NCBI RefSeq assembly: GCF_000196555.1
Contig: NC_015067.1
Coordinates: 150,001-182,000, forward strand
Reading direction: 5' to 3'
Origin: Bifidobacterium longum subsp. longum JCM 1217
GTDB taxonomy: Bacteria > Actinomycetota > Actinomycetes > Actinomycetales > Bifidobacteriaceae
Length of the DNA: 32,000 nucleotides
Each line of letters begins with the position of its first letter. Position 1 is the stretch's first letter. Under the pieces are notes generated by a model. That model worked only from the letters and a program-made list of their open reading frames with translations. It ran no database searches and was not told the DNA's origin. Positions 1 through 32,000 of this stretch are shown here, in pieces. The translations under genes were made by a program, and so were the position numbers.

Positions 1-101
1 GTCTCGGGAAGCACCAGATCCGGCTTGGCGAAGGTTCGGGACACCGTGGATACGGAAACGCCGGCCTCGCGGGCCACTGCCTGAATGCTTGCCTTGGTCA
101 T
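1..101 (-). CDS. LacI-family transcriptional regulator, N-terminal HTH only (gene runs off the left edge)
   Basis: The reverse complement of 1..101 reads MTKASIQAVAREAGVSVSTVSRTFAKPDLVLPE. This is the canonical LacI/GalR helix-turn-helix; compare MKASIEDVARQAGVSTATVSRAFSRPDMV of the intact paralog at 3726..4736. The ATG is at 99..101 on the minus strand. Confidence 0.7.
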   Translation of the reverse strand, partial: MTKASIQAVAREAGVSVSTVSRTFAKPDLVLPE

Positions 102-130
102 ATGCCGTCGCTCCTTCGCCGTCGCGAACA

Positions 131-150
131 ATCATTGTCATGACAACGAT
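131..150. promoter_or_regulatory. 20-bp near-perfect palindrome, candidate LacI-type operator upstream of the edge LacI gene
   Basis: ATCATTGTCA|TGACAACGAT is self-complementary at 18 of 20 positions, with a perfect 12-bp core TTGTCATGACAA. It lies 30 nt upstream of the LacI start. Its right half TGACAACGAT recurs at 2602..2611, upstream of malQ. Confidence 0.35.
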
Positions 151-233
151 AACATGCCCATAACAAGTCGTCGTCTTCGGCTATCTCGATTACGAGGGGC
201 TGATTTAGACCAATTTCCCATTGCCGGAATCGA

Positions 234-2471
234 TCACCGCTTCTCTCGGCGCATCACGGCGGCTAGGGACTGCACGCGTGGCAGGTCGAAGACCTCGTCG
301 GTATGTACCACGTGGCCTGAGCTGTCCGCCAGCGGCACGCGCCAGTTCGAATACTCTCTGGAAGTGCCCGGCTGATTCTGGGAACGGCATTCGCCCACGC
401 CGTCCACCAACGCTGCCTGCAGCAGCAGCGACGGCGTATCGGTGAGCATGGCGTGCATCGCTTCCACGATTTCCTGCACATGGCCTTCCACATCATCCGC
501 CACGGTCTGCGAGATATAGCCGTTCTCCACCAGACGGTTCATCATGGCCGTGCGTTCGGCCATCGCCGAGGCGGCGAACGCCTCCACCGGCTCGCTCAGG
601 AGATGCAGCTCCTCGCGTAGCTTGACGTGTTCGAAGTTCAGGTAGCCGGCGGTGGGTGGCAGATCGTGCGTGGTCACCGAGGCCAATGCCTGCTTGCGGT
701 AGTCCTCGGGTGCGCGGTACGGGTCGCCGGCGTTCGGCGAATCGTCCACGCGGTTGAACCATTCCACGTCAGTGCCGAGTACGCCGTGATCTGCCAGAAT
801 GCGGCGCACGTAATCCGGCACGGTGCCCAGATCCTCGCCAACCACCATGCCTCCGGCGCGCGTGGCTTCGATGGCCAGTACTCCCAGCATCGCTTCGTGG
901 TTGTACGTTACGTATGCGCCGTTGAGGGCGCCGAGCCCCTGCGGAATCCACCACAGGCGGAACAGGCCCAGCACATGGTCGATGCGCACCGCGCCCGCGT
1001 GCTCGTACATCGAATGCACCATCTCGCGGTACACCTGGTAGCCGGTGGCCTCCAGATAGCGTGGGCTGAACGGCGGCTGGCCCCAATCCTGGCCCTGCTG
1101 GTTATAGAAGTCCGGCGGGCAGCCGACCGTGACGCCGCCGGAGGCGAAGCGTTCCGGATTGGCCCAGGCATCCGCGCCGAGCCCGTGCACGCCCACGGCC
1201 ATGTCTTGCATCAGACCCAGTGTCATGCCGTGGTCCAGCGCCTCCTGCTGCGCGGCGTTCACCTGCTCGGCGGCAATCCACTGCAGCCAGCGGTTGAACT
1301 CGAACAGGTCGTGGTGCTCCTCGACGAGCTGGCGCACGGCCGGGTCGTCGATGGTCTTCTCGAAGAACCAACGGTTCTCGCCCCACGGCGCGCCCCATAC
1401 CTCGAAGCACAGGCACCAGGTGGCGAAGGAATCGAGGTCTGGGCCGGCGGTGGTCTTGAAATGCTCGAATTCGAGCTCGCGCTTGTTGTTGCGGCCCGCG
1501 TCGAAGATCAGGCGCAGCGCCGGGCGTTTGGCCGCCCACGCCGCGTTGATGTCCATCGGGTTCGATTCGTCGTTGCGTGCGGCCACTGAATCATGCAGCG
1601 CATCCACCTGCGCTCGGATATCGGCCGGCAGCGTGCCGTATTCGGGGATGTCCTGCGGGCGGATGTACGTCACGTTGAGGAATCGGCGCGATTCCGGTAG
1701 ATACGGCGATGGCTCAAGCGGCGGAATCGGCGCGCCGGCGTGAATCGGGTTGATGAGCATGAAGTCGGCTTTGGACTTGTCGGCCGCGTCCGCCAGCAGC
1801 AGCTTCAGATCGCCGTAATCGCCGATGCCCCACGATTCGCGGGACCGCACGGAATACATCTGCGTCATCCAGCCCCACCGCTGGTGCTCGGCGACCGCCT
1901 CCGGCACGGGAATGCGCGCGGGGGCGGCGATGATGGCCGCCTTGCCCTCGCGCCCGTCCACCGTGACGGTCAGTGTGTGGTAGCCCATCGGCAGATCGGG
2001 GGCGATGGTCAAGTCCGGCTTGCCGGAATTGAGGTTCGGCAGCAGGGCAAAGTGGCCAAACGCGGTGCCGTCCTCCAGCTCGATGGAGGCGGTGATGTCC
2101 GCGTCCGACGGGCAATTCAGGGTCAGGCTTGTCGGCTTGCCGGTGGTGGCCACGATGGTGGGTGGTAGCAAACGTTTGCTGTTTTCGGCCTCAAGTTCGG
2201 TCATGGAACGTTTTATGGCCTCGTCGCTGGAGGCGTCCACATCGAGGGCCTTGAGCACGGCGACCAAGGCCTCGTCGCTGATTTCGGTGTAGGTGCCGAG
2301 CTGGTCGATGAACGAGGTGGAAAGCCCGCATGCTTTGGCCAGCTTGACCAGCGGACGGGCGAGTCGTTCCGTGCTTTCCGCGCGCTGCGGGGCACCGGAA
2401 GCGGCGTCGTTGGTGGTGTCTGCGATGGTGCCGGTGCTGGTCGCTGCGTCGTTGCTGTACGCGTCGGTCAT
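234..2471 (-). CDS. malQ: 4-alpha-glucanotransferase (amylomaltase, GH77)
   Basis: The 745-aa ORF has the GH77 amylomaltase layout and typical blocks (WGIGDYGDL, RIDHVLGLFRLWWIP, VGEDLGTVP, TTHDLPP). An AAGGAG RBS lies just upstream of the ATG (minus strand). Confidence 0.9.
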   Translation of the reverse strand: MTDAYSNDAATSTGTIADTTNDAASGAPQRAESTERLARPLVKLAKACGLSTSFIDQLGTYTEISDEALVAVLKALDVDASSDEAIKRSMTELEAENSKRLLPPTIVATTGKPTSLTLNCPSDADITASIELEDGTAFGHFALLPNLNSGKPDLTIAPDLPMGYHTLTVTVDGREGKAAIIAAPARIPVPEAVAEHQRWGWMTQMYSVRSRESWGIGDYGDLKLLLADAADKSKADFMLINPIHAGAPIPPLEPSPYLPESRRFLNVTYIRPQDIPEYGTLPADIRAQVDALHDSVAARNDESNPMDINAAWAAKRPALRLIFDAGRNNKRELEFEHFKTTAGPDLDSFATWCLCFEVWGAPWGENRWFFEKTIDDPAVRQLVEEHHDLFEFNRWLQWIAAEQVNAAQQEALDHGMTLGLMQDMAVGVHGLGADAWANPERFASGGVTVGCPPDFYNQQGQDWGQPPFSPRYLEATGYQVYREMVHSMYEHAGAVRIDHVLGLFRLWWIPQGLGALNGAYVTYNHEAMLGVLAIEATRAGGMVVGEDLGTVPDYVRRILADHGVLGTDVEWFNRVDDSPNAGDPYRAPEDYRKQALASVTTHDLPPTAGYLNFEHVKLREELHLLSEPVEAFAASAMAERTAMMNRLVENGYISQTVADDVEGHVQEIVEAMHAMLTDTPSLLLQAALVDGVGECRSQNQPGTSREYSNWRVPLADSSGHVVHTDEVFDLPRVQSLAAVMRREKR

Positions 2472-2731
2472 GATGACTCCTTGCTTGCAAATTGGGTACT
2501 GCTAGTCGTTTGCATTGCTGTTCGAGGGCCGCTCTGCGTTGAGGTTCCGGCAACCTGACAGACCAATGTTCGAGCTGTTCTGCCTCTACCGTAACTCATA
2601 TTGACAACGATTGCAATACATTCGGTGAGTTGGACGAGGCTAGAGGTGTTGGTGTTTGTCGTGATGGCCCGTTGACTATCCCCAGTCGACTTTGCCGACA
2701 GCCTCGCCGGCGGAGGTGAGGTCGAACGGGT

Positions 2732-3013
2732 TTAACCAAACACGACGAACGATTGCGGGGAGAGCGTCAGCTGCCCGCCGCTCACGGCCGGTTCACCAAG
2801 ACTGAGCAGCACGTCGGCGTCGGAAGAGAGCTCGTCCGGCAGGTATTCCGTGAGGAATGAGGCGATTGAGGCACCTGAATCGGCGTTGAAATAACTGGAA
2901 TCGCCTTCGTGCTCCATAGGCGTGTCGGTATTGCGCAGCAACAGGTTGTAGCCGTTCGGGTGGCCGTCCCGGCGCCAGTCGAGGTAGAGGTCCATGTCGA
3001 AGCCGGCCTGCAT
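2732..3013 (-). pseudogene. C-terminal remnant of a glycoside hydrolase (family not resolved)
   Basis: The 93-aa ORF ends ...LLLRNTDTPMEHEGD...VLLSLGEPAVSGGQLTLSPQSFVVFG. This resembles the last beta-sandwich domain of GH13/GH36-type enzymes. No catalytic domain lies upstream, and it abuts the amylase remnant head-to-head. Confidence 0.4.
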
Positions 3014-3057
3014 CGATTCGTTCGGATGGCCTGGACGCCATCGGCGGACCGACCTGG

Positions 3058-3714
3058 GTGGATTCCGATAAGGCGGCCGTATGGGTGACCAACTGGGACA
3101 CCGAGCGCAACGGCTCCTCGCTCACCACCCGTGACGGCACCAGCTACCTGCTCGCCAACGCCTTCATGCTCGCCTACGATTACGGCCAGCCGCACATCTT
3201 CTCCGGCTACTACTACGCCGGCGTCGACGACGGCGCTCCCGGCGCCACCCGCACCTCCGTGCCGGACATGACCTGTCCGACCGACGGCATCGAAACCGCC
3301 GGCACCTGGCACTGCGCGCAACGCTGGACCGCCATCCGCGGCATGATCGGCTTCCGCAACGCCGTGGCCGGCACCTTCACCGCCACCGTGGCCAAGGGCT
3401 CGGCCGTCGCCCTATACGCCGGCGCGACGCCCGCAAACTGGGCCGGCACCCGGAAATACGATCCGTCCGATCCCGCCTGGTTCACCGGCGAAACACCGCA
3501 TAAGGGCGATGACACCGCCGCCAAGTCCGCCGATTCCGCAGCGTCCGCCAAGTCAGGCGACGCCAAGTCCGGAAAGGCAACGTCCGATGCCATCCGCCGC
3601 GCCGCAACGCTCGCCGCCATCCTCCTGCCCGTCATCGTCGGCGTCACGTTCATGGCGATAGCTCGCAGGAACGGCAAAGCCCAGTCCGACAACAGCGGCC
3701 CGAATAACGACTGA
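3058..3714 (+). pseudogene. C-terminal remnant of a GH13 alpha-amylase with a C-terminal membrane anchor
   Basis: It contains GH13 conserved region IV in degenerate form (AAVWVTNWDTERN, compare FVDNHDTER). This is followed by LLANAFMLAYDYGQPHIFSGYYY and CAQRWTAIRGMIGFRNAV, typical of actinobacterial/animal-type amylases. Catalytic regions I-III are absent. The frame is open upstream to about 2980 but has no amylase-like sequence there. The C-terminus is a Ser/Ala/Lys-rich linker, then a TM helix (LAAILLPVIVGVTFMAIA) and a basic tail. Confidence 0.6.
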
Positions 3715-3725
3715 TTCGGCCCCGC

Positions 3726-4736
3726 TCAGCCGCGCACCCGCGGCGCGGCGGTGGAGTCGCGTACCAGCAGTTGCACGGGGAAGATCTCGTGCGGCTGGTC
3801 CAGGGTGCGCCCCTCGATAAGGTCCAGGGCCTTGCGCGCGGCGGCGACGGCCATGTCGTACGGCTTCTGGCGCACGGTGGTCAGCCCCACCTCGCCCGAG
3901 AACGTGCTGTTGTCGAATCCGGTGACGGACAGGTCGGTCGGAATCGCCATGCCGCATTGGCGCAGGCGGAAGAACAGCGGAATCGCCAGCGAATCCTGAT
4001 GGAAGCACAGGGCAGTCGGGGCGTCGTCGCGCGCGAGCAGCGCGGTGAGGGCGGCGTCGACCGGATCGTCGCCGGCCTGCATGTCCATCGTCTGGCCGGT
4101 CACGCCGTCCAGTTCGCTGCACGCCTCCAGGAATCCGGTGACGCGGTTGTGCGAGCTGAAGCCCATCGTGGCATCGAACGTCTCGTACAAATACAACAGG
4201 TTGCGGTGGCCGAGCGTGGTCAGATGGCGCACGATCAGCCGGATGCCGGCCTTGTCGTCGATGCCCACGGAGGCGGTGAACCCCTGCGAGGCCGTGTTGA
4301 TGCCGATGAGCGGGATCCGCGTGGTGTTGAGTCGCCTGATTTCGGCCGGGGTGATGGCGAACGACGAGACGATGACCGCGTCCGCGTTGCCGCGCACCGG
4401 CAGTTCGTCGAAGAACTCCTCGCGCGCGCCCGCGTCGCCGATCGGTTGGATGACCAGATCGTAGCCGGCCGATCGCAGCACTTCGTTGAGGCCTTCGATG
4501 ATGCGCGAGGTGAACCAGTCGAGCTTGCTGCTGCCCACCAGCAGCGCCACGCGGTGGGAGCGGCCCGATTTGAGGATGCCGGCCATGCGGGATACCGAGA
4601 AGTCGAGTTGTTGGGCGGCCTCCATCACCTTGGCGCGCGTTTTGGCGGAGACCATGTCAGGGCGGGAGAACGCGCGGGAGACCGTGGCGGTGGAGACGCC
4701 TGCTTGCCTGGCGACGTCCTCGATGCTGGCTTTCAT
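3726..4736 (-). CDS. LacI-family transcriptional regulator
   Basis: The 336-aa ORF has an N-terminal HTH (MKASIEDVARQAGVSTATVSRAF) and a periplasmic-binding-protein-like sugar-sensor domain. A GGGAGGGG RBS lies upstream. Confidence 0.9.
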   Translation of the reverse strand: MKASIEDVARQAGVSTATVSRAFSRPDMVSAKTRAKVMEAAQQLDFSVSRMAGILKSGRSHRVALLVGSSKLDWFTSRIIEGLNEVLRSAGYDLVIQPIGDAGAREEFFDELPVRGNADAVIVSSFAITPAEIRRLNTTRIPLIGINTASQGFTASVGIDDKAGIRLIVRHLTTLGHRNLLYLYETFDATMGFSSHNRVTGFLEACSELDGVTGQTMDMQAGDDPVDAALTALLARDDAPTALCFHQDSLAIPLFFRLRQCGMAIPTDLSVTGFDNSTFSGEVGLTTVRQKPYDMAVAAARKALDLIEGRTLDQPHEIFPVQLLVRDSTAAPRVRG

Positions 4737-4886
4737 GGCCCCTCCCGGTTTTTCAAAGTTGACGGTGTGACAAACTTCTCTTCATTGTAAATCATTGCAG
4801 TACGTTTTACGACAGTCATAGTGCAATGGGTTGCGATATTGCGACACGCCGAAAATATAGACCAATATGGTCTCAATAGCTTTGGA

Positions 4887-4917
4887 ATGTAACAGGTTGC
4901 AAATGTAACGGTTTGCA
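4887..4917. promoter_or_regulatory. Two tandem 15-nt pseudo-palindromic boxes, candidate LacI operators
   Basis: ATGTAACAGGTTGCA (4887..4901) and ATGTAACGGTTTGCA (4903..4917) are direct repeats with a 16-nt period. Both are of the TGTAAC...GTTGCA type. They sit in the AT-rich divergent region between the LacI gene and the ABC-transporter remnant. Confidence 0.3.
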
Positions 4918-5005
4918 TGGCTGAGAAAGCCGGGTTGCCGAACTAGTTCGACACCCGTATGCTGAACCGTGTTCACTTAGAGCTTGCGAGGAAGTAAGGG
5001 AGATA

Positions 5006-5722
5006 ATGAAGATCAAGAAATCTCTCGCCGCGCTGACTGCAACCGTGAGCATTATGGCACTTGCAACCGGTTGCAGTTCGAGCGGTTCGTCAGGCGTCGT
5101 CGACACCCAGGCCGACAAGGGCCTGGCCGTCATGGGCGACACCATCACCTACGACCCCAACCACTTGGTCAACGACGGCCAGCCCATCGAACTGGGCTAC
5201 TGGTCCTGGGGCGACGAAAGCACTGACCCGGTGATCTCCATGCTCCACGAGTACGAGAAGATCCACCCGAACGTCACCTTCAAGATCTCGCAGGTGGCTT
5301 GGAGCGACTACTGGGTCAAGACCCCGCTCTCGCTCAAGGGCAACAAGAACGCCCCCGTGCTGTTCAACGTCCACAACTCCGAGGATGCCCTGCTCCGCCC
5401 GCACGCCGTCCGCCTCGACGGCGCCAGCGACTGGCGCATCTTCCACCAGGTGGTGCTGCCGATGAGCCGCAATTCCATCGCCGCGCTCGCCATCTTCACC
5501 TTCCTGTGGAACTGGGAGGACTACCTCTGGCCGTTCCTCATGATCACCGATGACGACAAGCAGCTGTTGTCGGTGGGCCTCAAGATGTTCTCCGGCCAGT
5601 ACGGCACCGATTACGGCGGACTGTTCGCCGCCACCTCCGTGACCATCATCCCGGTGGTCATCGTCTACCTGGTGTTCCAGAAGCAGTTCATCGCCGGCAT
5701 CGCCACCGGCTCTGGCAAGTAA
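5006..5722 (+). pseudogene. In-frame deletion chimera: sugar ABC solute-binding lipoprotein N-terminus fused to MalG-type permease C-terminus
   Basis: Residues 1 to about 130 are a lipoprotein signal (LATGC lipobox) plus a family-1 SBP N-terminal lobe (IELGYWSWGD...YEKIHPNVTFKI...WSDYW). Residues from about 134 to 238 are the last roughly 100 aa of a binding-protein-dependent permease (RLDGASDWRIFHQVVLPMS...WNWEDYLWPFLMI...FQKQFIAGIATGSGK). The junction is near 5396..5407. Confidence 0.7.
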
Positions 5723-5833
5723 ACCCGGCCGGTTTCGGCCGAATCCGAACCGCGCCGCAGTCTCCCACCAGTCCCGGGGAGCCGCGGCCGCATCACTCGT
5801 ATCATCGTGAATAACCGTACAGAAGGGGTAACC

Positions 5834-8371
5834 ATGGCACAGTCACCACAACTCAAGCAGTCGTCTCCGACCTCGCCCGATCCGCAGGACTTCCGCCTCG
5901 ACGCCACGCCGGCCATGCGCGCCGACAATGTGGTGTCCGGCGAGCACTGGCGCATCGGACTCATCACCGATTCGCTCGTGCGATTCGAATGGTCCGATTC
6001 CGGCGTATTCGAGAACCGCCCGACCCAGACCGTCCTGAACCGCGATTTCGGTAGCCCAGTCGAACGCCGCGTCACCGAGCGTGACGGCCGCGTCATCATC
6101 GACACCGCGGCCCTGACCATCGTCTACGACCAGCAGCCGTTCAGCAAGGAAGGCCTGAGCGTGGTCGTCAAAGGCGTGGCCGACACCCAGTTCAACACCT
6201 GGCATTACGGCGACGCCCAGCGCGGCAACCTCAAAGGCACCGCCCGCACGCTGGACGAGGCGGACGGCGCCATCGAGCTTGACAACGGCGTGATCTCGCG
6301 CGACGGCTGGGCCGTCATCGACGATTCCGCCGCCAACATCATCATCGAAACCGACACGGTGAACGGCAAGGCGAACCCGTTCGGCACCTGGGTATCCCCG
6401 CGCGCCACCGCCGAAACGGACTTGTACTTCTTCGGCTATGGCCACCGCTACATCGAGGCCGTACGCGACTTCTATCGCCTGACCGGCCCCACGCCGCTCC
6501 TGCCGCGCTTCGCCATGGGCAACTGGTGGAGCCGCTACTACCGGTACACGCAGGACGGCTATCTGGCCCTGATGGACCGCTTCAAGCGCGAGGGCATCCC
6601 GTTCACCACCTCCGTGATCGACATGGACTGGCATCGCGTGGACGACGTGGACCCGAAGTACGGTTCCGGCTGGACCGGCTACTCGTGGAACCGCGAACTG
6701 TTCCCCGACCCGCCGGCCTTCCTCGCCGACCTGCACCGGCGCGGCCTGCGCACCACACTGAACGTCCACCCGCGCGACGGCGTGCGCGCGTTCGAGGACG
6801 CCTACCCCGAAGTCGCCAAGCGCGTCGGCATCGACCCGGCCACCGAGGAGAACGTGGAATTCGACCTCACCAACCCGGACTTCGTGGACGCCTATTTCGA
6901 CATGCACCACCGCATGGAGGCCGAAGGCGTCGACTTCTGGTGGCTGGACTGGCAGCAGGGCGGCGTGACCCGCGAGAAAGGTCTCGACCCGCTGTGGATG
7001 CTCAACCACATGCACTACCTCGACTCAGGGCGCGGCGGCAACTGGCCGCTCACCTTCTCCCGGTACGCCGGCCCCGGCTCCCACCGCTACCCGGTCGGCT
7101 TCTCCGGAGACACGATCGTGACCTGGGAATCGCTCGCCTTCCAGCCGCAGTTCACCGCCACCGCTTCCAACATCGGGTATGGCTGGTGGAGCCACGACAT
7201 CGGCGGCCACATGTTCGGCTACCGCAACGAAGAGCTGGAGGCCCGCTGGTACCAGCTCGGCGCGTTCAGCCCGATCAACCGACTGCATTCGTCCAACTCG
7301 CCGTTCTCCGGCAAGGAGCCGTGGAACTTCAACCGTGACGTGAGCGCCGCGATGGTGGACGCGCTGCGTCTGCGCCACGCGATGATGCCGTACTTGTACA
7401 CCATGAACTACCGTGCCGCCGAAGCCGGCCGTCCGCTGGTCGAGCCGATGTACTGGCAGAACCCGGATACGCCGGACGCCTACGAGGTGCCGGACGAGTT
7501 CCGCTTCGGCACCGAGCTCGTGGTCGCGCCGATCGTCTCCCCGGACGATGCCGCCGCCTGCCGCGGCCGCGCCGACGCCTGGCTGCCGCAGGGGGAGTGG
7601 TTCGACTTCTTCGACGGCCGCCGATACGTCTCATCCGACGCCGCCGGCCGCCGACTGGAGGTCTGGCGCTCGCTCGACCGCACGCCGGTGTTCGCCAAGG
7701 CCGGCGCGATCGTGCCGTTGCAGGACGTCGCGGAATCCGGCGAAGCGGTCAACTCTATCGCCAACCCGCAGGCCCTGCGCGTGCTGGTGTTCCCTGGTGC
7801 CGACGGCTCGTTCGTCATGCGCGAGGATCGCGGCACGTGGGGCGCCACCAGCGCCGACACCGCGATAGCGTTCACGTGGGGCGGGGCCGATGCGTCGCCC
7901 AGCGCCTTCACCGTCGCGCCGGTTACCGGCGATACGTCCGCCGTACCCGAGTCGCGCGACTGGACGGTCGTGTTCCGCGGCGTCGCGCCGGTCGATGCGG
8001 CCAGCGGCGTGCGTGCATGGTCCGGCGAGGCTCCGGTCGAGGCAACGGTGGCGTACGACGAGGCGACCATGAGCCTGACCGTGTCCGTCACCGGCATCAG
8101 CTCGGCTGCCAGTCTGCGCATCGAGATTCCCGGCGGTCTGCGCATCGCCGACAATCCGGTCGAATCGGACGCGATGGACCTACTGCTGCACGCCCAGATG
8201 CTCTACCGCACCAAGGAGCTCGCGCTGCAGGCGGTCCACAAGCTCGGCATCGGCGCGATCGGCGCCCTGCGCACCATGAACCGTGGTCCGCGCTACGCCA
8301 ACGATTTCTGGATCACCGACATGCCCGATGCGGTGGCCGGCGCGCTCGAAGAAATTCTGCTGCGCAGCTGA
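5834..8371 (+). CDS. GH31 family alpha-glucosidase / alpha-xylosidase
   Basis: The long ORF carries GH31-type blocks (VIDMDWH, GVDFWWLDWQQGG, GFSGDT, WSHDIGGH, RWYQLGAFSPINRLHS). I prefer the ATG at 5834, 6 nt after the GAAGGGG RBS, over the GTG at 5807 used by the ORF track. Confidence 0.85.
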   Translation: MAQSPQLKQSSPTSPDPQDFRLDATPAMRADNVVSGEHWRIGLITDSLVRFEWSDSGVFENRPTQTVLNRDFGSPVERRVTERDGRVIIDTAALTIVYDQQPFSKEGLSVVVKGVADTQFNTWHYGDAQRGNLKGTARTLDEADGAIELDNGVISRDGWAVIDDSAANIIIETDTVNGKANPFGTWVSPRATAETDLYFFGYGHRYIEAVRDFYRLTGPTPLLPRFAMGNWWSRYYRYTQDGYLALMDRFKREGIPFTTSVIDMDWHRVDDVDPKYGSGWTGYSWNRELFPDPPAFLADLHRRGLRTTLNVHPRDGVRAFEDAYPEVAKRVGIDPATEENVEFDLTNPDFVDAYFDMHHRMEAEGVDFWWLDWQQGGVTREKGLDPLWMLNHMHYLDSGRGGNWPLTFSRYAGPGSHRYPVGFSGDTIVTWESLAFQPQFTATASNIGYGWWSHDIGGHMFGYRNEELEARWYQLGAFSPINRLHSSNSPFSGKEPWNFNRDVSAAMVDALRLRHAMMPYLYTMNYRAAEAGRPLVEPMYWQNPDTPDAYEVPDEFRFGTELVVAPIVSPDDAAACRGRADAWLPQGEWFDFFDGRRYVSSDAAGRRLEVWRSLDRTPVFAKAGAIVPLQDVAESGEAVNSIANPQALRVLVFPGADGSFVMREDRGTWGATSADTAIAFTWGGADASPSAFTVAPVTGDTSAVPESRDWTVVFRGVAPVDAASGVRAWSGEAPVEATVAYDEATMSLTVSVTGISSAASLRIEIPGGLRIADNPVESDAMDLLLHAQMLYRTKELALQAVHKLGIGAIGALRTMNRGPRYANDFWITDMPDAVAGALEEILLRS

Positions 8372-8376
8372 GCCCG

Positions 8377-8394
8377 GTTGCAGTTTTCTGCAAC
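8377..8394 (+). terminator. Short hairpin just after the GH31 stop (weak terminator candidate)
   Basis: GTTGCAG-TTTT-CTGCAAC starts 6 nt after the TGA at 8369..8371. No U-tract follows, so it is weak. Confidence 0.3.
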
Positions 8395-8523
8395 ATCCGG
8401 GTGCGCCCCGGTATGCGGCGATAAGTTCGGCATGGTTGCCGAAGGGCGTGGCATACCGGGTGCAGTGCGTGGGATGGCCTTCGCGATTGCACTCATCGTG
8501 CGGTCAGTGGAAAGGAACTTTTC

Positions 8524-8637
8524 ATGCACAAGGTGAAACAGCACAAGGGCGTCGCGGTGGCCGCCGCAGTCTGCGCGGTCGCGATGGCGGCCTCGCTCGC
8601 GACCCACGCCGGCGCGGCCGGGGACCGGCGTTATTGA
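8524..8637 (+). pseudogene. Orphan 37-codon ORF that is only a secretion signal peptide (remnant of a secreted protein gene)
   Basis: A GGAAAGGAA RBS precedes the ATG at 8524. The product MHKVKQHKGVAVAAAVCAVAMAASLATHAGAAGDRRY has the n-h-c architecture of a signal peptide. The ORF stops inside repeat unit 1 of the 17-bp array. Confidence 0.3.
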
Positions 8638-8722
8638 CTGGCTGGCGTTATCGAGTGATTGGCGGTATCAATTAGCCGGCGTTATTGATGAGCCGGTGTT
8701 GTCGATTAGCCAGCGTTATCGA
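8621..8722. repeat. Phased tandem array, 6 x 17 bp, consensus TKRGCCGGCGTTATYGA
   Basis: The units read directly: gggaccggcgttattga / ctggctggcgttatcga / gtgattggcggtatcaa / ttagccggcgttattga / tgagccggtgttgtcga / ttagccagcgttatcga. The period is exactly 17, which is not a multiple of 3. Confidence 0.85.
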
Positions 8723-9056
8723 CCGGCACTGAAGCATGCAGTACCCACTGCCCGCGTTTCTCCCGCACATCCCAATCCCCGTGCGCATGCAGCACACGCT
8801 CCCGATAGTACGCAAGCCCGGAATGCCGCCCCTCAAGCGTCGTGCCACCTTGACGTGGGCGGTCCGTCACATCAATGGTGACGTGGTCCTGAGCGGCGGA
8901 AACCAGCACCACGTAACGCTGCGTCGGATCGGCATACCTGGCGATATTGCCGAACAATTCCCGCAGAAAATCGGCGACAAACACTGTGTCTGAGTTATTC
9001 AGCGCATCGATGCCCCCAGCGACAATAACGTCGCCGACACACCCCATGCGCCGCAA
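8706..9056 (-). pseudogene. Orphan C-terminal HATPase_c fragment of a NarL/DesK-type sensor histidine kinase
   Basis: An N-box-like LRELFGNIARYADP, then VVLVSAAQDHVTIDVTDRP (degenerate G1 box), then HSGLAYYRERVLHAHGDWDV...WVLHASVP. This matches the ATP-binding domain layout. No HisKA_3 or TM region lies upstream, since the dnaK promoter region begins within about 140 nt. The last 5 codons and the stop lie in repeat unit 6. Confidence 0.45.
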
Positions 9057-9191
9057 TCGCGCGCCGCCGCTGGCAAGTCTGATGGCAAGGCTGATGGCGC
9101 GCCCCAGTCACCCCTTGCAGTTTTCTGTATAAGTGGATTTTGGCTCCAAACGCACCACTCCGTCATCGCCGTCAGTCACTCCCACAAAAAA

Positions 9192-9212
9192 CTTGAGCCA
9201 AACATACTCAAC
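9192..9212. promoter_or_regulatory. HAIR operator 1 (HspR-associated inverted repeat)
   Basis: CTTGAGC-CAAACAT-ACTCAAC matches the actinobacterial HAIR consensus CTTGAGT-N7-ACTCAAG at 12/14 positions. It lies 140 nt upstream of dnaK. Confidence 0.75.
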
Positions 9213-9252
9213 TTTTTGTGTTGAAATTGGGAATAGAACTTGCCAAATGGAA

Positions 9253-9273
9253 GTTGAGTGATGTAGGCTCAAG
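9253..9273. promoter_or_regulatory. HAIR operator 2 (HspR-associated inverted repeat)
   Basis: GTTGAGT-GATGTAG-GCTCAAG matches the HAIR consensus at 12/14 positions. It lies 80 nt upstream of dnaK. Confidence 0.75.
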
Positions 9274-9352
9274 TTTGGAAGGTCCAAGAGACGACCAATC
9301 GGAACTTGGGCAAAGAACGTAAGAACAAACGAGTAATTAAGGAGCACACATT

Positions 9353-11232
<1,880 letters not shown>

Positions 11233-11233
<1 letters not shown>

Positions 11234-11889
11234 TGTCCGAGTTCAACAAGGACGACTACCTGAACGACCTGCCGGATCCCTCAGATGCTGAGGCTGCCGC
11301 TCAGGCCTCTTCAGGGGCTGACGCCTCCGCCGAGTCCGGCTCTGCGCAGGATTCGGCTGCCCAGGCTCCTTCCAATGAAGGAGCCGACGCGGCTCCTGCC
11401 GCAGCTGAGGGAGAGAAGACTGGCGAAGGCCAGTCCGATTCCGCAGACACCCTCACCCCGCTCGGCAAGGCCAAGAAGGAAGCCGCAGACTACCTCGAAG
11501 CCCTGCAACGCGAACGTGCGGAGTTCATCAACTACCGCAATCGCACGCAGAAGGAGCAGGAGCGCTTCCGCCAGCACGGCATCATCGACGTGCTGACCGC
11601 GCTGCTGCCCGCCCTCGACGATATCGACCGCATTCGCGAACACAGCGAGATGGACGACTCGTTCAAGGCCGTCGCCACCAAGATTGACAAGGCCTTCGAG
11701 AAGTTCGGTGTCGAGAAGTTCGGCGAAAAGGGCGAGGACTTCGACCCCACCAAGCATGACGCGATCCTGCACAAGCCGGACGCGGATGCCGAAAAGGAAA
11801 CGGTTGACACCGTGGTCGAGGCCGGCTACCGCATCGGCGATCGCGTAATCCGCGCCGCCCGAGTAGTAGTAGCCTCCCCGCAAAACTGA
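11233..11889 (+). CDS. grpE: Nucleotide exchange factor GrpE
   Basis: An acidic, low-complexity N-terminus is followed by the GrpE core (EALQRERAEFINYRNRTQKE...LLPALDDIDR...FDPTKHDA). The ATG overlaps the dnaK TGA (TGATG). The GTG at 11230 is an alternative start. Confidence 0.95.
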
Positions 11890-11922
11890 CATCCAGCTCG
11901 CTGCAATGAGTTGATATTTACC

Positions 11923-11949
11923 TTGGCTCCCCTCTCTGAGGGGAGCCAA
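11923..11949 (+). terminator. Perfect 11-bp hairpin between grpE and dnaJ (intra-operon attenuator/terminator or processing site)
   Basis: The stems TTGGCTCCCCT and AGGGGAGCCAA flank the loop CTCTG. The hairpin is followed by TCATAAAGACTTTT. Confidence 0.5.
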
Positions 11950-11980
11950 TCATAAAGACTTTTCTAGAAAGGAGACATGA

Positions 11981-13000
11981 ATGGCTGAAAACGAATGGCT
12001 CAGCAAAGACTTCTACAAAGTCCTTGGTGTCTCCAAGGACGCTTCGGACGACGACATCAAGAAGGCGTACCGCAAGCTCGCCCGCAAATACCATCCTGAC
12101 GTCAACAAGACCAAGGAAGCCGAGGAGAAGTTCAAGGACATCTCCGAAGCCTATGACGTGCTGAGCAAGAAGGAAGATCGCCAGAAGTACGACGCGATTC
12201 GTCAGTTCGGCATGGGCGGTGCCCGCTTCGCCGGCGGTTCCGGCGGCTTCGATGCTTCCGGTTTCTCCGACATCTTTGGTTCCATGTTCGGCCAGGGTGC
12301 CGGCGGCAATGGCTCGCGCATCCGCTTCTCCACTTCGGGCGGCGGCCCCAACAACATCAACGACATCTTCTCGATGTTCGGCGGTGCTGCAGGTCAGGGC
12401 GGCCAGCCGTATGGCGGCTACGGCCAATCGCCGTACGGCAATGCCGGCGGCTATGGCTATGAGGAGGCCCCGCGCCCCGAAAACGGCGAGGACCGCAACT
12501 CCAAGATCAGCCTGACCCTGCGTCAGGCGGTCAAGGGCGCTACCGTGTCCCTGTCCGTGGACGGCAAGAAGTTCAAGGCCCACGTGCCTGCGGGCGTCAA
12601 GGACGGACAGAAAATCAAGCTGGCCGGCAAGGGCAAGCTAGGCATCAACGGCGGCAAGGCCGGTGACCTGTACCTGCACGTCACCGTCAAGCCCGATGCC
12701 ACATTCTCGATGCGCGGCCATGATATCGTCATGGACCTGCCCGTCACCGTGGGCCAGGCCGTGGCCGGTGGCAAGGTCGAGGCCAAGGATATCGACGGCA
12801 ATCCCGTTACCTTCAAGGTGCCGGCAGGCTCCAGCTCCGGCGCGGAAGTCAAGCTCACGGGACTTGGCGTCCAGCGCAGCAACCAGCCGGGCGATCTGAT
12901 CGGCCGTGTGCAGATCATGGTCCCCGCCAAGCCGGGTCTGGCCGTCAAGCACGCCGCCAAAGAATTCGACGAAAAAGCCGGCGACTATCTCAGCCTGTAA
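11981..13000 (+). CDS. dnaJ: J-domain co-chaperone DnaJ, type II/CbpA-like (no zinc-finger repeat)
   Basis: A J-domain with the HPD motif ([14 protein letters not shown]), a G/F-rich linker and C-terminal substrate-binding domains. No CxxCxGxG repeats are seen. Confidence 0.9.
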
Positions 13001-13014
13001 TCAGGAGGTGAACA

Positions 13015-13602
13015 ATGGCGCGGTTAGCCAACCAGATGAAGCAGTTATACGCGATGTGCGCAACCGCGCTCGTGATGGGCAGGGCCGATCTCGACGGAGC
13101 CGATGACGTCGGCTTCGACATCGAACTGCCCATCTTCACCGTCGGCCAGACCGCCGAGTTGGCCAACATTCACCCCCAGACTCTCCGTCAGTACGACCGC
13201 CTCGGTTTGGTTCGTCCGCAGCGCACCGATGGCGGCGCACGCCGCTACTGCCTGCGCGACATTGCCCGCCTGACCCGAGCTCAGCGCCTGAGCCAGGATG
13301 AGGGCATCAACCTTTCCGGTATCGCGCGCATTTTGGTCCTCGAAGAAGAGAATCGCCAACTGCGCCGCGAAGTCAAACGCATGCAAACCGGCGACCAGGA
13401 GAGCGTTTTCGCCGCAGGCCGTGACGGCAATATCGTGGAGATACAACGCTCCAACCGCGCCCGCCTCTGGCGCAACGCCATCCGCCGCGAAACCCGCGAA
13501 CTGCCCGGCCGCGATACTGCCGCCGATATCGCTGCCGGCGCCACCGGCGACTCCAACTACACTCCCGCCGACTCCAAGTCCATGGTCCTGTGGGGTTGGT
13601 GA
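13015..13602 (+). CDS. hspR: MerR-family heat-shock repressor HspR
   Basis: A MerR HTH (FTVGQTAELANIHPQTLRQYDRLGLVRPQRTDGGARRY) as the last gene of the dnaK operon. An AGGAGG RBS lies upstream, and cognate HAIR sites are present upstream of dnaK. Confidence 0.9.
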   Translation: MARLANQMKQLYAMCATALVMGRADLDGADDVGFDIELPIFTVGQTAELANIHPQTLRQYDRLGLVRPQRTDGGARRYCLRDIARLTRAQRLSQDEGINLSGIARILVLEEENRQLRREVKRMQTGDQESVFAAGRDGNIVEIQRSNRARLWRNAIRRETRELPGRDTAADIAAGATGDSNYTPADSKSMVLWGW

Positions 13603-13689
13603 GTCTGGCCGCATTGCTTCGATTCCTTCTCCATTCGTAAAACTGTTTGTTATCTCACATCGGGCAGCTGCCGAAAAGCACGAATCTTC

Positions 13690-13718
13690 TTGACGGAGAT
13701 GTCAAGGTTTGTTACGGT
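13690..13718 (+). promoter_or_regulatory. Candidate sigma-70-type promoter for the riboswitch-led operon
   Basis: TTGACG (13690..13695), a 17-nt spacer, then TACGGT (13713..13718). It lies about 12 nt upstream of the aptamer P1 stem. Confidence 0.3.
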
Positions 13719-13727
13719 GACGTGCGA

Positions 13728-13816
13728 AAACCGATTCGTAAGGGGTGCTTTAGGCTGAGACGGTATGTGCCGAACCCTTCGAACCTGTGAGCTAACACTC
13801 GCGTAGGGAATGCGAC
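13728..13816 (+). promoter_or_regulatory. TPP (THI-box) riboswitch aptamer
   Basis: All invariant blocks are present in the right order and spacing: GGGGTGC (13742..13748), GCTGAGA (13754..13760), a P3 hairpin CGG-TATGTG-CCG, AACCC (13773..13777), GAACCTG (13781..13787), a P5 stem GAG/CTC, and GCGTAGGGAA (13801..13810). P1 pairs about 13732..13737 with 13808..13814. Confidence 0.85.
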
Positions 13817-13874
13817 GGTTGAACTCCTCTGTTCGGCTCGGCATCCCATATGCGCGTTGAGAGAGAGGAAGCGT

Positions 13875-15227
13875 ATGTCAATACGCAAGGAGCTGACCGC
13901 CCAGAACGTACTGCTGGGTTTCCAGCATGTGCTTGTTTCCAACGTCTGGCTTGATCCGGTGTTTGTGGCCGGAGCAATCGGCTTACCTATTGCCCTGTCG
14001 TCGAACATGATTAACGCCATCTTCATCGTCTCTGGTCTGGTTACTTTGGTTCAGGCCACTCGGCTGGTTCGCCTGCCGGTGGTGCAGGGGCCGTCAGCCG
14101 CGTTTGACGCGTTGATGATCGCGGCAGGTACGGCCGGCATGCTGGGGGCGGCGAGTTCGTCCATTCTCATCGCTTCGCTTGTGTTCCTGTTGCTGTGCCT
14201 GACCGGTGTGATAGAGCGGATGCGGTTCCTGTTCTCTCCGATGATTTCGGGCGTGGTCATCTTTATGGTCGGTGTCTCGCTGTCTGGATTCACGCTGAGC
14301 GAGTTTCTAGGCGGGGCTCCCGGCGACAAGACGTTCGCCGATCCGCACATCCTGACCGTGTCGATTCTGACCACGGCGATTGTGCTTGTCCTGTCGTTGC
14401 TCGGCAAGGGCCTGCTCAAGTCGTTCTCATTCCTCATCGCGCTCGTCGTCGGCACCGTGGTCGCCGCAGCGTTTGGCATGGTGGACTTCTCTCCTGTGGC
14501 ATCCAAGGGATGGTTGGGCCTGCCGACCTTCCTGCCCTACGGTCCGTTCACATTTGACTGGAAGATCTTCATCCCGTTCTTCATTGCCTACATGGTTGCC
14601 GTCATGGAAGCTCTCGGCGTCTATCAGGCGGCTTCTGAGATTCAGGGCACGTCCCTCGAACGCAAGCAGGTGCGCTACGGTCTTGCCGGCGAGGCGGCCG
14701 GTTCAGCCATTTCCTCGCTGATTGGTGGATTCACCACCACCGCCTACCCGCAAAATGTCGGCCTGCTCAACCTGACCGGCGAAGGCAAGTTGCGCACGCG
14801 CACGCCTGTGATCATCGCCGCTGTGCTGTTGCTGATTCTGGGCTTCGTGCCAAAGGCGGGCGCGTTGCTGTCCGTCATTCCCTCGGCAGTCGTCGGAGGC
14901 ATTTTCCTGCCGGCTGCGGCCAGCCTAATCGTGACCGGCCTGCGCGCCCTGCGCAAGGTCGCTGATGACGAGCGCCGTCAAACGGTCATCGGCATGTCTC
15001 TGTTGCTCGGCATCGCCCTGCCCAAGGCGCTCTCCGGCCTGACCGGCGGCGCAAGCGTGTTCTTTGGCAACAACATCATGGTCGGTGTATTCAGCGCCAT
15101 CATTCTCAATGCGCTTTTCGTCGCTCTTCCGGATTTGGTGGCGAAGCATCGTGCGCCGGCGTCCGTGGATGTTCCAGCAGCCGATCCGGCGGATGGGACT
15201 GGCGCTGCGGCGTACGATGAACGATAA
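13875..15227 (+). CDS. NCS2-family (xanthine/uracil-type) nucleobase-like permease
   Basis: A polytopic membrane protein with the NCS2 N-terminal signature (LLGFQHVLV), GGF..TAYPQNVGL and about 12-14 hydrophobic segments. I prefer the ATG at 13875, after GAGAGAGGAAG, over the TTG at 13857. Confidence 0.85.
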   Translation: MSIRKELTAQNVLLGFQHVLVSNVWLDPVFVAGAIGLPIALSSNMINAIFIVSGLVTLVQATRLVRLPVVQGPSAAFDALMIAAGTAGMLGAASSSILIASLVFLLLCLTGVIERMRFLFSPMISGVVIFMVGVSLSGFTLSEFLGGAPGDKTFADPHILTVSILTTAIVLVLSLLGKGLLKSFSFLIALVVGTVVAAAFGMVDFSPVASKGWLGLPTFLPYGPFTFDWKIFIPFFIAYMVAVMEALGVYQAASEIQGTSLERKQVRYGLAGEAAGSAISSLIGGFTTTAYPQNVGLLNLTGEGKLRTRTPVIIAAVLLLILGFVPKAGALLSVIPSAVVGGIFLPAAASLIVTGLRALRKVADDERRQTVIGMSLLLGIALPKALSGLTGGASVFFGNNIMVGVFSAIILNALFVALPDLVAKHRAPASVDVPAADPADGTGAAAYDER

Positions 15228-15263
15228 TGCTGGTTGATATTGGATATTGACAGGAGCGATGCA

Positions 15264-16385
15264 ATGACTGATGTGATGGATGACGCGCGTCGTATCAAGC
15301 GCGGGATTCTGGATTTTATCCATACCTATGGCTGTGAGCAGGCCCCGGAAGAGGCGTTTGGTGCGTTGGCGCGCGACGTGTTCATCTATCAGTACACGTA
15401 TGATCTGCCGTACCGTCGTTACTGCGCGGCTAAACGCGTCACCCCCGCAACGCTCAAGGATTGGCGGGAGATTCCGCCGATGCCGGTGGACGGGTTCAAG
15501 CACCTTGACCTTTCGACCATACCGACCGAGCAGTGCGAAGCCGTATTCATGACGAGCGGAACCACGCATGGCGGCAAGATGCGTGGGCGCAACTTCCATC
15601 CCGATCTTGAGGTGTGGGATGAATCAATGATTGTGCCGTTCCGTCATTTCATCATGCCGGATCGAGAGCGTATCCGCATCGCCGTGATTTCGCCGGCATG
15701 GGACATGAACCAGAACTCCTCCCTGTCGCGCTACCTTACCAAGGCCGTGGAGTGCTGCGGCAGCGAAGGCAGCGGTGTGTTCTTCGACGAGCATGGACTC
15801 AAGTTCGATGAAATCATCGCCTTCCTTAACCGTGCGGTGTCTGACGGTGAACCGGTGATGCTGATGGGTGTCTCGTCGTCCTATCTGTATCTGTTCGATT
15901 ACCTGCATGAGCATGATCTGACGTTCGCGCTGGCCCCCGATAGCCGGTTGTTCGACACTGGCGGCTTCAAGAGCACTAAGCGCGACATCACCGAAGACCA
16001 GATGCTTGATGAGCTGGAACAGACACTGGGGGTGCCGCGCCACCACTGCGTCAACATGTATGGCATGACCGAGTTGAGCTCGCAGATCTATGACCAAAAT
16101 ATTCTGTCGTGGTATACGGATGGCACCAGCAACTATCTCAAGGCGAACCCCGCCTGGGTGCGCACGGTCTTCCTCGATCCGGAAACGCTGACTCCCGTCA
16201 AGGATGGTGAGACCGGTGTGATAGCCCATTACGACCTTGCCAATTGGAATTCATGCATCGGTATTCTGACCGAGGACCTCGGCCATCGGACCCCGGACGG
16301 ATTCCTGCTGCAGGGCAGGGCGAAGGGAGCCGAGGCTCGTGGGTGCTCAATCGCGGTAGACGAGGTCATCAGTGCCAACCGTTGA
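15264..16385 (+). CDS. LuxE-family acyl-protein synthetase (adenylate-forming carboxylate activase)
   Basis: LuxE/PaaK-like blocks are present: IPPMPVDGFK, FMTSGTTHG (P-loop analogue of SSGTTG), FDTGGFKS, NMYGMTELSSQIY, HYDLANWNSC, LQGRAKGAEARGCS. The ATG at 15264 lies 7 nt after an AGGAG RBS. The gap after the permease stop is 36 nt. Confidence 0.75.
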   Translation: MTDVMDDARRIKRGILDFIHTYGCEQAPEEAFGALARDVFIYQYTYDLPYRRYCAAKRVTPATLKDWREIPPMPVDGFKHLDLSTIPTEQCEAVFMTSGTTHGGKMRGRNFHPDLEVWDESMIVPFRHFIMPDRERIRIAVISPAWDMNQNSSLSRYLTKAVECCGSEGSGVFFDEHGLKFDEIIAFLNRAVSDGEPVMLMGVSSSYLYLFDYLHEHDLTFALAPDSRLFDTGGFKSTKRDITEDQMLDELEQTLGVPRHHCVNMYGMTELSSQIYDQNILSWYTDGTSNYLKANPAWVRTVFLDPETLTPVKDGETGVIAHYDLANWNSCIGILTEDLGHRTPDGFLLQGRAKGAEARGCSIAVDEVISANR

Positions 16386-17871
16386 TGAATCCGTGAGTCA
16401 GGCCATTGATGTCTTCCACCTGCCCTCGGGAGTGGATGTTTCGGATTACGAAATCTATGAGGTCGCCACATCGGATGGGGTGAAGCGTTTGCGCTATCCG
16501 CGACTGGATGGCTCAAAGGTGACTTCCCTTGCCAAGCAGCTTGTCGATGTTCGCAACCGCACGCTTGCCGCGATGAGTGTCAACGATATTCTCGACATCG
16601 TGGCCGACGCGGCCCAACTATGGGCCGATCCGGATTTTGAGCTGCGGCGTCAGGCTGAACTGCTGATTCCCGCAATCACCGGATATGAGCCTGACATGGT
16701 GCGGATTGAGCTCAAACGGTATATGCGCCAGTTCAGGCGTCGTGAACTGCTCCGGTTCCTTGACTCCGAAATCGGTCAGCCGTCTATGCTCGACGAATTC
16801 CGGCCGAACAAGGCGGGGGGATACTCTAAATATGTGGGCCCAGCGCTCACCTATCAGGTGTTCTCCAGCAATGTGCCGGGGATTCCCGTGTGGAGCATGG
16901 CGATGACCCTGCTGGTCAAAGGCGCGATTCTTGGCAAATCTTCATTTTCCGAGCCGGTGATGCCTGCGTTCTTTGCTCGCAGCATTGCGATGGTCAATTC
17001 CGACCTCGCTGATGCCATTGCGGTGGTTCCATGGAAGGGCGGCTCGCAGCAGCTCGAGGATTCAGCCATCGATGCGGCCGATGCCGTGATTGTTTACGGT
17101 TCTTCGCAGACTACCAAATTGATTGCGGGCAAAGTCGCCGGGTCCAAGCCCTGTCTAGGTTACGGAGCAAAAGTCGGGTTGGCGTTCATTGGCCGAGAGG
17201 CTTTGCGTCCTGATACCTATGCCGATACCGTGCATCGTGTGGCTGTTGACATCGCCACATATGACCAGCAAAGCTGCCTGGCTCCGCAGACCGTGTTCGT
17301 GGAGACTGATGGAGCCCTCACCCCTCGTGAAGTGGCTCAGCTGCTCGGTGGCGAGCTTGAGAATCAGCAGCGCAAATATCCGCGCTCCGTATTGAGTGAC
17401 GCCGAGAACGTGGCCATTCAGCGGGCGCGCACCGACGCTGAGATGAGAGCCTTGATGGGCGGGAAGGCCGCGGTGTTCGCCAGTGGCCATAGCACGGCAT
17501 GGTCGGTGCTGTATCGAGAACTTGACGGTAGCGGTGCCGACGAGGATGTTGCTTCGCTGATGTCGCCGTTGAACCGCACCGTCAACGTGGTGGCGGTGCC
17601 AGATTTGTTGGACGCTGCCAGAAGACTGACTTCCTGCCGTGGCTGGCTGCAGAGCTGCGGTGTCGCTGTGGATTCAACCAGACTGTTTGGTCTTGCAGAT
17701 ACATTGGCCGAGGTCGGTGTGAATCGCATCTGTCCGCTCGGTGAGATGGATCGGGCGAAATCCGGCTGGCATCATGATGGGGGCTTCAACCTCATCGATC
17801 TGTTGCGCGCGGTGGATGTCGAACGCGGCAGCGACGCGTACAGCGATTCGTTCGATATGGATATGGAATAG
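16372..17871 (+). CDS. LuxC-family acyl-CoA/acyl-protein reductase (aldehyde-forming, ALDH superfamily)
   Basis: LuxC-type blocks are present: SSNVPGIPVWSMAMTLLVKGAILGKSS, VVPWKGG, a catalytic-Cys block YDQQSCLAPQTVFVE, WLQSCGV, and GVNRICPLGEMDRAKSGWHHDGG. The GTG start overlaps the LuxE-like stop by 14 nt, suggesting translational coupling. Confidence 0.75.
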   Translation: MPTVDESVSQAIDVFHLPSGVDVSDYEIYEVATSDGVKRLRYPRLDGSKVTSLAKQLVDVRNRTLAAMSVNDILDIVADAAQLWADPDFELRRQAELLIPAITGYEPDMVRIELKRYMRQFRRRELLRFLDSEIGQPSMLDEFRPNKAGGYSKYVGPALTYQVFSSNVPGIPVWSMAMTLLVKGAILGKSSFSEPVMPAFFARSIAMVNSDLADAIAVVPWKGGSQQLEDSAIDAADAVIVYGSSQTTKLIAGKVAGSKPCLGYGAKVGLAFIGREALRPDTYADTVHRVAVDIATYDQQSCLAPQTVFVETDGALTPREVAQLLGGELENQQRKYPRSVLSDAENVAIQRARTDAEMRALMGGKAAVFASGHSTAWSVLYRELDGSGADEDVASLMSPLNRTVNVVAVPDLLDAARRLTSCRGWLQSCGVAVDSTRLFGLADTLAEVGVNRICPLGEMDRAKSGWHHDGGFNLIDLLRAVDVERGSDAYSDSFDMDME

Positions 17872-17924
17872 GCCTGTGCTGTTGCGGGCAGCAGAGGCTG
17901 GTAGCAGGGCGAAAGGCAAGGGTA

Positions 17925-18728
17925 ATGACAGAGCAAAGCGATATGGCACGGCGTCCAATGGTGAATCTGGATGGCAGAACAGCGATCATCACCGGTTCCG
18001 GCAAGGGCATAGGAGCGGCTGTGGCGAAATGCCTGGCATCGCACGGAGCCGCTGTCGTCATCAATTACGTACATGACGCCGCCAGCGCGCAGCGCACCGT
18101 TGAAGACATCCACTCGCTGGGAGGCTTGGCTATAGCTGTACAGGCGGATGTTTGCGATGAATCGCAATCTTCCAAGCTAGTGGGTACCGCTGTCGACTCA
18201 TTCGGCGGCGTGGACATCTTAGTGAATAATGCTTTCGGACGCTTCTCCTTTGACCCGCGTCGCCGTTCCACTTTTGCTGGAGGCGATTGGGATGAGTTTA
18301 GCGCACAGATCGAGGGATGCCTGCATGGTGCATATCTGATGTGCTCACATGTGGTGCCGCTGATGCGAGCCCAGACCTCCGGGCGTATCATCAACATCTC
18401 CAGCAATCTGGTCGATTCGCCCATCGTGCCCTACCATTCGTATATCACTGCCAAAGGCGGCTTGGTCGGCATGACCCGCTCTCTGGCCCAGGAGCTGGGC
18501 GGCTTCGGCATTACCGTTAATGCCATTGCCGCAGGTTTGACGGCCGGAACCGCATCCAGCGCAGCCACCACCGAGGATGTTCGTGAACGAATCATTGCCA
18601 TGACGCCTCTTGGCCGCCTTGCCCGTCCCGATGACATCGCCGGAGGGGTCGCGTTGTTGGCGTCCGACATGGCCGGCTTCATTACCGGACAATGTCTGCA
18701 CGTCGATGGTGGGCTGACCATGCGCTGA
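17925..18728 (+). CDS. Short-chain dehydrogenase/reductase (FabG-like)
   Basis: A classical SDR: TGSGKGIG Rossmann motif, NNAF, catalytic YxxxK (YITAKGG), and VNAIAAG. The gap after the LuxC-like stop is 53 nt. Confidence 0.9.
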   Translation: MTEQSDMARRPMVNLDGRTAIITGSGKGIGAAVAKCLASHGAAVVINYVHDAASAQRTVEDIHSLGGLAIAVQADVCDESQSSKLVGTAVDSFGGVDILVNNAFGRFSFDPRRRSTFAGGDWDEFSAQIEGCLHGAYLMCSHVVPLMRAQTSGRIINISSNLVDSPIVPYHSYITAKGGLVGMTRSLAQELGGFGITVNAIAAGLTAGTASSAATTEDVRERIIAMTPLGRLARPDDIAGGVALLASDMAGFITGQCLHVDGGLTMR

Positions 18729-18840
18729 GGCGCAGGGGCGGTGTGCTGACGCGCTATGGTTGTCGCATCCGATTGGTGCAATGGAATGCAGCAAGAGTAA
18801 AGGCGCCAATTGGCGTGCGGGCATGTGGACGGAGGTAACT

Positions 18841-19512
18841 ATGCTGCTCAAAGCCGTGTTCTGGGATTTGGACGGTACTCTCATCGATTCTGAGCCGCTC
18901 TGGCATGACGGTGAGATTGAGATCGCGCACAACAATGGCGGCGAGTGGAACGAGGACCTCGGTTGGGAGTGCTCCGGCACTCCGGTACCACACGTGGCAG
19001 AGGTCATGATTGCGCATGGCTGCACATTGAGCGTTCCCGAAATCGACAAGCAGCTCAAGGATTATGTGTTCAAGGCGGAGGTCGAACGTCTGCCGTGGAT
19101 TCCTGGTGTGCAAGACGTGCTGCATTCGCTCAAGGAAGCCGACATCCCATCCATGCTGGTCACTACTTCGCCTCGCCGCATGGCCGAGAACATCATGAAG
19201 CAGGCTGATGGATTGCTTGCCGGCTACGTCTGCGGCGATGATCCGTACGAGCACAAGCCGAGCCCTGCCCCATATCTGGCCGCGGCTGAGAGACTCGGCA
19301 TCGCGCCTGAAGACATGGTCAAGTGCGTGGTAATGGAAGATTCCTCATCCGGTCTGCGCTCCGGCGCCGCCTCGGGGGCCACACTGATTGCGCAGACTGG
19401 CTGGATTCGCACCGACACTTCCGGCCTTGGCCAGTTTGCCTCCATCGACTCGTATGAGGGCATCGATGCGGCCGCGCTGGACGCCTTTGTGCGGCAGCGT
19501 TTGGGGGAGTAG
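18841..19512 (+). CDS. HAD-superfamily hydrolase, subfamily IA (phosphatase / beta-phosphoglucomutase-like)
   Basis: HAD motif I sits right after the preferred start (MLLKAVFWDLDGTLIDSE), motif II is LVTTSP, and motif IV is MEDSSSGLRSG. The ATG at 18841 follows a GGAGG RBS. The ORF-track start at 18760 is unlikely. Confidence 0.85.
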   Translation: MLLKAVFWDLDGTLIDSEPLWHDGEIEIAHNNGGEWNEDLGWECSGTPVPHVAEVMIAHGCTLSVPEIDKQLKDYVFKAEVERLPWIPGVQDVLHSLKEADIPSMLVTTSPRRMAENIMKQADGLLAGYVCGDDPYEHKPSPAPYLAAAERLGIAPEDMVKCVVMEDSSSGLRSGAASGATLIAQTGWIRTDTSGLGQFASIDSYEGIDAAALDAFVRQRLGE

Positions 19513-19662
19513 AAATTTCGTTTGTATTGCGGAGTTTGTGTGGGAAACCCCAGTCGACCTGATGTTATAGGCCGGCTGGTAGGGTATTTGACGGTTTGCA
19601 TATAACTGTCTGGTTCATTGGGCTGGCAGCTCAATACAAGATTTAGGACTCATAGGAAACAC

Positions 19663-20388
19663 ATGGGCTTCGTTAATTTCATCATCGAACTGCTGAAGGA
19701 TCCGCGTGCCGCGATTGCCGGTTGGATTGCCATGGGCGTGGCGCCGACCCTCGGATTCATCTTCCTCATCGTATTCATCGAAACGGGCGTGGTGTTCTTC
19801 CCGTTCCTGCCCGGTGATTCGCTGTTGTTCGCGGCCGGCGTGTTCGCAGCCCCGGATGCTGCGACCGGCAAGGCCGCGCTGCCGCTGTTCTGGTTGCTGC
19901 CGGTGGTTTGGTGCGCGCCGATTATCGGCGACCAGTGCAACTACTTCATCGGTCATTTCTTTGGCCGCCGTATTATCCAATCCGGCAAGGTGAAGGCGCT
20001 GACTCCTGAGCGACTGGCCAAAACCGAGGGCATGATTGAAAAGTGGGGCCCGCTGGCTGTGTTCCTGGGCCGCTTCTTCCCGTTCATTCGTACGTTCATG
20101 CCGTTCATTTCCGGTATTTCCGGTATGCGTTGGAGCCGTTTCACGCCGTTCTCAGTGCTCGGCGGCCTGTGCTGGTCCACGTTGTTCACGCTGCTGGGCT
20201 ACTTCTTCGGCAACATTCCGGCCGTGCAGGATCACTTCGAACTGGTGATCGTGCTGATTCTGCTGGTTTCGCTCGCCCCGACCATCATCGGTCTGCTCAA
20301 GGCCAAGTTCGGCAAGAAGAAGCCGGCCAAGGTGACCGATGCTCAGTTGGACGTCATGGAAGACGGCATCAAGAACCTCGATAAGTAA
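19663..20388 (+). CDS. DedA / SNARE-associated family membrane protein
   Basis: The DedA signature FIETGVVFFPFLPGDSLLFAAG and several TM segments. The ATG at 19663 is preferred. Confidence 0.85.
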   Translation: MGFVNFIIELLKDPRAAIAGWIAMGVAPTLGFIFLIVFIETGVVFFPFLPGDSLLFAAGVFAAPDAATGKAALPLFWLLPVVWCAPIIGDQCNYFIGHFFGRRIIQSGKVKALTPERLAKTEGMIEKWGPLAVFLGRFFPFIRTFMPFISGISGMRWSRFTPFSVLGGLCWSTLFTLLGYFFGNIPAVQDHFELVIVLILLVSLAPTIIGLLKAKFGKKKPAKVTDAQLDVMEDGIKNLDK

Positions 20389-20431
20389 GCAAGGAATGTA
20401 GATTACCACATAAGGAATCGTCGTGAAAATG

Positions 20432-20469
20432 AAGGCCCTGACTGTGCATATGAGGTCAGGGCCTTTTCT
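20432..20469 (+). terminator. Rho-independent terminator after the DedA gene
   Basis: AAGGCCCTGAC, a 12-nt loop, GTCAGGGCCTT, then TTTCTG. Confidence 0.7.
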
Positions 20470-20497
20470 GCATGAGATGGGCGTGAAACAACAGCGT

Positions 20498-20561
20498 GGT
20501 TATCCACATTTGTCGTGGACGACATGCCGGGGTGTGGATAACTCAGCAAGCTAGAACCACA
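20498..20561 (+). repeat. 64-bp conserved element, copy A (upstream of tadZ), with two inverted perfect DnaA-box 9-mers
   Basis: GGTTATCCACATTTGTCGTGGACGACATGCCGGGGTGTGGATAACTCAGCAAGCTAGAACCACA. TTATCCACA is at 20500..20508 and TGTGGATAA at 20533..20541. It is 59/64 identical to copy B. Confidence 0.9.
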
Positions 20562-20610
20562 ATGGTCGATTCGTGTTGAGCATTGAACTCGGACACGTTT
20601 CAATCGGCTT

Positions 20611-21561
20611 ATGAATAGCAACACCACACCCCGCGTGGCGCGTAGGATCACCTCGCCAGCGGTAGCACCTCCGGGCATTCCGCTGCCCACGGACGATGCG
20701 CCGATTCCAGCGCATCGCTACTACACTCCGCCGCCCAGGCCGTTGGCCTCATGCGAACGGCAGAGATCGGGCGAGGCTCCGGCACTCGCCCTAACTACAG
20801 ACACCAGCTTCCATAACATTGTGACGATGACGTCAGGTCATGGAGGCGTGGGGTTGAGTGTCATGGCTTCCATGCTTGCATGGACATTGGCGAGACGTGA
20901 ACACAGCTGCGCTCTCATAGACGCTGATTTCGTGGCCGGATGCCTTGACCTGCTGCTGGGTGTAGAACGAGAGCCGGGTTTACGATTCAGCCAAGTCGAC
21001 GCACCCCTCGGCCGCATCGAGGGCGATGCGATGAACCATGAGCTGATGATGTGGGAGGGTGTGCGAGTACTTCCCTATGACCCTTGGAGCGCGCGCCAGC
21101 CTGACTGGTGGGAAGTTCAAGCGGCCATTCGAGCCTTGGCGGAAACGAACGACGTTGTCATCGTAGATGCCGGTCAGGGTGGACTCATTGAGACCGTACC
21201 CGATCTGCGCAGTGGCATGCAGGTGATTGCCGCGGAATTGTCGGTGATGGGGCTGGCCAGAGCCAAGTCGCACCGGTCCAGACTGGATTCATGGGGCTGT
21301 GAAGCGCCACATATCGTCGGCGTGGAACCACGTGGCGCTCCACGTGGGAGAGGCCACGTGGGTATTGGTGAGGCGCAGGACTATTTGACTGCCACGGTAT
21401 TGGGGCCTGTCAAACCAAGTGTCAATCTGTGTGGAGACGTACTGGAAGGCCTCGGCATCAGATCGGTGACCAAAGGCAGCCGCAAAGCCGTGAGCTTGCT
21501 TGCCGATCTTGTCGAGCAGGCCATTCGCCCGGTTTCGGGAGCTTCTTGCAAGGACCGGTGA
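20611..21561 (+). CDS. tadZ: TadZ/CpaE-like ParA-family ATPase of the Tad pilus locus
   Basis: A deviant Walker-A-like region TSGHGGVGLSVMASMLAWTLA...ALIDADF, as the first gene of a tad cluster. Confidence 0.75.
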   Translation: MNSNTTPRVARRITSPAVAPPGIPLPTDDAPIPAHRYYTPPPRPLASCERQRSGEAPALALTTDTSFHNIVTMTSGHGGVGLSVMASMLAWTLARREHSCALIDADFVAGCLDLLLGVEREPGLRFSQVDAPLGRIEGDAMNHELMMWEGVRVLPYDPWSARQPDWWEVQAAIRALAETNDVVIVDAGQGGLIETVPDLRSGMQVIAAELSVMGLARAKSHRSRLDSWGCEAPHIVGVEPRGAPRGRGHVGIGEAQDYLTATVLGPVKPSVNLCGDVLEGLGIRSVTKGSRKAVSLLADLVEQAIRPVSGASCKDR

Positions 21562-21567
21562 TGCGGT

Positions 21568-22635
21568 ATGGCTGCCGTAATCACTCGGGCTGATGAGCCC
21601 GGCGCAGTGCCCAGAACTGTGTTCTTCGGTCTATTGAATGATGTGGCATCCGACCCGCAGGTTACCGATCTGGCGGTGACCTGTGATGGCCGCGTTTGGG
21701 CGGACCGCGGCAACGGCATGCGAGAAACAGTATTGCGTGTGCCGTTTCGCTCGCCGCAAGTAGTTCGAGAATACGCCGTCCAACTGTGCGCGCAGCTTGG
21801 GCGCAGACTGGATGATGCCTGCCCGATAGCGGACGCCGCCAGTCCAGACGGCATCCGCGTGCATGCGGTGATTGCCCCATTGGTGCCACAAGGTGCCGCA
21901 ATCTCCATACGGTTCCCTGACAGGACCATGGCATCGTTGCGACATCTGAGCCAATTAGGTGTATTCCCGGCTGCTTGGCTGCCGATGTTCGTGGGACTGG
22001 TGCGCAGACATGCCACAGTGCTGATTACCGGCGGAACAGGCGTGGGCAAGACCACCTTGCTCAAGGCGCTGCTGGCGCAATGCGATGTGAACGAGCGCAT
22101 CGTCACCGTAGAGGAAGTTCGTGAACTGGGGGAACTGGGGCGTGGCGATCATGTGTCGTTGGTAACGCGCGAGGCGAATGTGGAGGGCGTCGGAGCCATA
22201 AGTCTGACGGACTTGGTCAAAGCGACGTTGCGAATGCGCCCCGACCGCGTGGTGCTGGGCGAATGCCGTGGCGCGGAAATCGTCGACCTATTGCGCGCGT
22301 TCAATTCTGGTCATCACGGTGGCATGACCACTGTGCATGCGGACGGCGTGAACCGAGTACCGTCCAGGCTGATTTCGCTTGGATTACTCGCCGGAGTCAG
22401 TCCACAGGCGTTGGCCATGCTGGCGGCAGGCGCTTTCGACGCGGTGGTGCATTTGGAGCGAGTGAACGGACAGCGGCGTATCACGCAGATCGGCGAACTG
22501 CGTGTAGCACATGGTGAACTGGCAGGAACACCGCTGGCGGTATGGAATGGCTGCCATCCTCCTCGGTATGCCGCCGAATGGGGGCACTTCATTGAACGAT
22601 GGGGCATCGTTCCCGGGCCGAGTGGTGGTGGGTGA
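21568..22635 (+). CDS. tadA: TadA/CpaF secretion ATPase
   Basis: Walker A ITGGTGVGKTTLLKAL, Walker B and Asp box (RPDRVVLGECRG), and His box (GHHGGMTTVHA). Confidence 0.9.
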   Translation: MAAVITRADEPGAVPRTVFFGLLNDVASDPQVTDLAVTCDGRVWADRGNGMRETVLRVPFRSPQVVREYAVQLCAQLGRRLDDACPIADAASPDGIRVHAVIAPLVPQGAAISIRFPDRTMASLRHLSQLGVFPAAWLPMFVGLVRRHATVLITGGTGVGKTTLLKALLAQCDVNERIVTVEEVRELGELGRGDHVSLVTREANVEGVGAISLTDLVKATLRMRPDRVVLGECRGAEIVDLLRAFNSGHHGGMTTVHADGVNRVPSRLISLGLLAGVSPQALAMLAAGAFDAVVHLERVNGQRRITQIGELRVAHGELAGTPLAVWNGCHPPRYAAEWGHFIERWGIVPGPSGGG

Positions 22636-23291
22636 TGATGTGGTGTGCTGTTCTGGTGGCGCTCGCCGTGCTGATATGGCCGGGGAACAAGTCCGGGAGG
22701 CTGTATCGGCTGGCTTACCGCGGGCGTGCGGTCGATTCCGCAGCCATAAACGAACCTCGATATGCCGGCTCACCTCGCGTGGGCGTTGCGCAGGTGATTA
22801 CGTCCGCCATCGCGCGATTGCGAGGTGGCGGCACATTGGTTGAAGCATTCGAGGAACAATCCAGCAGACGCTTCGCCACTCAGCGCATTACTGTGGAACG
22901 GCTCATAACGGTGTTCGAACAGCGGCGTCTGCCCGACGAATCACCAGCGCAGGTACTTGAAGCTGCACGCGGGGTCACCGCCGCAGCGGTTTTGAGCGAT
23001 GAGCTCGGTTGCCAAGCAGTGCCATGTCTGGAAGCGGTATTGACTGCTTACCGGCAGATGAGGCTGATGCAGAACCTGCGATCGCAAGCATGTGCCGTTC
23101 CTAAAGCCACTGTGGGGCTGCTGAGCGCGCTTCCGGCCGTCACTGTGGCATTGGGCGAGCTTCTGGGAGCTAGACCATTGGCGTTCTTGCTTGGATCGCC
23201 ACGCGGTGTGGTCTGCTTGGTATTAGGGGGATGTTGTTATGCTGCCGGCTTGGCATGGATGCGGGCATTGTTGAAAGGCAGCGGATTATGA
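22635..23291 (+). CDS. tadB: TadB-like type II secretion system F-family membrane protein
   Basis: The ATG overlaps the tadA TGA (TGATG). It has an N-terminal TM segment, a cytoplasmic domain and C-terminal TM helices, and the position matches the canonical tad order. Confidence 0.7.
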   Translation: MMWCAVLVALAVLIWPGNKSGRLYRLAYRGRAVDSAAINEPRYAGSPRVGVAQVITSAIARLRGGGTLVEAFEEQSSRRFATQRITVERLITVFEQRRLPDESPAQVLEAARGVTAAAVLSDELGCQAVPCLEAVLTAYRQMRLMQNLRSQACAVPKATVGLLSALPAVTVALGELLGARPLAFLLGSPRGVVCLVLGGCCYAAGLAWMRALLKGSGL

Positions 23292-23890
23292 GTACGGTGT
23301 GGGTACACGCCGCGGCAGGCTGTGCGGCGATCGCTAGTTGGCTGTATAAGGCTCCGTCTCGTCATGACAGCCGCTTGCCGGGCGAGGAACCGGTCGTAGC
23401 GCATGATTGCGGGTCGTCATGGACCATACTCATATTGCGTATGTTGCAGGTGTCCTTGCGTCAGGGCTCCTCGATTCCCCGGGCGCTTGACATGGTGGGC
23501 AAAGCCGTCGGCGGCGACTGCGGCGCTCGCATGAGCGAGGTCGGGAGCTCCCTGGCCAGAGGGGTTCCCTGGGCTGATGCGTGGCATGCCGCTATGGCTG
23601 TTCAGCATGAGGGTGCGCCAGCTGATAGTTCATCCGGAAAACGTACCAGCAGAACGCAACGAGATCTTGGCCTGCTGCAATCGGCTTTGGAATCGTCATG
23701 GACGCATGGCGATATGCCTGGCGTGCGCCTCGAATCCGCCATTGAACAGCTGGACCGTGACGAGCGTGCCGCCATCGAACGGAATGCCGCGAAGCTGTCG
23801 GTAAAGCTACTGATGCCTACAGGGCTATGTTTTCTGCCGGCATTCGTGCTGGTAGGAGTCATTCCGGCGATTGCGTCCTTCATGATGTGA
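23288..23890 (+). CDS. tadC: TadC-like type II secretion system F-family membrane protein
   Basis: The ATG overlaps the tadB stop (ATGA). The topology is similar to TadB (LLMPTGLCFLPAFVLVGVIPAIASF at the C-terminus). Confidence 0.7.
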   Translation: MSTVWVHAAAGCAAIASWLYKAPSRHDSRLPGEEPVVAHDCGSSWTILILRMLQVSLRQGSSIPRALDMVGKAVGGDCGARMSEVGSSLARGVPWADAWHAAMAVQHEGAPADSSSGKRTSRTQRDLGLLQSALESSWTHGDMPGVRLESAIEQLDRDERAAIERNAAKLSVKLLMPTGLCFLPAFVLVGVIPAIASFMM

Positions 23891-23961
23891 ATATAGGCGT
23901 GAACTGAGTGCGCTTAGGGTGAATCTTGTTGTATTGCTCGGTATTGCACTTGGCTGCGTTT

Positions 23962-24025
23962 GGTTATCCACATTGGTGGTGGACGACACGTCGGGGTGTG
24001 GATAACTCGGCAAGCTAGAACCACA
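23962..24025 (+). repeat. 64-bp conserved element, copy B (upstream of flp), with two inverted perfect DnaA-box 9-mers
   Basis: GGTTATCCACATTGGTGGTGGACGACACGTCGGGGTGTGGATAACTCGGCAAGCTAGAACCACA. TTATCCACA is at 23964..23972 and TGTGGATAA at 23997..24005. Confidence 0.9.
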
Positions 24026-24174
24026 TACCCCGTTTTCCCTGGTGCATGAAGCGTTGATAGTCCACAGTGGTATGCACCCCGCGTCAACCCGGCGCGGGGG
24101 CCAACCACTCACACACGCATGGGGAAGGTGCGAAGCCACTGCGCAGCTTCCCCTCCTTACCGAAAGGAACGCCA

Positions 24175-24462
24175 ATGAATACCCCTATCCCCGTCATCGT
24201 CGACGGGCAGGCCGGCATCTTTGCGCACAGCAAGGCTCGTGTGGCCACGCTGAACGCCAAGGCGAAAGAACGGCTATGCCTCATGGACGCACGCATCCGC
24301 ACCCTCATGGCTGAGCCCGAAGAAGGCGCGGCCACTGCGGAATACGCAGTCGTACTCGTTGCGGCTACAGGCTTTGCGGCGGTGCTGGTCGCCATCCTGA
24401 AGTCGGATGCCATCAAGACGTTGCTGACCAACATCATCAAACAGGCTCTGAAAGTCGGGTGA
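24175..24462 (+). CDS. flp: Flp-family prepilin
   Basis: The Flp processing motif G|ATAEYAVVLVAATGFAAVLVAIL. The ATG at 24175 follows a GAAAGGAA RBS. An internal ATG at 24283 (MDARIRTLMAEPEEGAATAEY) would give a more typical 59-aa prepilin. Confidence 0.8.
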   Translation: MNTPIPVIVDGQAGIFAHSKARVATLNAKAKERLCLMDARIRTLMAEPEEGAATAEYAVVLVAATGFAAVLVAILKSDAIKTLLTNIIKQALKVG

Positions 24463-24845
24463 CAGCCATGAAGACCATGACATGCCGGTGGCGGCTCGCC
24501 AGACTGCCGCCAGACCTATGCACGGGATCGGCCACCGCCGAATTCGCAATCGTATTGCCCAGCATTATCGCCATCGCCGGGCTGATATTGGCAATAGGAC
24601 GTGTGGTCATCGTTTCCATGGACTGTCAAAGTGCCGCGGCAGCGGCTGCACGCGAGTTTGTGGTTACCGGTGACGAATCATCCGCGCGCAGCATAGCTGC
24701 GGACGTTGCCGGGGGAGAGCCCCACGTCAGCATTGCCCACGACGGCCAATCGACGAGTGTGACGGTCGAATGTTCGGTATTGCCCGGTCCGCTGGATGTA
24801 ACTCCAACGCGGGTTACCGGCAACGCTACGGCGATAAGCCAATAA
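24459..24845 (+). CDS. tadE: TadE-like pseudopilin
   Basis: The prepilin-like N-terminus GSATAEFAIVLPSIIAIAGLILAIG. The start is ambiguous: GTG at 24459 overlapping the flp stop, or ATG at 24468 or 24477. Confidence 0.75.
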   Translation: MTAMKTMTCRWRLARLPPDLCTGSATAEFAIVLPSIIAIAGLILAIGRVVIVSMDCQSAAAAAAREFVVTGDESSARSIAADVAGGEPHVSIAHDGQSTSVTVECSVLPGPLDVTPTRVTGNATAISQ

Positions 24846-24885
24846 CGGTCGGCTGGCTGGGCGGCCGCAACAGAAAGGAACTGCG

Positions 24886-25272
24886 GTGCAGGGAATGCGT
24901 TATGAGGAGGGATCGGGCACGATGGCCGGAGCCATGCTGGTTATGGTGGTGGGCATTGCGCTCGCGGTGGCGGCAAGTGTGGGCAACCTCATGATCTGCC
25001 AGAACCGAGCGCGTTCCCTCGCCGACCTTATCGCCTTTGACGCCGCGTATGCGCTGTGGCATGCGGATATCGGTGATCCATGTGCGCTCGCCGCCAACAT
25101 GGCTGAAGCGAATGGTGTAGTTTTGGGCTCCTGCTCCGTGCGGGATGAAGACGTGTTGGTAACCATCAAGGTGGAAACCATGGTCCTGGTGGCATCATCC
25201 GTGGAGCGGATGGCTCGGGCCGGACCGGTGAGTTGTACGGAAGGAGACAATTATCACAATAATGGACCGTAA
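24886..25272 (+). CDS. tadF: TadF / Rv3654c-type TadE-like protein
   Basis: GSGTMAGAMLVMVVGIALAVAASVG is a hydrophobic N-terminus typical of the actinobacterial TadE-like family. The GTG start lies 6 nt after AAAGGAA, and this is the last gene of the tad cluster. Confidence 0.65.
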   Translation: MQGMRYEEGSGTMAGAMLVMVVGIALAVAASVGNLMICQNRARSLADLIAFDAAYALWHADIGDPCALAANMAEANGVVLGSCSVRDEDVLVTIKVETMVLVASSVERMARAGPVSCTEGDNYHNNGP

Positions 25273-25320
25273 AGCACCGATACTCTGGCGGGCTTCTGGG
25301 CCTTTGGCTAAGGTGAGAGC

Positions 25321-26451
25321 ATGAGCGAGAGTGAACGCAACGAGCGCCGTCGCGTGGTGGCCATGGTGGGCAACCCCACTTCCGATAAAGGCCGTGGCGC
25401 TAAGGTGGACGCGCAGGTATTGGGTCTGCTGGAGGAAGCCGGCCGTGCCCATAACTTTGATGTCATCGACATCACCGGCACGAGTTTCGACGATTCCCTG
25501 AATCAGGCGCGTGAACGCGCGCACGAGTACGACTATCTCGTAGTGGTCGGTGGCGACGGCATGATCGCACTTGGAGCGAACGCCGTGGGCTGCAGTGGCA
25601 AGCCGTTGGGCATCGTGGCCACGGGGTCGGGCAACGATTTCGCACGAGGACTGAAGCTGCCGGTCAACCGTATCGAAACCGCAGTGGAAGGTATCGTCGG
25701 TGCTATCGTGCGCGGATCACACATCGATGTGGACATGGGACGCGTGACCTCTTTGGACGGCGGCTATGCCGTGGATCCCTCCACTGGCGAGGAGTACGAG
25801 TACCAGGAGAGCAAGTCCGCCGAGCATCCGATTGACCGGTACTATGCGGGCATGCTGTCCTGTGGTCTTGACGCGAGCATCAACGACCGTGCGAATCATT
25901 CGCATCTGCCGACCGGCACCATGCGCTACTTTGCGGCGGTGCTGGTGGAGCTGACGCATATGAAGCGTTATGGTTACCACATCAAAGCCACATTGGCGGA
26001 CGGGACCACGGATGAACGAGACATCATCACACCATTGCTGACGATTGCGAATTCGAGGCATATCGGTGGCGGCATTGAGGTCTCGCCGTACTCCTGCTTC
26101 TCCGATGGATTGTTGGACCTGGTGTGGATGGACCACGTGCCGAACTTCGGCGAATGCGCGGTGGCCATTTCGAATGCCTATAACGGCAAGCTACTTGCTT
26201 CAAAGGTGTTCGGCTGGAAACGTATCCGTGAAATCGAAGTCACGCGGGCAACGGAAGGAGACGAGCCGCCGGTGCTGATGGCGGACGGCGAATATATCGG
26301 GCATTTGCCATTTAGGGTAGTGGCCGAGGACTGCGCGTTGCGCGTGCTAGTGCCGCCGGCCGTAGCCGCCCGTGAGGTGGATTCCCGACAGGAAGTGCTC
26401 AACGCCATTGCCCGAGATGGTCGCGATCCCGTGACCGGCCAGTTCGCGTGA
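25321..26451 (+). CDS. Diacylglycerol-kinase-family lipid kinase (YegS/BmrU type)
   Basis: The DAGK catalytic-domain motifs VVVGGDGM and PLGIVATGSGNDFARGL. Confidence 0.85.
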   Translation: MSESERNERRRVVAMVGNPTSDKGRGAKVDAQVLGLLEEAGRAHNFDVIDITGTSFDDSLNQARERAHEYDYLVVVGGDGMIALGANAVGCSGKPLGIVATGSGNDFARGLKLPVNRIETAVEGIVGAIVRGSHIDVDMGRVTSLDGGYAVDPSTGEEYEYQESKSAEHPIDRYYAGMLSCGLDASINDRANHSHLPTGTMRYFAAVLVELTHMKRYGYHIKATLADGTTDERDIITPLLTIANSRHIGGGIEVSPYSCFSDGLLDLVWMDHVPNFGECAVAISNAYNGKLLASKVFGWKRIREIEVTRATEGDEPPVLMADGEYIGHLPFRVVAEDCALRVLVPPAVAAREVDSRQEVLNAIARDGRDPVTGQFA

Positions 26452-26493
26452 CCCGATTATATTGGCTCCCCTCATTAGGCTGAGCCGTAAAGC

Positions 26494-26514
26494 AAACAGC
26501 CCAGTGGGCTGTTT
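26494..26514 (+). terminator. Hairpin downstream of the lipid kinase gene
   Basis: AAACAGCCC-AGT-GGGCTGTTT followed by GT. It could act bidirectionally, because the flanking genes converge. Confidence 0.5.
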
Positions 26515-26648
26515 GTAGGCGAGGGTTCGACGATAGTCGAACCAGAAGAAAGTCAGCCGTAGGCTGTCCGCAATTGCGGACGAGCTGGCCGCGAAGCGGA
26601 CTGAGAGGAGTGCGGGAGAGCGGTACCAGAGCCAATGGCCGTCAGACC

Positions 26649-27248
26649 TCAGACGACATAGCTTTCGATATGCAGCGTCTGCGCCATGACCTCTTTGATG
26701 GTTCGGTCGCTGATGTTCAGATGCGAGCGAATCAGCGAGATAAGCCCCACAATCAGTGTGAAGAACGTCTCATGGACGTTGGTGATTGGCAGGCCATGCA
26801 TCTGCTCGAAATCACGTACGGTGGTCTGGGCAATGTAGTCGGCAATACGGTCCGCCGCGCGGTCAATGAACTTGATATACAGTTCGGCGTTGCCGTCTTG
26901 GATCATACGGTTTGAGAAGGGGCTCTCGTCGGCGATCAGGGAGCGGAGCACATGCACGATGTCGTCTAATGCCTTGTTCACGTTGCCTGTTTCGCGCGCT
27001 TGGTTCCACTGCTTCAACGTGGTGAGGATTTCGTCGATGACGTTATCGAGTACTGCGTCAGCTACGGCTTCCTTGTCTTCGAAGTAGTGGTAGAACAGCG
27101 AACGCGTCATACCGACTTCGCTTGCGATGTCGGAAACGGTGATTTTGGAGAAGCCTTTTTCCAGACACACCTTGCGCGCGGCTTGCACGATGGCGTCGCG
27201 CCGGGCATCGCCGCGGGTGGGGCGTTTCTCGTCGAGGGTATCGCTCAT
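26649..27248 (-). CDS. TetR/AcrR-family transcriptional regulator
   Basis: The TetR HTH (GFSKITVSDIASEVGMTRSLFYHYFEDKE) in a 199-aa ORF. An AGGAGG RBS lies upstream. Confidence 0.9.
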   Translation of the reverse strand: MSDTLDEKRPTRGDARRDAIVQAARKVCLEKGFSKITVSDIASEVGMTRSLFYHYFEDKEAVADAVLDNVIDEILTTLKQWNQARETGNVNKALDDIVHVLRSLIADESPFSNRMIQDGNAELYIKFIDRAADRIADYIAQTTVRDFEQMHGLPITNVHETFFTLIVGLISLIRSHLNISDRTIKEVMAQTLHIESYVV

Positions 27249-27442
27249 GGGTGCCTCCTGACCACAACCGTTATTGACACTATGTTAATACAAAGAAAGC
27301 GGTTAATAACAATAAAAATGCGGTAACCGTTGTCAGGTGAATGTCGTTGGAATATAAAGAGTTTTCCGATTCGGCAACTATGAGCCCGGTTTATCTTGAC
27401 TTTTTATCGGTTAATTCTGAGGGCAAAGGTAGGTTAGTAGCT

Positions 27443-30355
27443 ATGGCACTTGCACTGTATCGTCGCTATCGTCCGGACACCTTCGAAGGGGTCATCGGCC
27501 AGGACCAAGTCACGGTCCCGCTGATGCGCGCCTTGGACGAGGGCAAGCTCACACATGCCTATCTGTTCTCAGGGCCGCGAGGCTGCGGCAAAACCAGCTC
27601 CGCGCGTATCCTGGCCCGTTGCGTCAACTGTGCCAAAGGGCCGACTTCCCACCCCTGCGGCGAATGCGAAAGCTGCAAGGACCTGGCCACCGGCGGTCCG
27701 GGTTCCATCGACGTGGTCGAAATCGATGCGGCCTCGCACAACGGTGTGGATGATGCTCGAGAATTGCGAGAACGCGCTGGTTTCGCCCCTGCGCGCGACC
27801 GCTATAAGATTTTCATTCTCGATGAGGCCCACATGGTCACGCAGCAGGGCTTCAATGCGCTGCTTAAAATCGTTGAAGAGCCGCCTGAACATGTGATGTT
27901 CATCTTCGCCACCACCGAACCAGACAAGGTGATCGGCACCATCCGTTCGCGCACCCACCACTATCCGTTCCGTCTGGTGCCGCAGGAAGTCATGGGTCCC
28001 TACCTGGAGACGATCTGCGACAAGGAAGGCATCAAGCCCGAGCCCGGTGTGCTGAAACTGGCGATGCGCGCCGGTGGCGGCTCCATGCGAGATACCCTGT
28101 CCGTGCTTGACCAGCTGATGGTTGGTTCGGTCGAAGGCGTTATCACCCATGATGCCGCTGTAGCCCTGCTCGGCTTCACGCCGGAGGCACTGATCGGTGA
28201 GGCCGTGGATGCGGTAATCGATCACAACGGCGAAGCCCTGTACGGCGTTATCCAGAAAGTCGTGGTCGGCGGATTCGATCCGAGACGATTCGTCGAAGAC
28301 CTACTGGCTCGTGTGCGTGATCTGCTGGTGCTTACGTTGGCCGGGGACCGTGCGGAATCCGTGCTGTCCGACACGGCTGAGGCCGAGGATATGGACGATC
28401 TGCACCGCCAAGCCAAGGCGCTGGGACTGGGCGCACTGACCGCAATGGCAGACATCATCAACACTACGTTGGGTGCCATGACCGGAGCCATTTCTCCGCG
28501 TATGCGCTTGGAACTGCTGGCCGCGCGATTGTTGGCCGGCAGTGAATCAGGCTTTGCAACAGCCGCTCCCGCGCCAGCTTCTTCTGGTATGCCGCCTGCG
28601 GCTGCTTCTTCGACTTCGACTACGCCAGCCGCTTCCGGTATGGGTGCCAGTGGTTTTGCCGGCGCATCGCGAGGCGGGTTTGCCGGAGCCTCACATGGCG
28701 GATTCTCCGGTGCTGCACGCAACCAGCAAGCAGCCGCGCCTCAGAGCACCGCTTCCCATGAATCTGTTGGAGGCAATGGCCCTGTCAACGGCCCGGTCAG
28801 CGACCGACCCGCGGGCTCTCTGTCTGTGCAACCTGCTGTAGCAACTGCTGCTGCCGGTGCCGCTCCTGCCGCCAATGCCGGGTGGGGCGCGCCCGCCGCG
28901 TCGCCGGCCGTCCCGGCTCAACCGGTGACCTCGCCTGCGGCATCGGATAATCGGTCCATCGACGAGAAGTGGGATGCAGCCGTCGCCGCTTTGCCGGAAA
29001 CCATTCGTGAATATGTGTCACGAGACAAGGTGCCGACCGTAAAATTCGGCCCCAACCGTAAGGGTCTGCCTTGCTTGTCGATGACGTTCGACAAGTCGCT
29101 GAGCCAGCACGCTTTCGCCTTGGCCGTGGATAACAGCGGTAAGAAGGCGGCGGCCGTGGTGATGGATGCCGTGCGCAACGAGTTCGGCGCCAATGCGGTT
29201 ATTGCACCTTCTGCGGTCGCGGCGAATGGCGAGCGAGTCGAATCCGTCAAACGTATGAGCCCGGAGCAATTGGCCAAGGTCAAGCAGCAGATTGCCATGG
29301 CCAAGGCTGGATTGGCCGCGTCGAGTTTGGGCGCGAGCCTGGGCATTCATATGGGGAGCGAGACGAAAGCTCCGAAGCCGACTGCAACAGGCCAAGCCGA
29401 GGACGCAGACGACAGCCATCGAGCCGGACAATCCAGTGCATCCACGGCAGCGAAGAACTGGAGTGACGATGACCCTTGGGCCAAGCCGGCCGTAAGCAAC
29501 GCTTCGCCGCAATCTGCAGACGGGTTCGCGCCTAACGAGCCCGCTGCTACGCCTGCGCCCGAAGAGCATCACAAGAAGCATGTTGCGGTTCCGGACATCA
29601 GTGACGGTGTTGATCCGTGGGCCGCTCCGGCTGCTCCTGTTGCACCCACTGCGTCCGTTGCGTCCGCTGGACCCACTGGACAGTCCACTGGGCAGCCAGC
29701 CACCGCATCTTCCGTTACGGCAGTTGCCGGCGCGAGCGACGATCCATGGAATCAGACGCAGTCTCAGGCCGCGGTCTCACCGGCGTCGCAACCGGCCGAA
29801 GCCGACCCGTGGAACCAGCCATATCAGCAGTCTCCTCACGATGATCCGTGGAATCAACCGCAGGGGAACCATGCTCAGGCGGCTCCGCAGCCAGGAGACG
29901 ACCCGTGGAATCAGCCTCAGTCCCAGACTCCGGCTTCTTCGGTTCCTCAGACAGTGTCGGGCAATATGTCGGGCGATGACCCGTGGAACCAGCCCCAATC
30001 GGTTCCGCAGCCGGCTGCCGGCGATGACCCGTGGAATCAACCGCAGGCAGTTCCACAATCGGCTCCGCAGGCCACCCCGCACGGTGACCCGTGGAATCAA
30101 CCGCAACCCGCACAGCCGACCCCGAATGCCGACCCGTGGAATAGCCAGCCCCAGCCCCAGCCGAAACCACAACCGCAAGTCGCGGCCGAGGATGACGAAT
30201 ACTCGATGAGCGACCAGTCGCTCGGCGAGGCGACGGCCATGAATCTCGACGATCTGAAAAAGCTATTCGAGGTCAAAAAAGTCGAGCAATTCGCGGCAGA
30301 TGATCCGAAGAACCCCAAGAACATCCAGCCTGCCAAGAAGCACTCGGATGAATAA
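27443..30355 (+). CDS. dnaX: DNA polymerase III subunit gamma/tau
   Basis: The canonical N-terminus starts at the ATG at 27443 (MALALYRRYRPDTFEGVIGQ). Also present: Walker A GPRGCGKTS, a Zn module CxxCxxC, DEAH-type Walker B (ILDEAHM) and sensor motifs. The C-terminal half is long and low-complexity. The ORF-track start at 27341 is unlikely. Confidence 0.95.
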   Translation: MALALYRRYRPDTFEGVIGQDQVTVPLMRALDEGKLTHAYLFSGPRGCGKTSSARILARCVNCAKGPTSHPCGECESCKDLATGGPGSIDVVEIDAASHNGVDDARELRERAGFAPARDRYKIFILDEAHMVTQQGFNALLKIVEEPPEHVMFIFATTEPDKVIGTIRSRTHHYPFRLVPQEVMGPYLETICDKEGIKPEPGVLKLAMRAGGGSMRDTLSVLDQLMVGSVEGVITHDAAVALLGFTPEALIGEAVDAVIDHNGEALYGVIQKVVVGGFDPRRFVEDLLARVRDLLVLTLAGDRAESVLSDTAEAEDMDDLHRQAKALGLGALTAMADIINTTLGAMTGAISPRMRLELLAARLLAGSESGFATAAPAPASSGMPPAAASSTSTTPAASGMGASGFAGASRGGFAGASHGGFSGAARNQQAAAPQSTASHESVGGNGPVNGPVSDRPAGSLSVQPAVATAAAGAAPAANAGWGAPAASPAVPAQPVTSPAASDNRSIDEKWDAAVAALPETIREYVSRDKVPTVKFGPNRKGLPCLSMTFDKSLSQHAFALAVDNSGKKAAAVVMDAVRNEFGANAVIAPSAVAANGERVESVKRMSPEQLAKVKQQIAMAKAGLAASSLGASLGIHMGSETKAPKPTATGQAEDADDSHRAGQSSASTAAKNWSDDDPWAKPAVSNASPQSADGFAPNEPAATPAPEEHHKKHVAVPDISDGVDPWAAPAAPVAPTASVASAGPTGQSTGQPATASSVTAVAGASDDPWNQTQSQAAVSPASQPAEADPWNQPYQQSPHDDPWNQPQGNHAQAAPQPGDDPWNQPQSQTPASSVPQTVSGNMSGDDPWNQPQSVPQPAAGDDPWNQPQAVPQSAPQATPHGDPWNQPQPAQPTPNADPWNSQPQPQPKPQPQVAAEDDEYSMSDQSLGEATAMNLDDLKKLFEVKKVEQFAADDPKNPKNIQPAKKHSDE
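29465..30150 (+). repeat. Coding tandem array of ten D-P-W motifs within the dnaX 3' region
   Basis: The protein reads DDDPWAKP, GVDPWAAP, SDDPWNQTQ, EADPWNQPY, HDDPWNQPQ, GDDPWNQPQ (three times), HGDPWNQPQ and NADPWNSQ. The DNA unit GA(Y)GACCCGTGGAATCA(R)CC recurs about every 50-90 nt. Confidence 0.9.
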
Positions 30356-30380
30356 TGAGGACGAATAACGAGGAATACCC

Positions 30381-30983
30381 ATGGCACTTGCTTATGACGG
30401 CGCAATACAACGACTGATCGACGCTTTCGGGCGGCTGCCCGGCATCGGGCCGAAGGGCGCGCAGCGTATCGCCTTCTACATGCTGTCCGCGCCCGAAGAT
30501 GAAGCGCGCGATTTGGCCGAGGCCATCGAAGAGGTCAAGGCCAAGATCCGCTTCTGTGATATTTGCGGCAACGTGTGCGAATCCAGCCCCTGCCCGGTAT
30601 GCGCCGACCCGAGACGCGACCGTTCGGTGATCTGCGTGGTCGAAGAGCCCAAGGATGTGATGAGCATCGAGCGCACGCGCGAATACCACGGCCTATACCA
30701 TGTGCTCGGCGGCGCAATCAACCCAATGGCCAACGTTGGCCCTGCCGACCTGCGTATTCCCGGTCTGCTCAAACGCTTAGAAGGCGATGAGGTCAAGGAA
30801 GTGATTATGGCGCTCGACCCGAATATTGAAGGCGAGGCCACCACCAGCTACTTGACCCAGCTATTGCGACCCGTAGGTGTCAAGGTCACCCGACTTGCCA
30901 GCGGCCTGCCGGTGGGCTCCGACTTGGAGTATGCCGACGAAATCACGCTGGGCAGGGCACTGGCCGGTCGGCGCGAGGCCTAA
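30381..30983 (+). CDS. recR: Recombination protein RecR
   Basis: A helix-hairpin-helix ([15 protein letters not shown]), a C4 zinc finger ([16 protein letters not shown]) and a Toprim domain ([10 protein letters not shown]). Confidence 0.95.
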
Positions 30984-31939
30984 GCCAGCGTATCATTGGC
31001 GCTTTCGCCCTTGCGGCGCATCCACGGCCAGAATGCGCCGTGGCGGATGATGCGCGCGGCCTTGTGGCGTCGTGCCAACCAGATAATGAACAGTCCTGCC
31101 GCCAGTATGCCTAGACCAACACCAAGGGCGATATTGCGCGCGTCAAGCACGTCATTCGGCTCGGGGGCCGGCATCGGAATCGCCACGCGGTGCCCGGAGA
31201 TAAGCAGTCGGTGCGTGTTCACGCCGTATGGCGTACAGGTCATCAAAGTGACGCGATCCTCACCCGGCACGATCTTGAGCTTCGACGTGTCATCCGGCAA
31301 AATCACCGAAATGCGGTCCACTTTGTAGCCCAAAGTTTCGCCCATGACTTCGATGTAGAAGAAGTCGCCCTCTTTCACCTCGTCCAAACGGGTGAACATC
31401 AGCGCTTCAACCAACCCGCGGTGCCCGGTAATGACCGAATGGGTGGATTTACCTCCCACCGGCAGCGACGTGCCGTACAAGTGGCCGGCACCAGAAGCCA
31501 GTGCTTCCTCGGAAGTGCCGTGATAAAACGGCAGATTGATGGACTGCTTGGGCACCTTGATTGTGCCCATCACGCCGTTGCCGGTATTAAGCAGTGACTG
31601 GTATTCCTTGTCTTTCTTTGAGGCGGAATCCTCGCCGCTGGCTTGGGATCCTCCTTGAGCGGCGGCGAACGGATCGACGGCTTCACCCAAGATAGGCTGG
31701 CCGGATTCAGCGAGCTTCTTGTTGTATGCGCGGGCCGCCGTGAGCTTGTCTTCCGCCTGCGGGTAAGGCCAGCCAGCTACTTCTTTGGCCGTGGTGGCTG
31801 TGGTGGCGGCCAAGTTGCGGTCGGACTCGAATTGCAACGCTAGCGGGAAGCAGGCCACGGCGATTGCGGCGATCAGCAGCACAATGGTGATGATGCGCAT
31901 CGCCCACAGGTTGCGTTGCAGGCGTCGGCGCTCGGCCAC
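30980..31939 (-). CDS. Class C (pilus-assembly) sortase
   Basis: A lid motif [13 protein letters not shown], the catalytic [16 protein letters not shown], and a C-terminal TM anchor plus basic tail ([17 protein letters not shown]). The reading frame stays open from 31939 to the window edge with no further start codon, so the true start may be the GTG at 31939, the ATG at 31899, or beyond 32000. Confidence 0.85.
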
Positions 31940-32000
31940 GAGATCGCTGATATCGATGACTTCGTCAAATGGTGTTGGAACGAATGCTGCGGGCTCGGGC

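Follow-up and report, generated by a model that had tools for sequence, protein, structure and literature searches.

The window analysed here is a stretch of 32,000 nucleotides from the genome of Bifidobacterium longum subsp. longum JCM 1217. A TPP (THI-box, RF00059) riboswitch aptamer lies on its plus strand at 13731..13827 and was the single match at the gathering threshold when the whole window was searched by Rfam cmscan (59.3 bits against a gathering score of 54.3, E 2.2e-9, model positions 1-105, untruncated). Homologous elements were equally placed in all related loci. Directly 5' of the aptamer, a candidate promoter may be read from the sequence on the same strand (TTGACG, 17 nt, TACGGT; 13690..13718). 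It fell below the consensus thresholds of the promoter scan and overlaps a hairpin with a T-run detected by the terminator scan at 13688-13707, which could alternatively serve as the terminator of the dnaK-hspR operon.

The riboswitch is followed by a string of plus-strand genes. The first, an ORF at 13857-15227 with a likely start at ATG 13875 (GAGAGGAAG lies 4-5 nt upstream), encodes an NCS2/NAT-family permease of 450 aa (PF00860 Xan_ur_permease, 227 bits). Next come a LuxE-like adenylating acyl-protein synthetase of 373 aa (15234/15264-16385), with AGGAG 7 nt upstream of ATG 15264, a LuxC-like aldehyde-forming thioester (acyl-protein) reductase of 499 aa (16372..17871; PF05893, 519.7 bits) and a FabG-like, OarX-like SDR of 267 aa (17925..18728; adh_short_C2, 194 bits). 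A HAD-IA phosphatase gene (18841..19512; PF00702/PF13419), matched in NCBIfam by generic sugar-phosphatase models only, has GGAGG before its ATG; the gene is co-directional and possibly co-transcribed. A co-directional gene for a DedA/VTT-domain membrane protein (19618..20388; PF09335, NF008102) follows, and 3' of it the first convincing intrinsic terminator after the riboswitch, a strong hairpin with a T-run (GAAGGCCCTGAC...GTCAGGGCCTTTTCT; 20432..20470, plus strand), was read from the sequence; it is absent from the scan output, presumably on account of its 12-nt loop, as the scan allows 8 at most. Inside the gene string, the consensus scan found terminator-like sites at chance level (6 against 6.6 expected).

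The original prediction had placed a THI-box aptamer at 13728..13816, named the permease, LuxE, LuxC, SDR and HAD families, given the spacings as a 36-nt gap, a 14-nt overlap, a 53-nt gap and a 112-nt gap, and seen no convincing terminator before 20432. The Rfam and Pfam searches, the gene coordinates and the terminator scan bear this out. Its impression by eye of a weaker GC3 bias than in the dnaK operon also held when computed (0.63-0.75 in the cassette genes against 0.78-0.83 in hspR, dnaJ and dnaK). Since the downstream tad genes are as low (0.62-0.63), the low GC3 of the cassette is no signal of horizontal transfer.

An expression platform was predicted at 13824..13877 on the plus strand from the minimum free energy fold of 13810-13895, where CUCCUC (13824-13829) is able to pair with the GAGAGG Shine-Dalgarno region (~13864-13869) and the AUG sits in a small hairpin; this fold is no better than shuffles (z = -0.5). 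The riboswitch of the window probably exerts translational control through this predicted Shine-Dalgarno sequestering, and its effect seems confined to translation of the permease, the first gene. Such a leader would suit a reading in which the riboswitch gates the permease alone and LuxE, LuxC and the SDR yield fatty aldehydes or fatty alcohols without a link to thiamine, as would the substrates of the LuxE and LuxC enzymes so far characterised, which are long-chain fatty acids.

Conserved residues of the encoded proteins

The LuxE-like protein matched PF04443 over residues 42-377 (69.6 bits against a gathering score of 24.9). Its sole PDB relative is LuxE (7xc6_E), and that of the LuxC-like protein is LuxC (7xc6_A). 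The LuxE-like translation contains the adenylation-type motifs TSGTT and YGMTE, which we take to be ANL motifs. At its C-terminus (...GAEARGCSIAVDE...), an (R/K)GCS sequence is invariant among intact homologues and fits the LuxE acyl-Cys motif TRxxKGCxLS, a short C-terminal stretch that replaces the ANL C-terminal subdomain (PMC9157457). In the LuxC-like protein, YDQQSC aligns to YDQQAC of LuxC, and Cys302 does not vary among 44 homologues; this cysteine and the C-terminal cysteine motif of the LuxE-like protein align with the active sites of Photobacterium LuxC and LuxE.

The lux proteins are distant kin (51-54 bits by phmmer), and assignment to bioluminescence LuxE (NF052244 equivalog, 69.5 bits where the cutoff is 550) and LuxC (NF052251, 72.1 bits against 750) was rejected. 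Luciferase-like or LuxD-like genes were not seen among the window neighbours, which comprise chaperones, permease, SDR, HAD, DedA and tad genes, or in the annotated related loci. LuxC/LuxE pairs of non-luminous bacteria were, in the original prediction, not known to have an assigned physiological role; going by titles and abstracts, however, such homologues occur in flagellin glycosylation islands, the mel2 locus of M. marinum and tambjamine biosynthesis.

The permease scored 350.9 bits against TIGR03173 (pbuX), under the cutoff of 414.15 (338.4 for the Bacillaceae homologue), and was thus rejected as a PbuX family member. It nonetheless scores close to PbuX and retains a xanthine/urate-type QN motif: its QNVGLLNLTG lines up with E290 of UraA and its MEALG with E241, and the NAT motif QNxGxxxxTG with the TM8 Glu is kept in 30/31 cassette permeases. 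No feature of the permease sequence indicates a carboxylate substrate. It is presumed to be the importer of the cassette substrate, and the FabG-like SDR is presumed to be the aldehyde reductase. The best NCBIfam model for the latter was NF006393/PRK08642 (256 bits in the window, 257-299 in six other cassettes), generic FabG models giving ~200 bits on cassette SDRs. All sampled SDR homologues closer than FabG reside in LuxE-LuxC cassettes, and outside such cassettes the closest relatives found were true FabG proteins (44-47% identity).

Recurrence of the cassette with TPP elements

The original prediction had proposed a neighbourhood survey for recurrence of the permease-LuxE-LuxC-SDR block with its THI-box, and both recur. 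In 45/45 related loci with enough upstream sequence, LuxE-LuxC was preceded by a TPP element on the same strand; the loci span Bifidobacterium, Bacillaceae, Leuconostocaceae, Staphylococcus, Burkholderiales and NC10. These comprised 41 LuxC-anchored genome loci, 39 of which carried a TPP match at gathering score, and 4 added SDR-anchored cassette loci; in the latter and in the remaining 2 LuxC-anchored loci the element was found by nhmmer profile (E <= 8e-8). FabG-like SDR loci without LuxCE showed no TPP element (0/4). The SDR adjoins LuxC in all Gram-positive loci, and an NCS2-family permease precedes luxE in 31.

In three Staphylococcus species and in Xenophilus, the riboswitch lies directly 5' of luxE with no permease between them, so gating is not confined to the permease. 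The permease-only alternative, which the original prediction had itself raised, is effectively excluded at the family level by this arrangement. Together with the TPP linkage across six lineages, the presence of thiD, thiM and thiE within the same operons, the lack of luxD, luciferase or lipid genes among the neighbours and LuxE/LuxC equivalog scores of about one tenth of the cutoffs, it makes a fatty aldehyde function under a permease-only riboswitch highly improbable.

The cassette was observed in operons with thiD, thiM, thiE, thiW or a THI5/NMT1-type ABC importer. A seven-gene Neobacillus operon (permease-luxE-luxC-SDR-thiM-thiD-thiE) is preceded by a classical promoter, aptamer and terminator, while the order in Burkholderiales is TPP-thiD-luxE-luxC-ABC(ATPase, permease, NMT1/THI5 binding protein)-SDR-thiE; thiD and luxE share 4 nt in one such locus (L026), and thiO-thiS-thiG is divergent. 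The NC10 order is TPP element, Zn-alcohol dehydrogenase, luxE, luxC, with the SDR missing. The Zn-alcohol dehydrogenase is a non-orthologous replacement of the SDR at the presumed aldehyde-to-alcohol step, which is consistent with a COOH to CHO to CH2OH sequence. The HAD gene, predicted to belong to the cassette, follows the SDR elsewhere only in the nearest relative (L001, 97% identical) and is missing from all other loci. DedA is likewise common only to the window and L001 and is not cassette-associated elsewhere.

The cassette-associated transporters are mixed (NCS2, ThiW, YkoE-like and an NMT1-type ABC system). ThiW is a predicted thiazole importer; its gene (TIGR02359, 176 bits) separates the tandem riboswitches from the cassette in Niallia, L017 and L037, and in L008 no transporter other than ThiW adjoins the cassette. 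A thiazole substrate is therefore favoured in Niallia and L008.

Proposed function and substrate

Because the switch-plus-enzymes unit recurs in six lineages beside thiamine genes, it probably represents an undescribed recycling of oxidised vitamin B1 fragments. We consider it fairly probable that the cassette is a TPP-repressed thiamine-precursor salvage operon, with 4-amino-2-methylpyrimidine-5-carboxylate (PCA) as the most likely substrate, giving HMP. The sequences show the riboswitch, the protein families, the catalytic residues and a conserved association with TPP elements and thi genes; we infer which way the reactions run, what the substrate is and, for the genome of the window, that regulation covers the whole operon. 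Low cellular TPP would let the riboswitch permit expression, in the window probably by releasing the Shine-Dalgarno sequence of the permease gene and in Bacillaceae by a classical terminator instead. The NCS2 permease would take up the carboxylate (oxidised) form of a thiamine moiety, and the LuxE-like enzyme would adenylate the acid and bind it in thioester linkage to its own C-terminal cysteine. The acyl group would then pass to Cys302 of the LuxC-like enzyme for NAD(P)H reduction to the aldehyde, which the FabG-like SDR would convert to the primary alcohol, and ThiD or ThiM would phosphorylate this alcohol for ThiE.

A pyrimidine carboxylate is favoured over a thiazole acetate, as the transporters are of nucleobase type (NCS2), THI5/ThiY type or YkoE type, and the Burkholderiales operon has incorporated ThiD, not ThiM, as its kinase. 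The same pathway logic could instead carry 4-methylthiazole-5-acetate (MTA) through the acetaldehyde to HET for phosphorylation by ThiM. The ThiW loci described above and thiM 3' of the SDR in Neobacillus would suit this substrate, as would the structural comparison of LuxE with the phenylacetate-CoA ligase PaaK1 (PMC9157457), MTA being an arylacetic acid, and the clustering of oarX mainly with thiazole genes reported in the main text of PMC11223231. Nevertheless, the Burkholderiales operons have thiD, thiE and a THI5/NMT1-type binding protein and lack thiM, the nucleobase-type NCS2 permease is the dominant transporter, and, by the same main text, MTA did not rescue a thiG mutant of C. glutamicum, a strain whose oarX operon is, however, described without LuxCE. 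MTA seems a rather unlikely substrate.

Since 2002, OarX, a FabG-like SDR under TPP-riboswitch control, has remained an orphan (Rodionov et al. 2002; Oliveira-Filho, Rodionov and Hanson 2024, PMC11223231). As set out in the main text of the latter paper, oarX clusters with thiM, thiD, thiE and thiamine transporters in Firmicutes, Actinobacteria and Proteobacteria, and occasionally with an acyl-CoA synthetase. PCA and MTA are given there as documented thiamine catabolites of unknown fate, and OarX was proposed to act, after acid activation, in reductive salvage of PCA, MTA and thiamin acetic acid. C. glutamicum was unable to use these acids, oxo-HET or oxo-thiamin; its oarX operon is oarX-fmnO, and a LuxE/LuxC or NCS2 partner goes unmentioned in that main text.

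From the negative growth tests, the authors suggested that OarX may in reality act on some derivative of these acids (PMC11223231, main text), and the cassette might accordingly handle another thiamine-related carboxylate or serve a purpose other than catabolite salvage, acting on thiamin acetic acid, a modified PCA or MTA or an endogenous intermediate of a precursor route not yet recognised. The heterogeneous transporters would accord with this; ATP-dependent acid activation with a reductase and a dehydrogenase, always beside an importer, is most consistent with an external acid being imported and then reduced, however, and thiamin acetic acid would be an improbable NCS2 substrate, so that we regard this possibility as quite unlikely.

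Counting against the favoured reading of PCA salvage are the negative growth tests in C. glutamicum, the QN/PbuX-like permease, ThiW beside the cassette, the seeming restriction of the window riboswitch to its first gene, the shuffle-level leader fold and the fatty-acid precedent of LuxE/LuxC.

The salvage of oxidised thiamine precursors put forward in the original prediction is strengthened by the 45/45 TPP linkage, the thi-gene operons, the invariant LuxC and LuxE cysteines and the Zn-alcohol dehydrogenase swap; HAD membership and the novelty of the logic did not stand. The idea is only partly new, as re-reduction of thiamine carboxylates, thought at first to be an unknown salvage logic, had already been proposed for OarX and tested with negative outcome in 2024 (PMC11223231, main text). 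Our literature search found no paper tying LuxE/LuxC or NCS2 permeases to thiamine.

Comparison with known systems

The cassette shares with the LuxC-LuxE pair of the lux operon (PDB 7xc6; PMC9157457) two Pfam families and both cysteine motifs. As the gene pairs are adjacent and overlapping in both, conversion of an acid, with ATP and without CoA, to an enzyme thioester and then an aldehyde is implied. In contrast to the lux operon, the cassette is without luxD, luxAB and luxG, is under TPP riboswitch control and has an importer and an alcohol-forming reductase attached; its predicted substrate is a small heteroaromatic acid, whereas the lux fatty acid reductase uses tetradecanoate.

The permease resembles PbuX, XanQ and UraA in fold family, NAT signature and TM8 glutamate. 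It differs from PbuX in its sub-cutoff score, in a TPP rather than a purine riboswitch and in its genetic tie to LuxE-LuxC-SDR. The window SDR is, like OarX, FabG-like, located 3' of a TPP riboswitch and of a type clustered with thiM/thiD/thiE, and the salvage hypothesis is alike; the cassette SDR is paired with LuxE-LuxC in the sampled loci, while the OarX contexts in the main text of PMC11223231 name no LuxE, LuxC or NCS2.

Known salvage of thiamine moieties proceeds by hydrolysis or deformylation of amine derivatives or by direct alcohol import, and none of these systems reduces a carboxylate with ATP and NAD(P)H. Nonetheless ThiXYZ/ThiY-YlmB-TenA (formylaminopyrimidine), CytX, ThiW, YkoEDC and ThiM/ThiD are, like the cassette, TPP-riboswitch importer-plus-enzyme modules feeding HMP or HET to ThiD/ThiM/ThiE, and the Burkholderiales cassette even has a ThiY/THI5-family binding protein.

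The TPP-led gene string of the B. longum window

The genes of the string, all on the plus strand, were examined by Pfam and NCBIfam searches of the window, which bore out the order and families read from the sequence in the original prediction. An NCS2/Xan_ur_permease (ORF 13857-15227, likely starting at the ATG at 13875 behind GAGAGGAAG; 227 bits) is followed by a LuxE-family acyl-protein synthetase (15264-16385; PF04443, 69.6 bits), a LuxC-family reductase (16372-17871; PF05893, 519.7 bits), a FabG-like SDR (17925-18728), a HAD-IA phosphatase (18841-19512) and a DedA protein (19618-20388). The intergenic spacings also matched the predicted values, and the lack of a convincing internal terminator was upheld by a consensus scan, which returned terminator-like matches within the string at chance level (6 vs 6.6 expected). 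As predicted, the first clear terminator is a strong hairpin with a T-run at about 20432-20470. The 112-nt SDR-HAD spacer contains a perfect 12-bp palindrome, CGCCAATTGGCG, at 18804-18815, which has no T-run and may serve to bind a protein or form a small hairpin.

The cassette is preceded by malQ, a LacI-type regulator, a GH31 glycosidase and then dnaK-grpE-dnaJ-hspR, and is followed by a tad pilus locus, dnaX and a sortase; DedA is immediately followed by the tad-type locus (CpaE/TadZ-like ATPase, TadA secretion ATPase), at 20611-22635 and beyond. Such an arrangement of flanking genes is characteristic of B. breve-like genomes. The weaker GC3 bias of the cassette genes relative to the dnaK operon, previously judged by eye, was correct on calculation (0.63-0.75 vs 0.78-0.83 for hspR, dnaJ and dnaK). 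As a sign of horizontal transfer this dip is unsupported, since the neighbouring downstream tad genes are equally low in GC3 and the dip is thus not diagnostic.

The THI-box upstream of the string was confirmed with Rfam cmscan as a complete RF00059 TPP aptamer at 13731-13827 on the plus strand (59.3 bits against a cutoff of 54.3), with no other Rfam match at the gathering threshold in the 32-kb window. Fold prediction indicated that a CUCCUC directly 3' of P1 could base-pair with the permease's Shine-Dalgarno region. This sequestering fold was not distinguishable from shuffled sequences, and translational control by the riboswitch in the window is therefore only inferred. Right after hspR, a hairpin with a T-rich tail (13688-13707) overlaps TTGACG, a potential -35 element of the riboswitch promoter, and possibly terminates the dnaK-hspR operon.

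Distribution and architectures of the cassette

A genome scan with the LuxC-like protein as query, using one genome per species, recovered 46 loci. The Gram-positive loci belonged to Bifidobacterium, to Bacillaceae (Niallia, Neobacillus, Priestia, Peribacillus and Pullulanibacillus), to Leuconostoc, Weissella and Fructobacillus, and to three Staphylococcus species, while the remainder came from Comamonadaceae and Ramlibacter and from NC10/Methylomirabilota. By tblastn, luxE adjoined luxC in all loci and the SDR lay immediately 3' of luxC in every Gram-positive locus. Two loci, L032 and L036, were left out of the riboswitch count as their upstream sequence was too short. Among the 41 loci that had usable sequence 5' of the cassette, Rfam placed a same-strand TPP riboswitch there at the gathering score in 39, and a DNA profile built from the Rfam hits detected the element in the other two (L025 and L027). 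The same profile found it in four additional cassette loci recovered through SDR homologues (L051-L054; E <= 8e-8), and no TPP element accompanied four control loci carrying a FabG-like SDR without LuxCE. The permease-LuxE-LuxC-SDR block with its THI-box is recurrent, a point that the original prediction had raised as a check. The cassette is very abundant in public data, the 98%-identity cluster of the LuxC protein having 5580 members, and one near-identical protein is named as coming from Bifidobacterium breve. A public B. breve record, P0337, is a 512-aa 'FabG' fusing the C-terminal part of a LuxC homologue to the SDR, probably a frameshift or gene-calling artefact of that assembly.

The arrangement TPP-NCS2-luxE-luxC-SDR is found in Bifidobacterium and Bacillaceae, and in Neobacillus it continues into thiM-thiD-thiE, the leader of these seven genes comprising a promoter-like site, the aptamer and a canonical T-run terminator. 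Niallia and relatives place ThiW between tandem TPP aptamers and the NCS2 gene, the latter being absent from one Niallia sp. locus (L008), and Leuconostocaceae have tandem TPP elements followed by NCS2, luxE, luxC and SDR. The tandem aptamers, both complete and 75-160 nt apart, were seen in Niallia and relatives, Leuconostoc, Weissella and Fructobacillus (L008 5628-6000, L009 4467-4894, L010 4633-4928, L017 4646-4933, L022 5222-5512, L039 5209-5512 and L042 5241-5493, in the coordinates of each locus); elsewhere the aptamer is single. The luxE homologue of L022, from Leuconostoc holzapfelii, is split between two frames (6810-7953; tblastn matches 6882-7622 and 7612-7953), which points to a frameshifted pseudogene or else to an error in sequencing.

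In Staphylococcus the TPP element stands directly 5' of luxE-luxC-SDR, and in Xenophilus directly 5' of luxE-luxC-ABC-SDR. These arrangements, together with the thi genes located inside operons, led us to reject the alternative, raised at the outset, that the riboswitch gates the permease only. Staphylococcus carries in addition a second, divergent TPP element leading to a YkoE-like membrane protein gene (PF09819; L024 5778-6583, L029 3833-6562, L030 5743-6515); in L029 and L030 the next genes on that strand encode a DUF308 membrane protein and a class I/II aminotransferase. In Burkholderiales the TPP element precedes thiD, luxE, luxC, an ABC ATPase, a permease, an NMT1/THI5-type binding protein, the SDR and thiE, with thiD and luxE overlapping by 4 nt in L026. 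Here the element is one of a back-to-back pair in a single intergenic region (L027 5576-5639, L026 5563-5672 and L052 2521-2583, minus strand), the other being directed to thiO-thiS-thiG. In an NC10 genome (L034 5265-9302, Methylomirabilota) the gene between the TPP element and luxE-luxC encodes a Zn-dependent alcohol dehydrogenase (PF08240/PF00107; Ahr/AdhP-like) and there is no SDR, which suggests that a non-orthologous enzyme has taken over the aldehyde-reducing step.

The HAD phosphatase had been listed, in parentheses, with the proposed cassette. Its homologue, like that of DedA, accompanied the cassette only in L001, the nearest relative (97% identical), and both are thus neighbours rather than conserved components. 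The salvage interpretation as a whole stands in part: support from the genomic context, through TPP linkage and thi genes in operons, is strong, the biochemistry is predicted, the HAD is excluded and the concept itself has prior art.

Protein features and the candidate substrate

Among relatives of the LuxE-like and LuxC-like proteins, solved structures exist only for the Photobacterium fatty acid reductase (7xc6), in the form of its two subunits. The nucleophile motif of the LuxC-like protein, YDQQSC, aligns with YDQQAC of 7xc6, and Cys302 is invariant in 44 homologues. In LuxE, a short C-terminal TRxxKGCxLS bearing the acylated Cys replaces the C-terminal subdomain of ANL enzymes (PMC9157457); every intact LuxE of the cassettes terminates in GR..G.EA(R/K)GCS, and the LuxE-like translation contains the TSGTT and YGMTE motifs. 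The SDRs of seven cassettes share NF006393/PRK08642 as best model (256-299 bits vs ~200 for generic FabG). The permease retains the NAT signature QNxGxxxxTG and the TM8 Glu, and scores under the NCBIfam PbuX cutoff.

Judged by homology, these features and the NC10 replacement support a route from acid through enzyme thioester and aldehyde to alcohol. At low TPP the riboswitch would open and the permease or another importer would bring in an acid, which LuxE would adenylate and hold as an acyl group on its C-terminal Cys. The acyl group would then be handed to Cys302 of LuxC and leave as the aldehyde, to be reduced by the SDR to an alcohol that ThiD or ThiM would phosphorylate for ThiE. We consider it slightly better than an even chance that LuxE/LuxC-type reductases, an OarX-like reductase (OarX being a TPP-regulated FabG-like SDR) and a dedicated importer constitute a widespread TPP-regulated pathway that reduces the main oxidised thiamine catabolites to usable precursors again, 4-amino-2-methylpyrimidine-5-carboxylate (PCA) becoming HMP and, possibly, thiazole acetate becoming HET.

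Within the salvage reading, we lean somewhat towards the conversion of PCA to HMP, since the dominant importer is of nucleobase type, the binding protein of the Burkholderiales importer belongs to the THI5/ThiY family, and the Burkholderiales operon has thiD and thiE but no thiM. PDB comparison places this binding protein in the THI5/ThiY/SsuA superfamily, a resolution at superfamily level only. The substrate is possibly thiazole acetate, to be converted to HET, as ThiW adjoins the cassette in Niallia, thiM is present in the Neobacillus operon, and a thiazole bias of oarX is reported in PMC11223231.

Relation to OarX and to luminescence LuxCE

The logic of re-reducing oxidised thiamine breakdown products had been put forward with no precedent known among TPP-regulated genes. 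It is not new, as PMC11223231 already proposes the same chemistry for OarX, flagged as TPP-regulated in 2002, an orphan since, and re-examined in 2024: PCA, 4-methylthiazole-5-acetate (MTA) or thiamin acetic acid would be activated and then reduced. According to the same paper, oarX clusters only occasionally with acyl-CoA synthetase genes, and C. glutamicum, with its oarX-fmnO operon, could not use PCA, MTA, thiamin acetic acid, oxo-HET or oxo-thiamin, which is the sole experimental test. Its main text makes no mention of LuxE, LuxC or NCS2 permeases, and our search for literature tying LuxE, LuxC, acyl-protein synthetase or acyl-CoA/carboxylic acid reductase to thiamin or the TPP riboswitch found nothing relevant. 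A transcriptome paper on B. breve UCC2003 lists only one TPP riboswitch, a different one at Bbr_0674-77. Thus the LuxE/LuxC/NCS2 partnership, and hence the missing activation step, appears undescribed, and this partnership offers an explanation of the published negative result. Our analysis also suggests that the direct substrates of the SDR are aldehydes outside the compounds tried for OarX. All sampled SDR homologues closer than FabG lay in LuxCE cassettes, the next-best relatives being genuine FabG, and no oarX-fmnO context occurred among the SDR homologues searched and their gene contexts. FmnO is described in PMC11223231 as an FMN-dependent monooxygenase; if it is luciferase-like, OarX contexts together hold LuxA/B-, LuxC- and LuxE-like genes, paralleling the aldehyde/acid cycle of lux.

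Mammals excrete the major acids of thiamine breakdown in urine, and microbes produce them. Both the metabolic fate of these acids and the OarX orphan become directly testable in B. breve-like bifidobacteria, Staphylococcus lugdunensis, Leuconostoc, Neobacillus and Ramlibacter. If the proposal is true, the cassette would represent a new vitamin B1 salvage route and a previously unrecognised class of vitamin salvage, with relevance to cross-feeding in the infant gut, skin, food fermentations and freshwater, and thousands of genes now annotated as 'acyl-CoA reductase', 'xanthine permease' or 'FabG' would need correcting.

It would also give LuxCE homologues a physiological role beyond light production. 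The earlier view that LuxCE pairs of non-luminous bacteria lack any assigned role was too broad, as the literature discusses such pairs for flagellin glycosylation islands, for the M. marinum mel2 locus and for tambjamine biosynthesis. Compared with luminescence LuxE and LuxC, the cassette proteins reach only about one-tenth of the NCBI equivalog cutoffs and are thus members of these families rather than luminescence orthologues; on these scores, and with neither luxD nor luxAB seen in the annotated loci, a fatty-aldehyde, lux-type function was rejected. Compared with OarX, the cassette SDR has LuxE/LuxC partners, whereas the oarX operon of C. glutamicum is described without them, and it is this conserved association of an ATP-dependent LuxE/LuxC acid reductase with an importer that would supply the activation step missing for OarX.

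Follow-up and report, generated by a model that had tools for sequence, protein, structure and literature searches.

A conserved promoter-upstream module probably links Tad-pilus and DNA-uptake genes in bifidobacteria

Main

A 64-bp repeat stands before both Tad-pilus operons of Bifidobacterium longum subsp. longum JCM 1217. We conclude that it is probably the upstream control module (about −118 to −50) of a family of co-regulated promoters, which together would form a competence-like regulon of Tad-pilus and DNA-uptake genes. The same module precedes tadZABC, flp-tadEF, comEA-comEC-holA, the gene of an FtsK/SpoIIIE-like ATPase and further genes, and thereby marks a Tad-pilus and DNA-uptake regulon. 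In the literature that could be searched we found no description of the module, and searches for a tad operator, for a link to DnaA or for competence in bifidobacteria gave nothing relevant.

Results

Two copies of the repeat precede the Tad operons

The window, that is, the whole 32,000-nt stretch analysed here (NC_015067.1, positions 150,001 to 182,000), carries two Tad transcription units, for which Pfam backs a ParA-like TadZ, a T2SSE TadA, a T2SSF TadC, a DUF4244 Flp and TadE. The Flp protein is identical to the one encoded on CP002286, a B. longum genome, and the closest named matches of TadC carry the label B. longum. A repeat search of the window returned a two-copy family at 20497–20561 and 23961–24025, 65 nt long and 92% identical. 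In a 64-nt frame the copies differ by five mismatches, in agreement with the 59/64 identity claimed in an earlier, sequence-only reading of this DNA. That reading had also counted four perfect TTATCCACA 9-mers, which we recovered at 20500 (+), 20533 (−), 23964 (+) and 23997 (−), and the gap of 24 nt between the inverted boxes of each copy was confirmed. Its distances hold as well: the tadZ ATG (20611) follows the end of copy A by 50 nt, and the flp ATG (24175) follows that of copy B by 150 nt. Its estimate of fewer than one chance occurrence of the perfect 9-mer is matched by shuffled sequences, which contain 0.12 on average, none of 100 shuffles reaching four. Contrary to that reading, the repeat is not alone among non-coding repeats of the window, since a tandem array of 17-nt units occupies 8625–8720. 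The features of both copies and of the adjoining operons are as follows.

20500..20508, + strand: copy A box 1 (distal), a perfect TTATCCACA, inverted relative to box 3; orientation differs among species
20514..20529, + strand: copy A box 2, degenerate CGTGGACGA (TGTGGATGA elsewhere), overlapping the conserved block GACATGCCG (genus consensus GACAYGCCG)
20533..20542, + strand: copy A box 3 (proximal), TGTGGATAAC, a perfect DnaA-box 9-mer on the minus strand
20543..20551, + strand: copy A spacer TCAGCAAGC, species-specific, near-identical between same-genome copies
20552..20561, + strand: copy A proximal block TAGAACCACA (TTCGACCACA in most species), predicted at about −59 to −50
20576..20581, + strand: predicted tadZ −35, TTGAGC, 17 nt upstream of the −10, placed by conserved geometry
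20599..20604, + strand: predicted tadZ −10, TTCAAT, 6 nt before the ATG at 20611; TTTCAATCG is kept in all species
20611..23890, + strand: tadZ-tadA-tadB-tadC operon (ParA-like, T2SSE, tadB without assignment, T2SSF)
23964..23972, + strand: copy B box 1 (distal), a perfect TTATCCACA
23978..23993, + strand: copy B box 2, degenerate GGTGGACGA, overlapping the block GACACGTCG
23997..24006, + strand: copy B box 3 (proximal), TGTGGATAAC
24007..24025, + strand: copy B spacer TCGGCAAGC and proximal block TAGAACCACA
24040..24068, + strand: predicted flp core promoter, −35-like TGGTGC at 24040–24045 and −10 CACAGT at 24063–24068, placed by conserved geometry
24175..25272, + strand: flp (DUF4244)-tadE-tadF operon

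The module is conserved across the Bifidobacteriaceae

The element lies upstream of both tadZ and flp in all eight Bifidobacteriaceae species examined. These sites were obtained from their gene context and free of any search pattern, the tad loci (~10 kb each) having been retrieved through TadC homology. A perfect TTATCCACA/TGTGGATAA together with an anchored, invariant CCACA is present in 16 of the 16 tadZ and flp upstream regions, and no further perfect box occurs elsewhere in those ~10-kb loci.

The core architecture reads GACACGCCG-N3-4-TGTGGATAAC-N8-9-TTCGA/TAGAA-CCACA. The box 9-mer, TGTGGATAA(C), is followed by a spacer of 8–9 bp and then by (T)TCGA/TAGAA-CCACA at about −59 to −50, and GACAYGCCG usually stands ahead of the core. 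Box 3 is invariant among Bifidobacterium copies, at a predicted position of about −78 to −69. Tad promoters contain two or three boxes, 10 and 20 bp apart, with the one or two extra 9-mers in either orientation; the comEA, M23 and other promoters contain a single box. In Pseudoscardovia and Bombiscardovia the 9-mer is found at different distances or orientations, and an AT-rich comEA locus, possibly Gardnerella-like (L253), keeps CCACA and the promoter geometry with a degenerate 9-mer.

In a plain DnaA site, conservation would be expected to stop at the boxes and the spacer to vary freely. Here it includes GACAYGCCG, the flanking C and TTCGA/TCCGA-CCACA, and the spacer is homogenised per genome, with an identity of 0.85 between same-genome copies versus 0.60 between genomes.

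Predicted core promoters lie downstream of the module

A weak housekeeping-type promoter (TTGnnn/TGGnnn, 17–18 nt, nAnnnT) is found 15–43 nt downstream of the element. The nAnnnT hexamer is positioned at a fixed 37–38 nt 3' of CCACA, and from this geometry it follows that the module spans about −118 to −50 relative to the predicted start. The ATG lies 50–53 nt after CCACA at tadZ, comEA, the FtsK-like gene, the SAF gene and the sites U135, U167 and U178. At tadZ, comEA and others the hexamer ends 6 nt ahead of the ATG, which implies leaderless mRNAs. Both the leaderless starts and the −35/−10 assignment are predictions from conserved geometry. For flp, the predicted start near 24075 would leave a leader of ~100 nt with a Shine-Dalgarno sequence ahead of the ATG at 24175.

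The tadZ hexamer TTCAAT does not have the usual A at its second position, an observation that counts against its assignment as a promoter element. A fragment of a B. breve start-site table, which lists some genes only, includes the flanking Bbr_0131 and Bbr_0141 and none of Bbr_0132–0140, nor any tad gene; as far as that fragment goes, the gap would agree with a regulon not expressed in culture.

The module also precedes comEA-comEC and other genes

The sequence-only reading had offered, as one possibility, an operator shared by the two Tad units. The evidence supports a conserved cis-regulatory site with boxes that behave as protein sites, whereas the implied restriction to Tad genes fell away, as the module also stands before comEA-comEC and others. 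When metagenomes were scanned with the core pattern of the genus, 143 sites at 116 loci were obtained. Most frequent among the downstream genes were flp (57 sites) and tadZ (44, to which about 8 on truncated contigs can be added); comEA-comEC-holA followed about 16 sites (Pfam HHH_3, Competence, DNA_pol3_delta) and an M23 peptidase gene 7, the remainder lying ahead of FtsK/SpoIIIE-like, CpaB/SAF-like, SSB-like and uncharacterised genes. Because the pattern forced three blocks, their conservation in the metagenome set is partly by construction, and the gene-context and protein-derived sets are the sole unbiased ones. We had considered the unassigned metagenome sites as possible noise and rejected this, as most are truncated tadZ sites or genuine non-Tad members.

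Loci of comEA retrieved by protein homology rather than by pattern carry the full module, both at locus L252 and in Bifidobacterium sp. ESL0732 (CP113920). The comEA ATG set by the gene caller lies 51 nt after CCACA in L252 and likewise in CP113920. The three comEA loci retrieved by homology come from species other than B. longum. On a B. longum-like contig of 228 kb, a native third copy with the 33-nt core TGTGGATAACTCGGCAAGCTAGAACCACATACC precedes an FtsK/SpoIIIE-like gene, so that a limit of two copies per genome is wrong. Four non-Tad sites (L189, L153, L219 and L241) are chimeric assemblies joined via the common module, and count as evidence for further copies, not for native flanks. A 'hairpin' after the comEA sites was considered as a small-RNA terminator and rejected, as it flanks the predicted −10 and the start codon. 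Within the clade, pilus and comEA/comEC genes share one upstream motif, a feature of competence-regulon elements, with tadZ, flp, comEA-comEC-holA and FtsK-like, SSB-like, CpaB-like and M23 genes as members.

A proposed mechanism

We infer that the 9-mers are recognised by one or several sequence-specific proteins, each box by a monomer, a mode of binding that would explain why the distal boxes vary in orientation and number. From their upstream site, these proteins would switch the weak promoters on or off jointly, with transcription of tadZ, comEA and several others beginning at the ATG itself and that of flp giving the leader predicted above (~100 nt). DnaA would be expected to occupy the perfect boxes and is, to our knowledge, the only protein with this 9-mer specificity. 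The conserved GACAYGCCG and CCACA blocks and the species-specific spacer suggest a second, regulon-specific factor that reads them, added to DnaA or acting instead of it. Pfam and NCBIfam searches returned no DNA-binding domain in or beside the regulon operons. A TetR gene downstream of the tad locus (26649–27248) was considered as well; it is missing from that place in B. moukalabense, Bombiscardovia and Pseudoscardovia, and is thus no candidate for a general regulator.

Discussion

Which protein reads the module can be argued in two ways. A dedicated regulator, activator or repressor, might read all of the ~29–42 bp, with the DnaA-box match coincidental or tolerated and DnaA without a regulatory role; we regard this as a serious candidate that falls somewhat short of probable. 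It would account for the conserved sequence well past the 9-mer (GACAYGCCG, the flanking C, TTCGA/TCCGA before CCACA) and for the proximal block TCGACCACA, which is itself conserved in spite of three mismatches to the DnaA consensus. The spacer identities within and between genomes (0.85 and 0.60) form the pattern that co-evolution with a diverging factor would give, activator sites typically lie where the module does, at −50 to −90, and the competence regulons of other phyla have dedicated regulators (PMC8467076). Against such a regulator stand the regulon operons and their neighbours, which offer no candidate gene, and the tolerated variants (TTGTCCACA, TGTGGATGA and TGTGGATAG, either orientation, 10-bp phasing), which match DnaA-box arrays. 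Moreover, DnaA would bind perfect boxes anyway, and the 9-mer is in use at related origins. That DnaA itself regulates, bound at the strong 9-mer, oligomerising onto weaker CCACA-type sites and coupling pili and uptake to the state of replication or growth, extends the main idea of the sequence-only reading and is in our judgement rather unlikely. All 16 gene-context copies match the consensus at nine of nine positions, as do the comEA and FtsK-like sites derived from proteins, and box number and orientation are flexible, as at origins. The 9-mer also clusters in the origin regions of relatives, with seven perfect boxes flanking dnaA on both sides in Alloscardovia criceti and six between parA and gidB in B. 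samirii. When a genome collection was scanned with the generic pattern GTTATCCACA-N15-30-TGTGGATAAC, 120 loci from many phyla were returned, none with tad genes, and at least 31 of these inverted-box matches in other bacteria adjoin dnaA or dnaN, a sign of what the bare architecture usually marks. DnaA is, furthermore, a transcription factor in several bacteria. DnaA alone, however, leaves over GACAYGCCG, the fixed geometry, the non-consensus yet conserved TCGA-CCACA and the genome-homogenised spacer. A site centre near −73 is unusual for DnaA control, the comEA promoter with a degenerate box still has the remaining architecture, and our literature searches turned up no competence regulon under DnaA control. 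In a bolder proposal, bifidobacteria have a hidden programme of natural competence with DnaA as its master switch. Its perfect boxes, ~70 bp upstream of predicted leaderless promoters, would make the expression of the gut-colonisation Tad pilus, of ComEA/ComEC, of an FtsK-like translocase and of an SSB-like protein depend on replication or growth status, and the adhesion pilus would double as a DNA-uptake pilus. This proposal is slightly more doubtful again.

The sequence-only reading had pointed to a weak promoter-like pair within the element, TGGATA-N17-CACAAT. In such a core promoter box 3 would be the −35 and CCACA(A/T)T the −10, read by the housekeeping sigma factor or by an alternative, competence-type one. 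The spacing fits copy A, the distance from box 3 to CCACA is rigid genus-wide in Bifidobacterium (13–15 nt), and competence regulons of Firmicutes use alternative sigma factors (PMC8467076). We nevertheless consider a core promoter at this place very unlikely. The final two bases of the supposed −10 occur as AT, TA, AC, GG, TT, TG, TC and GA, so that the key final T, the sixth base, is not conserved and varies freely, and a strict scan for sigma-70-type promoters found no site at the element. CCACA keeps its place in Pseudoscardovia and Bombiscardovia even though box 3 is shifted or inverted there, and the TTGnnn-17/18-nAnnnT pair downstream is better conserved and ends 6 nt before independently called start codons. 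A transcribed 5'-leader stem-loop, with GTTATCCACA paired to TGTGGATAAC, had been offered as well, and in B. longum a stem of 10–13 bp is possible between the arms. The left box, however, changes orientation among species: of the 12 Bifidobacterium copies aligned, five have it as a direct repeat and one more lacks it, and in those copies the stem cannot form. The folding energy is ordinary (z = −1.6 and −0.7), and the 77.5% pairing across the 12 copies equals that of shuffles (248/500). The 3' arm is invariant, without covariation or compensatory change, an Rfam search gave no match and transcription is predicted to begin only past the element; the stem-loop reading is already effectively refuted. 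Hardly more credible is a dispersed, MITE-like mobile repeat or a by-product of gene conversion that has no regulatory role. Several near-identical copies per genome, enough to produce chimeric metagenome assemblies, and spacers homogenised within genomes are what such a repeat would show. The copies, however, occupy orthologous positions before the same genes despite fully diverged flanks, keep a single orientation and a fixed distance to the start codon, and are conserved only in boxes and blocks. The downstream genes are coherent in function (pilus, ComEA/ComEC, SSB-like, FtsK-like), and the element does not have the features that define a MITE.

A control module shared by co-regulated promoters is the reading that we regard as probable. 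Tad pili are, as far as is known, the best established host-colonisation factor of bifidobacteria, on in the gut and off in culture. The conserved promoter module connects their two operons with comEA-comEC and other DNA-handling genes, a new link. It implies a coordinated competence-like programme, in which DNA might be taken up with the help of the Tad pilus, as it is in Micrococcus luteus, and it turns the control of tad genes and of competence in Actinobacteria into directly testable questions. Bifidobacteria are probiotic and notoriously hard to transform, and in the literature searched no natural transformation has been reported for them; whether activation of the regulon might render them naturally transformable can likewise be tested. 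Were DnaA the factor, replication control would be coupled to horizontal gene transfer in a new way.

The module shares with known DnaA-box operators, such as those of dnaA autoregulation and the B. subtilis DnaA regulon, the exact TTATCCACA consensus, extra boxes in either direction and one-mismatch variants. It differs from them in its distance of about 70 bp to the predicted start further downstream, where theirs overlap the promoter, in being part of a longer conserved module of fixed geometry, and in its set of pilus and DNA-uptake genes, which we found reported as a DnaA regulon in no organism. In Caulobacter crescentus, CtrA controls the Cpa/Tad pili and also binds the replication origin, with the motif TTAA-N7-TTAA. 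CtrA differs in protein family and motif and has no known comEA/comEC link; should DnaA be the factor in bifidobacteria, the two cases would be parallel in concept.

With the competence elements of other bacteria (the streptococcal cin-box/com-box of sigma-X, the ComK boxes of B. subtilis and the gammaproteobacterial CRP-S sites of Sxy/TfoX), the module has in common that one short motif stands ahead of pilus, comEA/comEC and accessory genes, so that the whole uptake machinery would be turned on together. As with ComK boxes, its place is upstream of the −35, and extra copies can occur at helical-turn spacing. It bears no sequence resemblance to the cin-box TACGAATA, to the ComK motif AAAA-N5-TTTT or to the CRP-S motif TGCGA-N6-TCGCA, as these are generally given. 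Unlike the cin-box, it is not located at the −10, and the pilus concerned is a Tad/Flp pilus, not a Com or type IVa pilus.

The closest likeness in gene content is to M. luteus, which is naturally transformed via Tad pili and ComEA/ComEC (PMC4322843), and in which an FtsK/SpoIIIE ATPase and a CpaB/SAF gene influence com-gene expression (PMC8467076). The competence regulator of Actinobacteria was stated in 2026 to be not known, and neither a common promoter motif nor a regulator has been reported for M. luteus (PMC12849477), in which it differs from the bifidobacterial system described here. The two systems belong to one phylum and consist of the same parts: a Flp/Tad pilus of the DUF4244 type, ComEA/ComEC, an FtsK/SpoIIIE ATPase and CpaB/SAF, all of them competence-linked (PMC4322843, PMC8467076).

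The element and its setting

The 64-bp element is, on sequence evidence, one copy of an upstream promoter module that is conserved in Bifidobacterium and serves a predicted Tad-pilus and DNA-uptake regulon there. In the window, a repeat search returned it as a two-copy, 65-nt family with 92% identity (20497–20561 and 23961–24025), matching the 64-nt frame of the sequence-only reading, in which the copies upstream of tadZ (copy A) and flp (copy B) agree at 59 of 64 positions. The perfect DnaA-box 9-mer TTATCCACA occurs four times (20500 and 23964, forward; 20533 and 23997, reverse), where 0.12 are expected; none of 100 dinucleotide-preserving shuffles of the window gave four. Pfam supports the neighbouring genes as originally named, and the Flp protein is identical to that encoded on CP002286; adjacent hits carry the label Bifidobacterium longum.

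20611–21561: TadZ, ParA-like; then TadA (T2SSE), TadB and TadC (T2SSF)
24175–24462: Flp, DUF4244-type; then TadE and TadF
3′ of the tad genes: diacylglycerol-kinase-like (DAGK-like) gene, TetR gene, dnaX

The tad locus and dnaX–recR are syntenic across Bifidobacteriaceae (window 25321–30355; loci L121–L133). They are direct neighbours in Bombiscardovia and Pseudoscardovia, with the DAGK-like and TetR genes between them in B. longum. Within dnaX, a repetitive linker of DNA polymerase III tau is probably encoded by five ~53-nt direct repeats that are degenerate and end in GACCCGTGGAATCAACCGCA (29810–30105). The element had been considered the only long non-coding repeat in the window; 8625–8720, apparently intergenic between large ORFs, also holds about six 17-nt units in tandem (consensus around CCGGCGTTATCGAnTnG), resembling an array of iterons or operators. 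A TPP riboswitch (RF00059) lies at 13731–13827, scoring 59.3 bits, above the gathering score.

Conservation across Bifidobacteriaceae

Via TadC homologues, we obtained ~10 kb around each tad locus of seven further species (B. callitrichidarum, B. saguini, B. moukalabense, a Logan contig, B. tibiigranuli, Bombiscardovia apis and Pseudoscardovia radai). Perfect TTATCCACA/TGTGGATAA boxes with a downstream CCACA were present in all 16 tadZ and flp upstream regions, the window's two included, and no perfect boxes were found elsewhere in those ~10-kb loci. Anchored on CCACA, the Bifidobacterium consensus comprises a distal box of variable orientation, followed by GTGGAyGACAyGCCG-N3-4-TGTGGATAAC, and continues from that 9-mer as TGTGGATAAC-N8-9-(TTCGA/TCCGA/TAGAA)CCACA. 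Sequence outside the module cannot be aligned between species, which marks the element as a phylogenetic footprint of a functional site. A recent duplication as the origin of the copies is ruled out on the same grounds.

The spacer and the bases before CCACA (the 14–15 nt between TGTGGATAA and CCACA) show 0.85 identity between the tadZ and flp copies within a genome and 0.60 between genomes (species-specific spacer at window 20543–20551 and 24007–24015; equivalents in L146–L248). The TGTGGATAA-to-CCACA stretch is unchanged in a third B. longum-like copy. This within-genome homogeneity points either to gene conversion or to a diverging protein with which the stretch co-evolves.

A 5′-leader RNA stem-loop, the other function initially proposed, is rejected. 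B. longum, B. saguini and B. callitrichidarum have the distal box inverted, forming the proposed stem. B. moukalabense, the Logan contig and B. tibiigranuli flp have it as a direct repeat (TGTGGATAAn-TGTGGATGA ... TGTGGATAAC), and B. tibiigranuli tadZ lacks it. On a 12-copy alignment, the B. longum stem gave 77.5% paired cells, a control-level value reached by 248 of 500 shuffles, and its invariant 3′ arm held no compensatory change. Folding energies were ordinary (z = −1.6 and −0.7), and Rfam returned no match at the element.

The module at DNA-uptake genes

We scanned a metagenome collection with the genus core ACAYGYCG-N3-4-TGTGGATAA-N13-16-CCACA, for which we estimated few chance matches, and found at least 143 sites in at least 116 loci. 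Downstream genes were assigned by tblastn and Pfam.

Genes downstream of module sites among the metagenome matches listed
flp: at least 57 sites
tadZ: at least 44 sites, plus about 8 on contigs ending before the gene
comEA-comEC-holA (HHH_3, Competence, DNA_pol3_delta): about 16 sites
M23 peptidase, then AMP-binding enzyme: at least 7 sites
Other sites: FtsK/SpoIIIE-like ATPase (Walker A GTTGSGKS, EssC/EccC-like), SAF/CpaB-like, SSB-like and several small genes without assigned role

As a control for pattern-based retrieval, comEA loci were reached via protein homology. The full module was present in one such locus (L252) and in Bifidobacterium sp. ESL0732 (finished genome, CP113920); in both, comEA was called from an ATG lying exactly 51 nt past CCACA. 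At comEA of an AT-rich lineage (L253), CCACA and the promoter geometry are kept and the 9-mer is degenerate. The idea of a common operator for both Tad units was right in spirit, the site being shared and conserved, but a Tad-only framing is too narrow.

Nor is the module limited to two copies per genome. A B. longum-like 228-kb contig (L250) carries TGTGGATAACTCGGCAAGCTAGAACCACATACC upstream of an FtsK-like gene, with 33 nt identical to copy B and CACGCT-GGAAGC-ATG at the standard distance after the module. Four chimeric metagenome contigs (L189, L153, L219 and L241), joined through the shared module, independently show that genomes hold further near-identical copies. They switch inside the module from a tad promoter to an FtsK-like, a 138-aa unassigned or an SSB-like gene; the repeat's length and identity suffice to mislead assemblers. 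The FtsK/SpoIIIE-like gene of L250 (7429–9253) is broken into three ORFs and its retrieved homologues were all short fragments; it may be a decaying pseudogene. Two WhiB-family regulator genes flank it (5282–5578 and, directly downstream, 9367–9645).

Predicted core promoter

The reading that put a −35/−10 pair inside the element is rejected: the last two bases of the supposed −10 (CACAAT/CACATA) vary (AT, TA, AC, GG, TT, TG, TC, GA), and a strict promoter scan of the element gave no site. Every site instead has a hexamer pair downstream. With the base after CCACA numbered 1, positions 14/15–19/20 hold a hexamer of the TTGnnn or TGGACA-like type and positions 38/39–43/44 an nAnnnT hexamer (CACAGT, GACACT, CACGCT, GATGCT, CATGCT, CACACT, TACCGT, TATCTT; TTCAAT in tadZ). 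An ATG follows at 50–53 in tadZ, comEA, the FtsK-like gene, the SAF gene and three genes without assigned role; no Shine–Dalgarno sequence precedes it in these genes, and in tadZ and comEA independent gene callers picked the same ATG. Leaderless mRNAs are common in Actinobacteria, and most simply the pattern reflects a weak promoter of housekeeping type that would yield them. The exception is flp, whose predicted leader is ~100 nt long and which has an ordinary ribosome-binding site. The conserved geometry predicts:

tadZ promoter: −35 at 20576–20581, −10 at 20599–20604, start at 20611
flp promoter: −35-like at 24040–24045, −10 at 24063–24068, start near 24075

From these coordinates, the element would span about −118 to −50 relative to the predicted start.

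Two local pairings were also observed. Window 20564–20571 (GGTCGATT) can pair with 20602–20609 (AATCGGCT) across the predicted tadZ −35/−10, and GCCCGA/TCGGGC at the equivalent place in B. callitrichidarum is a possible covariation. In comEA promoters, a 13–14-nt perfect inverted repeat, ATGCCCATGCATCC-N8-GGATGCATGGGCAT, surrounds the predicted −10 and includes the start codon (L252 522–557; L161 about 880–915; L185, L212, L255). Its arms covary between species (ATGTTCC/GGAAGCAT, ATGACTCC/GGAGTCAT); it may serve as an operator specific to comEA or, in read-through transcripts, fold as an RNA hairpin.

Candidate binding factors

The 9-mer is the exact DnaA consensus, and perfect boxes are expected to be DnaA-occupied in vivo. 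It clusters around dnaA in Alloscardovia criceti and between parA and gidB in B. samirii, and the generic inverted-box architecture mostly marks origins elsewhere, at least 31 of 120 matches adjoining dnaA or dnaN. Tad promoters hold 2–3 boxes, at 10- and 20-bp phasing and in either orientation (comEA, M23 and other non-Tad promoters hold one), and tolerate the single-mismatch variants that DnaA arrays typically show (TGTGGATGA, TGTGGATAG, TTGTCCACA). However, GACAYGCCG, a flanking C and the non-consensus TCGA-CCACA block are likewise under selection, which, with the species-specific spacer (0.85 within versus 0.60 between genomes), argues against DnaA as the sole factor; a site near −73 is also more typical of an activator than of DnaA repression. 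We consider DnaA rather unlikely as the main regulator and tentatively put forward a dedicated factor, at somewhat below even chances; the remaining probability falls to the two in combination. The module-bearing operons and the genes next to them yielded no regulator gene.

Box pairs also occur outside the family. Streptomyces and Kitasatospora share a conserved GTTATCCACA-N22-26-TGTGGATAAC element with a TTTTCCCC-containing spacer, away from dnaA/dnaN (L099 5358–5401, between a rhomboid protease gene and a DUF881 gene, and about 18 other loci, e.g. L017, L021, L030, L059, L067, L073, L094), which may be another non-origin actinobacterial DnaA-box site. In an uncultured Clostridiaceae contig (L101), a perfect inverted box pair lies ~1.9 kb from comEA/comEC homologues (4186–4389, 6314–6348), probably by coincidence.

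A putative competence regulon

A pilus together with ComEA and ComEC is the hallmark of natural-transformation machinery. Judged from the gene set, the module is a putative competence-regulon cis-element, of a kind not known from this phylum, and its core matches the DnaA box exactly; Tad-pilus and DNA-uptake genes of Bifidobacterium have this one promoter module in common. The proposed regulon model would comprise transcription from the predicted starts, factor binding, co-expression and transformation. Our literature search found no description of bifidobacterial competence or of a shared tad/com promoter motif. A partial B. breve start-site table from exponential growth contains the flanking Bbr_0131 and Bbr_0141 and, within that partial gene list, no entry for Bbr_0132–0140, which fits a regulon silent in culture.

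According to a 2026 paper, the actinobacterial competence regulatory cascade is still unidentified (PMC12849477). Transformation of Micrococcus luteus requires Tad/Flp pili and ComEA/ComEC (PMC4322843), and mutations in its FtsK/SpoIIIE ATPase, encoded beside the tad genes, or in CpaB/SAF alter com-gene expression (PMC8467076). M. luteus belongs to the same actinobacterial phylum, and its Tad/Flp, ComEA/ComEC, FtsK/SpoIIIE and CpaB/SAF parts match the module-bearing bifidobacterial genes.
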